From Diplonema japonicum (lineage: Eukaryota > Protista > Euglenozoa: Diplonemea), in contig OZ025656.1 in the NCBI GenBank assembly GCA_964019335.1, forward strand, positions 558,001-622,000: a stretch of DNA of 64,000 nt. Reading direction: 5' to 3'. Below, in pieces: positions 1 to 64,000 of the stretch (the first letter of the stretch is position 1; each line of letters begins with the position of its first letter). Both the position numbers and the translations under genes were made by a program. The notes under the pieces are model-generated. The model did no database searches and had not been told where the DNA came from. It was given only the letters and a program-made list of their open reading frames with translations.

Positions 1-50
1 ATTGAGTGAAGCCTTTCCTTACATTTTAGAAAACATTATACAGCGGCGGG

Positions 51-1874
51 ATGGGGCCATTGGACTCAATATCGGTGAACATGTTGGAAGGGAAGAAGGC
101 AAGGAAACAGGGTGTAGCGCGGAAGGTTCTTGTAAATGCCGATGTGAGGTGTCTTGAAGTCGTGGGGCGAGACGTGTGGACGGGGGACAGGGGAGGTGTG
201 ATCACTGTGAGGAAGGTGCGGACAGGGGAAGCTGTGCTGACCATCGCGCCTCGATGTGGTGTCAACGTGTGGTGCATACGGTACGTAGAGCTACCCTCGG
301 AAGGCATGACGCGACACGGTTGCGGGCATGTGTGGACAGGCATGTCGAATGGTGCCATCGTCGTCTACGACTCCGCAACACGAAAGGAACTCAATCACTT
401 CTGCAAACACTCCGGCGGCATCTATCAAATAGTCGACCACAACAAACGGGTGTACAGTTGCTCCAACGACTTTGAGATATTCGAATGGAAGGCCTCCAAC
501 CACCAGTTCATCAGGCAATTCTCAGGACACAAAGGTTACGTGCGCTGCATTCTCCCCACAGGCCCCACGCTTCTCTCCGGATCTGACGACACAACAATAC
601 GTATCTGGGACGTGGCAACTGGTTCTCCTGTGCACATTGTGCAGCACCATACCAAAAGCGTGCATGCCATGGTCAGGGTTGGAAACCACATCTGGTCGGC
701 TGGCGGAAGCGTAGTCATCGTCTGGGATTTACACACACTGCAGGAGGTAGCACACCTTACAGAGCACTGCGCTGCGGTACTCACGCTATGTAGGGTCGGC
801 ACACGGGTGTACTCGGGTGGCGCAGACCAAGAGATCTACGCATGGGACGCGACGACCCACCGCTTGGTAGGAAGTTTTACGGACCACACTGGGTGGGTGT
901 ACACCATGTGCAACACGGCCAAGGTGGTAAGGTACTTTATGTGGTCAACATCCATCAACGACGGGTGCCTGCAGATATGGCACCACGACGAGTACCACCC
1001 GATGAACTCGTGTGCGAAGGACTGCGAGAATCGTGTTGCGGACCTGCTCACTACAAACCCAGAAGGGCGGCTGGCGGAGCATCTGCAAGACACAAATGAA
1101 AATCTACAGGACAGGTGCAAGATGTTAGAGCATGATTTGGCGACAAACAAGATGAGAGTTAACATTCTTGAAAACGAATTGCGGCATCAAAACCATGCGT
1201 TAGAGCAACAGATGGGTGTGCAGCATGCTCTGTCTGGTGTGCTGAGTGACGTGAACACTGGGCAGATCCCACGTTTGGAGACGACGATACTTGCGAAGGA
1301 CACGGAGCTGGACAAGTACGCTGCCGTGCTGAAAGGGAAGACGAACGAGGTGACGACACTGAAGACAACGATAAGTGAGAAAGACGCACGTATTAAAGAG
1401 TTGGAGAGAAAGCTGACTGTGCTGGAAATGCAGGTGGATGTGACAGAAAAAGCACACACCAAGCACAAGCAGGCCCATCTAAAGTACATTGAGTGCAACG
1501 TCGACGAGGTACTGAAGCAAGCCAGGGAGAGAGAGGAGTCCTTGAGGTCTCAGACTGAGAGACTGCGTGAACAGCTCAGCGCTGCTCTGGACCTCCGGAG
1601 AGTAAGGAAGATAGAGGATGACATGGAAGTGGAGGCAGCAAGGTATGCGAACTGTTCTCTTATAATTACAACTTTCTTTAACAGAGCGCTTCGGGCAGGC
1701 CGCCCCACTCCAGATGAGTTCCCCCACAAGGAACAAGACACAAAAGAGGCACAGAGTCTCAGCTTCTCCCGCCCAGTTAAGGCCTTGCGCCGATCTAATA
1801 CACACGCCGTACTGTCCCCACAACGCCCTGCACCGCCTCCTGGGAACCCCCGAGGATCCCGGTCCAGATATTAA
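51..1874 (+). CDS. WD40-repeat protein with C-terminal coiled coil
   Basis: WD repeats such as GHKGYVRCI...LLSGSDDTTIRIWD, HHTKSV...VIVWD and EHCAAV...VYSGGADQEIYAWD, followed by a heptad-rich E/K/L region. The true start could be ATG 81. Confidence 0.85.
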   Translation: MGPLDSISVNMLEGKKARKQGVARKVLVNADVRCLEVVGRDVWTGDRGGVITVRKVRTGEAVLTIAPRCGVNVWCIRYVELPSEGMTRHGCGHVWTGMSNGAIVVYDSATRKELNHFCKHSGGIYQIVDHNKRVYSCSNDFEIFEWKASNHQFIRQFSGHKGYVRCILPTGPTLLSGSDDTTIRIWDVATGSPVHIVQHHTKSVHAMVRVGNHIWSAGGSVVIVWDLHTLQEVAHLTEHCAAVLTLCRVGTRVYSGGADQEIYAWDATTHRLVGSFTDHTGWVYTMCNTAKVVRYFMWSTSINDGCLQIWHHDEYHPMNSCAKDCENRVADLLTTNPEGRLAEHLQDTNENLQDRCKMLEHDLATNKMRVNILENELRHQNHALEQQMGVQHALSGVLSDVNTGQIPRLETTILAKDTELDKYAAVLKGKTNEVTTLKTTISEKDARIKELERKLTVLEMQVDVTEKAHTKHKQAHLKYIECNVDEVLKQAREREESLRSQTERLREQLSAALDLRRVRKIEDDMEVEAARYANCSLIITTFFNRALRAGRPTPDEFPHKEQDTKEAQSLSFSRPVKALRRSNTHAVLSPQRPAPPPGNPRGSRSRY

Positions 1875-2026
1875 ACTTTAGTAAACACGCTTAAATAATG
1901 TACTCATGCTTCATGCTATTTAGACTTAACGTAGATAGATAAACCTGTTAGAATATTATCTTATTATTTTTTAGTCCCATGTTTTTCTAATCAACAACTA
2001 GCCCCCGCCCCTCTTATGTTGACACA

Positions 2027-3219
2027 ATGAGCAGAGGTGCATACGTTACGGTGAAACACATTGAACAATGGGAGTATGTGTGTCTGCGTGATGGTGAAGT
2101 TTGCGGTGGGGAAGGAGAATGGGAGGTAGTGGACACTGAGAGGGGTTTTATGCTGGCGGGTGAAGGGGGTGTGCTGGAAGTAAATGAGATAAAGGAGTGG
2201 AAAGTGATAGCTTTAGGCGATGGGTCTGTTGGAATCGAGGCTGTAGGCGAGCAAGTCTATCTTGACATGTCTGATGAAGAAGAGGTCTTTACCAGCGAAG
2301 ATCGCCCTGCCGCGTGGATGGTTGCTGTCACGAAGCTCCCTGTCATAGATATGTCTGAGCTGACCACATCTCCTGCGAAGGTTAGCAAGGCGATCCTCTC
2401 AGCTGCGTCACAAGTCGGATTCTTTGCAGTTGTCAACCATGGGCTGGAACAAAGCGCAGAGCCCCTCATTGACACTGCTCACCGCACATTGCCTATAACG
2501 TCAACGCCATTGATCAAAACAAACCTTGCCTCGTCTACAGGGCACGTGAAGACTTCCACCCACGAGGGACCGGCCCTTCTTGAACTCCCTCCGTGGTGGC
2601 CCGTCGAAGAAGAGCACCGTGTCGATGAGTACTTCACAGCAGCAGTAGAGCTCGGGCAGCGTGTGTTGAACTGCATTGCAACTGCCTTAGACATCGAGGT
2701 GCCGGAACCATACAGCATACTCCGCATGATGTGCTACACAAGCTGTTCCGAGCCCGGGGTAACTGGTTTAGAAGCTCACACCGACAAAGACTGGTTGACC
2801 GTACTCCTTCAAGACGGCACTGCAGGTTTGCAAGTGGAGGGCCGTGGGTTTTCTGACTGGTTAGACATCCCTACAGCCCCTTCAGTCATCTTGAACATCG
2901 GTGACGCCTTGCAAGTCGCTTCAAATGGAAGATTAAAATCGAAAATACACCGAGCGAAACTGCCCGACACAGGCAGGCGTCTCTCTTTCCCTTTATTCAT
3001 CGAGCCAACAACGTGGCCTGAAGAGAATCCTCGCCAAGGGGCTCTTTACATTGTCCGTGAGTTGTACTCATTATTTTTTATCTGCCAAAAAGAAAGCCTC
3101 GTACAGGTTACACACGAGAGTCTTTGAGAAATGACGTTGGAACACACCCATAGGATCGCGAATACCAAGATTTGTCGGCAGAAGAAGAGCCAAGGCGAGT
3201 GCGAACAGTTACACAGTAA
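2027..3219 (+). CDS. 2-oxoglutarate/Fe(II) dioxygenase (IPNS/DIOX_N type) with an extra N-terminal beta-rich domain
   Basis: LPVIDMS and GFFAVVNHG (DIOX_N), HTD...IHR...RLS metal and 2OG motifs, NIGDALQVASNGRLKS. A probable intron at 3101-3153 (GTACAG...CCCATAG) extends the frame to TAA 3219. Without splicing the ORF ends at 3127. Confidence 0.85.
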
Positions 3220-3494
3220 GAATAATTGTGAGTGGATTAGTAAGGATCAGTTTTATTGGGCTAGAGACGGGTCCCCCCTTGCAGCTGACCATCAGCTGTG
3301 TGCAGTACCAGAGGTATGTTTTCCATTCCAACACATTACACGTAACCCAAAACACAGCACAAACACAAACCGGCCCCACATCCGTCGGGAGGCTGTGCAC
3401 TTATGTAGCAAGTATCCACCTTACCTTGTTCTGGTCTTCTTGTGGCCAAAGAAAGCACCCATTTTATTGGCACCCTTATCTTTACCAAAGGACG

Positions 3495-5321
3495 ATGCTC
3501 AACTACAATATACTCGTAGTCGCAGTCTGCGTGGCATTAGAAAGTTGCTTCCGAGGATCCCACCATGTGTGGAGAGATAAAGTAGATGCAGCGCAGGTCA
3601 CTATAGGAGTTTTTTCCACTCTAGCGTTCATCTGCGGTGTTGGTCTTGCATTAGGATGGATGGAAGGGTGGCGGCAGTGGGTCATACGGGTGCTCCCTAT
3701 CGTAGCAGCACTCGGTTCACGGGAAGTGGCACTCAGCGCACTTGGTTCATGTTGTTCGTCGCAGCTAACAGTTGTCTACTCCTCAGCCTCCATGCTCCTT
3801 CTTGCGATCCCTTTGTACATGGCACTCCGAGAACGGGTAACCACAAGCTCCTACTTCGCAATCGTTGCAAGTCTCTTGCTGTACTTCGTCCAATATGATG
3901 GTGAGCAAGCATGCCGCCTTGAGTGCCTGCTGCCAGTGTTCGCAGTATCTGCAGGTTTGTCTCTTGGTATCCTACTCTTCTTCATATACGGCAACGAGAC
4001 TGATGGGGGAAGCCTTGCCCCCGCCTTGATGACAGTCGGGCTCCTCTCCTTTGGACACCTATTTGGAGGCCCGGCCCCTTTCGTCCCCATCATTCTTCAA
4101 GGGATGAACAGGGTGGTTCTCTTCACTTGCATTATCCGGACCAGCAGGATGTCTTCTGCTTTCATAGACGTGTACTTCGCTGCTCTTGGTGGGTCTTGCC
4201 TTCCTGAGGTTTTTGGTGGCTCTGTTGCAAAGCTCTGCATGGTGGTCGTGTGCGGCATTGTGTGTGTGCTGCACCTTACGATCAAGCGCAGCGAGGTGTT
4301 GGATCCTTCAAAACCCGGGTACGCAACGGGTAAACTAGCATCTCTCGTGGCGGTGGCGGTGTTGGTTTTTTTTGTCGCCTATCCCAATGACATGGCGCAG
4401 CGACAGCAGGTCAAACAAGTTAAGATAGAGCAAGTGAAGCGGAGGGAGGCTGACCTCCCGAATGACAAGCTTGTGAACGGAGTGATCGTGTACATGGACT
4501 CAAAGAGGAAGCCCATCGAGAAGGCACTAAGGCTGGTACAAGAGAATTTCTTATCTTGCTGGCCCTACCCGGTGCATGTGTTCAAAGAAGGCGTGACGGA
4601 TGCCTATAAAACGCACGTGCGTCGACTCACCACATCGGAGGTAAGCTTCACGGAGATCGGTCACATCTTCGATAAGCCGCCGAATGACATCGCCATGGAT
4701 ACGGCAAACTTCTGGATCAAGGTTATGAAGTACGGGAGGGGACACCACTTCGGGTACAGGATGATGTGCAGGTTCTTCTCGGGATTGTTTGCACAGTACG
4801 AGTTTTTGAAGCAGTACGACTTTTACTGGAGGCTGGACACCGACTCATGGATAAGGGAACCAGTCTTGGTGGACCCTTTTAGACACATGGTGGTGAAGGG
4901 TTGCAAGTATGGGCACATGTCGAAGCTGCACAGGGACGCGCAGGACGTGGTGGTGAAGTTGTACGACACAGTCTTGGAGTGGGCAGCAGAGCATGGTGTG
5001 CCTGGAAGGAACATCAGCAGACTGAACAGGTACGTGCTGGACGGTGGGGGGAAGTACAAGAGGCCGATGTACTACAACAACTTCGAGATCGCCAGCGTGC
5101 CGTGGATCACGGGGCCTGATTATACATCATTCTTTGAATACCTAGATTTCACGGATGGGTTCATGAAGTACCGGTGGGGGGACGCACCTGTTCGCACACT
5201 GGCCGTGCACCTCATGCTGGAGGATGATGAGATCTGTGACTTCGAGGCGTTAGTACCCTACGTGCACGGCTACTTCAACAATAAGGCGTACAAGAATACT
5301 GGTATGTATAAAGTACCATAG
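3495..5321 (+). CDS. Fusion of a multi-TM DMT/EamA/nucleotide-sugar-transporter-like domain and a GT15 (Kre2/Mnt1-like) alpha-mannosyltransferase, copy A
   Basis: C-terminal GT15 motifs GYRMMCRFFSG, YDFYWRLDTD, YNNFEI and RWGDAPV. The N-terminal ~300 aa has about 9-10 hydrophobic segments, including the DMT-like LYMALRERVT. Start set at ATG 3495 by alignment with the paralog. Confidence 0.8.
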   Translation: MLNYNILVVAVCVALESCFRGSHHVWRDKVDAAQVTIGVFSTLAFICGVGLALGWMEGWRQWVIRVLPIVAALGSREVALSALGSCCSSQLTVVYSSASMLLLAIPLYMALRERVTTSSYFAIVASLLLYFVQYDGEQACRLECLLPVFAVSAGLSLGILLFFIYGNETDGGSLAPALMTVGLLSFGHLFGGPAPFVPIILQGMNRVVLFTCIIRTSRMSSAFIDVYFAALGGSCLPEVFGGSVAKLCMVVVCGIVCVLHLTIKRSEVLDPSKPGYATGKLASLVAVAVLVFFVAYPNDMAQRQQVKQVKIEQVKRREADLPNDKLVNGVIVYMDSKRKPIEKALRLVQENFLSCWPYPVHVFKEGVTDAYKTHVRRLTTSEVSFTEIGHIFDKPPNDIAMDTANFWIKVMKYGRGHHFGYRMMCRFFSGLFAQYEFLKQYDFYWRLDTDSWIREPVLVDPFRHMVVKGCKYGHMSKLHRDAQDVVVKLYDTVLEWAAEHGVPGRNISRLNRYVLDGGGKYKRPMYYNNFEIASVPWITGPDYTSFFEYLDFTDGFMKYRWGDAPVRTLAVHLMLEDDEICDFEALVPYVHGYFNNKAYKNTGMYKVP

Positions 5322-5481
5322 CTCAATTCACAATACCACAGACCACACACGACCGGAGTGCCCATCCAAGCACATGCAGAAGGTAGACGGCCACTACACC
5401 GCCAACGCAACGGACGTTCACTAATACTTTCTTTTTATTCTTGACATTATGTGGACTCTGCACCCTGCACACAGGTTAACG

Positions 5482-7410
5482 ATGCTGGGGACGGAGGTGA
5501 TACTGATAAGCATATGCACTTTGCTGGAAAATGGCTTTCGACAGTACATCGAGACGGGCCCTGAGACGGGGCTCAAGCCGAGCTGGATGGTGTGTCTCGG
5601 GTCCCTTGGCAGTTTGCTTATTCTGTTCGGCATGGGGGTATCGCTAGATGCATTGGCAGGGTGGCGGCAGTGGATCGTGCGTGTGGTTCCTATCGCGGTG
5701 GCACTCAGTGTGCGGGAGATCGCGCTCAATTTACTAGGGTCGTGTTGCGGGTTACAGCTAGTAGTCGTGTACTCCTCAGCCTCCATGCTCCTTCTTGCGA
5801 TCCCTTTGTACCTTGCGATCCGTGAGCAGTTCACCACAAGCTCTTACTGTGCAATCATCGCAAGTCTCTTGCTGTTCCTCGTTGAGTACGATGGTGAGCA
5901 AGCATGCCGCCTTGAGTGCCTGCTGCCAGTGTTCGCAGTATCTGCAGGTTTGTCTCTTGGTATCCTACTCTTCTTCATATACGGCAACGAGACTGATGGG
6001 GGAAGCCTTGCCCCCGCCTTGATGACAGTCGGGCTCCTCTCCTTTGGACACCTATTTGGAGGCCCGGCCCCTTTCGTCCCCATCATTCTTCAAGGGATGA
6101 ACAGGGTGGTTCTCTTCACTTGCATTATCCGGACCAGCAGGATGTCTTCTCCTTTCACAGATGTGTACTTCGCTGCTCTTGGTGGGTCTTGCCTTCCTGA
6201 GGTTTTTGGTGGCTCTGTTGCAAAGCTCAGCTTGGTGGTCGTGTGCGGAACGATCTGCATGGTGCACCTTACCGTCGTCCGACCGAAGGTGACGGAGACC
6301 CTGCGGCTGGGCGTGGCAAGGGGCAAGCTTGGATCGGTCCTTTCCCTGGTGGTGTTGATGTTCGTGGCTTTCTACCCAATCGCGGGTGCAGGAGCCGAGG
6401 GGAGTGGTAGCGGTACTGGTGTGCGCCACAAGGCAGGCGCCAAGACACACGCTCCATCAGGCGTGTCGCACGGACCAGTGGCGACAGAGCTAAAACCTTT
6501 TTACGAGACATATGACAAGGGGACGAAGAAGGAAGACAGGCTTGTGAACGGAGTGATCGTGTACATGGACTCAAAGAGGAAGCCCATCGAGAAGGCATTA
6601 ATTTTGGTACAAGAGAACTTCTTAGTCTGCTGGCCCTACCCGGTGCATGTGTTCAAAGAGGGCGTGACGGAGAAGTACAAGGAGGGCGTCAGGTCCCTCA
6701 CCACGTCGAAAGTAAGCTTCACGGAGATCGGGCACTTCTTCGACGCGCCACCCGGCAACATGAGCATGACAACGCTTAACTTCTGGATAGACGTGATGAA
6801 GTACGGGAGGGGGCACCACTTCGGGTACAGGATGATGTGCAGGTTCTTCTCGGGATTGTTTGCACAGTACGAGTTTTTGAAGCAGTACGACTTTTACTGG
6901 AGGCTGGACACCGACTCATGGATAAGGGATCAAGTCTTGGTGGACCCTTTTAGACACATGGTGGTGAAGGGTTGCAGGTACGGGCACATCTCTCGGCACC
7001 ACTCCGATGTGGAGTCGGTGACACGCAGGCTGTACCCGACAGTCTTGGAGTGGGCGCATGAGTACAATGCTCCTGATAGCAATGTGACAAGGCTCAACAA
7101 CGTGGTGACCTCACGAAACGGGGAGTACAGGAGGCTTATGTACTACAACAACTTCGAGATCGCCAGCGTGCCGTGGATCACGGGGCCTGATTATACATCA
7201 TTCTTTGAATACCTAGATTTCACGGATGGGTTCATGAAGTACCGGTGGGGGGACGCACCTGTTCGCACACTGGCCGTGCACCTCATGATGGGAGAGGAGG
7301 AGATTTGCGATTTTGAAAGCTATCTTCCCTACCACCACGGCCGTTACAAGAACAAGGCCTATGACCCTGGGAGTATGTGGAGGGGGGGAAAAAAAAAGAA
7401 AAAAAATTAA
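5482..7410 (+). CDS. DMT-like transporter domain + GT15 mannosyltransferase fusion, copy B (tandem paralog)
   Basis: Same motifs as copy A, with nucleotide-identical blocks shared with it. ATG 5482 follows a CACAG acceptor-like site. Confidence 0.8.
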   Translation: MLGTEVILISICTLLENGFRQYIETGPETGLKPSWMVCLGSLGSLLILFGMGVSLDALAGWRQWIVRVVPIAVALSVREIALNLLGSCCGLQLVVVYSSASMLLLAIPLYLAIREQFTTSSYCAIIASLLLFLVEYDGEQACRLECLLPVFAVSAGLSLGILLFFIYGNETDGGSLAPALMTVGLLSFGHLFGGPAPFVPIILQGMNRVVLFTCIIRTSRMSSPFTDVYFAALGGSCLPEVFGGSVAKLSLVVVCGTICMVHLTVVRPKVTETLRLGVARGKLGSVLSLVVLMFVAFYPIAGAGAEGSGSGTGVRHKAGAKTHAPSGVSHGPVATELKPFYETYDKGTKKEDRLVNGVIVYMDSKRKPIEKALILVQENFLVCWPYPVHVFKEGVTEKYKEGVRSLTTSKVSFTEIGHFFDAPPGNMSMTTLNFWIDVMKYGRGHHFGYRMMCRFFSGLFAQYEFLKQYDFYWRLDTDSWIRDQVLVDPFRHMVVKGCRYGHISRHHSDVESVTRRLYPTVLEWAHEYNAPDSNVTRLNNVVTSRNGEYRRLMYYNNFEIASVPWITGPDYTSFFEYLDFTDGFMKYRWGDAPVRTLAVHLMMGEEEICDFESYLPYHHGRYKNKAYDPGSMWRGGKKKKKN

Positions 7411-7899
7411 ATCCCAGGATTAAAGCGCCCCATGTGCCCCTCGAGTATTATGTACATGGATGAATCTGCAAAAATGCCGTACTATCCATGGCCCCCTAGA
7501 TATTACGAATAGGGGGAAGGAGAAAAGAGAGAGAGAGAGAAATGAAAAAAAAAAATAAAGATTAATGATTGCGGTATCATACGCATTGCCCCAGCAAGGG
7601 TTTCCCCTTTTCTTCTTTTTTTGCCATATCCTTAATTTTCAATTTTGTTCTCAAAGAAAAAGTAACACTGTGCTTTATCAAGGGGGCCAAAAAAAAAACA
7701 CTTTTTTTAATCTAGAAAACTAAAGTTTTAATTTAAAAATACGGGGGGGGGGGGGGGGGAGAGATCACAGGAAAAAGAACTGAAATAGGACGATGGGGAA
7801 GAAAAAATGAGGAGGGTGTCAATGTGTTAACAGAAAACTCTTTTTCTTCATGTTTTCCCCTCCCCCCACCCTTTTTTTTTTAAAAAAAGAAAAAAATGG

Positions 7900-8241
7900 T
7901 TCTTGGGCAGTGTTGACCACCTGTGCCTGTGTTGTTTTCGTTTGAAAGTCGAGGATGGTGGATATTTAAAAAAAAAGAAGGATTGCACTCGTTTTTTAAT
8001 GTAGTGGGAACGTTGCTACCTCCCCGCCTTCCTCTTACCACTGTGAGGTATTTAAGAAGGTTTTGAAGAAACGAGGGAAGGAAAAAAAAAAGATGCACGG
8101 CCCAACAATTTCTCAATCTTTTTTTTTTCTCCGGCAATCATTACTCCCCCCACCTGTTTTCTGTGAATCCGAGGAAAAAAAAGGGGGGGAAAGGGGACCC
8201 CCCCCCATGTGTCTTGTGTACTAGGCTGAGCTGCCCAAGAA
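7900..8241 (+). other. Fold-back structured intergenic/UTR element
   Basis: An 11-bp perfect inverted repeat, TTCTTGGGCAG (7900-7910) / CTGCCCAAGAA (8231-8241), encloses nested complementary segments. Confidence 0.5.
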
Positions 8242-8667
8242 ACCTTTTTTTTTTTAATATCCAGCTTTAACACTTTTCTTTTTTTCTTCTTAACACTTCT
8301 TTTTTTTTTTTCCCCTCTACAGAACGAAGAACATTTTTATTTTCTAAAAGAAAAAAAAAAGAAATAACCACCACCACCACCCCCCCCCCCCCCCCCCCCC
8401 CTTCTGCGCTTCGGTTTTAGCGATGCTTGTCCCAGGTTAACCCAAGGGCTAAAGACCAAGACATTTCTTCTTTTTTTTTTGTTTTTTTTTTTTGTTTTTT
8501 TTTTTTTTTAAAAAAAAAGCTTGATTTACTTATTTATTCTATTTGTTTTCTTTTTTTCTTTCTTTTTTTTTTATTTGCTTCCATTCTCACCCTAATTTAT
8601 AGGATTTCCCTTGCTTTTTTTTCTCTCTCTTTTTCTACACACGGTTTTTTGGGTTAACGAAACCACA

Positions 8668-10272
8668 ATGTCCGAGACAACTTTGCAAGCGCTGATTCAG
8701 AAATCGGCAGGGGAGTTCCTCCAAGAGTGTTCTGTCGCAAGCTCGAGGAAGAATGCACTTGAGAACGAGAGCAGCAGGCTTCAGGAAGGCATTCAAGAGG
8801 TTGGGGAAACTGTCAGAACCAGAGTGACAGAAGTGAATGAAGGGAAGGCAAAATGCATCGAACATGTGAGGGAGCGCGAGGAACTCAGAAAGCGTATCAC
8901 CGACTCAGAGAACTGTCTTGTTGGGTACAAGTCGCTTTTTGATAAATCCCAGAAGCACCTTCGGGACACTGTTCACCACATTGACAGCTCGCTCGCCCCA
9001 CGCATTCAGAACAGCAAAGCCTCACTCAAGCAGCAGGCATGCCATCACAAGCTCATCCAGGAGGTCCTTGTCCTCGAGCACAAGGTGAAGGCCAAGCTCC
9101 TCTCCGAGGCGGAGACCTCGTACCACGCCCTTTCCCTGCACTGCCTCCGACTTGTAGAGAGGAACGTCATCAGCACCGATGCCATCGAGAAGGGCCGCAA
9201 CGCCGCCGAGGCAGACAAGCTGCTGTGCGAGAAGGCTTGCGAGGACGCCAAGCACGCCAACAGAACAGTTAACCTCGAGCTGCGAACCCAGGAAATGGAA
9301 GAGGCAGCCCTCCAACAGCAATGCACCAGCTACGCCACCGGCAAGGACAGGATCAAAGAAGAACACACGGCAGCCGCCTTAGACGTCCAGATTCAAAACG
9401 ATCAACTCAAATCGAAAACTGTCGCTTTTGAAGAGTTGGAAGCAAAGCTGGCAGCCGTGCAACTCTCAGTCACCCAGCAGCAAGAGGCCACCAGGCTCAT
9501 GAACGAAGAGGCCGACAAGCTGCATAGCGACATCAAATACCAGGTGAGCATCAAGGAGCAGGAGGGAAAGGAATGCGCAAGCAGCCCCAGCATCGTGGGA
9601 CACGAAAAGAACACAAACGAGCTGCAACAATTGGAGAAGGACATCAAAGAGCAGGTGGTGCTTGCCGTCATTCACAGAGAGGCAAATGTACAGCTGAAAC
9701 GTGTGCAGGAGAAGCTTGTGGAGAGTCGCTTCGAGTTGGAGCATCAGTGCAACGTGCTGCAAGATGAGATGGACGGCAGGGAGAAGCAGCGCAAGGAGTC
9801 GCAGCTCAGGGGGAAGGAGGAAGTGAGGCAAATGTTGCTCTCGCTGCGCAAGAAGCAGCACGCGAAGCTCCACTACGAAGAGGACACGGCCAGGATGCTT
9901 GTGCAGAGTGAGGAGAGTGAGGCCAGAGCGCAGGTGGTGAGTCTCGCCGCCAAGGAACACGCTACAGTGCTTGCTGCGGTGAACAAAAAGTCGAGATCGC
10001 GTTCAAGGAAGGAAGAAGAAGTACACAGATCTTTGTCTAGACATAAACCTCAGAAGAGAAGGCATCTTAGCGTCCCGGAGTCAGCCTCAGGCAGGGTGCC
10101 TATGAAGAGGAGGTTCACTGACATGTTCAGAGAGAACAACAGCCAGGAGAATTCCGCACGCAGCGAGGCGAGCGCCCTGTGGTACGACCCGAAGGGCAGG
10201 GAGAGGTCTGCCCTCAAGAAACGTCCCGGGAACAGCAAGAACATTGACCTTTTTACAAAGCTGGAGATCTAA
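8668..10272 (+). CDS. Uncharacterised long coiled-coil protein with basic C-terminal tail
   Basis: 534-codon ORF from ATG 8668 with E/Q/K/L heptads, and gene-like GC/codon use against its T-rich flank. Confidence 0.75.
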   Translation: MSETTLQALIQKSAGEFLQECSVASSRKNALENESSRLQEGIQEVGETVRTRVTEVNEGKAKCIEHVREREELRKRITDSENCLVGYKSLFDKSQKHLRDTVHHIDSSLAPRIQNSKASLKQQACHHKLIQEVLVLEHKVKAKLLSEAETSYHALSLHCLRLVERNVISTDAIEKGRNAAEADKLLCEKACEDAKHANRTVNLELRTQEMEEAALQQQCTSYATGKDRIKEEHTAAALDVQIQNDQLKSKTVAFEELEAKLAAVQLSVTQQQEATRLMNEEADKLHSDIKYQVSIKEQEGKECASSPSIVGHEKNTNELQQLEKDIKEQVVLAVIHREANVQLKRVQEKLVESRFELEHQCNVLQDEMDGREKQRKESQLRGKEEVRQMLLSLRKKQHAKLHYEEDTARMLVQSEESEARAQVVSLAAKEHATVLAAVNKKSRSRSRKEEEVHRSLSRHKPQKRRHLSVPESASGRVPMKRRFTDMFRENNSQENSARSEASALWYDPKGRERSALKKRPGNSKNIDLFTKLEI

Positions 10273-10397
10273 GGTGACACTAGAACGGAGGAAAAAAACC
10301 TCTGTTTACCCCTCCTCATACCATCTTCCATATTTATTTACCTAAGCCCTTTTGTATTTTCCCCGTCGTGCTTCCACCCCTGCAGGATGTGCTGCAG

Positions 10398-11398
10398 ATG
10401 ACTGAGGCTGCTGACGCGGCGTACCTGACAGAAGAGGATGTGAGCAGCTTCATTCCAATGGCGTCGGTGGACGTGAGGGCGCTGCATGGTGAGAAGAAGA
10501 AGGTTCAGAACCCGAGGTGCCACACAAATGAGAAGAGGAAGAAGAGCCCGAATAAGATCTTTGATAAGGACATCAAGGGCAGGCTGCTGATGAGGAGAGT
10601 CGCCCCCGAGGAGCCGCCCATCACGTACAGCGTGCTGTCGACGAAGGAGAAGAGCCCCGAAACACGTTTATATTTCAGGCAGAAGGACATTGTCCACTCT
10701 GTGACACCTGGGCCTGGGTCGTACGTGCCGAAGGATGTTGCGGCACGGAGTGGGCCTAGGTTTGCGAAGCCGCTGAAGGAAAAAACAATGCCTTGCTTTT
10801 TCACGAAGAACGATGCACCTGGACCTGGTGCCTATGCAATGTCATCGGGAATGGGCAAAGGAAGTGCTTTCAGCATAGCTCCCAAGCTAGGCATGACAAC
10901 ACACAAATCATTCAAAACCCCAAACCCGGGGCCCGCTACCTACAACATAAGAGGCTCCATGGGAATATCCAACAGCAGAGGCCTCGCCTGCACCATCTCC
11001 GGTCGTCCTTCAAGACGACAAACCGCCCTCGATTCGGTACCAGGCCCGGGGGCATACAACCCGACAGCATCTAACTACATTTCCAAAGGCCTGGCTTTTA
11101 GTAGTAAACGTGCTTCAAATACAATGCACGACGGACCGGGCCCTGGGTCCTACAACTATCCATTGGTATGTGTGGTGGGGAATGCACAGAATTTATACAG
11201 GAAATGGGAAGGAAGCAGGGCACAGTTACCATCAAGGGTCGCACACCTCTGTTCATACCCCAAAAAGGTAGGTGCGGGGGGGGACAAGAAGAAGGGGAAA
11301 AAAAAAGAAAACCACCAGGACAAGGCCCTCCGCCGACAAACTACAACGTCGCACCGCCTGCAAAGGAGCCCCCTGTAAAGCGGTCAAGAGCTGTTTGA
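10398..11398 (+). CDS. PGPGxY (SHIPPO/ODF3/STPG-like) repeat protein, probably axonemal
   Basis: Repeats TPGPGSY, APGPGAY, NPGPATY, VPGPGAY and GPGPGSY. Introns at 11166-11200 and 11268-11318 join a further GPPPTNY repeat. The 3' end is uncertain. Confidence 0.75.
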
Positions 11399-11780
11399 AG
11401 GTCTTTTGATTTTTTTTTTTTTCTTATCTTGTCGCCTTCATGAGGAAGCTAGCGACAGGCAAGAGTTCTGTGGATACATTCACTCCGTCTCCGTGGGCAA
11501 GTCGGCACTAACTGCGAGAGTGTAGCAACCAAAGCCTTTTTTTTTCTTGTTTTTTTTTTTTTTTTTTTTTTTGAAGGAAAGCCGTTGTTAACACGTGGCG
11601 ACACCCCCTCCCCCTCCCCCTCCCTTTTTATTTTTTAAGCTCAATTCCTTTTGTTACATCGTTCTTTTCATTTCTGTTTCCACCAACCTCCAACAGGTGC
11701 GGCTCCTCAGGACCAACGAACGATGCGCAGCACTTGCCCGGCAACAAAACGGTAGTTTGAGCATTGACCACCCAACGACT

Positions 11781-14700
11781 ATGGGGCACAAGGAGCTTCT
11801 CGAGGCGTTCTTCAAAAGCTACGATGAAAGCGGCGTGGCGAAGGTAGACGGCCTCCTCAGCAAACATGCGGGCAACGAGAAGGCGGTGATGGAAAAGCTT
11901 GACGAGAAGTACCAGTGCGCATTCTTCAACAGCGCGTTTGATATGATGGCTGTCTTCAAAGCCAACGACCCGAGCAAGGTGGACTCCATCCCTGCCCTGT
12001 TGGGGAAGAACAAGGGTCGCGAGAAGGATGTCGCAGCAAAGGTGCGAATGAGGTTCGGTACAACGGGCGGCACAGCAGGCGCCTCTGATTATGCTACAAG
12101 GGTGCGAAACTTATTCCAAAAATACGACCCGTCCAAAGCAGCAAACACGGACGCCTTTCTTCAGAAGTACGCCGGCAATGAGGAGGCCTTTATTGCTAAG
12201 CTTGTAGAGAAGTACGGTCCTGAGCCAGGTGGAGCATCTGCACCAGCAACGCCAAGCGGTGGCGGCACAGGTGGTGCGTCAAGCTATGCTGCGAGGGTAA
12301 GAGGCATTTTTGAGAAATATGACCCTCCCAAGGCTGCGAACACAGATGCTTTCCTTCAGAAGTACGCTGGCAACGAAGAGGCCTTCATCGCCAAACTGGT
12401 CGAGAAGTACGGACCTGAACCTTCTGCATCCACACCAGCCGCAGGGGCGTCACCACGTAGCCATGCAGCACGTGTAAGAAGCATCTTTGAAAAGTACGAC
12501 CCTTCCAAGGCTGCAAACACCGATGCTTTCCTTCAGAAGTATGCTGGCAACGAAGAAGCGTTTATTGCTAAACTGGTCGAGAAGTACGGACCCGAGCCTG
12601 AGGCAGCAGCGCCTGCAGCAGGCGGAGGACCCAGTGACTATGTAACGAGAGTACGGAGTTTGTTTCAAAAATATGACCCTAGCAAAGCTGCGCACACCGA
12701 TACTTTCCTTCAGAAGTACGCTGGCAACGAGGAAGCTTTGATAGCCAAGCTGGTAGAGAAGTACGGCCCAGAGCCGGCATCCGGAGCATCTGCAGCCACA
12801 ACACCGCGCGACCACGCCTCACGTATTAGGAGCATCTTCGAGAAATATGACCCGTCGAAAGCAGCAAACACTGATGCCTTCCTTCAGAAATATGCTGGCA
12901 ACGAAGAGGCATTCATCGCTAAGTTGGTTGAAAAGTACGGCCCAGAGCCAGAAGCCCCTGCTGCAGGTGGGGCTGCTCCTCGTGACTATGCAACACGTAT
13001 CAGGAGTATCTTCGAGAAATACGACCCTTCCAAGGCTGCGAACACGAGTGCCTTCCTTCAGAAGTACGCTGGCAACGAAGAGGCCTTCATCGCCAAACTG
13101 GTCGAGAAGTACGGACCTGAGCCGGTAGCCTCTGCAGCACCCGCTGGTGGAAGTGGCCAGGCGTCGACGCTGCCCCCCAAGCCACCGTCTGACTGGGCAG
13201 CAAGGATTGAGGCGATCTTTAAGAAGTCGGAGCCTGCAAAATGTGGAAGCGCAGAGGCTTTGTGCGCCAAATATGCCGGGCAGGAAGCTTCGGTTTTCAA
13301 GAAGATCATAGGAAAGTACGGCCCCGAACCGTACTGGGCAGAGCGGCTGACACGTCTGTTCAAGGCGCATGGGAAAGAAGCACTGCTTGCGAAGATCCCA
13401 GACTACCTCACGGAACACGCTGGAAACGAAGAAGAGCTTGTCACTAAGCTCGTTGGGAAGCTTGGACCGGAGCCCACTGAAGCAGTGCCGGCAGGTGGTG
13501 CTGCGGCTGCGGAAACAGCTGCGGCGGGTTCGACAGACAACATGACGATGAAGGCGAAAGTGGTGAGATTCCTGTTTTACGTAGACTCCAGCACAGTAGT
13601 GGGGTGGATCGAGAAGCTGGAGCCCGGCGGGAAGTATCACGGCAAGGAGTCTGATCTGTACGCAGCACTGCTGAACAGGCATAAAAGCGACCCCTCACCT
13701 GCCGACCCCCCTCAGAAGAGCGACACCAAAGCACGTGTTGTGAACATGTACGCCCTGTACGCTCCTGAGAAGATAGCCGGTGTGGAGCCCATCCTCGACA
13801 GGTACAAAGGGAGGGAGGAGGAGCTTATCGCTACCCTCGTAAAGAAGTACGGCGACGAGCCATGCACCGGCGGCAGTGACGGGAAGGCTAAGACCAACAG
13901 GACGTACAAAGAGAGGATCGAAGCCATCTACCAGAAGTATTGCCCAGAGAAGGTCGGGAACGTGCCCGGTATCCTTGAGAAGTACAAAGGAAAGGAGTCG
14001 GATATCATACAAGTATGGCGACACTAGCACACACACCTAACTACCATCTGCAGAAGCTCGTCAGCATGTACGGTCCGGAACCATCTGGCGAAAGCCCAGA
14101 AGAGTTCCTTGCACGAGTGACAAGGTTCTATAAGAAGTACAACGCGGAGAAGGTGTGCCCCCACCCCAGTCTTAAACGTAATTCACATCAGGTGGACACT
14201 GTGCCGGACATTGTTGCAAAGTACAAGGGCAGAGAGGAGCAGCTCATGGAGGGATTGGTGAAGAAGTACGGACCCGAACCGGAGGAGGAAGAGGAAGAAG
14301 AAGAAGAAGAAGGAACGGAACGAGAGCAACAAGAAAGAAGAGAAACGAAGGAATGGGCAAAACTGGACGCGGACAGCAGAATGGTGCACGTAGGCGAGAG
14401 GGCCGCGAGATGGGATGTAGAAGATCAGGACGAGGCCGAGTGGGAAGAGCTGGTGGAAACAGAACAACGGAAGCGAGACATAGTAAAGAAGAGGTCAGAG
14501 GCGAACGGCCTGCTACGAAGGGAATACTATGACTTGTTGTTGAAGAAGCTCAAGGACAAGATCAGGGAAGAGAAGCGGCGCCACCGTGCACTCCTAGACG
14601 AAAGGATGTCGGTGTACGACCAGCTGCAGACCAACAAGGACTCCATGAAGTACTACGAAAGGTTGGCAAGACGAAACATGGAGGAAAAGGAGAAACGGCA

Positions 14701-15247
14701 AAAGAAGTTCGACGCCCCGCCCAAGACACCACCCACACGCAGCGCAAGCGTGTCAAGTAAAGACTTTGTGAGCTACAACGTGAGAATGGCGTCTGCATCC
14801 CCATCACGTCGATCGGTGTCTGGAGAAAGGGAAACAAGGCGGGCGAGAAGTAAGGAAAGACACGAAATCACCCCAGCCGCTTTGGAAAGAGTCTTGATTT
14901 ACCAGAAGAAGTGGCTTCCGAAAGAGTATCGGCTGCCTGACTACCCGACCCTTGATGAGGTTAGGGGGAACAGGAAAGGGTTTTCCTCAAGGAAAACCCT
15001 TGAATCCAGGCACCGAGACAAGGTCAGCCAAGCCGTTCGTCGAGTGGAAGAGGAAGCACACACCCTCCAAACAATGACCGGCCAGAGCGAGACAGCCCTC
15101 GAACGTGCTATGACACAGCTATCCTCCCACCAGGTACTTCGCACCCAAGACATGTGGAACTCCCTCGTGGGGGGCCCGACGTCTGCACACCGCTCCAGCT
15201 CGTATGACCCTTCTATAAACAGATCCCGGTCTGTTTCCTATTATTAG
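11781..15247 (+). CDS. Large protein with 14 copies of a ~45-aa helical repeat (R..F.KYDP.K....FL.KY.GNE...I.KLV.KYGPEP), a poly-E tract and a coiled-coil tail
   Basis: ORFs 11595 and 14015 are joined by intron 14013-14053 (GTATGG...CCTAAC...CTGCAG), which restores IIQ|KLVSMYGPEP. In-frame intron 14153-14191 restores YNAEK|VDTV. Confidence 0.85.
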
Positions 15248-15728
15248 TTCTTTCGCTTTTTTTTTTTTACTTGTATTTTTTTTTTTGTATGATTTATCCT
15301 TTATTGTCAACAAAAGGCGCGTTGTGATTTTTTTTTTATAAGAGAAGAAAAAAAAAAGAGGGAAAACCCGGAGGATAATTAGAGCAGGGAGGCGGAAGAG
15401 AGGAGGGGGTGATAAAAAGGGGGGATTTCACCTTCCCCCCCTTTTTTTCTCTCCCTTATTTTCACTCTTTCCCCCCCTTTTTTTTTTAAAAGAAGTAGTT
15501 TTTTGTTGTCACATCTCCCCCCCTTCCCACCCGTTCTTTCTCCCCATTTGTCCATTCCCCACCCTTTTGCGCCTTGCAAAAATGTTTATTCTGTTAAAAA
15601 TTCTATTTTTTTTTTTTGTTTAGCTTCCCTGTGGTGGTTCCTAGTAATTGTTCGTACCTAAGCGCGAGAAGGAAAAAAAAAAAAAAAAAAACTCCACAGA
15701 AACACACAACACAATACACCACCCTCAA

Positions 15729-16463
15729 ATGTCGGAGCCCCTTTGGCAGGAAGAGTTTGTGGAGACAAGCGATAGCGTGATCCAGGTGAAGGTAACAATA
15801 CCGGAGAAGATACAAAGCAGGACGATGGTGGTGGTGACGCACCCTTACGGGATGCTAGGGGGTGATCTTGACAACCCTGTGTGCATGGCCATAGGGAGGA
15901 CGTGCGGGGAGAAAGGCTACGTCACTGTGCGTCTGAACTTCCGTGGGTCAGGTGAGAGCAGCGGTGCTGGGAGCTGGAGGGGTAGTGGCGAGCAAGAAGA
16001 TGTCCTTGCCATCATCAAGCACTACAAAGCCCACCCTTGCTGGGAAGGCACTCCACCGGAAGTATGCCTTATTGGCTACAGTTATGGATCCCTGATATCG
16101 GGTTCACTAGTGACACGCCCCGAGGCATCTTGCAAGGCATATGTTGGCATAGCCTATCCACACTCTGTCGCGTGGGCCCTCACACTCTTCCGCACCTCTG
16201 AGTTATTGAAACCCCTCCGTTCCTCTCCTTCTGTGCCTAAGCTTTTCTTCCATGGAACTCGTGACCAGTTCACGTCGCTGCCCACCGCTGTTTCCCGAGT
16301 GGAGAGCATGGGGAACTCAGCCTCCTTGGCTACCTTGGACGGTGCAGACCATTTCTTTGGGAGGAGGAAGACAGCGGTATGGGTGGATGGATTTTAAAAA
16401 AAAAAAAAAAAAAACCAGGAAATTGTCTCGCGTATTTCAACGTTCTTGGACACCGCTTGTTAG
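15729..16463 (+). CDS. Alpha/beta-hydrolase fold protein
   Basis: THPYGMLGG..N, NFRGSGES, GYSYG nucleophile elbow, HGTRD and GADHFF. Intron 16377-16418 gives the C-terminus EIVSRISTFLDTAC*. Confidence 0.9.
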
Positions 16464-17293
16464 TTTTTTGAAAATATTTGTGAAAAAAGAAAATAAAGGG
16501 GAGGAGGGAAGGTGGCAGAAACTTTAGAGTGTTTCTTTTTGTAATTTAAAAAAAGAAAAAAAAAAAAAAGGGAAGTAAGGAAACGATGCTTTTTTGAGTC
16601 GTGTTGAGGTGACATTATGTTATTCTTCTTCTTGTTAATAACTCTCTCTTTGGTCTCCTTTGTGATTCTTTTATCAAGGAATGGGGGGCAAAAAAAAAAA
16701 AAAAACGATTTTTTTTTTTGTTTCCTTAATACACATACTTGAAAAAGGGATTCAGAGAAGGGAAAATGGAATTGTTTTTTAAAAACACATGATAGGGGTC
16801 CTTTCCTTTCTATTCCCCTTTTTATCCTCTTTTTAAAATTTTTTTTTGTTAATACCGTTTTCCAAAAATATGCTCTGCGAGAAATAATGCTGATATCTTC
16901 TTCTTTTTTTTTTTTGTAGAACATATTTTTATGAACACAGTACGTGCCCTCATGCTTGTCCCTCCGCGAGATTCGTTTATACCATCCTCTGAAAAGAAAA
17001 AAGAAAAAAAAAGAATAGTGATTGTATTCATAGAGAGAAAAAAAAAAAGCAAAGTAATAAACCTGGTGGACCGGAAAGCGATCGCTAAAAGGAAGAAAAG
17101 AAAGAAAAAGGAAATATTGAAACTAATAATAATAAAAAAACGTCTTTTGAAAAAAAAAAAAAAAAAAAAATACAATTAGTAAAAATCATCATCAAGAAAA
17201 AAAAAAAAGAAAAAACGTGAATTTAAATATTCTTAGGTTTTGCAGCGACCTCCTCCTTGCTGTCACCCCCTATCGCTTCTTAGTGCAGGGGAT

Positions 17294-17438
17294 AATCGAT
17301 GCTTTCATGAGCCAAGGGGCTGGCTCTTCACAGCCTTGTCCACAGTGCAATAGAGGGGCGCTGGTAGGTGTTGTTGATGGGTGCCGAAGCTGAGAGCTGC
17401 CTGCAGTCCTTAACGCGGGGTTTGCACTTGCATCGATT
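17294..17438 (+). other. Candidate structured RNA element
   Basis: A 9-bp closing stem AATCGATGC/GCATCGATT with internal stems GAGCCA/TGGCTC and AGTGCAA/TTGCACT. Confidence 0.4.
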
Positions 17439-18859
17439 TCTTTCCCCCCCTCCCCTTTCTTTTTTCCGATCCCCCTTTGCGTATCTGGTTTTTTCGTCAT
17501 AAAAAAAAGAATATTCCGGGGGAAAGAAGAAAAGCGTTCAAGAACAGCAACTGAAAAGAAAGGCTTTCCCCCCCACTGTAAGTTTCTTCCTCCCCCCATT
17601 TTTTCCACCATCAAACTGTATAAAAGAATAAGGGGAAAAAGCCCCGAAGAAAAATCTCCTGTTTTCTTTTTATTTCCTTTTTTTTTTCCCCCTCAATTTC
17701 CCCCCAGAATATATGTGTGTGGGGGATAAAAAAATAGAGGTTTTTTTTTCTTTTTTCTTCCCCCTCCCCCCCTTTGGCGAGGCCTTCAAATGATCAAAGG
17801 GTTGGCCCTCATCGAAGAGCTGGAGAGCATCGCAGCGAAGCGTAAAAGCTTTTTTTTTTTTTTTTTTATTCTCCTCCTTGCTCGATCGCGTAGCACCATT
17901 TTTTTTTTAAATACTTTTTTTTTCCCTATCAACTTCGTTGATGGGATGCTATTATGCACTTTTTTCCCCTTTTTTTCTTTCTTTCTGAGGCTCTAAAGAG
18001 AGACCCCTCATGGTTCCTCAAGTGAGATGTGTTCTTTTCAACAGAGTCGTTTTTTTTTGTGTTTATTGTTTGTACACAAAGACGACCCTCTTCAGGTTGA
18101 TATATAATATTATAAAATATTATAAAAAAAAAGAATCTGGTGAAAACAACAAACAAACAAAGTGCCGTTCTTTTTTTTTTTTTTTTCTTCTTCTCTCTTC
18201 ATGTGAAACACCATAAGATATTGCTCGTTTTTGGAAAGCGAAGCAGGCAGGCAGGCAGATCCCCCCTTTTTTTTTTCCATCTTTGCAGGAACAAGTCTTT
18301 GACTTTCCTAAACAGACAAAAGGGGAACGTTGGCCACGTGTTTACGGGTTAAAAGCCTTCTCCAGGCTTCTACCCGGCACATGCACACCCAACAGCCAGT
18401 TCTTCTTTTATTTCTTCTTTCTTTTTTTTTTCTCTTCTTCCTATCGAACTGGAGGATAAACAATAATATATATAATAAAAAAAAAAGGTTGGATTTTTGC
18501 AGCAAGAAAGTGTACATTTGTTAAAAGTGTCGACACACAGAAACTTCTGGAAGAAAGAAAGAATGAAATAAAAAAGGGGAGGAGGTGGAACCGTTTACTT
18601 TACTTTCATTTGTTTGTTTCACTGCTACTGCTCGTCACCTCCCCTCCCCTCAATAAGCTTTGCTGCAGGGTGGTAAGGTACAGGTCTTTGCAGCAAATTC
18701 TTTTTACCCCATCCAGGTCGGAAACTGTTTGAAACCCAACTTTGACCCTACTTTCGAACTTTTGACCCCCCCCCACCTTCCAGTACCCTTTTCTTACTTT
18801 TTGTTGCTACTTGTCATCTTTGTTTAAAAAAAAAATACAAACACCCAAAGACAAGAATC

Positions 18860-19088
18860 ATGCATGGAACACAACGGGCAACGCCTGGCATGAAAGACGG
18901 ACAGCCGGTGTTTGGGGTACAAAAAGGAACCTTTCGGGAAGAAGTCGATGGAAGCTATGTATGTCCTCCTATTTGGGGGGGAATAGTTTTTATTTTTATT
19001 TTTTTGCAAGACGTTCCGAGCAACGAACTGGAAATGGACCATCACGGGGCTGAGCAGGGGAGATGTACACGAACTGATGACAAAGTGA
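18860..19088 (+). CDS. Putative 58-aa spliced microprotein
   Basis: Exon 18860-18958, intron 18959-19010 (GTATGT...GCAAG) and exon 19011-19088 give MHGTQRATPGMKDGQPVFGVQKGTFREEVDGSYTFRATNWKWTITGLSRGDVHELMTK*. An upstream exon cannot be excluded. Confidence 0.6.
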
Positions 19089-19189
19089 AAGGGAAAAAAA
19101 GTAGAAAATTTATATTTTCAGTTCTTTTTTTTTTTCTTCTTATTCATTGGTAGTCCGCAACCCAACACAGTGCCAGGTATCAAGCAACA

Positions 19190-20543
19190 ATGAACGTGAT
19201 GCGCAGAGCTAGTGTAAGGACGGTGAGGCAGGTGAGGCGTTCCACTGGGCTTGTCGACGGGCCTGACGGTGAGGTGTGGAACATTGACTTCACAGGGCAC
19301 AACAGCCTGACCGACAACATGGCCTTCAAGAAGGCCGCAGAGAAGCCCGAACCCCTGTACCGCGTGCTGGACGCACAGGGCGAATGCGTGGGCGAAGCAC
19401 CAGATCTCACGGAAGAGGAATGCCGCATGATGAACAAAACGATGGTCAGGCAGAGCGTGATGGACGGTATCCTCTACGAGGCACAGAGACAGGGAAGGAT
19501 CTCCTTCTACATGACCAACTACGGTGAGGAGGCAACGCAGATCGGGTCTGTGTCTGCTCTGAAGCCCGACGACATGGTTTATGCACAGTACAGAGAGGCA
19601 GGGGTGCTCCTCTACAGGGGGTACGAGATCAACAAGATGATCGCACAGTGCATGGGAACCGAGGAGGACGACGCCAAAGGCCGTCAAATGCCCATCCACT
19701 ACGGGTCGCCGGAACACCACTACCAAACCATCTCGTCACCGCTTGCCACACAGCTCCCGCAGGCGGCGGGTGCGGGGTACACCATGAAGCTGGACAATGT
19801 TGACAAGGTGTGCATCTGTTACTTCGGGGACGGTGCGGCATCGGAGGGTGACTTCCACCCGGCGCTGAACTTCGCAGCCACCCTTGGCAGCAGGACCATT
19901 TTCTTCTGCAGGAACAACGGGTACGCCATCTCCACCCCCGCTGTGGACCAGTACGCTGGCGACGGTATCTACGCTAGAGGCGTTGGCTACGGCATCAGGA
20001 GCGTAAGGGTGGACGGGAACGACATCTTCGCTGTCCACGCCGCTACCAAGAAAGCCCGTGAGCTCTGCATTGAACACAACGCCCCTGTCCTCATCGAGGC
20101 CATGACCTACCGTGGGGGTATGTGTAAAACAACAAGCAAGGGGAAATAAATTTAAAAAAAAAAAACACAGGGCACCACAGCACCTCCGATGACTCTACTC
20201 GCTACAGGCAGAAGTCAGAGGTGGATAAGTGGATGTCTGGTCCGAACCCTATCAAGAGGTTCACGCGTTACCTTGAAAAGAAGAATTGGTGGAGCAAAGA
20301 GGACGACAAGCAGGTCAGGGAAGAAACCAGGAAGGAGGTTATGGCTGCGCTCCAGAGGCAGGAGAAGATGGGCTTCTGGGACCCTACGGTATGAAGGGAA
20401 AAGGGAGGGGGATTTTTTTAAATTCTTTTTAAAAGGAACTCATCACTGACGTTTTTGCGGAACCTACCCCTGCCCTCATCAAGCAGCGCGACGAGATGCT
20501 GGCCCACATGAGGGCCCACCCCAATGTGTACAAGACTGCGTAA
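19190..20543 (+). CDS. BCKDHA: Branched-chain 2-oxoacid dehydrogenase E1 alpha subunit (mitochondrial)
   Basis: [27 protein letters not shown] and the TPP motif [11 protein letters not shown]...NNGYAIST. Introns 20118-20170 (restores [11 protein letters not shown]) and 20389-20435. Arg-rich N-terminal presequence. Confidence 0.96.
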
Positions 20544-20744
20544 GTTTCCTTTTTTTTTTCTTTCTTTTTTTTTTCTTTTTTTTTTTTGTCAGTGGGTCAT
20601 ATTTTAGTTTGTTTGTACACAATTTTTTTTTCTCTTGTATGTGGAGGGCAATAGCTGTGTTGGGGGGGGCTTTTTTTTCTGTTTTGTTTTGTTTTTGCCC
20701 CTCTTTCTGGGAGGGGGAAAAAAGCAAAATGATAAGAGAAGGAA

Positions 20745-20777
<33 letters not shown>

Positions 20778-21458
20778 GTTTTTGAAAAACACAGGGAGGG
20801 GAAAAAGAAAAGAAAAAGGAAGAAGGGAAGGGGAAAAAAAAAAAGGGGGACGAAAGGTGGGAAGCTCAATTTTTTCCCCCCTTCCTTTGCTTCTTGTTTT
20901 TTTTTCTCTCTTTTCCGTCCGCTGGTGTTATTACGCACCCAAAAGGTATCAGGTTTATTAGCGAGGGGTTTCTTCTTCTTTTCTTGAGAACAAGGGGGCG
21001 TCTCACAAAGACTTCCTTTAACTCATATACTTTTCTCTTCTCGCAGCGGGATTCTCAGTTTTAAACCAAAAAACTTAAAAGGAAGAGAAAAGAAAACGGG
21101 AAGGGGGTGGAAAAAACAAGAGGATTAAGATAAAAGAAAATTAAAAAAAAAAAGAAAACAAAACGTTTCCTTCCTTTTCCCCCCCTTCCCGAAACGGGAA
21201 AGAAACCAAAGAAAAAAAAATGGAATTTAAAAGAAGAAAGAAGAAGATTGAGGAGAAAACGAAAAGAAAAAGGGGGAACATCCGATGCTTTTTTTTTTTT
21301 TTTTTTTCTCTTTCAAAAAAAAAGAATTCAAAACCCCTTCCCTCCCCCCTACGTGGTTTCTCTATTCTATATTTTTAGTTTGAAATTCTCCGAAAAATGT
21401 TAAAAAGAACACAAAGTGATCCTTTTATTTCACCACAAAAAAAAAAAGAAAAAAAAAA

Positions 21459-22961
21459 ATGCAAACCATTCGTATCCGTGTTCTGCTGCTAATCTCAACC
21501 TTTTTCAGCAGTGCAGCTGCTCAATGGTCGGACTCGGACCTTAAAAAATGCCTTTGCTGGGACTCAGAAAAAAATAACTGGTGCAAGGGCAGCGACCAGT
21601 GGGACCAGTGTGAAGACTACTGGAACACATATGCCCCCTACGTCATCATCGCCCTGTTCGGGGCTGGAGTGATCCTTGTGGGGATATTTGCTTATTACAT
21701 AACACGGTGCCTTGTGTGCTGCAATAGGTTGTGCTGCAAGGGCGTCGGGAGTGGAATCTCAAAAACCACTCTTTCAACATACAGAGTCCTTCTTGTTCTG
21801 TGCTTCATCACACTGGTGGTCACTGTTGGGGTGTCGAGCCACTACAGAGCTGACGATGTGCACGATGGGCTGCAGTCTGTGAACACCACTGTCACTACAC
21901 AGACAAACGCGCTCCGTGCTGTGACCTCGCTGTACATGAACACAACCTACGACCTCCTGGAGGAGGTAGGCTACCCCAGTGGTTCCGTCCCCTTTAACAT
22001 CACCACTGCCATCACCACCGTGAACCACAACGTGGACCACTGGATGCACAATGTGAACAACAAGCAGCATGATATCATGTCGCACTTGTGGGTTCTCGAC
22101 ATGTTCTTGTGGCCCTCCCTCATCACCACCGCCCTCCTCCTTGTCTTCAACATGCTGAAGATCCACCGTGTCGTACCTGAGATCATGGTCTTCTTCGTCT
22201 TCATCACGGCCCTCGCCGCCTTCTTCCTGCAGTTCACAGTGGGCGCATCCCGGAAGGCATCCATCGACCTGTGCGACGATTACGAGCCTGTTGCCGACCA
22301 GGTCATCAAGATCATCGACAGCAAGATCGGCGGCTGCGGCGAGGAGGGCAGACTTGGAGGCATCATCACCAGCACTGTGTTCATCCAGGACAGCTACATC
22401 ACCGAGTCGTGCAAGGCGGCCAACGTGTCTGTCGGGCTGCTGTGCTCGAAGTACTTCACGTGCGACACATGCGACACGTTGGACGGTGTGGCCAGTGTGC
22501 TTGCGAACGAATCTGTTCTGACGGACGGGGCGAGCCTTGGGTGTGTGGGGTGCAGCATCTCGCAGTGTGCCGAGAAGTGCACCGACAGTGAGGCGAAGAC
22601 CCTCTCCTCTGAGGCTGTTCAGAAGGATTCCAATGTGAGGGGGGGACTGGCAACCCTGAAGAAGGAGGTGTACCCTGTGGCGGACTGCTCGTACTTCAAA
22701 TCTATGTTTATGGCAGGAAGGCCTGCGATCTGTGGGGACTTCAAGCCTTCCACAAAAGATTACTTTGTGACTGTGGGTGTGGCTGGAGTGTTTGCTATGG
22801 TTGTCTTCATCTTTGCGACCCTCGCCAACTACATGTACGTGAAGGAGCAGGAGCTCCATGTCTACGAAGCATGCACGGTGTACCCCACCAACGCGATGCG
22901 AGATGAAGCGACCCCACTCACCCAGAAGGAAACCATGTCCACGTATTCGTATAATCAATAA
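21459..22961 (+). CDS. Tweety/prominin-like 5-TM membrane protein, copy A (with signal peptide)
   Basis: Topology: signal peptide, TM1, Cys cluster (CLVCCNRLCCK), TM2, large loop, TM3/TM4 hairpin, ASIDLC motif, Cys-rich loop, TM5. The family call is based on topology only. Confidence 0.65.
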   Translation: MQTIRIRVLLLISTFFSSAAAQWSDSDLKKCLCWDSEKNNWCKGSDQWDQCEDYWNTYAPYVIIALFGAGVILVGIFAYYITRCLVCCNRLCCKGVGSGISKTTLSTYRVLLVLCFITLVVTVGVSSHYRADDVHDGLQSVNTTVTTQTNALRAVTSLYMNTTYDLLEEVGYPSGSVPFNITTAITTVNHNVDHWMHNVNNKQHDIMSHLWVLDMFLWPSLITTALLLVFNMLKIHRVVPEIMVFFVFITALAAFFLQFTVGASRKASIDLCDDYEPVADQVIKIIDSKIGGCGEEGRLGGIITSTVFIQDSYITESCKAANVSVGLLCSKYFTCDTCDTLDGVASVLANESVLTDGASLGCVGCSISQCAEKCTDSEAKTLSSEAVQKDSNVRGGLATLKKEVYPVADCSYFKSMFMAGRPAICGDFKPSTKDYFVTVGVAGVFAMVVFIFATLANYMYVKEQELHVYEACTVYPTNAMRDEATPLTQKETMSTYSYNQ

Positions 22962-23352
22962 GAAATAATTACCTTTACTTTATCTCAATCTTTGGCCCAA
23001 TGGCCACCTAGCTTTTAAAACTTTTTTTCCTTCGTTTTTTTTCTTTCTTTTTCTTTTTCTGCTTACTTCTTTGCACAGCGACCTTGGGTGTCTTTTCTTT
23101 TTTGTTTGTGTTTTTTGCAAAGTCAATACCTGCTTCCTTATTTCTTTTCCCTTTCGCCCTTCCATTCACTTTACCGACAGGAAATCGTCACAGCAAGTAC
23201 GTGGCGCGGTGTTATTACTATTGGGGTGGCTCCCTTGCTCTCTGTTATCTTATCCTTCCCTTTTTTCTTTTCTTTTTCATCTGCTTCGCAGAGTGTCAGT
23301 CTTGTTGCTTTTTGTAACGACCCCAGTCTCACAGATAAGAATAATAAGAAAA

Positions 23353-24768
23353 ATGACTGCACTCTGGTCCAACTCCGACCTGAAGGAATGCATGTGCTGG
23401 AGCTCATTCTTCAACAACTGGTGTCAAGGCAAGTGGATGAACCAGTGTGACGACTACTGGCTCACCTACTCATCCTACGTCATCATCGCCCTGTTCGGGG
23501 CTGGGCTGATCCTTGTGGGGGCCATTGCCTACTACGTCATGAGGTGCATCGCTTGCTGCTGCACTTGCTGCAAGGGGCTGGCAGAGGGCGTGTCGAATAT
23601 TGTGCTCTTTTCCTACCGAGTGGGGATCCTTCTGTGCTTCATCACACTGGTGGTCACTGTTGGGGTGTCGAGCCACTACAGAGCTGACGATGTGCACGAT
23701 GGGCTGCAGTCTGTGAACACATCGTTCACTACACAGACAAACGCGCTCCGTGCTGTGACCTCCCTGTACATGAACACAACCTACGACCTCCTGGAGGAGG
23801 TAGGCTACCCCAATGGTTCCGTCCCCCCCACCATCACCACTGCCATCACCACCGTGAACCACAACGTGGACCACTGGATGCACAATGTGAACACCGCTCA
23901 GGACGATGTGATGTCGCACCTGTGGCTCCTCGACATGTTCCTGTGGCCCTCCCTCATCACCACCGCCCTCCTCCTTGTCTTCAACATGCTGGGGTTCCAC
24001 CGCATCGTCCCTGAGTTCATGATCTTCTTCGTCTTCGTCACGGCCCTCTCCGCCTTCTTCCTGCAGTTCACGGCTGGCTTCTTCCGGAAGGCCTCCGTCG
24101 ACCTGTGCGATGACTACTTCCCAGTGGTGGGGTCGCTGATGGAGATCATCGACAGCAAGATCGGCGGCTGCAACGAGGAGGGCAGACTTGGAGGCATCAT
24201 CACCAGCACTGTGTTCATCCAGGACAGCTACATCACCGAGTCGTGCAAGGCGGCCAACGTGTCTGTCGGGCTGCTGTGCTCGAAGTACTTCACGTGCAAC
24301 GCATGCGACACGTTGGACGGTGTGGCCAGTGTGCTTGCGAACGGATCTGTTCTGACGGACGGGGCGAGCCTTGGGTGTGTGGGGTGCAGCATCTCGCAGT
24401 GTGCCGAGAAGTGCACCGACAGTGAGGCGAAGACCCTCTCCTCTGAGGCTGTTCAGAAGGATTCCAATGTGAGGGGGGGACTGGCAACCCTGAAGAAGGA
24501 GGTGTACCCTGTGGCGGACTGCTCGTACTTCAGAAGCATGCTTTCAGCTGTGGAGCCCGCGATCTGTGGGGACTTCATGCCTTCTACAGGAGACTACTTT
24601 GTGACTGTGGGTGTGGCTGGGGTTTTTGTGATGTTTGTCTTCGTCCTTGCGACCCTTGGCAACATCATGTTCCTGAAGGAGCAGGAGCAGGTCCAAGTTG
24701 GAACTGTGTGCAACGCACCCATGAAAACCATCTACCCAGTGAAGGCCGCGCACAGCGCGGAGTTCTGA
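23353..24768 (+). CDS. Tweety/prominin-like 5-TM membrane protein, copy B (tandem paralog)
   Basis: Collinear with copy A, with long near-identical nucleotide blocks. The first in-frame ATG is 23353. Confidence 0.65.
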   Translation: MTALWSNSDLKECMCWSSFFNNWCQGKWMNQCDDYWLTYSSYVIIALFGAGLILVGAIAYYVMRCIACCCTCCKGLAEGVSNIVLFSYRVGILLCFITLVVTVGVSSHYRADDVHDGLQSVNTSFTTQTNALRAVTSLYMNTTYDLLEEVGYPNGSVPPTITTAITTVNHNVDHWMHNVNTAQDDVMSHLWLLDMFLWPSLITTALLLVFNMLGFHRIVPEFMIFFVFVTALSAFFLQFTAGFFRKASVDLCDDYFPVVGSLMEIIDSKIGGCNEEGRLGGIITSTVFIQDSYITESCKAANVSVGLLCSKYFTCNACDTLDGVASVLANGSVLTDGASLGCVGCSISQCAEKCTDSEAKTLSSEAVQKDSNVRGGLATLKKEVYPVADCSYFRSMLSAVEPAICGDFMPSTGDYFVTVGVAGVFVMFVFVLATLGNIMFLKEQEQVQVGTVCNAPMKTIYPVKAAHSAEF

Positions 24769-25534
24769 CAATCATCTCCCGTTTACAATTAATCACATCC
24801 ACACTGGAGATTCCTTTGTTTTTTATTTTTTATATTTTTTTTGTATGCTTCTCAACGCAGTGCTTTCTGTGTTGTAAAAGCACTTTTCGAGGGAAACATT
24901 CTCTGTCCTCTAGGCAGATGAGATAAATACGTTACGGCTGATGTAGGGTGCTTGGCTTCTTGTCGGGCATCGCGAGTCAGAATATTCAATGTTTCTCAAC
25001 CTCAATTCTCCATATGTCCTGCCTTGTTCACTTATCCTGTTACTAGGTGGGTCATTACTAGCATCTTCTCCCTCATCATAATGCATCCCCCTGTCTATTC
25101 ACGGGGGATTGCCGTTTGTTTTAATTCCCAGTAGTACCGCGTGGTGCTGCCCTCTTACTCCTTCATGCTTAGCATGTTATTCGTTACTCCCTTTTTTTTA
25201 AATTCAAAATGCAATTACTTCAATTGAGGTCTGGTGTTGTTTTCAAAGATTCGCTCAGCGAAAACCCAAAGATCAGTTTACTAACTACTTTGTTTTTTTT
25301 TCTTACGCTTCTGATCGTAAAGTGACTCCGCCTGAGTCAAAGAAGCGTTATTTCTTTTTTTTTTTTTTTTTGCTCTCTCAAAAGGCGCAAAACCACCAAC
25401 GATATCACCAAGTAATGTGATGTGGTGGTCAGATAAACCAGTGTTCAGCAAGCCCCGAAAGGTTGCTCCTGCTAACACTGAACAATGAATTTTATATTAT
25501 TTTTCAGTCTGCAAACTATAATCGCCTCCTTAGG

Positions 25535-27454
25535 ATGATGTTGTGGGAAAAGCCCCATCCATGGGCGAAAGGGGGGAAGGGGTTGGGGGTGTTGGGTCCA
25601 AGGCCTGTGGGACGTGGCACAAAGGGCATGCTTGCACCACCGCACATCCTGCCGCACGGCGGGGACTGCGAGGCTGAGCAGGTGGTGAGCATCGAAAACG
25701 ATGCGACCTGCCCAGGGGCCGTCATCTTCTACACTGTTGATGGTTCAGAACCCACTGTGCACTCTATGCAATACAAAGGCCCCTTCAAGATCAAGCTCCC
25801 TGTGGTACCGCAGGTAGCGGTGCGTGCCATTGCCGCCGCCGCCATTGACCATGTCACGCAACCCGCAACTGAAGTCTTCCGCCTCCACTCTGGCCTCACA
25901 CCTGCCCCTGAATGGGGCACAACACCCGAAGGCCTTCTCCACCTCTCGCACTACCCCGGCGCCACTGTCTACTACACTACTGTCCGTGACGGCGACCCCC
26001 TCCAAGGCGGGTACCTATACACCGGACCCTTTTCTCTGCGAGCTGACAGGGACAGAAGGTTCTACCTCACTGCCGTTGCCGTTGTTCCTGGATGCGAGCC
26101 CAGCGACAAGGCGCTGCATGAAGTTGACGTGACCGGCGACAACGCCCCGCTTCCGCCCATAGACCCCTTCGACGACGGGAAGGACACGCTGCCGCAAGAC
26201 ACACAGACACGTCCACCTGATGTCAACACTGCTGGAACCAGCATGACTCCGAAGCGGAGGTCAACGTTGGGACGTTACCCCTACCCGCCGCTGGGGCTGG
26301 ATGTGGAGCACAATGTGAACCCCCATTCTATGACAGTAAGGCCTATGCACGACCTGCCAGCAGGGGAGGATGGGAAGCCACTATCGCCATCGAGTTTCGG
26401 GCTCAAAGTCTACTACTGTGTGGATGGCGGGGGTTTCGTGCAACTACCTGAATCCGACCAGTTGGTCATCCCGCTCACAGACACCAGTCACATCTACGGT
26501 TTTGTGACGTCTTCGGGTTCGCTGCCAGACTTGACACCAGCTGTGTCGAGCCCTGTTGTTTACCTGTACGTCCCCAAAAGGCCACGGTGGGAGTCCAAAG
26601 CAGACATGAAGTACATCCTCGATCAGGCGATCAAATGGCTATGGGAGGTATTTAACAAGACGAAAACAGTCCATGTGCAGTGGAAGACGACTGGCCACTC
26701 CGAAGAGGCACCCACGCTCTTGTTCTGTCTGGATAAGATGGAGAGCGCTATAGTGCTGATCCTGCATCATCTGTCGTCAGCGAAGTTGGTGTACCCGGGG
26801 ATAAAGATCGAGACGGAGGGCAAGGTGCTGAATGACGGGCACTTCAGAGAGGCGAACGATGCAGTGTCAGGATTGTACCACCAGTTGTTGGATTTGAATA
26901 ATGTGCCTAGCCAAGAACAGCTGTTGGAGGTGCTGCTGGAAGCTTTGAAAGATGCTGTTTACAAAGTGAAGCTGATAGTAGCCTTGTTGCCTGATGTACC
27001 TGAGACGAAAAAACTAGAAGCACCAAAATGGCTGGAAGATGCGAGGGTACGGATAGGCAGCATGGGGTGGGATGTAGTGGAAGAGGTGCTGCAAGGCGGG
27101 CGGGAAACGGCAGGGATATGTAAGAAGCGAGAGAGAGACGACTTGTTCCCAGAACACGGCGATGCGATGCATAAGTTGATTGAGGAGCTTTGCAAGAGGC
27201 TTGCAGATGCTGAAGAAGCGAAGAAGAAGCTCGGTGCCGATCTGCAGCAAGCACTGACAGACGCCGATGTGCTTCGCAATGATATCGATACCCGCATTGC
27301 ATGGATGCAGGCCGCCCGCATTCGTGAGGCCCGCCTTGAAGCTCGTGTAGAGGAGCTACGCCGCTTCCCCCATATCCCCCCCGCCAGCCCTCGGAACGAG
27401 CCTGCCCCCACCGCCATTGACTCACACCTCGCTTTCCTTATCAACCCAGACTAG
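25535..27454 (+). CDS. Protein with two chitobiase/beta-hexosaminidase C-terminal (Fn3-associated) domains and a C-terminal coiled coil
   Basis: GAVIFYTVDGSEPT..S..YKGPF and GATVYYT...GDP....LYTGPF motifs. Confidence 0.75.
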   Translation: MMLWEKPHPWAKGGKGLGVLGPRPVGRGTKGMLAPPHILPHGGDCEAEQVVSIENDATCPGAVIFYTVDGSEPTVHSMQYKGPFKIKLPVVPQVAVRAIAAAAIDHVTQPATEVFRLHSGLTPAPEWGTTPEGLLHLSHYPGATVYYTTVRDGDPLQGGYLYTGPFSLRADRDRRFYLTAVAVVPGCEPSDKALHEVDVTGDNAPLPPIDPFDDGKDTLPQDTQTRPPDVNTAGTSMTPKRRSTLGRYPYPPLGLDVEHNVNPHSMTVRPMHDLPAGEDGKPLSPSSFGLKVYYCVDGGGFVQLPESDQLVIPLTDTSHIYGFVTSSGSLPDLTPAVSSPVVYLYVPKRPRWESKADMKYILDQAIKWLWEVFNKTKTVHVQWKTTGHSEEAPTLLFCLDKMESAIVLILHHLSSAKLVYPGIKIETEGKVLNDGHFREANDAVSGLYHQLLDLNNVPSQEQLLEVLLEALKDAVYKVKLIVALLPDVPETKKLEAPKWLEDARVRIGSMGWDVVEEVLQGGRETAGICKKRERDDLFPEHGDAMHKLIEELCKRLADAEEAKKKLGADLQQALTDADVLRNDIDTRIAWMQAARIREARLEARVEELRRFPHIPPASPRNEPAPTAIDSHLAFLINPD

Positions 27455-27537
27455 ATAGACGTGTATAACAGTTTAGATGTTTTTTTCTCGTTGTTTTTCT
27501 GACTGTTCGTTAAAAAACGCAGAATAATATCAATAAA

Positions 27538-30500
27538 ATGTCTAACGCACACACTGACCCCAAAGGTCAACCTGACCTCGTGGAGAAGGAGTTGAATGCC
27601 AAAGTTGGCAAGTTGATGCTTAAGGATGGGTCAGTCATCACTGGTAAATCATTCGGCGCGGACGTGAACGTTTCTGGCGAGGTTGTCTTCAACACTGGTA
27701 TGGTAGGGTACCCGGAGTCCCTCACGGACCCCTCGTACAAAGGGCAGATCTTGGTGCTGACGTACCCGCTTATCGGGAACTACGGTGTGCCCGACCGTGA
27801 GGACAGGGATCAGTACGGGCTCCCGAAGTTCTTCGAGTCCGACAAGGTGCAGGTGACGGGTGTGATCGTAAGCGACTACAGCTACTCCCCAAGCCACTAC
27901 GCCAGCACCTGCTCGCTGGGATCCTGGCTGCAGGAGCACAACGTGCCCGCCCTCTTCAACGTGGACACCCGTGCCCTCGTGAAGAAGATCCGTGACAATG
28001 GTTCCCTTCTCGGCAAGATCATCTTCGACGACGCTAAGGACTCCCTCTCCTTCGAAGACCCCAACAAGCGCAACCTCATCGCCGAGGTCTCCCACAAGGA
28101 ACCTAGGGTGTTCGGGAACGGCAAGTACAAGATCGTCGCCGTTGACTGCGGGATGAAGAACAACATCATCCGCTACTTCGTCAACCACACCGACTGCACT
28201 CTCAAGGTCGTCCCTTGGGACTACGATTTCAGCACTGAGGAGTGCGACGGTATCTTCCTCTCCAACGGTCCTGGTGATCCGGAGCTCATGGGCATCACCG
28301 TCAACAACCTGAAGAAGTGCTTGGACAAGGACACCCCCATCTTCGGTATCTGCATGGGTCACCAGCTGCTCGCCATGGCGGCTGGCGCCAAGACCTACAA
28401 GATGAAGTTCGGTAACCGAGGGATGAACCAGCCTGTGGTGGACATGCGCACGACGAGGTGCTACATCACCCCCCAGAACCACGGGTTCGCCGTTGACGAG
28501 AAGACGCTCCCTGAGGACTGGTGCCCTATGTTCTACAACGCCAACGACTACACCAACGAGGGTATCTGCCACATCTCCAAGCCTTTCTTCTCCGTCCAAT
28601 TCCACCCTGAGGCGATGGGTGGTCCCACCGACACTGATTTCTTGTTCAAAATGTTCATTGACCGTATCTCCGAGAACGGTTCCAGGGCCACCATCGTGCC
28701 TGTCATCCGTAAGCCCGACTGCAAGAAGATCCTTCTGCTCGGCAGCGGTGGTCTGTCCATCGGTCAGGCCGGTGAATTCGACTACAGCGGTAGTCAGGCC
28801 ATCAAGGCCCTCAAGGAGCACAACCTCAGGGTGATCCTGGTGAACCCCAACATCGCTACGTGCCAGACCAGCAAGGGCATGGCCGATGAGGTGTACTTCG
28901 AGCCCGTCACACTTGAGTTCGTGACAAAGATTATCGAGAAGGAGAGGCCTGATGGTATCATGCTTCAGTTCGGTGGGCAGACCGCCCTGAACTGCGGTGT
29001 GCAGCTCCGTGACGCTGGTGTTCTTGATCGCTACAATGTGCAGGTGCTCGGTACCCAGGTTGACGCTATCATTGCCACCGAGGATCGTGAGGTGTTCGCC
29101 CAGAAGCTTGCTGAGATCGGCGAGAAAGTGGCACCCAGCAAGACCGCTATCACTGTGGAGGAAGCCCTTGAGATCGGTAAGGAAATCGGGTACCCCGTGT
29201 TGGTGCGTTCCGCCTTCGCACTTGGCGGTCTCGGCTCTGGTTTCGCAAACGACGCCGTTGAGATGAAGGAGCTTTGCACCAAAGCCTTCGCTGGCACTGA
29301 TCAGATCATCGTGGACAAGTCCCTCAAGGGGTGGAAAGAGCTCGAGTACGAGGTTGTGCGTGACGCGCAGGACAACTGCATCACCGTGTGCAACATGGAG
29401 AACTTCGACCCTCTTGGTATCCACACTGGTGACTCCATCGTCGTGGCGCCCAGTCAGACCCTCAGCAACGAGGAGTACTACCAGCTCAGGAAGGCGGCCA
29501 TTAAGATTGCCCGCCACATTGGTATTGTCGGTGAGTGCAACGTGCAGTACGCCGTCGACCCACACAGCAACGACTACTGCATCATCGAGATGAACGCCAG
29601 GCTGTCCAGGTCTAGTGCTCTTGCCTCCAAGGCCACCGGTTACCCCCTGGCTTACGTGGCTGCCAAGCTTGCCCTTGGCACTGCCCTGCCTGACATCAGG
29701 AACTCCGTCACGCAGTCCACTTGCGCCTGCTTCGAACCCTCGCTCGACTACTGTGTCATCAAGTTCCCCAGGTGGGACATGAGGAAGTTCAGCAGGGTGT
29801 CGTCCTCGATCGGCAGTGCCATGAAGAGTGTGGGTGAGGTCATGTCTATCGGTAGGAAGTTCGAGGAAGCCTTCCAGAAGGGTCTCCGCATGGTTGAGGG
29901 CAGCATTGACGGCTTTGGGTATGTACAGCATCACATCATCAAACACGCAACACAGCGACCTCGCCAACGCCGACGAGAGCGCCTGCACGGATGAGGAGCT
30001 GGTGCACGAGATGGCCAACCCTAGGTATGTTTTTTTTGCGAGGCGCACTTTACAAACCACAGCGACCGTCGTGTCTTCGCTATCGCCGTTGCTCTCTTCA
30101 GGGGGTTCGGGGTGGAGCGTGTGTACGAGATCACCAAGATCGACAGGTGGTTCTTGACCAAGCTGCAGAACATCGTGGATATCGAGAAGAAGCTCGAGTC
30201 CAACAAGAAGCCCATCAAGACCGAACTCCTGGTCATCGCAAAGAAGGCTGGTTTCAGCGACCGTGGGATTGCCCGACTTGTCGGTGCTGCTGAGCATGAC
30301 GTATGCTGCGATGACAACAAAGTAACACACTGCAGATCCGCACAATGAGGCACAAGAACCACATCATGCCTGTCGTGAAGCAGATCGACACCCTTGCCGC
30401 AGAGTTCCCTGCCAAGACCAACTACCTGTACCACACGTACAACGGCACTGAGAACGGTATGATGCTGCTGTTGCGGCAGATGTGAAATTTCCTCCTACAG

Positions 30501-32375
30501 ACCTCGACTTCCCCGGTGGTGGTGTGATGGTGCTCGGGTGCGGTGCCTACCGTATTGGTAGCAGTTGCGAGTTCGATTGGTGCGCCGTGTCGTGCATCAG
30601 GACCCTCAACAAGCTGGGCATCAAGTCCATCGTTGTGAACTACAACCCCGAGACCGTGTCCACCGACTACGACGAGAGCGACAGGCTGTACTTCGAGGAG
30701 CTGTCTCTGGAGTCCGTGATCGACATCTACCACAAGGAGGGAGCTAGGGGGGTATGTTGTTTTCGCTACATATTCATATGTTATCTTCAAAGGTTGTCGT
30801 GTCTGTTGGTGGACAGATCCCCAACAACTTGGTGGTGCCCCTTCACAAGGCCGGTGTGACCATTCTCGGTACCTCGCCTGAGAGCATCGACTCCTGCGAG
30901 GACAGGAACAAGTTCAGCAAGCTGTGTGACACTCTGAGCATCGACCAGCCGCGTTGGATCGAGGCGAGCTCCATCGATGAGGCCAAGGCCTTCGCCAAGA
31001 AGGTTGAGTACCCCGTCCTGGTGAGGCCTTCGTACGTGCTGTCCGGTATGCGTGTTTTACTGATGTCCACTGAATGCAGGCGCGGCCATGAACGTTGCTG
31101 ACAACGAGGAGGACTTCGTGTCGTACCTGGCACAGGCCACCAACGTGAACAGGGAGCACCCCGTCGTGATCTCTAAGTTCATCAAGAACGCCAAGGAGAT
31201 TGAGATGGACGCCGTTGCCAAGGACGGGCGCATCATCAACTACGCTGTCTCCGAGCACGTTGAGAACGCTGGTGTGCACTCCGGTGACGCGACGCTCTGC
31301 CTCCCTGCGCAGAAGCTGTACGTCGAGACCGTGCGAAGAATCAAGCACATCATGAGCTCCCTGTGCGCACGCCTCAACATCACCGGACCTGTCAACGCGC
31401 AGTTCCTGTCTAAGAACAACGACATCAAGGTATGCAGCACCTCCAACTATCCATCACACTAGATCATCGAGTGCAACCTGAGGGCGAGCAGGTCGTTCCC
31501 GTTCGTCTCGAAGACCTTCGACGTCAACTTCATCGAGCTTGCCACCAAGGCCATGGTACGAGGGGAAACGAGAAAAAACAACTATTTATACTAAACAAAC
31601 AGATCGGTGCCCCGTGCCCCCCGTTCAACATCCACCTGTACGACACTGAGTGGGTGTGCTGCAAGAGCCCGATGTTCTCGTTCACCAGGCTGCTGGTATG
31701 AACAAACAAAATTTAAGAAATATAACAAAAAAAAAGGGAGCGGACCCTATCACAAGGGTGGAGATGGCGAGCACTGGTGAGGTTGCGTGCTTTGGTGTGA
31801 ACCAGCACGAGGCGCTGCTGAAGTCGATGCTTGCAACTGGGTTCAAGCTGCCCAACAGGACGAAGAACATCTTGGTCTCCCTGGGGCCGATCAAGGCGAA
31901 GGTGGCATTCGTGAGCTACATGAAGAGCTTGGCGAAGATGGGGTACAAGCTGTACTGCACTGAGAACACCTTCAAGTTCTACGAGGAGGAGGGTGTGGAG
32001 GTCACACGCATCGGGAAGCCTGGCGCGGAGAAGGACACTGAAATACCAGAGGCTCTGGACTTCATCAGAAACGGGAAGATTGACCTTATCATCAACGTGC
32101 CAGGGTCGTTCTCCTCTGACCAAATCACTGCAGGTTACCAGATGAGGAGGTCTGCCGTGGACTTTGGGCTCCCGCTCCTCACCAACGTTCAGCTGGCGGT
32201 TGCCCTTGTGCAGGCGATAGAACGTGTGGACCTGGACAACATGGTTGTGAGGTCTTGGAACGAGTACGTGAACCCTGGTTACAGACAGGAGGTCCTCACC
32301 ACTAAACCCGGCACCACCCCCCTCCACCGCCCTATTGAGAACCCCACCAACCTTCCCGAGGCCATTTCCTGGTGA
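27538..32375 (+). CDS. CPSII: Glutamine-dependent carbamoyl-phosphate synthetase II (fused GATase + synthetase + MGS domain), 10 exons
   Basis: [52 protein letters not shown] and [12 protein letters not shown]. Introns at 29919-29955, 30025-30062, 30301-30335, 30457-30500, 30752-30792, 31046-31079, 31430-31462, 31556-31602 and 31696-31736 each restore the frame and conserved residues. Confidence 0.97.
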
Positions 32376-32429
32376 TATTAGTGTCTTTTTTGTTTTTGTT
32401 TTTGTTTTTTACGAGATAAATTTCGGAGC

Positions 32430-32460
<31 letters not shown>

Positions 32461-34146
32461 CTTCCCTCCCTTCCCCCCTTTTCTCCTCCCCTTTTTTCAA
32501 AAGGTTATATTTTTTTTTTTTTTTTTTTTTTGTTTTTTGGAGGGAATGAAGAGCGGGGAAAAGCAAAACAAAAAACCAAAAAAAAAAAAAAAGTATGGCT
32601 GAACGAAACAAAAAAAAAAAAAGAAAATAAACCCCCCTCGAGAACAAGAAGATCATCAACTTTTTTTTTCTTTTTTCTTGTTTCAGAAACAGGAGGATGA
32701 GATACGACAAGGGGTGGTGGACTAACAGAAAAAGAAATAGCAAAAGAAGAAGGTTCTAAAAAAAAGGGGGGGGGGAAATAACAAACGAATGTGGTTTGCT
32801 CATGGACAACTGATTTTTTTTTTACAAAAAAAAAGAAGAAAAAGGAAAGCGATGTGAAGAGATCATCTAAAGGGCAAGGGAAATAATGTGGATAGAGGAA
32901 AGAAAGGAAACAAAGAAAAAAGAAGGGGAAAACAAAAAGAATATTTTTTACAGTTTCTCCATCATTACCCTTATATTTTTTTTTTTTTTATAGGCTTTTC
33001 TGTCCTCCTTTTTATTACTTTTTGATATTGCGTGAACGAAAAAAAAAAAAAAAAAAAAAAATGAAAAAGAAAAAGAAAAAGAAAAAACAAAAAAAAAAAG
33101 TCCAATTGACGAAAAACGAGTCACGAAAAAAAAAGAAAACCCCTTTATTTTTTGTTTTACTTTATCCCTCTACCAAAAGGTTTCCCTTGTTATTTTTTTT
33201 AACCTTTCTGTGGAAGCTCATTGTGTACCCTTTACTCTTTTTTTTATATTTTATTATTCATTATTTAGCAGCGTCCATTTCGAGCATCGCGGAGAAAAAA
33301 AAAAAAAAGAAGAAAAAAAGGGAAAAAAAAAAATCTAGTTTTTTGTGGCAAGGGTGCCAAGAGGTCGTTATTTTGTTTGAGAAGAAAAAGGAAAACTGAA
33401 AAAAAAAAAAAAAAAGAAATTGGAAGGGAGAAAAAAAAAAAGAAAAAGAAATTTACATTCGTCGGACCCGTGAGAGTGGCGTGGAAAAAAAAAAAAAGAA
33501 AAAAAGAAAATGAATGAAACAAAAGAAAAAGTGGATACCCAAATTATTTCCTTATTTTTTTTTTTTAAATGAATCTTCCAACTATTTTTTTTTTTTCTCT
33601 TTCAGTATAATTTTCTTCTCAAAACAAATGAAAACGCAAGAAACCAACAGACCTGCCCTTCCCTCCTCCCCCAGCTAGATTACGATAATTTTTTTTTATG
33701 GAGCCCTCTTCTAGTTTCTTTATTTTTTATAGCCTTCCTTACGCCTTTCTTCCTCGTCCCCTTTTCTGTTTTTTTTTTTATTCTCCCCCTTTACCTTCTC
33801 CCTTCCTCTCTGTTTTTTTTCCCCCCCCTCTCTATTTCCCATCGCATCACAAGCCAAAAAAAAAAAAGAAAACGAGTATTTTCTTTCTTTCATTCTTTTT
33901 TTTTTGTTGCAAAATCATCTTATTCAAAAGACTCCGAAATAGCAAAATTCCCACTTATATTTTCCTTTTGTAGAACAGAAGGAGGAAAAAAAAGGCTTTT
34001 TTTTCATCTTTTCCCCCCTATTTTTCCGTTGGGCTGGCTGCTTTTTTTTTATATATTCCAGTTGAGATTCAATTCCATAAAAGAAGAAAAAAAAAAAAAA
34101 AAACAAAAAGAAAACCACACACACAAAAGGAAAAAAAGAAGAAAAA

Positions 34147-34653
34147 ATGGGAAAATCGAAAAAAAAGAAGGAGACCCCTGTGGAGCAGAAAGAGGAGAAA
34201 AAGGAAACGAAAAAAGAAACAAAAAAGGAAACCAAAAAAGAAGCGAAAAAGGAAAAGGTGGTAGTGGAGCAGAAGAAGAAGGTCGCAGAGGAGCAGGGTA
34301 TGAGCGAATTGCAAAAAATGCTGCTCAAGCAAAACATGAAGCTCTTGAATTTTAAGGAGCGCTTCGTTGCCTTCGGCAGGTTCCGGCGGCTTCTCTTGGC
34401 ACCAGAGAACCGGCCTGTTTTCAACAAGTTCGCCATCGCCACTATTTGCATGGTCACGTTGCCTGTTCTCACTTTCTACCTAGCTCTCTCGTACTTTGAA
34501 GAAAACAACTACGGCCAACAGGCTCCTGTTTACGCAGCTTTCGCGTCACTCGCAGCAGTGCAGGTAGTTTCTTTCGGCTACGTCTTTGTAGCAGTGCTAG
34601 AGGAAAACGACCTCAACGCTCAGAAGGAACAGGCGAAGAAAAAGGATGAGTGA
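34147..34653 (+). CDS. VMA21: VMA21-like V-ATPase assembly factor
   Basis: Two TM helices with MVTLP..TFY and YAA..S...VQVV...YV..A..E patterns, and a C-terminal KKDE dilysine ER-retrieval signal. Confidence 0.75.
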   Translation: MGKSKKKKETPVEQKEEKKETKKETKKETKKEAKKEKVVVEQKKKVAEEQGMSELQKMLLKQNMKLLNFKERFVAFGRFRRLLLAPENRPVFNKFAIATICMVTLPVLTFYLALSYFEENNYGQQAPVYAAFASLAAVQVVSFGYVFVAVLEENDLNAQKEQAKKKDE

Positions 34654-34765
34654 AGAAGGAAAGTTTCTTCCCCCCCTTCCCCCAAGTGTACCACCGAAAC
34701 AGAGAAACACAACAACTTTTTTTTTTCCAAGAAAATATTTTCTTTTGTTCATTCCCCCCCATTAG

Positions 34766-35885
34766 ATGCTGCGCCACAGGATACTGAGGAAGATGTCATT
34801 GAAGGTTCACGCGCAGGTGCCCGAGACCGCTGAGAGGATCATCGGGACTCACGATGGGACCTTCCATGCTGACGAGTCGCTTGCGGTGGCGATGCTGAGG
34901 TTGACGAAGGAGTTCAAAGGTGCAGAGGTGCTGAGGACGAGGAACCCCGACCTCCTGGCGAAGTGCAACATCGTTGTGGACGTGGGTGCGAAGTACGACG
35001 CGGATAAGCTGCTCTTCGACCACCACCAGCGTGAGTTCCAGGGCACCATGACCACTGCCTCCAACGAGTACAAGACAAGGCTGTCCAGCGCCGGGTTGGT
35101 GTACAAGCACTACGGCAGGGAGATCATTGCCGGGCTGTGCCCCGAGGCCACGGAAGAGGACATCGAGATCCTCTTTGACAGAGTGTACAGAACCTTCATT
35201 GAGCACATTGACGGCGGCGACAACGGTGTGGAGGCCTACTCTTCCCCGTCGGGCGAGAAGCTCATCCAAAACTACAGCGTGACGACAAGCCTCCCATCCA
35301 GGGTGTCCAACCTCGCCCCGAGGTGGAACCAGCCCACCACACCCGAGTCCTTCAACGAGGGCTTTGTGAAGGCTGTTGAGATCACCGGGGAGAGCTTTTT
35401 GCAATCCGTCGATTACTTCGCGAAGGCCTGGATGCCAGCACGCGACATCGTCGTGAAGTGCATCAAGGACAGGCACAACGTGCACGACTCCGGCAAGATC
35501 CTCAAACTCGACACTTTCTGCCCGTGGCAGGAGCACCTGTTCCAAGTGGAGAAGGACTTGGGTATCGCGGGAGAACTGCTGTACGCACTGTTCCCCGACA
35601 TGAACAAAGGGTGGAGGGTATGCGTACTAACAAACAACCTAAAAAAACCAAACCAGGTACGTGCCATTGGTATTGAAGGCTCTGCGTTCGGTCAACGCAA
35701 GCCATTGCCGTGGAAGGGCCTGAGGGACCAGGAGCTGTCGAAGGAGTCCGGTATCTCTGGGTGCGTCTTCGTTCACGCAGCTGGTATGACGCGAAGTCAC
35801 AACAAACAACACGCTAGGCTTCATCGGTGGTAACGATACGTACGAAGGTGCGCTGCAGATGGCGATTAAGGCCTTGGCCAACTGA
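34766..35885 (+). CDS. MYG1: MYG1 family metal-dependent exonuclease
   Basis: IGTHDGTFHADE, VVDVG..YD...FDHHQ, LSSAGLVYKHYG and WKGLRD.ELS..SGI.GCVFVH. Introns 35618-35656 and 35784-35817 (the latter restores HAAGFIGGN). Confidence 0.95.
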
Positions 35886-35994
35886 AATGATCTAGCTCAT
35901 TCATAGGTTGCTATCAAGAACATATTGCAGGGGTGAGTGTTGATCATGTCTTATTATACCCCCGCACGAACACACCACAAGAAGGGACGATGCA

Positions 35995-37578
35995 ATGCAA
36001 CGGCCGCTATGGGAGACTATGTTGAAAGATGAGGAGTTCAGGAGACTTGTTAAGCTGGAGATCACGCATCTGGAGAGGACAAGTGCAGCATCGTGCAACA
36101 TAGACTGCTACAGGGTGCATGTGAGTGATGGGTTTCTTGAAGGGGCAGTTGTGAAGCGTGCTGTAGTAGCGGTGGAGGGCGGAACCTGCTCATACAACTA
36201 TCTCATGAAAGAGGAGGAAAACAGGGAACGGTTTGAGTTAACGCATGCAATCTCCAGGGAGTCCAAAACAGTCGGGTCCTCCTCTGCAACCTTGCAGCCC
36301 CTCTTGGACAAACTTAGTGCCTCTCTTGACAAAATCCCCAACGTCGTCACCACCCAGCAGAAGGAGTCCGAACACGACATCCTCCTTGACCGTACCTTCC
36401 CGGTCGCGGGTTACCTGTGCTCACCTTGCTGCACTCCCAAGAGGTGCACCAAGACAGACGTCGAAGGCCTTCTCTCTGTTTATCACAACGGGCGTTTCAG
36501 AGGACATTTCATGCCGTCTAAATCACTCCAGCGCCGCAACATCTTCTCAAAGGCCATCACACGCCTTGCTGCCTGCAACAGGATACCCTGCTGGTGTCTG
36601 CAGTGCATCGAGCCCCCCCTCGTCGGCACAAAAACCGGCAATGTTGTGACCTACGACGAATCATGTTTTTCGTCTGCTGTGGACGTGAGGCGACACATCC
36701 CAACACTCAAGGTACAGAGAGTGCTCCAGAAGCTGCACGAGTTGGTGCCCAAGCAGGAGGGCAGGGTCATAGGATCAGAATATCTGAAGCTTGTTCTGCA
36801 AATCACATCGGGGCTTGCTCCGTCGTATCTTGTGCAACAAGACGCAAGCATCGCAGAGGAAGAGCTGTCGCTGTTCATGAAGCAAGGACGAGACAGTGCG
36901 GCGTTCTCGTACTTTTTGGCGGTCGTTGCGTCGTTGTACTTGCCACAGACTGTTTCGGAGGCACAACTCGCAACCTTCTACACGTTACTGTATGAATGGT
37001 GCAAGAACACGCCCCCCTGTGCGGAGCATGCGGTTGTCTCAAAGCGCAGGCTCGATGTGGAATACATGCCTCCGTCCAACGCACTGCCCAAGATGCAGTG
37101 GCACACATTGGCAAGTCCTGTGGTACGGAAAAAGTCGGAAAGTGTGAGTAAAATACCAGGTTTACATGAACTGTTGTCTACACTTACACCTGAATTTGTG
37201 GATTGCTTAGAAGAGGCGAGGATGACCCATCAAATGAACTGCAGGCTGCAAAGGGCTGTACAAGCACCCACACGAGAGTTGTCCGTCTCGCGAAAAGACA
37301 CCCCGCACTTCGCAGCTGGGATGCGTGTCACAGCTGTCAACATCCCAGGGAGCCTTGAGGGCCTCTCGGGCACCGTTCTCGGGACCAGTCGCGACAAGGT
37401 GGTGATTGACTTCGACGCACCATACGGTGATCTCTCTGTGCCTCCGCAGAACGTTAAAACTGCCAGCAGCCAGGTTGCTTCACACGGTGCCACCAGAACG
37501 ATACTGAAAAAGAGGAAGCTGCGGAAGCGCTGTTCCGCAATGTTGCCACATATGAGGGTAAAATGCGCACTCTATTAA
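35995..37578 (+). CDS. Uncharacterised protein with a possible C-terminal KOW/SH3-like module
   Basis: 527-aa ORF. FAAGMRV......LEGLSGTVLG..RDKVVIDFD resembles a KOW/SH3 barrel. Confidence 0.65.
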   Translation: MQRPLWETMLKDEEFRRLVKLEITHLERTSAASCNIDCYRVHVSDGFLEGAVVKRAVVAVEGGTCSYNYLMKEEENRERFELTHAISRESKTVGSSSATLQPLLDKLSASLDKIPNVVTTQQKESEHDILLDRTFPVAGYLCSPCCTPKRCTKTDVEGLLSVYHNGRFRGHFMPSKSLQRRNIFSKAITRLAACNRIPCWCLQCIEPPLVGTKTGNVVTYDESCFSSAVDVRRHIPTLKVQRVLQKLHELVPKQEGRVIGSEYLKLVLQITSGLAPSYLVQQDASIAEEELSLFMKQGRDSAAFSYFLAVVASLYLPQTVSEAQLATFYTLLYEWCKNTPPCAEHAVVSKRRLDVEYMPPSNALPKMQWHTLASPVVRKKSESVSKIPGLHELLSTLTPEFVDCLEEARMTHQMNCRLQRAVQAPTRELSVSRKDTPHFAAGMRVTAVNIPGSLEGLSGTVLGTSRDKVVIDFDAPYGDLSVPPQNVKTASSQVASHGATRTILKKRKLRKRCSAMLPHMRVKCALY

Positions 37579-37615
37579 CATGTTTAAAGCATGCATGCAC
37601 ACAATCAACTTCAGG

Positions 37616-38995
37616 ATGTCTAAGGAGTATGCAGTGCATGTTGCCCCGCGAAGGCAAGCACTGGGCTACAAGGTCATCCGCGAGAGGGTCGTGTTCGATG
37701 TCGACACGCGAGAGGTGATTGAAAACATGCTGGAAAGGCGGAAGGGAGGGGAGGGGGTTTTGGCTGAAAACGCCCCTGCGAGCCCTATCAGACTTCATGG
37801 TGAAAAACGCGAGAACATATCCATCCCGCAGGGGATGAAACTGACGCCGCCCACTGATGAGAGCGAAGAGACGACGCTGCTAGAGGCACGGCTGCACGAG
37901 CAGGTGAAGGCAAGGATGATGAAGGGCCGCAGTGTGTGGTCGCGCAGGGCACCAGAAGTGGATGCCAACAATCTGGGGATAGACGAACTAGTGGCCATGT
38001 TAGAGGCAGGCTCCGCACATGAAGAGACACTGACCACAGAGCCCCTTGCGCACAGTCGCATGACACAATTATCAGAAGTGCAGTCAACAGACTCCGCCCA
38101 GTGCAACTTCAGAAAGCTCATACACAACGTCTTTGCGCCAGGGCAGTCAGCGAGTGGGATAGCACCAAGCAAGCGGGTGTCGCGAATGATAAAGCAGTCC
38201 AGAAAGACCAGTGCCGCTACGCGCACCCGAAGAAAAGAACCGAAGCTCAAGGAACCTGAGCTAGCAACACCGGAAATGGAACCTGAAGAAGGGCCAGACG
38301 AGGTATGGGCGTCGCTCTTCCAGTCTCCTACTTCCGTGGGAGCCGTGAAGTTGGCGACACCGAGACCTGCGTGTGTGCCCCCAATACGGTACCCGGGGAT
38401 GGTGCACGATGAGGAAGGCAACCCGACACTAGAGGGCATCCAGAGAGGGCATAACATTCTCCGATACGAGCCCATCGCATCGAGGCAAGAACACACCGGG
38501 AGATATCATGCAGACGCAGGCGAAGAGCGCACAGAACAAAAGGAACGGCTACGGTACACGGCGGCTAACTCGATTAGATGCAAGGTGCTGGGAATGGGCG
38601 AGGTTGTGAAGCTCCCGCAACCAGCGGAGACGTGGCTGGGTGGACATTACCACTGCGAGAGGGAGCACGGCGACCTCATCGACGAGGCCAGCTGTGATAT
38701 TCAAGAACGCGTGCTGGTGAAGCAGCAGATTAACGAGAGGAAGCTTTTCCTCCAGAAGGCCGCACGTAAGTACAAAGTCTCCCCACGAAGCACGATCCTT
38801 GGCATCCCGTCCGTCAGCAAGTGGCAGCGGATGAACGATAAACTACGAGAGAGTTCCACAACCCACCCGCTGCACAAGGTCATCGGGCTACGCAAGGCTG
38901 CCGAAAGTTATACCCTCACCACGCACGAACGCAAGAAGATGCCTCTCCCGCTGCATCTCGCCTATCGAACCAAGGGTGGCCTCCGAAACTACTAA
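37616..38995 (+). CDS. Uncharacterised, largely low-complexity protein
   Basis: Long ORF with the ATG directly after TTCAG/G. An alternative ATG lies at 37580. Confidence 0.65.
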   Translation: MSKEYAVHVAPRRQALGYKVIRERVVFDVDTREVIENMLERRKGGEGVLAENAPASPIRLHGEKRENISIPQGMKLTPPTDESEETTLLEARLHEQVKARMMKGRSVWSRRAPEVDANNLGIDELVAMLEAGSAHEETLTTEPLAHSRMTQLSEVQSTDSAQCNFRKLIHNVFAPGQSASGIAPSKRVSRMIKQSRKTSAATRTRRKEPKLKEPELATPEMEPEEGPDEVWASLFQSPTSVGAVKLATPRPACVPPIRYPGMVHDEEGNPTLEGIQRGHNILRYEPIASRQEHTGRYHADAGEERTEQKERLRYTAANSIRCKVLGMGEVVKLPQPAETWLGGHYHCEREHGDLIDEASCDIQERVLVKQQINERKLFLQKAARKYKVSPRSTILGIPSVSKWQRMNDKLRESSTTHPLHKVIGLRKAAESYTLTTHERKKMPLPLHLAYRTKGGLRNY

Positions 38996-39195
38996 AATAA
39001 GGACGGCTACATCTTGTCTCATTATTTACCAGTGTCAGTACCTGTGCTCAATGGTTTTCTTTTTTCTTCTTCTGTTCCTCTTCGTTATATTTGCAAGCAG
39101 CCAAAGAACCCTCTAAGATTGGAAGAAGAAGAAGAAAAAAAAACGAAAAATAACAGCACGCACGGGGGTTTAAAAAAAAAGAGAAAAAAGGAAAG

Positions 39196-40937
39196 ATGTC
39201 GGGTCCCTTGTACCTGGGTGTGGACTTGGGTTCGCAGTCCTTGGTATGACACTAAAGACTTTAAGCACTGCCGACCACAGAAATTGTTCATAATCGACGA
39301 CAAGCTGGAGCCCGTGACAGAGGCAAATGTGTCCTTCGACAAGGACCTGCCGCATTATCAGACCACAGGAGGGTTCCACATCAATGGGTATCTTGACTAA
39401 CTAAAATTCATTGCAATGACGATTTTTTCATTTCACACACAGGGCAGCGTTTGACAAAGAAGTGACAGGCCCGACGCTGATGTGGGTGGAAGCACTTGAA
39501 AGGTGCTTCGCGCAGCTCGTGGCCCAGAAGGCGCCCCTTGACCGCGTGGTGGCCATCAGCGGCTCGGCACAGCAACACGGCAGTGTATACTGGAAACGGG
39601 GGGCTCTTCAGGTCCTTCAGGACCTCACCCCCAGCCGTACCCTCACAGAGCAGGTCGCGTCTTGCTTTGTGATCCCCGAGTCTCCTGTCTGGATGGACTC
39701 ATCGACGACTAAGGAGTGTCTGGACCTCGAGACTGATATGGGCGGGCCCAAGAACGTCGCCAGCATCACTGGTTCGCGTGCATTCGAGCGTTTCACAGGC
39801 AACCAGATTGCGAAGCTCCTTCGCACGCAGCCCGACCGCATGGAGCAGTGCGATAGGATCTCCCTTGTCAGCTCCTTCTTGGCATCGCTCCTTGTCGGCG
39901 GGTACGCCCCCATCGACGTCTCGGACGGTTCAGGCATGAACCTCCTGGACATCAAAAGCAGGACATGGTGCCCCAAAATCGTGAACGTCACCGCCTCACG
40001 GTACCCTAAAGGCAGCTACAACCTCTCTTCGAGGCTCGGCGAGGTTGTCGAGAGCTTCACATGCGTGGGGCAAGTGTCGAACTACTTCTCCGCGAGGTTC
40101 GGGCTCCCCGCAACGTGTAAGGTCGTCGCCTTCTCAGGAGACAACAACAACGCATTAATCGGGCTGAAGCTCACTGGGTCGGACATTGCGGTCAGCATGG
40201 GGACCAGCGACACCATCTTTGCGTCTCTGAACAAAGCAACACCCCATGAGGTGGGTCATGTGTTCGCGCACCCTGTGATACAGGGGAACTTCATGGCGAT
40301 GCTGTGCTATGCAAACGGGTCGCTGACCAGGGAGCACATTAGGGATCAGAACGTTGGGAAGGATTGGACGAAGTTCGAGGCGTCGTTGGCAAGAACACCT
40401 GTGGGGAACCATGGGTGCATTGGGTTCTACTTCCTGAACAGGGAGATCATCCCTCAGGGAGGGCATGGAGTGCATACGTTCGATGTGCAAGAGAAAGCGA
40501 AGAAGTTCACGGGTGATGAGCACATCAGGGCAGTGGTTGAGGGGCAGTTCATGTCGATGAGGCTGCACTGTGCTGAGCTGGGGTTGGAGGTCACCCCGAA
40601 GAGCAGGATCTTTGTCACAGGCGGCGGGTCCAGGAGCAATGGTATCTTGCAGGTTCTTGCAGACGTATTTGGTTGCCCCGTACTGAAAGATACAAAGGGA
40701 GCAGTCAACTCTGCAGCATTCGGAGCTGCCCTGCGTGCATGCCACGGTGACAGGCTCCTCAGAGCCGGTCTTACACACGCTGACAGCGAACCCCTTTACT
40801 CCGAGATGGTGGCCTCTCAACAGACTTACCAACTGATGGCATCACCCCGGCAGCAGAATACAGCAATTTACACCAAGATGCTCCCTCGCTATCATGCGCT
40901 TGAGGCACACGTCATGAGCCAAGGAGCGAAGTTGTAA
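39196..40937 (+). CDS. XYLB: Xylulokinase (FGGY family, eukaryotic type)
   Basis: LYLGVDLGSQSL|K, ISGSAQQHGSVYW, WMDSST, GSRAFERFTGNQI, SMGTSDT and VTGGGS. Introns 39244-39280 and 39388-39442. Confidence 0.95.
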
Positions 40938-41362
40938 AAGTGGCCGATATACAAACCTTTACTTCTCCTTTTTTTTTTTTTGTTACTTACACCAGCGAGG
41001 TCTTTTTCTTCTTTCAAATTTTTAAGTGCGTTCCACTCCTCTTTCTCTTTCATGGTTTGCCCCCCTACCACCGGCCCCCTCCTCAATGTTCTTCCTAACG
41101 AATCTCTCCGGTGCCCTTCCCCTTCGAGGGTCAGGTGTTGAAAACCATTCTCTCTAAAGTAGACGACGAACGAAGCGTGATCCAGCAAGGCGCAGAAACA
41201 AAAGGGGGAGGGGCCGGGACCCTACGATCTAGGCAAAACTCAGCAGCGCAAAGGGTCCGACAGCAAGTCAGTGTTAGCCGCTTGTTTGTCGTTATCTTTT
41301 TTCTCTTTTTATTCTTCTTTTTTTCTTTCCAAACCCATGAATTTACACAGCAGGCAGCAAAA

Positions 41363-43315
41363 ATGCCACTGGAGAGTACCCACCTGGACTATGTGGGTGT
41401 GCATTCTGTTCCTCTTCTGGAGGAGTTCATAGAGGGGCATGGCGACACGACGGTGTACTTTTCGAGTAATTTACGAGAGTTGGTGCCGGGGGGTTTGGCG
41501 GTGAATAGGTTGGTACTGCTGACGGACTCTGCAGTGTACAAGGTACCGCAGACAGCTTCGGACACTGGGATCTTCTTTAATTCGCGAACGTCGTTGGCAA
41601 ACCTGACGCAGGTACTTGTGATCGAGGACATGACACCGTGCGTTCAGGTCAACGGCGTCCGGTCCTCGACAGGCGAGCAGACTCTTTTCACTCTCCAGTT
41701 CAGTGATGAGAAGAAGCGCCGCGAGGCCTTGCTCACCCTTTGCCACCTTCTCCCCGACCTCCCGATCCTCCGAAAGAAGAAGATTGACGGGAAGTTCTAC
41801 GACGTCCCCTTCGTCGAGGCCCTTGACCAAGACTATGCCCGCTCCCCCCGCAGCCCACCCCTCACCCTCAACGATGAGGCCAGACGCCAGGAAGCCATCC
41901 GTGATGGCCCGCCCCCCCCGCCTCTCGACGGCAAGAACCCCAGATACATTGAGTTCCTCCTCGACGGGCCCCACGACGAAGCACTCCCCAACCACATCGT
42001 GGCCCCAGCACGGCAGCAGGCACAACAACAAGTTCCGCAATTAGCTTTCTCTCCCAACACCCGTAACATGGAAAATACGCCGCACGTGCAATTCACAGAT
42101 GTGCCTATTGACTACAACTTCGAGAAGCAGAAGACCCTCCTCCGCGAGCAGCTTTTCGACCATGACCTTACTAACCTCAATCTGCGGGCAAGCTTGTCGC
42201 TGCTGTCTGAGGAGGAACAAGTGTCAGATTTCAAAGAAGGTTACCAGACACAGGCAGGGATGCTCGGGAGAAGAAGCGATGATGAGACAATCTCAATCTC
42301 AGCCTCACGCTCTTGTTTCTCGAAAAGCACGCGGAGAAGCGAGGAGGACCCTGAGGCACAGCGCCGAAGATACCTCCAGTTGCAGGAAGAGGAAAGGCAG
42401 CGGCAAGAGAAGGAACGTATGCGGCGAGAGGTTGAGGAGATGTTGTATGACTTGGACTCGAAGATGGAAAGGGCAGTTGCGATAGAGACTGTACGCCAGC
42501 AGAGGACGCATGAGAGGATCCAGGCGAGGCAGAGGAAGAGTGATGCAAGGCTTGCTTCGGCTAGAGATGAGTACAGGAGAACTCGAGAACGACAACTTGA
42601 GATAGAAAACGCAACACGCGAGAAGCACAAGAAGGAACGGGAAGAGCTGTACAAAGCACTGCAGGCACGTGGGCATAACACGTCGACGGTGCCAGTGGCC
42701 ACGCCTGTGAAGCCCGTTGAGCGTGAGTCGGAGTCAACAAAGCTTCAGGACCGCATCTTGCTCGGCCCCCATGCACATGACGAGTACTGCAGGTGGCGGC
42801 AAACAGGAGGATTGCAGGAGGGACAAGGTGCGTGGTCGGAAGCCGATTCTAAAGCGCTCCTTAAGATGCTCAGCAGAACCCTTAGCAAGATGAAGAAGAC
42901 AGGTGAGCGGGGTGACTATATCCGGAGGGTGAAGACCATCGATGGCAACATCAAGCGAGAGCTGCAGATGGTGACAAACTACACCGACAGGACGGAGGTC
43001 CAAAAGAAGGTATGTCAGCAAAGTAACATTTCATACCACGCCTTGCAGAAGGACGTGACGCAGCCAGAACCTTTTAAGCTTTCGACAGCAGGGGACAGGA
43101 GGTTCAAAACATTGACAAGTCAAGATTTCAAAGACGAGTTGAAGGACAGGGACCTCAAAGCGAACGAAACGAAGCAGGCCATGCAGCGCAGCCACATCAA
43201 CGCACAACAGTCGAAGACGGAGGACACGCCGCTCAGTCCTCGTGAGGCGGCGAGACGGCGGGGCATCAAGGCGCAGAAGCGGTCCGTGTCGCGCGACTTC
43301 GGAACCACACGTTAA
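41363..43315 (+). CDS. Protein with an N-terminal PH-like (myosin TH1-type) domain and a coiled coil
   Basis: VYFSS.L.....NRLVLLTDSAVY pattern and an E/R-rich coil. Probable in-frame intron at 43010-43048. Confidence 0.7.
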   Translation: MPLESTHLDYVGVHSVPLLEEFIEGHGDTTVYFSSNLRELVPGGLAVNRLVLLTDSAVYKVPQTASDTGIFFNSRTSLANLTQVLVIEDMTPCVQVNGVRSSTGEQTLFTLQFSDEKKRREALLTLCHLLPDLPILRKKKIDGKFYDVPFVEALDQDYARSPRSPPLTLNDEARRQEAIRDGPPPPPLDGKNPRYIEFLLDGPHDEALPNHIVAPARQQAQQQVPQLAFSPNTRNMENTPHVQFTDVPIDYNFEKQKTLLREQLFDHDLTNLNLRASLSLLSEEEQVSDFKEGYQTQAGMLGRRSDDETISISASRSCFSKSTRRSEEDPEAQRRRYLQLQEEERQRQEKERMRREVEEMLYDLDSKMERAVAIETVRQQRTHERIQARQRKSDARLASARDEYRRTRERQLEIENATREKHKKEREELYKALQARGHNTSTVPVATPVKPVERESESTKLQDRILLGPHAHDEYCRWRQTGGLQEGQGAWSEADSKALLKMLSRTLSKMKKTGERGDYIRRVKTIDGNIKRELQMVTNYTDRTEVQKKVCQQSNISYHALQKDVTQPEPFKLSTAGDRRFKTLTSQDFKDELKDRDLKANETKQAMQRSHINAQQSKTEDTPLSPREAARRRGIKAQKRSVSRDFGTTR

Positions 43316-43507
43316 TGTGTATTTGTATTTGTACAAAAAGACGAAACGCGGAGGAGAATTGTTTGTTGTTTTTCTTTATTAAATATTATAATATTTTTTT
43401 TTACTTGTTCATATCTTTTTGTTGTACTTCCATTGTATTATTATTATTATTTCTTTTTAACCCCTTAACATACCATGTAACTCACTGCAGCCCTGGGGGC
43501 AGCTGCG

Positions 43508-43942
43508 ATGTCGTCGGGGCAGCTCGTCACGTCGAAGAGGGTGCGGTTGGAGTACTACATCGCACCTGGGGTGAGCGTGGCCAACCCTGGTGGGGGGTAT
43601 GAGGTATGCCAAGCTTGAATACACCACCGACTACAGATTGACCCAGATATTTCCCTGGAATTGTTGGGGAAGAGATTTTTGAAGGACGTAAAGGAGCCTG
43701 GTAGCGAGAAGAGCGCAGTAGACGAGCTTCATGTTCAGTGGGCGGTAGTGAGGGGTGACGACGCCCCACAGACATTCGGCTATGCCTCCATGCCTATTTC
43801 TGATACAGGGCTTTTCAAAGCTATCGAGCCTGGCGACCAGCTCGTCCTTGTCCCCGCTGGCAACTCCACTGCCATGATTGGCTTCCAGGAGGTCGCCTGC
43901 CCTGCCAACCTCGACAACCCCGACTGCTGTGTCATATCATAA
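43508..43942 (+). CDS. 133-aa prenylation-motif (CCVIS) protein, possibly ubiquitin-fold
   Basis: Exon 43508-43603, intron 43604-43636 (GTATGC...TACAG, with an in-frame TGA) and exon 43637-43942. Ends in DCCVIS*. Confidence 0.7.
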
Positions 43943-44083
43943 CCAACTTTTACTAGTTGTCGGCCTTCGGGAGAAAGCATGGACGGTAATTGAGACTAGA
44001 TCGAAATATTAAGTTGACTAACGCCATTAGGTTATTCTCCCCTGCCTTGGGTCGCCACCACACCTTAGAGCCTATCTTACCAG

Positions 44084-45757
44084 ATGGACGGCAGTGAGAA
44101 TGAATACAGCAGCAGCAGTCGCAGTGCGTACGATAGCGAGTACGCAGAGAGTGAAGCTGGGGGTGGCACGGGACCTGATGCATCGGAAGAGTCAAGAGAG
44201 TCGTATTCGGACAGGTCTTCTGAGGCGAGTGCAGATGTAGAGGGTCCGGTGGATGTTGAGGGTCTAGAGAATGTGGACGTGAAGAGTCCAGAGAGTCCTA
44301 AGGAGATAAAGAGTCCAGAGACTCCAAAGGACGTAGAGAGGGCGGGTCCAGAGGATGTGGCGAGCCCAGAGAATATGGGGAGTGTACAGCAGCCAGCTTC
44401 ACCCGCACCTTCCACACCATCGGCTGCAGAGGAGCAGGTATTTTCGAGTAGAACGAGTGAGGCACCAGTTTCAGAATGCACACCACGAGAGTCTGTGAAC
44501 ATCTGTGCGGAGCTGGCTAGCACCGAGCCAAATGTTGACACACAGATAGAAAGCGAAAGTGCGGCAGAAATAGAGCAACCTGCTGAAACAAATGAACGGT
44601 CACCACCACTATCAGAGCCGCACACGCCACCTGATGCAGCGGAACGCGAGACTGCCGCTGATGACCCAACCTGTACGCTCAGCACACTTAACCTTTCTGC
44701 GGAGCTGCCAACTGCAACCGAGCTGGCTAGCCCCCCCTTGGATCGCGACTTGATCCCAAAGACAACTATGGAACGAAAGAGAAGGGTGGACGCACAGCTG
44801 CGGCGCATCTTCGCAGCGGAGACGCCCCTCAAGACTGGTCCTATCAGAGTGTGGAAAAAGGAGGCCAAACTACTGAGCAAAGTGAATGAACAAGCCAAGG
44901 TGACAGTTTCCAAGATGCAGAAACTGTCCATGCAGCGAAGCTCGGAGCGAGCAGTCGTGAGAAACAAACCGCGTTCTGAAAGCACAGCAGGTTACAACAA
45001 GCTGCTTACGTCGCTCGATGCAGGGTATAAGCTGCGGAAGAAAGAGGCGCTCGTCAAGCCGTACATCGTAGAGGCGAAGCAGAAGAAACACATAACGTCT
45101 GCTGTGTTCGGGCACAGCGATAGACACCCTCTGCAGTGGCCCAACATGACAAGCGAGTCGCCTGGACCCATCTACAACGTGCAGATGCCGTGGTCTTCGG
45201 ATGTTGTCAAGCAGTACCCGCGACACGCGCCGTTGAAAAACATGCCGCACAACATGCCGGGACCAGGGGAGTATCAGGTCCAGAAGGCGGACAGATTGGT
45301 GAGATCAAAACCAGTACATGGCGTGTTCATGGGAAGCGAGAAGATCGGAGAAAGAGGAACAGAGAGGCGGACCGCAGGGACACATCTAGGGTGGTGCTAC
45401 CCACCGCTGAAGAAGATACATGCCAGGGAGAGCAAGTCGCAGAATCTGAAGAAATTCGCAGACAAGCTGTCGTTAGTGACAAATAAGAACTTCGATGCCG
45501 GGGTACGGTACGGCGACGTGTACTGCGAGTACCCTCATGCTGCAGAGCTGCTTCCGCAGGACGAGAAGCTTCTTAAGTCTTGGGAAGTGAAATGCACTGG
45601 TGGCGATGGCGTGATTCCAAGCCACTTCCCTGACCACAACATAGCCCTGCCCCGCTCCGCTTTGGGGCAAGATGAGTCGCTTCTCTTCAAGTCGCTCCCG
45701 GGACATGGCACGTCGTTCAGAACCCCCGAGCTCAAACCGCTGCAACGCGACGCGTGA
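44084..45757 (+). CDS. Acidic S/E/P-rich protein with PGP-Y (SHIPPO-like) motifs
   Basis: 557-aa ORF with short KSPE repeats, SPGPIYN and MPGPGEY. Confidence 0.7.
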   Translation: MDGSENEYSSSSRSAYDSEYAESEAGGGTGPDASEESRESYSDRSSEASADVEGPVDVEGLENVDVKSPESPKEIKSPETPKDVERAGPEDVASPENMGSVQQPASPAPSTPSAAEEQVFSSRTSEAPVSECTPRESVNICAELASTEPNVDTQIESESAAEIEQPAETNERSPPLSEPHTPPDAAERETAADDPTCTLSTLNLSAELPTATELASPPLDRDLIPKTTMERKRRVDAQLRRIFAAETPLKTGPIRVWKKEAKLLSKVNEQAKVTVSKMQKLSMQRSSERAVVRNKPRSESTAGYNKLLTSLDAGYKLRKKEALVKPYIVEAKQKKHITSAVFGHSDRHPLQWPNMTSESPGPIYNVQMPWSSDVVKQYPRHAPLKNMPHNMPGPGEYQVQKADRLVRSKPVHGVFMGSEKIGERGTERRTAGTHLGWCYPPLKKIHARESKSQNLKKFADKLSLVTNKNFDAGVRYGDVYCEYPHAAELLPQDEKLLKSWEVKCTGGDGVIPSHFPDHNIALPRSALGQDESLLFKSLPGHGTSFRTPELKPLQRDA

Positions 45758-45849
45758 ACCGAAACATTTACACTTAGTCTTCTCTTTTTTTTTCGTTACG
45801 TACCCCCCTCCCCCCCCCTCCCTAATTGTAGCCCCTATAAAGGCTGGGA

Positions 45850-47088
45850 ATGGCGTTGGGGCGTTGCCCCGTCACGGGTTTAGATTATGTGAAGGTGCCC
45901 AGTTTGTTATCCAGCCTTGCATCACCCAACCTGCTGTTCATACACCACATACGAAAGGTGAGCATCACAACAGGGAAGCCCGACAACCGTGTGGTTATTG
46001 TCTCCTTCCAACGGCTCATCGTTGCACAGCACGATGGAAACATCAAACGCGTGATCCTCATGAGGGAGGTCGCGAAGCTTTACTGGAAGAGGGTACGGGT
46101 CAACGCCGAGGGGTGCACTATACAGGTACTCCTCATCATACCCAACGATAAGGATTTATTATTCGTGGTGCACAAATGTAGTTCGGAGGACAACCCAGAG
46201 AACATTGGGAAGACCTTCGTAGATGTGATCGAGACGGTGAGACAAGCACAGATGCAAGAAGATGGTGATCAGCAAGATATTTGTTGGAACGGGGCAGAGG
46301 AAGTAGACGCAAAGGAGCAGATTAAAGAGAAAGCGGCTGTGCCGTACAAGAAAGTATTGAAGTCAGACAGCAGCGGGAGCCCGTTGGCCAAGACAAAGAG
46401 TTCTATGGGCTTCAGAAGCAGGGTCAACACACCTGCATCTGACGCCGTGTCGTTTTCAGTAGCCTCTGGGTTCTGTTCTCCACGGTCGTCTCACTCCACC
46501 TCTTCACACAGTTCTGCGCCTTCTCGAACGCAGGCAAACCATACTAAATCATTACCCCCACCTGTTGTGGATGATATTCCACCTCCCCCTGCAGCACGCG
46601 TATCTGTTATGTTGACCAGTAGAAAGTTTCCGCCTGAAACGGTGACTCATGAACACTGCGAATCACCCGAGAAGGAACCCGAAGAGACACCTCCTCCTTC
46701 CCCTAACCCTGTTTCCGAACGAATCCAAATGTTGTTAGATCAGCATTTACTTGAAAGGAGCTCCCTTTCCAGATTGGAACAGATCGAATGGGAAACCGTG
46801 CAGGCTCACGCTGCGTACGACACTGTTGCCATTCGAAGAACATTGACCCCAAAGCAAGCATTCGCCGCCACGCTGCGAGAGGTCGGCTTCACCGACATCA
46901 AAATAGAGGTGCTGACCACTCTCGGTGTCAGGTCACCATCCCACCTCAGTTCCGTCACTTTAATCGAACTCAATGAATGTCTTACCCCGCAAGACGCAAG
47001 CCTTCTGTTAAGCACTTTTAACCACCGTGCTGGCCGTTCTCCTTCAGACTTGTGCAAACCTTTCAAAACACTTGAGAGGAGGGCCTAA
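45850..47088 (+). CDS. Protein with an N-terminal PH-like domain, a Pro/Ser linker and a possible C-terminal SAM-like domain
   Basis: IRKVS...GKPDNRVVIVS...L.V....GNIKRVI pattern. The C-terminal LREVGF.....L..LGV.S...L..V.L.EL resembles a SAM domain. Confidence 0.65.
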   Translation: MALGRCPVTGLDYVKVPSLLSSLASPNLLFIHHIRKVSITTGKPDNRVVIVSFQRLIVAQHDGNIKRVILMREVAKLYWKRVRVNAEGCTIQVLLIIPNDKDLLFVVHKCSSEDNPENIGKTFVDVIETVRQAQMQEDGDQQDICWNGAEEVDAKEQIKEKAAVPYKKVLKSDSSGSPLAKTKSSMGFRSRVNTPASDAVSFSVASGFCSPRSSHSTSSHSSAPSRTQANHTKSLPPPVVDDIPPPPAARVSVMLTSRKFPPETVTHEHCESPEKEPEETPPPSPNPVSERIQMLLDQHLLERSSLSRLEQIEWETVQAHAAYDTVAIRRTLTPKQAFAATLREVGFTDIKIEVLTTLGVRSPSHLSSVTLIELNECLTPQDASLLLSTFNHRAGRSPSDLCKPFKTLERRA

Positions 47089-47288
47089 ACCGTTTACACT
47101 ATGGACCTGAAAGCCCCTCCGTGGAGTTGTGAATCCATTTCATATCCTTGCGGAGCTTGTCAGGTGTTGCCTTCGTCTCCCGTGCGTGTGCTCTAGTAAG
47201 TTGTTGTTTTATTGATTTCTTTAATGTTGTTAGATGATGCTCTCGTAACGTCTCAAAGACACACTTTACACATTCTTTGCATGTTGAG

Positions 47289-49843
47289 ATGGACAACTCT
47301 GACGTGACGCGTAGGAGCTCTGTATTCACAGGGCAGGAAGGGCAGGAGTTCAGGGAGGCGACCAAGTTAACAATCACAGTTCTGAAAGAAGTTTGTGATG
47401 GTGCTGACATTTCTGACAGTGAGGAGAAGCTGAGAGAGTGCGGCGTGTTGGACGGTGACACAGGGTTAATGGATCACGTGTGCTCGGTGCTGGAAGATAC
47501 AAGCTCAAAGCTGCAAGAGAGTGAGTCTAACCTTCTTCGGGCGGCAGAGTACGGGACATTCCTTGTCGAGGAACATCGTCGGGACAAGGAGGGACTTGAT
47601 AAGGAAGTCGAGAACCTCCGTGTGACAAACGCAAAACTTCTTGAGGAAAGGGACGCGCTCAGCTCAGAGATCGTGCTGTGGAAGGGGTGGGACGTGAAGG
47701 AGTATAACAACGAGATCTGCAGCGACGAGCAGTCCGACCTCAGCGACCGTGAGCGCGACATGCTGCGCATCAAAAACCAGCTGCAGAACGAGGTGAACAA
47801 GCTGCACAAGAAGAACATGAGCCTCGAAGTCGAGAAGAACGCACTCATGAGTGAGATCGGGCCCATGCGCGAGGAGAACGCACGGGTGCTCAGCGAGATG
47901 CAGACGATCGACGGAGTCAATAAGCGACTGGGCAAAGAGGTCAGCTTCGTCAGAAAGCGTGAGATCGAAACAAGGAACTGGGAAGAAGCGCAAGCAAAGT
48001 CACCCGTGTCGCCCTCGTCACCAGTGGATGTGGCTACAGACTTGTTCGACGTGAACGTAAGCGATCATATGGTGCTGGAGTCCTTCTTAGAGACACCTGT
48101 GACAGGATCTGGTCTGAGCCTGCGTTCTGTATCCCGGTCATTGGTGCAAGGGCGTGGTGCTAGTTGCGAAGAAGACGAAGGTGAAGCACCCCCGCAGATG
48201 CGCAGCCGCGACATGCTAAGGATACGACAGCTGCAAGCCGATATCGATGACTGGCAGCAGAAGCTGCAGGAGACCCAGATGGAGTGCGACGACCAGAAAG
48301 ATGCGGTGCGTGCCATCATTGACAAGACACGCCGCACGATGCAGCATACAGCACGTGATATATCCGGCTTGCGTGAGGAGGTAGTGCAGTTGAAGGGTGC
48401 CATGGATAACTCAATACTAGCACCTTTGATATACAGCCACTTGGCCCTCCAAGAGTATTCGATCTTGGGGGAGAGCGAGCTTTCATCAATACGTGAGGTG
48501 TACATGTGCAACCAGCAAACTAGTGAGTTGCTTGTGTCGAGAAGCAGCGCCGTGTGTTCGTCAACTGTAGTTCCTGAGGTTGTCACCGAAGTGGCACACA
48601 CGCAGTATGGCAGCACGGATACCATTAGCAGTAACAGTATTACTTACAAAAGCTCAACCAGCATGCACGATGAGGTTGAGGAGAGCATCCATGTTGAAGC
48701 AAAAACGCGAGGTTTGACTGCACTGCACATCAGCGAAGAGCTCAGCACGAGGGACAGGCAGATAGAGGAATTGAAGTGCAGGCTAGAGTCTGCAAGCTCC
48801 GAAGAGGTAGAAGTGCTGCGAGATGAGAATGCACGCCTCGTGTCGCTGCTGGCTAAAAGTGCAGCAGAGACGGTCAGCGTAATGAACGCCGCGAAGGAAG
48901 GCGCATCGTACAAAGAAACAGTCACAAGGCAGCTGAATGCTGCAGAGCTCGAATGCTCCGTGCTGAAGCAGGAAGTGGCAATGCTGAACATGTCAATAAC
49001 CTCTACTGAGGGCAGAGGGGAGTGCGGCCACTCCGAACTGCGGGAGCAGGTGGAGAAGCAAGCCGCAGAACTGCGAATGAGGAACGCAGAATTTAAAAGC
49101 CTCCTGCTAGAACACAAGCAGCTTTCGGTATGTGAAGCCGTGTAACCGCCACACACACACCCACGCAGGATGCAAGAGGGCATGAATTGGGCAACGAGAA
49201 GTATAAGCTCATTGAAGCAAATCGGAAAGTGCAGCTCTTAGAGGCTACAATCCACAGGCTTTCGGAAGAAGCTTTGAACCAGAAAGAGGAGAGGGAGATC
49301 TTGAAGCGCAGCCGTGGGAACCTGCTGGTCAAGGTACAGTCCACCGAAAACGAGCTGTTAACCCTGCGGTCACAGCGAACGGCTGCTAGTGAAGTGGTTA
49401 GCACCGCTGAAAGTGAAAAAGCAGCCAGTAGCACGATGCTGGATATCTTGGACAAGTATAGGGGGACCAGCAGGAGGGGAACACAACAGTTGCAGTTAAG
49501 AACATTCAGCCCAAAAGCCAAGTCACCCAAGTCATGCATCAGCAGGAAGGAGAGGGAAGTGCCCTTGAAGAAGATGGCCACATCGTCTGAGAGCACGAAG
49601 GCCATGGGAGGCGACCTGAGTCAGTACGAACTCGATATCATCAACGGAGTGAATATGAGTGGAACGAAGCACGCAAGCACTATGCCATCCTACCAGCCCG
49701 AAAGGAAGACTCGGTCAGTTCACTACAACACTCAGACGTGCTTCCCACCGCAGTCCATACCCCCATCAGGGCACGCAACAGCGAAACAGCCGCTCCATGC
49801 AATAGTACAGAAGATTGCCGCCGACGTAGGAAAAGCGCTTTAA
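47289..49843 (+). CDS. Long coiled-coil protein with an N-terminal AAxxG (CC1-box-like) motif
   Basis: ORFs 47277 and 49187 are joined in frame by intron 49128-49168 (GTATGT...ACGCAG). Confidence 0.75.
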
Positions 49844-50113
49844 TATGAATAACAAGGGATGTCCGGGGGAGGGGAGGGGAAGCTTCCGGTTTTCCGGGAT
49901 TCCTTCCGGACATATTTCCAAACACTTAACACATGCTGGTTTCCCCTGTGCCAAGGAGCTTTAAGGAATTTTTTTGTGTTTTTGTTTTGCAGTATTTTTT
50001 CAAAGCAAAAATACACCCATTTTTTCACGCTACCTCTTATGACGTGGCCACACGATGTACTCTAATAAATGTTCAGTTTAATTTACTGCAAGCATTGGCA
50101 AACAGGAGCAAAA

Positions 50114-52245
50114 ATGGGTAAAAAAAGGGGTGCCGCGAAGCAGCCAGATGTGAGGGGGAACGCGACCGTGTCTGTCACACAGCAAAACGAGGCGCTGCTC
50201 GGTTCGTGGGCCGCGAGGGAGATACAAAATAAGTTGCAGTGTTCGCCGGAAGAAGCGCAGCACTGCGCCGCTATGATTATGTCGATGGACACCAAGCAGC
50301 TGAGGGAGTGGTGCTCGAATCTGCTTGGGGATCTTGAGAAAAGGATGGATGATGACAGGAAGTTCTACAACCTATTCCTCGACAAGAAGGAGGACCTAGG
50401 ACTGCTCGGGGGGAACACACAGCAAGCCGACGACGCTGCAAGCGAATGCGGGTCTGTCGCAACAACCGCAACCACAGCAACCACAGCAACTTCAAAAGGC
50501 AAGGCACGAAAATTCAAGCAGGTAGACCTCACCAAGATGAAAGAAGGCCATGACGCTCTACTCCCAATGATGAAAGAGTGCGGATGCGAGGCTACGCGCC
50601 ACAAGCTGCTCACGAACTGCCAGCTGTGTGGAAAGATCGTATGCGAGCAGGAGGGGTGGGGCAGGTGTTTCTTCTGCGGTTCTGAAATATCCAAAGAAAG
50701 CAAGCCCATCAAAGGAAAGAACGACACAGACGGTATGCCACCATCACCACATCAACACAAGACAGACAAGCAGTACCTTTCCCGTGAGCGGGACTTCTTG
50801 AAAGCCGTGGCGCAGCGTGACAAGCTTATCCAGTACCAAGATGACCGCCAGAAGCGAACCACCATTGTCGACGATCAGGAGGACTACTACGAGAGCAGCA
50901 ACCCGTGGCTGGACGCTAAGGAACGAAAGAAGGCTCAGGAGAACGAGCGGAAAGATCGTGAGGCAAGGCAAGCACGCCACAAACGCGGCGGGGCATACAC
51001 CGTACACATCGACCTGGTGAACAGGAACGTCACGGAGGGCCTCTCAGCATCGCAGCAAGCCGTTCAGTACGAAGCGCCTATCGAAAAAAGAGCGAGGGAA
51101 GAGAAAGAACGGATGGAGCAAGGAAAGGAGGAAGAGGAAGAGACCAATGTGCACGCGGCAACAACGCTGTACACGGCAGGGCCTACGACAGTGGTGGAGG
51201 AGGAGTCCGACGAGGACGAGGAGGGGAACAGACTCAAGACGATGAGAATTATGCGATGCCCTGATACGAAGACTATGCAGTTCGACAGCAGCGCGATCCT
51301 AGCAGGGTGGGTGCGGGGGAAGCTCGTGAGCTACGGCTTCAGCGAGGAAGAAGCTGAGAAGCAAGGCACGTTCGTGAAGAAGATGACGAACATGGGCGCA
51401 GTGCGGGGCTGGGCAAAGGACAACCTCGACGCAGATGTCATACCATCGTTCGTTGAGGAGTTTCAGTCCGAAACCCGCAGGCTGGAGTTGGTGGGACCGA
51501 AGTCGAAACGCGGGGCGGCTGATGAAGAGAAGCGCGACATCCGAAGGGAAGCCGTGAAGGGCAGCGGGCGGATCCAGTCGGACTGGGAAGAGGTCGACGA
51601 TGCATACAAAGCACCTGTTCAAAAGATAGTCTCGAGCATCAAGAAGAAGAAGCCATGGGTGTATGTGAACTCGGGCCAAGCAGTACAGTTGGACAAGGTG
51701 TACGAAGTGAGTGAAAGCAAAATGTGCATGAGCATGCATCAGCCATGGGCGTCGCTGTTGGTCTGCGGGATCAAGAAACACGAGGGGAGGACGTGGCCCA
51801 CGGACTTCAGAGGTAGGCTTTGGATCCATGCTGCTTCGCATCAGCCCAGCGAACAGGATATCGAAGACTGTGAAGCTTTCTACGCAGAGCGAGGAGCCAC
51901 CACCTTCCCTACCCACTACCCCACCTCCGTCTTGCTCGGTTGCGTCACCGTTACCGACTGCCTTCATTACGAAGAATACGAGAAGAAAATCCCCGAACCC
52001 GAACAGGAGTCATCCTCAGAACATGTCTTCATCTGCAAGAACCCCCAGCTCTTGGTATGGGAATCAGATGTTCTTCTTAACAAATAACGTATAATATACA
52101 TAGGTCTTGCCCCTTCCCATGGACGGGAAGCACAAAATATTCAGCATCGAGAAGAACATCCATGAGGTATGTTGGAAGGAAAAGAAAAATAAATGTTATT
52201 CATTCACAGGCGGTCAAGAGACAGGCTGGGCGTAAAGGAGTCTGA
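50114..52245 (+). CDS. TRIP4: Activating signal cointegrator 1 (C2HC5 zinc finger + ASCH domain)
   Basis: CGCEATRH.LLTNC..CGKIVCEQEG.G.CFFCG, and the ASCH motif CMSMHQPWASLLVCGIKKHEGRTW...RGRLWIHA. Introns 50733-50765, 52055-52103 and 52167-52209. Confidence 0.93.
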
Positions 52246-52456
52246 TTGAAATACATTAAAAGAAAATGGAAAACACGGGGGAAGAAACCTCCCGGGGATA
52301 TCTGGAGACTAATTTCTAACTAAGCCCGTCTGCTATTTTATACCTCGGGGAGGGGGGGGGGGGGCTTTTATTTACGTTCATTCGACAGTGGTATTCCTAT
52401 TGCAACAAACAAGAAAATACTCATATTCAACAACATAACAAGGAAGGTAAAGGAGA

Positions 52457-55400
52457 ATGGAGAAAGGAAAAGAAGAAGCAGAAGACGTTGCAGTATGGAG
52501 GGCGAAGGGGTGCGGGATGAAGGACATCGAGGAGCTCATGGAAATGATACGAACACAGGAGGCAGGAGGGAAGGACTGCGTGGGCTTGAAGAAAGTGCTG
52601 ATGCTGATGTTGAGGGGAAACTGCAGGGGGGAAAGTCAGGACGTGTGCAAGAATGTGATGCAGTTGATCGATGTGTTGGAGGAGGTGACAGAGAGGGGGT
52701 ACAACGCGCTAGTGTCAGAAGACATGATGAGCATTGTGCCCGCCATGCACCACTGTGCTTCTGTGCGTGCTGACGAGGCGGCAGCCGTCAAAAGCAGGTG
52801 CCTTGAGATATTATCACGCACGTCCTCATCCTCGCTTGCCATCACATCTGCTACAGACATCACCAGCGCCGTCTCTATGGTGTGGGACACGTTCGACTCC
52901 TGCTGGGACTTCATTCCCAGCAGTGTGCTCAAGAATGGACTTCTCATTGTAAAGGCGCTGCATGACAAGATACGCTTCTCGGCCATCCCCGAGTCCGTAG
53001 CAGGAAGTTACTTCAAGATCCTCTGCATGGGTACTACGCTTCCCAACATCCCGCTGCCCATGCACACCCCTGAGACCTCGCTCTCGCCACCGTCCACGCT
53101 CGACGAGCCTTCCCTGTCAGCACCAACCGCCCCAGTTGTCCTCACCTTTCCGCTCTCCTCTGCGGCCCTTTTCTGCCGCGAGGCCCTCCTCACACACATG
53201 AAGCACGACCTGTACTACTCGTTGTTCCACCTCCGCGTGTTCCTCCAGACACACGCTAGCTCATCGCCCTTCCAACGCCTTGAGCCCTCTGCGACTGTGA
53301 TGCTCAGCAAGGACGTCTCTATTTTGAGGGGTTCTATTACCGCACTGAAATACTTCATTTTCCCGTGCAAGGACAGGAAAGAGGGCGGGCTATCCACCAA
53401 AGAGCTGTTGGTGGTGCTGACTGCGCTGCGGTACTGCATCGCGACGCTTGACAGCTGCGTGGCATGCGACGTTGTGCTGTTTATCAAGAGATTGCTGGAC
53501 AGTGAGGTGGCTGCACACTTAGAGACGCAGTGGCACATTGTGCTGGACATCATCAGCGACCTTATGCAGTTCTATAAGAAGGAACAACCCGAGTGGCTGA
53601 AGGAGATCCTGTGCAGCTGCCTCATGAAGGTGCTCTCTTTGAAGGACCGCATCGAGCTGGACATGGACAGGGCGCGTGCTTTGCAGCTTATCGACGCCTT
53701 TGCCACAAGTTTCGAAGGCAAGGACAGTTTGGTCGTGAGCAATGCCGTCATCCAGCACAGCCTAGCCTCTGGGAATCTAAAGATGTTGTCCGGCATGCTG
53801 AACAAGTACTTCGTGAGCGACAGGTTCCCAGCGGGCGTCAGGAACGACTGCTTCCGCTTGTTCCGCAACTCAAACCCGCACAGCCAGCCCGGCTACCTTG
53901 AGAGCCTCTTCAAGTTGATTTGCAAGGACGGCACCACCTTCGCAGGCTGGGACGCTGCTATCGGGTGTGATGTCATCACCTATCTTGTGGAGCTTGTCTG
54001 CAACCTAGAGAGCACCTCGCTGCAACCCTCAACGTGGACAGAATTGGTGAGAATATGCAAAGATATCGTGATGCAGTCCACAGACACGAGCGAGGACCCC
54101 CTCAACGAGAAGAGGTGGGACATCTGCGCTGCCATCGTGCGTTCAGCCACCAGCAGGTTGTCGACCTCTGCTAGCTACTGTGTTGAGCTGTGGAATGCGC
54201 TTCTTGCTCTCTTGCACCACAGAAAGCCAAAAGTCCGTCTCAGTTCTCTCGACTATTTTCTGAGTCTCTCTTGCAACGAGGACTTTGAAGTAACAGAAGG
54301 CACTCACCGCACAGAGATCGCTTTCGTGCAGGCGGTGAGCAGGGAGCCCTCGATGTCGATAGAAGCCGAATTCCCAGCGTCGCAGCTCCTAGACTCCCTC
54401 TGTACCAGGCTTCCCCACGACCACGATTGCTTCCAGCGTATTCTGAAGCTTGTGAGGCACTTGCTCACCAACAACTATTTCGTCGTAGGTAACATCGCCA
54501 AAAGCCAAGCACCTCTTCTCCGCCTTGCCTCCGTTATGCAGACGCTCCTTACAGAGGAAGGTTTAGCTCCATTGTCCAAGTCAGGGTTTGGTGCTCCTCT
54601 TCAGGATATTGCATCGACCTTGGTCGCCATGATGCCTTATGTGCATGTCGTGGGGAAGGACGAGATGAAGGTCAACCTGACCAAGGCACTGGCCAGTATC
54701 CTTAAGAAGCTCCTTGAGGCCCAAACGTTGGTCCCTTCGGGTGCTAATAACTTGTTGCCTGCTATTTGTGATTTGTTTGGTAGTATCCACGTGGCTCTTT
54801 TTCAGTTTTGGACTGCGGATGACCTTGAAGGCTCTTCTAAGCTTCAGGAGGCCACCGTGGCTGTCGTGAAGGCTGTGGGGTGTGCTGTGGTCAAGGCACT
54901 AGCTGTTACGGAAAACATGAGAACTGGGACCTCAAGCAAGGAGCCCTCTTTGTCCATCTCGCGGCACAGCTCGTCTACGCTGCTGGAGCCTGTCACTGTG
55001 CATAACGCATCGCATCCACCATCGCCAGCCGCCGCAAGGGAACCCGCCTCCCCGAACAACGTGCATGATCCTGCCGCGCCTGCGAACGCCCCTGCTCAAG
55101 TGCCCGGCACCCCCCCCCCTGCGTCGAACCAAGAGCCGGAAGACTACGTGGCAATCCATAGCAAGCAGTACATCGTGAGCCTTCTCTCCCTCATCCATTC
55201 CATCACCACGTCGCCCCTCGTCGATGACGGCATGCCGTGCAAGGTGCCTGTCAAGGTGCTGCATGGCTTCACAGAAGACATCTTCAAACTCCTCCTCGAG
55301 GTCACTGACACACTGAAGTTCAACCACCGCATCCATTTCTTAGCACATTTGGTAGTTGCTGAGATGCTGCAGCAGAACAAGCGTGGCATGCTACCGGAGC

Positions 55401-57520
55401 GCACAAGACAGGAGGTGCTTCGCAAGCTCATTGATAGCGTGAAATCAAAGAAGGAGATGAATGATGAGGGTGAAAAGACCCTGCAGCTGCCCATGAGCAG
55501 GAGCAAGTCCAGTGTCGAAATAACTACGAAGGCCCCTACTGGCAGTGAGGCTCAGGACCTGATACGGGCAACAGCGGACCTTGCTTGGCGACTGTTCTAT
55601 TTGGGCTCGGCCGATGCATACCCGCAGTGGGACCCTTTGACAGAGGCTTTTTTCGCTGAGGGAGAAACACAGTGCTGGGTGGCGCAGGGCCCACACGCGC
55701 CATGTGTCGTGACCACCACTGTCGGCAGGTCGCAGCATATGCTTGTGACCATCAGGTCGCTCTCGTCGGTGTGTTGCTGGACATGCATTCTTCACAACAA
55801 GCCTACCCTACCACCCTACATGATGAGGACATATAGCCAGCCGAGCATTAACCAACTGGAGCCTGCAGAGCAGGCTGTGCAGAAGGACCTACCCACGTAC
55901 ACAGCTGAGCTTGTGCAACAGGAGCATGATGACGAGCTGCGCGGGCTGTTAAGAATCGAGAGCTCTGCAAGCTCCCTGCTGTGCGACAGAGACGACAAGG
56001 AGCACGGTCTAGACACATCCTTGACCAGCGAGCTGAAGATGTGCGAGCTGGACGAGAGCGTGGGCAGCCCTACTTCAATCACAAGCGGTGAGCGGAGGAA
56101 GGTGCAGCCGCTGTCGGAGGACGACATTGCCACCGCGCTCACACGAGAGAGCCCAACGCAGCACGAGTCGCCCGCCGCCAAGATAGTTCAAAAGTTCATT
56201 CCAATTGCGGACAAGCGTGACAAGCAGGCGTCACCCATGGTGCGTGAGGGCAGCGATGACGGTGCCACCCGGCTGCCCTTGTCTGCGTCATGCGACTTGA
56301 CGAACCCCACACCGCAGAGGAGCCCGACACCCGCAACACGCATGATGACTCCCGCTGCCACCTCACTGTCTGTAGGCGACCATGCGGGGCTTGGCGAGAT
56401 TATGGCCAACACGATCCATGGTGCCTTTATCTTGTCAATGTTCAGGATGACGCCTGCTCCGCAGAGGCTACGGTGGGACGATCAGTTGCTGCGGACGTTG
56501 TCTGCTCTGGACAAGATACCGTGCAAGGAGACACACAAGTATGCACTGTTATAGTTTACAACCCCACACAGGATAGGACTCGTGTACATCGACCACGGGC
56601 AGTACAGGCCGGGCAGTGAGGAAGTAAAGCAAGAGACGTCACAGTGGGGCGAGAGGGAGTTCAAGGTGCTGAGCAACGATTCAGGAAGCTTGCGGTACCA
56701 GAGGTTCATGTGCGGGCTTGGCAAGTTCAAGGATTTGAAGATCCCAAGAGAAGACCCCCGTGAGTCGGTGAAGAAAGGTATCTGGCCGCATCCCTGCCAC
56801 TATTTCGGTGCCCTGGACACAGCGAGACAGCAAGACGGGGCCGTGTGCTTGATGTCGGAAACCCCTCTGCACCAAGTGGTGTACCACGTGGCGAGCATCA
56901 TGAACAACGAGCGCAAAGCGGATATCCGCAGCACAGCAGACAAGAAGAAGCGGCACATTGGAAATGACCACGTATGCCACTACACCACACCACACCACAC
57001 CACACCACACCACACCACACCACACCACACCACTACAGGTGGTCATCACTTATTGCGAGGACACGACCTCTGACATTGACCCCTTTGTGTTGAAGAACGA
57101 GCTGAACTACATCAACATCCTAGTGCAGCCGCTAGCAGATGGGTTCAGCAGGGTTTCCGTGCATTTCAGAGATTGTCAAGAGAATAAGGATAGGTCGCTG
57201 CAGGAGTTGCTGGAGGAAGTTGGGTTTGGGGCAGCACCGTGCAGGGGGAAGGGCGTCGTGGTGCACGATGACAGGCTGTCACAGTTTGTGGGCAGCGCCG
57301 CCCTGCACGCATCGATCGCAACCAAGTCATGGAGGTACTGACACAAGAGAACCAAAAAAAGAATCCTCACAACAGATACGAACGTCAGCAGTACGCTTCC
57401 AACTGGGGCGACCGTCTTCACCGCATCACACAAATCTCTGCGCGCTTCACCGTTAAACCAGAGCAGCGCACCACAGACGACTCCCTCCTGAACGAGTACC
57501 ATGCAAAGGCTAAACAGTGA
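52457..57520 (+). CDS. TSC2: Tuberin (TSC2)-like protein: helical N-terminus and C-terminal Rap-GAP domain
   Basis: After splicing (56539-56571, 56972-57038, 57335-57375): LD.IP..ETHKIGLVY, GSLRYQRFMCGLG, QVVYHVASIM, KKRHIGNDHVVITY and SNWGDRLHRI. RalGAP-alpha is not fully excluded. Confidence 0.8.
56977..57033 (+). repeat. (CCACA)n pentanucleotide microsatellite inside an intron
   Basis: About 11 tandem CCACA units, the first degenerate, directly visible in the sequence. Confidence 0.9.
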
Positions 57521-57627
57521 TAGTGGGATTTCTTTTCTTTTTTTTTCTCTTTCCTTTTTTTTTGTTCCCTCGTTCTTCTTCCTCCCCTCATTTCAATTCC
57601 CAGTATTTCAAAAAAAAAAAGAAAAAA

Positions 57628-58644
57628 ATGGCAGACATGGAGGTGGATACCGAAACGATAACGCAGGGACACCCTGATTATTACTTTGACTCGTACAGCC
57701 ACTATGGCATCCATGAGGAGATGCTGAAGGACAGGGTGAGGACGAGTAGTTATAGGGACGCGATAGTGAATAACAAGCATTTGTTTAAGGACAAGGTGGT
57801 GTTGGATGTTGGCTGCGGGACGGGGATTCTGTGCATGTTCGCGGCCTCTGCGGGGGCGAAGAAAGTAGTTGGTGTTGATTGCAGCAGCATCGTGAACCAG
57901 GCGAAAGAAATCGTGAAGCAAAACGGATTCGAAGACAAAATCATCATAATGAAAGGAAAGATGGAGGAGATCACAATGCCCGAGGGGTGCGAACAAGTAG
58001 ACATAATCATTTCAGAGTGGATGGGCTACTTTCTACTGTACGAGTCCATGCTTAACACAGTCCTGTGGGCTAGGGATAACCTCTTGAAAGAAGGAGGATT
58101 GCTCTTCCCTGAGAAGTCAAGCATGTATGTGTGCGGTATTGAAGATGGAAGCTATCGAAGTGACAAAATAAACTTCTGGGATAACATTCATGGGTTTAGC
58201 TTTAAGTGCATCAAGACGCTTGCGATGCTTGAGCCAATTGTTGATGTTGTGGAGGCGAAGCAGATTGTTACAAACCACTGTAAGCTTATAGATCTTGACC
58301 TTTATAAGGTCAGCGTGGATGACCTTTCCTTCGCAACTCCCTTCCGCCTCTCGATCACTAAAAAGAACAAACTTCACGCGCTCGTTGTGTACTTTGACGT
58401 TACCTTCCCAGGGCACCATCCTGTCTCGTTCTCCACCTCGCCAACCGTCAAGCCCACTCATTGGAAGCAGACTGTCCTCTACACCCAGTCCATACTTGAC
58501 GGGGCTAAAGGGGATATTTTGACAGGAAACCTCTCAGCAAAGCCCAATGCCTCGAACCACCGTGATTTGGACATTAGCCTCTCTGTGGATTTCAAGGGGA
58601 AGAAACACGCTACTAGCTTTGAGCAGGAGTTCAGGCTGCGTTAA
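57628..58644 (+). CDS. PRMT1: Type I protein arginine methyltransferase, PRMT1-like
   Basis: YYFDSYSHYGIHEEMLKD, VLDVGCGTGIL, VDIIISEWMGYFLLYESML (double-E loop) and THWKQ. Confidence 0.93.
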   Translation: MADMEVDTETITQGHPDYYFDSYSHYGIHEEMLKDRVRTSSYRDAIVNNKHLFKDKVVLDVGCGTGILCMFAASAGAKKVVGVDCSSIVNQAKEIVKQNGFEDKIIIMKGKMEEITMPEGCEQVDIIISEWMGYFLLYESMLNTVLWARDNLLKEGGLLFPEKSSMYVCGIEDGSYRSDKINFWDNIHGFSFKCIKTLAMLEPIVDVVEAKQIVTNHCKLIDLDLYKVSVDDLSFATPFRLSITKKNKLHALVVYFDVTFPGHHPVSFSTSPTVKPTHWKQTVLYTQSILDGAKGDILTGNLSAKPNASNHRDLDISLSVDFKGKKHATSFEQEFRLR

Positions 58645-59084
58645 GAAGAAAAAGGAAGTAATAACAAAAAAAAAAAGAAAAAAAGGAAAAAAAAAAAAAA
58701 AAAGAGGGAGAAGTGTGTGTTGTGTGGTTATTTTTATTATATTGTTATTTTGAGTGTTGAGCACGCAGAAAATATCAGACCGGAAAAAAAGAAAAAATGA
58801 AAGAAAGAAAGAAAAGAAAAAATACGAGAGTCGCAGAAGAAAGAAAAAAGAGAAAGAAATAGTGTAAAAAAGAAAAAAAGATTTTTTTTTCTAAACCCCG
58901 TTTAGCATGGGATCAAGAAAAGAAAAAGAAAAAAAAAAAAAACCCTCCTTCCCACCCTCCTGTGGGGGTGTTTTTTTTTCTATTCAGTTTTTTTTTTTTT
59001 TTTTAAATGCTAAGCTTCCCCCTGATCTTTTTTACAAAAGAAAAATAAAATAAAAGAGGGTGGTAAAAAAAAAAAAAGAGAAAC

Positions 59085-59693
59085 ATGCAAATTGCGGACA
59101 CGATCACTTCTGCCCTGAGGCACCAAAAGGAGATTGAGAAGGAGATGGAGGGGAGGATGGAGGGGAAGTGCTGCAACAGAATGAGGTACCTGGACCTGTT
59201 CGGGGCGGAGCACCAGGGCAACGTTGCTTCTGGCTTCGATTTGGTGAAGAAATTTGTCGAAGAAGAGGGGAAGGGGGAGAGGACGAGGCCCACAAGACAC
59301 GAATTGAAGAGCAGGTGCTGTGAGCACAACAGCTGGGACAACGTCAGGGTGTGCAAGAAGGTGATGACCTTGAGGTGCAGGGTTTGCCAAAAGCAGTGGA
59401 GAACACCTGTCGATTCTGTCTGGGAACTGAAATGTGACGCCTTTGGTGCTGGTAAATGTCCTGAAGGCGATTCCTGCCTGCGAATGCACATTCATTACAG
59501 GAAGCAGACTCTTGAAGAACGCGTGCGTTCGCACGGCACAGAAGTGCTGCACCATGTCCGCTCTTCCCGTCTCAAGACGGATTCAGCCCCTACTACCCCC
59601 ACCACTCCTCAGAAGCACCACCAGCAGTATTATCAGTTTGCCTCACCAGACCACCAAGCCCCCCCTGTCTACGTGTATATGCGCCATGATTGA
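59085..59693 (+). CDS. Small CCCH zinc-finger protein with an upstream C-H...CxxC zinc motif (probable RNA-binding protein)
   Basis: CEHNSWDNVR...LRCRVC..QW followed by C-x7-C-x5-C-x3-H (CDAFGAGKCPEGDSCLRMH). Confidence 0.75.
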   Translation: MQIADTITSALRHQKEIEKEMEGRMEGKCCNRMRYLDLFGAEHQGNVASGFDLVKKFVEEEGKGERTRPTRHELKSRCCEHNSWDNVRVCKKVMTLRCRVCQKQWRTPVDSVWELKCDAFGAGKCPEGDSCLRMHIHYRKQTLEERVRSHGTEVLHHVRSSRLKTDSAPTTPTTPQKHHQQYYQFASPDHQAPPVYVYMRHD

Positions 59694-60070
59694 GCATGAG
59701 GATATGCCCCTATGCTTTTTTTTTTATGTATAACTCGAGCCGGGTTTTTTTTCAAGGGTGAAAAAATAAAGTTTTTTTTTTTTTCAATTTTTTTTACTTT
59801 TTATATGTCAACTCCACATTCCTGTCCTTTTTTTTTTGGAGAGGTGTCAAAAAAAAGATCATGTCTGAAACGCCAGCATTATCTGGCATATTGCAGCTTG
59901 TATGTTTGCAAGCGGGATGACGGACAAAGGAGTCGCACACACCGATGATGAGCTGGCCACTGGTTTTTGGCTGTGCCTCCCACCCTTTCAAACCTGGCTC
60001 TTGTTAAATAAAACAACGTATTAAGTAAATACAAAGCATTATTCCACTTGTGGTAGCAGGTTTAACTCGT

Positions 60071-60103
<33 letters not shown>

Positions 60104-60184
60104 TTCGCGAGCGCAGCGAGTGGACTAAAAAAAAAACCCCCTGCCACCACGCGTGAAATAATGGTAGGTGCTTAATAAATAGCT

Positions 60185-60229
<45 letters not shown>

Positions 60230-61993
60230 GGCATGATTAGAGATTATCTGCAGACAAAAAAAAAAAAGAAAAAAAAGAAAAAAAACCAAAAAATAGAAGG
60301 GGGGTATTTGGTATTGATCTCTTTTTTTTTTGTTGAAACATGTGCAACCACCAAAAGAAAAAAAAGAAAAAAAGAAAAAAAAAAACAATCTTCTTTTATT
60401 TTATTCTTAACCTTGAAAGGACCGGAACTGATAAATAAACGTAACACAGGACTAAGGCATTTTTCGGTGATGTGCTCCCCCTCTTTGAAGAATGGCCTTG
60501 TCACACGTACTAAAAGTGGGCCTTTCTTCTTTCACCAGGCGATTCTGGCAGCTTTCCTGAGGCAGGCAACAAACCAGTCGAGTGGATTTAGAGGTGCCTC
60601 TCAGCGAATTATTCACCTTAAAGTCAAGAAAACAACGGTCCTTGGGGTTGAAAAATAAGAAGGGGGGGAAAAAAAAAGAGAGAAAAAAAAGTCGGTTCCC
60701 CTTTTTGACCAGCGCTTGCAGTACCTTTTCGTTTTTTACAAAAAAAAAAGAAAATAAAAGAAAAAGGAAGGGCTTGTTGTTGCGCACAATCAATCAAAAA
60801 AAAAAAGGGGGGGAAAAAACCGGTGTTTTTTTTTCTCTCTCTCTTTTTTTTTTTTCTTCCTCGGTCCCTTTATGTTTGTACGAGACGTTGTTTTTAAATA
60901 TAAAAAAAAAGATTTTTTTGTTTACCGGAATGAAAAAAAAAAAAAATAAGAGGAAAATATTTTTAAAAAAAAAAGGGGGATTAGTCCGGGAAGAGGTAAA
61001 GAAATTCAGCTGAAGGGGAGGAGGCGCATAAACAATGAATAGCGTCGATCCGCTTCTTTCCTTCTTTCGTTCTCTTCCCTCCCCCCCCCCCCCAATAATT
61101 TGTTGTTTTTTTAAAGCGGGGAAATATGGTGTTCCTTGTTCTCTTTTTGTTTTTATTTGTTGAGGCGTCCTGTCACATACCGCGGTACCCTTAAATGTCT
61201 CTTTTTTTTTGTTTTTTATTTGTTTTTGGGGACGTTGCTAAAATTCTTCTCCCCCCCCCCCCCCCATCATAGTGAGTTGCTGTTTGGTACTATTTTTTAA
61301 TTTTTAGTTTTTCCCAATTAAATTTCTTTTTTTTAGGTTTTCTACCCCCCCCCCCCCACCCCCCTTGGCACGTACAAACGACAGCCAATTTCCTCTTCAA
61401 TTCTGCGACTTTTCCGCGAGTCAGACTTTTTTTTTTTTTTTTTTTTTTCGAATTTTTTTTTTCCTACTGGTTTTTACCTGTGCTAAAAAAAAAAAAAAGT
61501 TTTTTTTCATAGATCTTTATTAAAGAGTATTTGTTTGCCCCCCCCCCCCCCCATCTTTTTGTTTGGGGGGGGTGATGGTCCACTAACACTCCGCAGCCCA
61601 GTTTTTTCTTTTTCGTTTCTGAAAACGACGGTTTTTATTAATTTTGTATGTTATTTTTTTTTGTTTTTATCCTCCTCCCTGTCCTTCTTATTCTCACCAC
61701 ACATCCTATTTCTTTTGACAAAAAAAAAAAAAAAAAGAAAACGTCAGACTCTGTCAAAAAACACACTCCCCACTCCACTGATTTCGTGCATCCTGCCAAA
61801 AGAGTTGTTGCTAACAGCCCCATTATAGTGAATGAAATCTATTTTCTTCTCTGAGGGACTCCCTCTCTCTCTCTCTCTCTCTCCCCCTTTTTTTTTTTGT
61901 TAGCAATGTACTTAATAGCCTTCTATTTTTATATGTTTTTTTATTTATGTTTTTGGGTTGTAAGCCACCCGCGGGTTTCCACCCATCGCATTG

Positions 61994-62024
<31 letters not shown>

Positions 62025-62354
62025 GCCCCCCTCCCCTCGGCCCATGCGGTGCATGCAAAAAGGTTTTTTTGTTCCATTTAATGTTTCTCCGAAAGAAGGA
62101 GGAGAAAAAAAAAAATATTTGCACTCAGAGTCTCGGTGGTTCTCATTAGTCGCGGTGCTGATCACCATTATGCACGAAGCCAAACACAGTGCAGGGGGAG
62201 GAAAAAGAAGAGGGATGACAAAATCCTCAATTCTCTTCTTTTCTTTCCTTTTTTTTTTCTTGCTATGTTTCCAGATCTTCTTCCCTCAACACAAGCAACA
62301 CAGAGGGACTCAGGGTCAACCTGGACACAGTAGGACATAAACCGAATCCTGCCC

Positions 62355-62403
<49 letters not shown>

Positions 62404-62830
62404 TCGCAAAAAAAGTGAAAGAAAAAGAAAAGGAAAACTCGCTTTTTGCCAGAAGAAAGTTATTGGGGACGGCCATTGGTGTCTTCCACCTTTATGAGTC
62501 TTCCGCTTTTTGCCAAACCACACCTTCCCCCTTTATTTATTTTTTTTTTTTTTTTATATCGTGGTACTTCTTTCTTTAGGGCATGGAAGGCACTTTTTCC
62601 CTAAAGATTGTCACAGGATGGGCAACAGAAGAGGGCAAGGGGTAGACCAAGTGGTGGATTTTATAGTACTTAAGTAGTTAAGCAAAGTACTCAACCTTTT
62701 TGAACCTTTTGTATTCTGAGGCTTTTTTGCCAGCAAAGTGATAGCAGGCATGGTAACAGCTTACCTCTCCTGACCCGCTTTCCTAGTTTTTTTTTTTTTT
62801 TTTTTTTAATGTCTTCTTTTTTTTTTATAT

Positions 62831-63642
62831 GAGCTCGTCCGGACGAAAATGTCAACACTTTTTTGGGCACCTCCGAAAATTTCTTGTTTTGATTATTTGA
62901 GCAAAAAAAGGGCAGCATGCAACCATAGGAAGATGACATATATGGTGTACATGGCGCCGTCTTTCAATTGCGATGCTTGTTTTGCCATGAGGGTGGCAGG
63001 CTTCGCAACCGGCTGCCCCTGGGAAGCGAAAAATAGAGGTTAAAAAAACGGCGAAAAAAGTTTAAAATGCAATTTCATTGCTTAAAATGCAGCATCTAGG
63101 GTGCATAAAATTGGTGTTCAAGCGCACTTGTGACCCCTGGGTACAACCCAGGGTCGGGTTACTGTTAAAAGTACTTAGCGAAAAATATATGGCGCCGCAT
63201 AGCCCCCGAAAATCCGGTTTTTTACACCCTATTTTTTGGCTTTTTCAAGGGGTTCCTAAGGGATTTTGGCCTTTTTCAGAAAAACCAATTCTTAACACTT
63301 GCCTGCTCATGCAGAGCTTCGACATTGGTATCTTTTCCAGCCCACCCAAAGGTTTCACAGATTTTCAGTCAATCCGGAAAAACGAAAATAAAAAATGGAG
63401 TCTGGGTTATTTGTAACTTCCAAATTGAATTGTTTGCCAAAAACCATTCTAAAAAACATGTTTTTGCACGTGCGTTTTAAAAATAAAACAAACGGCGAGC
63501 ATTTTGACCTATATGGTGATCAAGCTTAGACTGCATTTCTGCACACAAAGTGGTGTCGGACTACTTTTGTACTTAGAAGTTTAACGGGGGTTTTACGCCG
63601 CATAGGAGGGTCATTTGTTGACATTTTTTTCCGGACGAGCTC
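62831..63642. mobile_element. Non-autonomous DNA transposon (MITE-like), 812 bp, with 27-bp TIRs
   Basis: GAGCTCGTCCGGACGAAAATGTCAACA (62831-62857) matches the reverse complement of 63616-63642 at 25/27 positions. ATAT flanks both sides and there is no transposase ORF. Confidence 0.85.
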
Positions 63643-64000
63643 ATATTATTATTATTACTCCTTAGCATGTTGTATCATATTTTTAAAAGCTTTTGTTTTG
63701 TCATTTTTTTTTTGTTCTCTTTTTACAACACACAAACGCGAAAAAAGGTGCAGCAGAAAAGAAAAGAAAAAGAAGAAGAAGAAACCTGTATTGTATACAC
63801 CCCGATACCCCTCTTTTCTTTCTTTTTTTTTTTTTGAGTTCTGTGAATCTCATTTATTTCCCTTGTTCTTTTAATTGCTATCAGTGTCCTTCTTTTTTTT
63901 TTTTCTTTCTTTAATCACTTCTCAATGGGAGGGGGTTTTAAAAAAAAAAAAAAAAAAAAAGGGAATGTGAAAAAAAAAAAAAAAGAAATAGAAGTTAGGA

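What the first reader, a model, noticed from the sequence alone, without database searches (positions are those of the whole stretch)
3495..7410. Transporter-glycosyltransferase fusion: DMT/nucleotide-sugar-transporter-like domain joined to a GT15 mannosyltransferase, in tandem
Seen: in both genes one uninterrupted ORF carries about 9-10 TM segments (with the DMT-like V.SSAS.L..AIPLY.ALRE..T motif), a further TM helix and stem, and a full GT15 domain. Known: Kre2/Mnt1 enzymes are single-pass type II Golgi proteins that use luminal GDP-mannose supplied by separate DMT-fold transporters (Vrg4, Leishmania LPG2). Inference: a self-supplying glycosylation module that channels the nucleotide sugar to its own active site, or a degenerate transporter used as an anchor or sensor. 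The metal-binding motif is RLDTD rather than fungal RVEP. This is the best candidate for an undescribed system in the window.
Basis: partly seen in the sequence, partly recalled or inferred. Interest (0 to 1): 0.82.

Follow-up and report, generated by a model that had tools for sequence, protein, structure and literature searches.

The report
Multi-pass membrane GT15 mannosyltransferase gene pair
Two neighbouring genes of a diplonemid-like protist each join an unclassified ten-helix membrane domain to an intact Kre2-type mannosyltransferase; the fusion is real and conserved in diplonemids, but nothing here shows the membrane domain is a sugar-nucleotide transporter.

Summary
Two tandem + strand genes each encode about 11 predicted TM helices, a variable stem and a Pfam GT15 domain (E 5e-38 and 5e-34).

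Corrections:
- Each gene has a short phase-1 intron near its 3' end (5302-5341 and 7373-7417).
- The true ends are therefore 5424 and 7512.
- Gene 2 probably starts at ATG 5482.

The same architecture occurs in Diplonema ambulator, D. papillatum, Rhynchopus and Flectonema, in transcript-derived complete ORFs. All other GT15 loci examined in this genome (at least 10) show at most two hydrophobic segments.

The catalytic domain keeps the Kre2p Tyr220, Asp361 and His388 equivalents. Glu247 is Asp (RLDTD), but ordinary paralogues carry that too.

The transporter reading is not supported:
- No Pfam DMT hit.
- No relative among 1.84 billion representatives apart from two GT15 fusions.
- hhalign gives 0.1-0.5% probability against this genome's own TPT, UAA and NST families. 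Those families recognise each other at 94-98%.
- A canonical stand-alone Vrg4-type GDP-mannose transporter exists elsewhere in the genome.

AlphaFold models were poor (pLDDT 54 and 49). DMT structures recur among weak fold hits but never rise above noise, so the fold stays open.

The N-domain is an orphan under purifying selection, with its conserved Cys and acidic residues on the predicted lumenal face. I rate it a new variant of a known enzyme kind, of moderate interest.

The parts
3495..5301 (+). Gene 1, exon 1 (602 codons + 1 nt): N-terminal 11-TM region, stem and GT15 domain
   Evidence: ORF. The ATG aligns with the start of the D. ambulator homologues. A polypyrimidine tract and AG lie upstream.
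3495..4391 (+). Gene 1 N-domain, aa 1-299: 11 predicted TM helices (10-TM orphan module plus the anchor helix TM11 at aa 276-298)
   Evidence: Hydropathy and DSSP helices of the AF2 models. No Pfam, PDB or DMT relationship. Invariant C86, C87, P106, L129, C140, C144, S156 and G233.
4392..4451 (+). Gene 1 stem (about aa 300-319), variable
   Evidence: dN/dS about 1 between the two genes over aa 301-325. Length and sequence vary across the family.
4452..5252 (+). Gene 1 GT15 (Kre2/Mnt1-type) catalytic domain, aa 320-586
   Evidence: PF01793 at E 5.3e-38. Kre2p 1S4N at E 3.8e-25 with the Tyr220, Asp361 and His388 equivalents kept.
4830..4844 (+). RLDTD (R446-D450): the DXD-type metal site aligned to Kre2p RVEPD
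   Evidence: Alignment to 1S4N. Invariant in the family. Glu of EPD/EPN and a His bind Mn2+ in the Kre2 family (PMC4546622).
5302..5341 (+). Gene 1 intron, 40 nt, GTATGT...CACAG, phase 1 (inferred)
   Evidence: Sequence. The exon 2 translation HTRPECPSKHM... continues the P0001 tail without a gap. Similar 35-50 nt introns occur in other genes of this genome.
5342..5424 (+). Gene 1 exon 2 with stop TAA at 5422-5424
5425..5481 (+). 57-nt spacer between the genes, with a pyrimidine tract (CTTTCTTTTTATTCTT) and AG before ATG 5482: candidate poly(A) and SL-acceptor region (inferred)
   Evidence: Sequence. SL trans-splicing of diplonemid genes is described in PMC10161547.
5482..7372 (+). Gene 2, exon 1 (an in-frame upstream ATG at 5449 is less likely to be the start)
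   Evidence: ORF. M at 5482 aligns with the homologues' first residue.
5482..6402 (+). Gene 2 N-domain (11 predicted TM helices), followed by a longer Gly/Ala/Ser-rich stem
6565..7320 (+). Gene 2 GT15 domain
   Evidence: PF01793 at E 5.5e-34, aa 373-624 of the 5449 ORF.
7373..7417 (+). Gene 2 intron, 45 nt, GTATGT...CCCAG, phase 1, at the same position as in gene 1 (inferred)
   Evidence: Sequence. The exon 2 translation closely matches the transcript-derived P0002 tail, and the alignment is gapless.
7418..7512 (+). Gene 2 exon 2 with stop TAG at 7510-7512
3897..4157 (+). Longest gene-conversion tract: 261 nt identical to 5890-6150 in gene 2. Others are 4170-4235, 4469-4526, 4743-4858, 4862-4905 and 5067-5216.
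   Evidence: Exact-match scan. Mosaic of 100% blocks against a background dS of about 1.

Best explanation
The locus holds two tandem paralogues that are partly homogenised by gene conversion. They belong to a GT15 alpha-mannosyltransferase subfamily whose members found here are all diplonemid and which is polytopic instead of single-pass. Each protein has 11 TM helices. The N-terminus is probably cytosolic, and helix 11 plays the part of the usual type II signal anchor. A fast-evolving stem follows, and then a lumenal GT-A catalytic domain with an intact Mn2+ and GDP-mannose site (DTD plus His, and the Kre2p Tyr220 and Asp361 equivalents). The enzyme therefore most likely transfers mannose from lumenal GDP-mannose to a glycoprotein or glycolipid acceptor in the Golgi or ER. 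GDP-mannose would be imported by the genome's separate Vrg4-type transporter. The first ten helices form an orphan membrane module, found only in these fusions, that is kept by purifying selection. Its best-conserved residues (two Cys pairs, D135, E137, E238) lie at the predicted lumenal membrane surface, next to the catalytic domain. I infer that the module works from the lumenal side as a fixed membrane platform. It would hold or orient the catalytic domain at the bilayer, and possibly present a membrane-bound acceptor or set localisation, rather than carry nucleotide sugar. Shown: the architecture, its conservation, catalytic-site integrity, absence of DMT sequence signal, and selection. 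Inferred: topology, lumenal location and the platform role.
For: - GT15 domain: Pfam hits and Kre2p alignment with catalytic residues kept.
- Metal ligands of the Kre2 family come from PMC4546622.
- About 11 TM helices.
- Charge distribution and conserved Cys placement fit an N-in, C-lumen topology.
- The fusion is conserved in 4 diplonemid genera, in complete transcript ORFs.
- GT15 domains of the fusions form one clade. Gene 1 and gene 2 each have a separate D. ambulator counterpart.
- dN/dS is 0.37-0.40 in unconverted parts of the N-domain, 0.40 in GT15 and about 1 in the stem.
- No ATG lies between TM10 and TM11 in gene 1 that could start a separate anchored enzyme.
- N-domain relatives: only GT15 fusions among 1.84e9 representatives, none as stand-alone proteins, and none elsewhere in this genome.
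- No DMT signal, with positive controls.
- A stand-alone Vrg4 homologue is present.
Against: - The N-domain's fold is unknown. Both AF2 models are of low confidence (pLDDT 53.6 and 48.6).
- A conserved mid-membrane Arg (R206) and other polar TM residues would also suit a transporter.
- Topology and compartment are inferred, not measured.
- There is no transcript evidence from this organism itself.
Confidence: 0.55

Rival explanations
1. Self-supplying module. The ten-helix domain is a very diverged DMT-fold nucleotide-sugar transporter that imports GDP-mannose and hands it to its own covalently attached GT15 domain.
For: - The 10+1 TM layout, very short loops and inferred cytosolic N-terminus match NST topology.
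- DMT structures recur among the weak fold hits of two models.
- There are conserved polar residues inside TM helices.
- NSTs and Golgi glycosyltransferases are known to form physical complexes (PMC6453868, listed).
Against: - No DMT Pfam hit in 9 diverse N-domains at E<=10.
- hhalign gives 0.1-0.5% against three NST families of the same genome, no better than reversed or shuffled controls, while the controls reach 94-98%.
- No FYNN or GALNK-type motif.
- The N-domain is only 17-23% identical between genera, while whole-protein identity is 37-44%.
- The conserved residues cluster at one membrane face, not along a central pathway.
- The genome has a canonical Vrg4 homologue.
- The Flectonema ORF lacks the first two helices.
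Confidence: 0.15
2. Pure anchor or sorting device. The ten helices have no substrate-related role and serve only for membrane anchoring, oligomerisation, ER exit or Golgi retention. They would be a built-in version of the polytopic adaptors that yeast Kre2-family enzymes need.
For: - Low sequence conservation of the N-domain compared with GT15.
- The closest Sulcionema relative is an ordinary single-pass enzyme inside the same clade, so the catalytic part works without the module.
- Yeast Ktr3 needs the 4-TM adaptor Svp26 for ER exit (PMC4001239, abstract).
Against: - Four invariant cysteines and conserved acidic residues on one face, with dN/dS of 0.37-0.40, suggest more than a greasy anchor.
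- Ten extra helices are an expensive anchor when one suffices in at least 10 paralogues of the same genome.
Confidence: 0.25
3. Not one protein. The two domains are separate gene products, through an internal SL acceptor or a mis-assembly, and the long ORF is incidental.
For: Polycistronic, SL-trans-spliced gene organisation in diplonemids (PMC10161547). There are no transcript data for this organism.
Against: - The same continuous ORF appears in Trinity transcripts of three other genera and in the D. papillatum gene model.
- Both window copies keep the frame across about 1.8 kb.
- No ATG is placed to start an anchored GT15 alone in gene 1.
- The N-domain is never found alone.
Confidence: 0.05

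Closest known systems
Kre2p/Mnt1p and the Ktr family (CAZy GT15, Pfam PF01793), fungal Golgi alpha-1,2-mannosyltransferases
   Same: The catalytic domain is homologous (E 3.8e-25 to 1S4N). The Tyr220, Asp361 and His388 equivalents and the metal-binding acidic residue are kept. A stem plus a TM helix lies directly upstream of the domain.
   Different: Fungal enzymes are single-pass type II proteins. Here ten further TM helices precede the anchor. The metal motif is DTD rather than EPD or EPN, a trait shared with ordinary non-fusion paralogues.
Vrg4 / LPG2 / SLC35 nucleotide-sugar transporters (DMT superfamily)
   Same: About ten TM helices with very short loops and probably cytosolic ends. They recur as weak structural neighbours of the low-confidence models.
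   Different: No sequence or profile similarity, with positive controls. No GDP-mannose motifs. Structural scores lie within noise. The true Vrg4 homologue of this genome is a separate gene.
Single-pass GT15 paralogues of the same genome and Sulcionema P0010
   Same: Same enzyme family. P0010 falls inside the fusion clade, and paralogue L008 shares RLDTD.
   Different: They show at most two hydrophobic segments, usually one N-terminal TM helix, and lack the ten-helix module.
Bacterial AT3-SGNH O-acetyltransferases (OafA/OafB type). This comparison rests on general knowledge, not on a test here.
   Same: The same logic of 10 TM helices plus an eleventh linking helix that places an enzyme domain on the far side of the membrane.
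   Different: No Acyl_transf_3 Pfam hit. Different chemistry and kingdom. This is an analogy only.

Membership tests
GT15 (Kre2/Mnt1, PF01793) | Match to the family profile above the curated cut-off | tested here: met
   131.7 and 118.4 bits against a 25-bit cut-off.
GT15 (Kre2/Mnt1, PF01793) | Mn2+ ligands: the acidic residue of the EPD/DXD-equivalent motif plus a C-terminal His | tested here: met
   D448 (in RLDTD) aligns with the Glu of Kre2p RVEPD, and H591 with the second His of YHH. The role of the Glu and His comes from the Ktr4p structure paper. Both are invariant in 12 sequences.
GT15 (Kre2/Mnt1, PF01793) | Kre2p Tyr220 and Asp361 equivalents (their catalytic role is from my own knowledge of the Kre2p structure paper, not read here) | tested here: met
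   Y421 in GYRMMCRF and D563 in RWGDAP align with them and are invariant.
GT15 (Kre2/Mnt1, PF01793) | GT-A fold of the catalytic domain | tested here: inconclusive
   The GT15 part of the full-length AF2 model has pLDDT 25-50. Even so, Kre2p, CmsA and Ktr4p are the top Foldseek hits at prob 0.97-0.99.
GT15 (Kre2/Mnt1, PF01793) | Single-pass type II membrane topology | tested here: not met
   11 TM helices. This is an architectural feature, not a catalytic one.
GT15 (Kre2/Mnt1, PF01793) | GDP-mannose-dependent alpha-mannosyl transfer | not testable with these tools
   Needs an enzyme assay.
DMT / nucleotide-sugar transporters (TPT PF03151, UAA PF08449, Nuc_sug_transp PF04142, EamA PF00892) | Match to any family profile of the clan | tested here: not met
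   None of 9 N-domains hits any of them at E<=10. The own-genome searches with PF03151, PF08449 and PF04142 list many loci but not the window genes.
DMT / nucleotide-sugar transporters (TPT PF03151, UAA PF08449, Nuc_sug_transp PF04142, EamA PF00892) | Profile-profile similarity to bona fide members | tested here: not met
   hhalign probability 0.1-0.5%, equal to reversed or block-shuffled controls. Controls: TPT-UAA 98%, TPT-NST 95%, UAA-NST 94%.
DMT / nucleotide-sugar transporters (TPT PF03151, UAA PF08449, Nuc_sug_transp PF04142, EamA PF00892) | Ten TM helices with both ends in the cytosol | tested here: inconclusive
   Ten helices before the anchor helix, and charge bias compatible with N-in. 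This is prediction only, and the layout is shared with many other folds.
DMT / nucleotide-sugar transporters (TPT PF03151, UAA PF08449, Nuc_sug_transp PF04142, EamA PF00892) | DMT fold (5+5 inverted repeat) | tested here: inconclusive
DMT / nucleotide-sugar transporters (TPT PF03151, UAA PF08449, Nuc_sug_transp PF04142, EamA PF00892) | GDP-mannose transporter motifs (FYNN, GALNK; motif identity from my own knowledge) | tested here: not met
   Absent from all 11 N-domains. YYNN is present in the genome's Vrg4 homologue L021.

The most novel reading that the evidence does not exclude
The ten-helix module is a DMT-fold or other transporter diverged beyond sequence recognition, and it channels GDP-mannose (or Mn2+, or a lipid-linked acceptor) directly to its covalently attached GT15 domain. 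I found no described natural transporter-glycosyltransferase fusion of the Golgi type in the literature searched.
Probability: 0.15. Interest if true: 0.85.

Novelty: new variant of a known kind. Interest (0 to 1): 0.5.

Why it matters
GT15 enzymes are textbook single-pass type II Golgi proteins. A conserved subfamily that carries ten extra membrane helices of no known family shows that diplonemids, among the most abundant marine protists, have rebuilt part of their glycosylation machinery.

The module is an orphan membrane domain with a clear partner enzyme. That gives a direct handle for working out its function: D. papillatum has an orthologue that could be tagged, truncated or knocked out.

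If the module does handle a substrate, it would be a natural example of substrate channelling between a membrane module and a Golgi glycosyltransferase. If it is only an anchor or sorting device, it bears on how Golgi enzymes are retained in Euglenozoa.

The corrected gene models, with 40-45 nt introns, also matter for annotating this genome.

Tried and rejected
**Searches for relatives of the N-domain that found nothing**
- Pfam on the whole proteins and on 9 N-domains found nothing for the N-domain.
- PDB sequence search found nothing, as a single sequence or as a profile.
- phmmer of the N-domain against 1.84e9 representatives found only two GT15 fusions.
- Word-index searches with the full-length profile and with the N-domain profile gave no new members and no stand-alone relatives.
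- Own-genome search, as protein and as profile, found only the pair itself.
- The metagenome scan found 66 GT15 loci, all at or below 39% identity and without the N-domain. L103 has a C-terminal multi-TM region that is unrelated to it.

**Tests that were uninformative or negative**
- hhalign against the TPT, UAA and NST families was negative, with controls.
- The internal-repeat test was uninformative because the control also failed.

**Structure**
- Two AlphaFold jobs both gave low confidence, because only about 10 sequences exist.
- Five fold searches gave nothing above noise for the N-domain.

**Rejected ideas**
- RLDTD as a special feature of the fusion: paralogues share it.
- Frameshift or homopolymer error as the cause of the truncated C-termini: rejected in favour of introns. 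Both junctions have GTATGT...CAG, restore a gapless alignment, and match introns in other genes.

**Tools and steps not available**
- The look-up of encoding contigs and the protein-atlas search were closed, so genomic context in relatives and language-model neighbours could not be examined.
- Exon 1 was searched on its own and exon 2 was only translated.


Full report
**What is there**

The + strand carries two adjacent ORFs, 3495-5321 (608 aa from the ATG) and 5449-7410 (653 aa). Both match Pfam PF01793 (Glyco_transf_15) far above the cut-off in their C-terminal halves, at E 5.3e-38 and 5.5e-34. Pfam finds nothing in the first 300 or so residues. Hydropathy shows 8-10 strongly hydrophobic stretches there. 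The secondary structure of two independent AlphaFold runs resolves 11 TM-length helices joined by loops of 2-8 residues. In the full-length model these are at residues 2-24, 32-52, 60-86, 89-113, 118-134, 142-166, 175-189, 196-217, 224-241, 244-268 and 276-298; the N-domain model gives near-identical boundaries. A stem helix and the catalytic domain follow.

**Corrections to the gene models**

Both ORFs stop just before a C-terminal tail (RPxCPS..M...) that all homologues possess. In both genes that tail is encoded a few dozen bases downstream, in another frame.

- In gene 1, GTATGT begins at 5302 and CACAG ends at 5341. The downstream piece 5344-5424 reads HTRPECPSKHMQKVDGHY... up to TAA.
- In gene 2, GTATGT begins at 7373 and CCCAG ends at 7417. 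The piece 7420-7512 reads LKRPMCPSSIMYMDESAKMPYYPWPPRYYE up to TAG. This closely matches the tail of the transcript-derived D. ambulator protein P0002.

Removing 40 and 45 nt respectively gives gapless alignments, with a phase-1 junction at the same position in both genes. Two unrelated genes of the same genome show the same kind of 35-50 nt GTA...CAG interruption, exactly where a Pfam match is split. I therefore read these as short spliceosomal introns, not frameshifts.

Exon 1 was searched alone and exon 2 was only translated.

Gene 2 most likely begins at ATG 5482, which aligns with the first residue of gene 1 and of the homologues. This leaves a 57-nt spacer containing a pyrimidine tract and an AG.

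**Whose genes are these**

The word-index searches with gene 1 and with the family profile returned 11 proteins between them. Cluster look-up and the source names identify:

- Diplonema ambulator (64% identity);
- Flectonema neradi;
- Rhynchopus humris;
- Diplonema papillatum, whose protein NCBI names 'Glycolipid 2-alpha-mannosyltransferase';
- Sulcionema specki;
- two unnamed ENA genome proteins (a third, P0011, surfaced only as a cluster member of the Rhynchopus protein);
- P0012, a distant 268-aa GT15-only metagenome protein (31% identity).

The window therefore belongs to a diplonemid-like euglenozoan with a 62.5 Mb assembly in 132 contigs. All neighbouring genes lie on the same strand and are functionally unrelated: a WD40 protein, a 2OG-Fe(II) oxygenase, a coiled-coil protein and a SHIPPO-repeat protein. 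That fits polycistronic organisation (PMC10161547).

**The fusion is real and conserved**

All full-length relatives have the multi-TM region in front of GT15. Three of them are complete ORFs from assembled transcripts, which is indirect evidence for one mRNA.

The genome contains at least 12 GT15 loci. Only the window pair has the multi-TM region; the other loci show at most two hydrophobic segments, usually a single N-terminal one.

In a maximum-likelihood tree of GT15 domains the fusion proteins form one clade (91/97). Gene 1 is nearest to D. ambulator isoform i8 (79% identity) and gene 2 to i12, i5 and i7 (78%). The duplication is therefore older than the species split. The single-pass Sulcionema protein sits inside that clade.

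A scan of 241 million metagenome records found 66 GT15 loci. All were at or below 39% identity and none carried the N-domain.

**The tandem copies exchange sequence**

Between the two genes there are exact identical tracts:

| Gene 1 | Gene 2 | Length (nt) |
|---|---|---|
| 3897-4157 | 5890-6150 | 261 |
| 5067-5216 | 7138-7287 | 150 |
| 4743-4858 | 6814-6929 | 116 |

Shorter identical tracts also occur. They are embedded in sequence with dS of about 1. This is a gene-conversion mosaic.

In the unconverted parts of the N-domain dN/dS is 0.37-0.40. In GT15 it is 0.40, and in the stem about 1. The membrane domain is thus under purifying selection of similar strength to the enzyme domain.

**The catalytic domain looks competent**

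phmmer against PDB sequences finds Kre2p/Mnt1p (1S4N) at E 3.8e-25. It also finds the A. fumigatus Ktr4-type enzyme 7BOO (named CmsA/Ktr4) and yeast Ktr4p. In the printed alignment:

- the Tyr of Kre2p SYRHMCRY aligns with Y421;
- the Asp of RWGDAP aligns with D563;
- the second His of YHH aligns with H591;
- the Glu of RVEPD aligns with D448 in RLDTD.

All four are invariant in the family. The Ktr4p structure paper states that the Kre2 family has EPD or EPN in place of DXD, and that the Glu and a His bind Mn2+ (PMC4546622). The DTD here is a conservative, more canonical variant. It is not peculiar to the fusion, because single-pass paralogues of this genome have RLDTD (L008) or RVDDD (L003).

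**Is the N-domain a DMT or nucleotide-sugar transporter?**

Sequence evidence is uniformly negative:

- No DMT-clan Pfam family matches any of 9 diverse N-domains, even at E<=10.
- No PDB sequence is hit by the single sequence or by the profile.
- phmmer against 1.84 billion cluster representatives finds only two proteins, both GT15 fusions.
- A profile search for stand-alone proteins finds none.
- The genome itself has no other copy.

I then built alignments of this genome's own TPT (8 sequences), UAA (4) and Nuc_sug_transp (5) proteins. With hhalign the three families recognise one another at 98%, 95% and 94% probability. The N-domain alignment scores 0.1-0.5% against each, no better than reversed or block-shuffled versions of itself. 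No FYNN or GALNK-type motif is present.

The genome also encodes a canonical Vrg4 homologue on another contig, at E 8.4e-39 to C. albicans Vrg4 and 7.4e-34 to yeast Vrg4. Lumenal GDP-mannose supply therefore does not depend on the fusion.

Structural evidence is inconclusive. With only about 10 sequences, AlphaFold gave pLDDT 53.6 for the N-domain alone and 48.6 for the full length.

- Foldseek found nothing at E<=1e-3.
- DMT structures are nevertheless conspicuous among the weak hits of both models: YddG, Vrg4, CMP-Sia transporter and LicB in the first, and TPT, SLC35B1 and CST in the second. E values are 0.14-1 and prob reaches 0.75.
- These values lie below the tool's stated noise level for helical bundles.

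I take this as a lead only. I estimate roughly a one-in-three chance of a DMT-like fold and a smaller chance (about 0.15) of real nucleotide-sugar transport.

**What the N-domain does show**

Charge distribution and helix parity fit a cytosolic N-terminus and a lumenal C-terminus after 11 helices. Basic residues sit in the loops after helices 2, 4, 8 and 10. That places GT15 in the lumen, as expected for the family.

Under this topology the invariant residues C86 and C87 (end of helix 3) and C140 and C144 (loop 5/6) fall on the lumenal side. So do the near-invariant D135, E137 and E238.

Positions at 75% identity or more make up 15 of 108 lumenal-side positions. They make up only 6 of 113 cytosolic-side positions. 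Conserved mid-membrane residues include S156, R206, G233 and C253.

N-domain identity between genera is only 17-23%, against 37-44% over the whole protein.

**Most likely mechanism**

This is a lumenal, Mn2+ and GDP-mannose-dependent mannosyltransferase whose usual signal anchor has been extended by a family-specific ten-helix module. The module's conserved surface faces the lumen, next to the catalytic domain. I infer a platform role: fixing the catalytic domain at the membrane, possibly presenting a membrane-bound acceptor or controlling localisation (confidence 0.55).

Rivals:
- pure anchor or sorting device, by analogy with the polytopic adaptor Svp26 that yeast Ktr3 needs (PMC4001239): 0.25;
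- self-supplying transporter-enzyme fusion: 0.15;
- two separate products: 0.05.

**Novelty**

The sequences exist in public databases under a generic GT15 name. The full-text searches found no description of a polytopic GT15 or of this domain. I rate it a new variant of a known kind, and of moderate interest.

**Limits**

- There are no transcript data for this organism.
- The search of earlier findings returned nothing for this place.

Noticed in passing
window 5302-5341 and 7373-7417; also L036:1468-1505(-) and L026:1443-1495(-): Very short (35-50 nt) GT-AG introns, often GTATG...(C)CAG, appear to be common in this genome. They truncate naive ORF calls and split Pfam matches in several genes (NST, UAA, GT15 loci).
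   Followed up: partly
window 3897-4157 = 5890-6150; 5067-5216 = 7138-7287; 4743-4858 = 6814-6929: Blocks of 100% nucleotide identity between the tandem genes lie inside otherwise diverged sequence (dS about 1). This is a gene-conversion mosaic. D. ambulator Trinity 'isoforms' i8, i12, i5 and i7 share identical N-terminal parts, which may reflect the same process or assembly chimeras.
   Followed up: yes
L025 (G000:C54:344393-348253), ORF L025:1477-3162(-): A 562-aa protein with a UAA-family transporter (E 9e-31) preceded by about 260 aa. That N-terminal part gives weak sulfotransferase hits (E 0.006-0.01, below cut-off), including a P-loop-like start. It may be a genuine enzyme-transporter fusion of the DMT kind in the same genome.
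   Followed up: partly
L024 (G000:C15:25043-28930), ORF L024:1393-3255(-): A 621-aa protein combining a partial TauE/SafE sulfite-exporter domain (E 3e-16) with a UAA-family transporter (E 3e-36).
   Followed up: partly
L103 (metagenome contig Ga0256878_1002341), ORF 54-3449: A 1132-aa ORF with an N-terminal TM helix, a GT15 domain and then about 7 C-terminal TM segments with no Pfam match. This is another polytopic GT15 with the opposite domain order. It is unrelated to the diplonemid N-domain (hhalign 0.05%).
   Followed up: partly
window 7513-8640: A long spacer after gene 2 made of homopolymer and low-complexity runs (G15, C26, long T and A runs) lies before the next gene, in contrast to the 57-nt spacer between the two GT15 genes.
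   Followed up: no
window 11595-14027: An ORF with about nine tandem copies of a roughly 45-aa unit (..FEKYDPSKAANTDAFLQKYAGNEEAFIAKLVEKYGPEP..). It has no convincing Pfam family.
   Followed up: no
window 16001-18000, 32001-34000, 60001-64000: AT-rich stretches (GC 0.35-0.40) stand against a background of about 0.52. I did not examine them.
   Followed up: no
L021 (G000:C15:750959-754804), ORF 1420-2508: The canonical stand-alone GDP-mannose transporter of this genome (E 8e-39 to C. albicans Vrg4), with a YYNN motif.
   Followed up: yes
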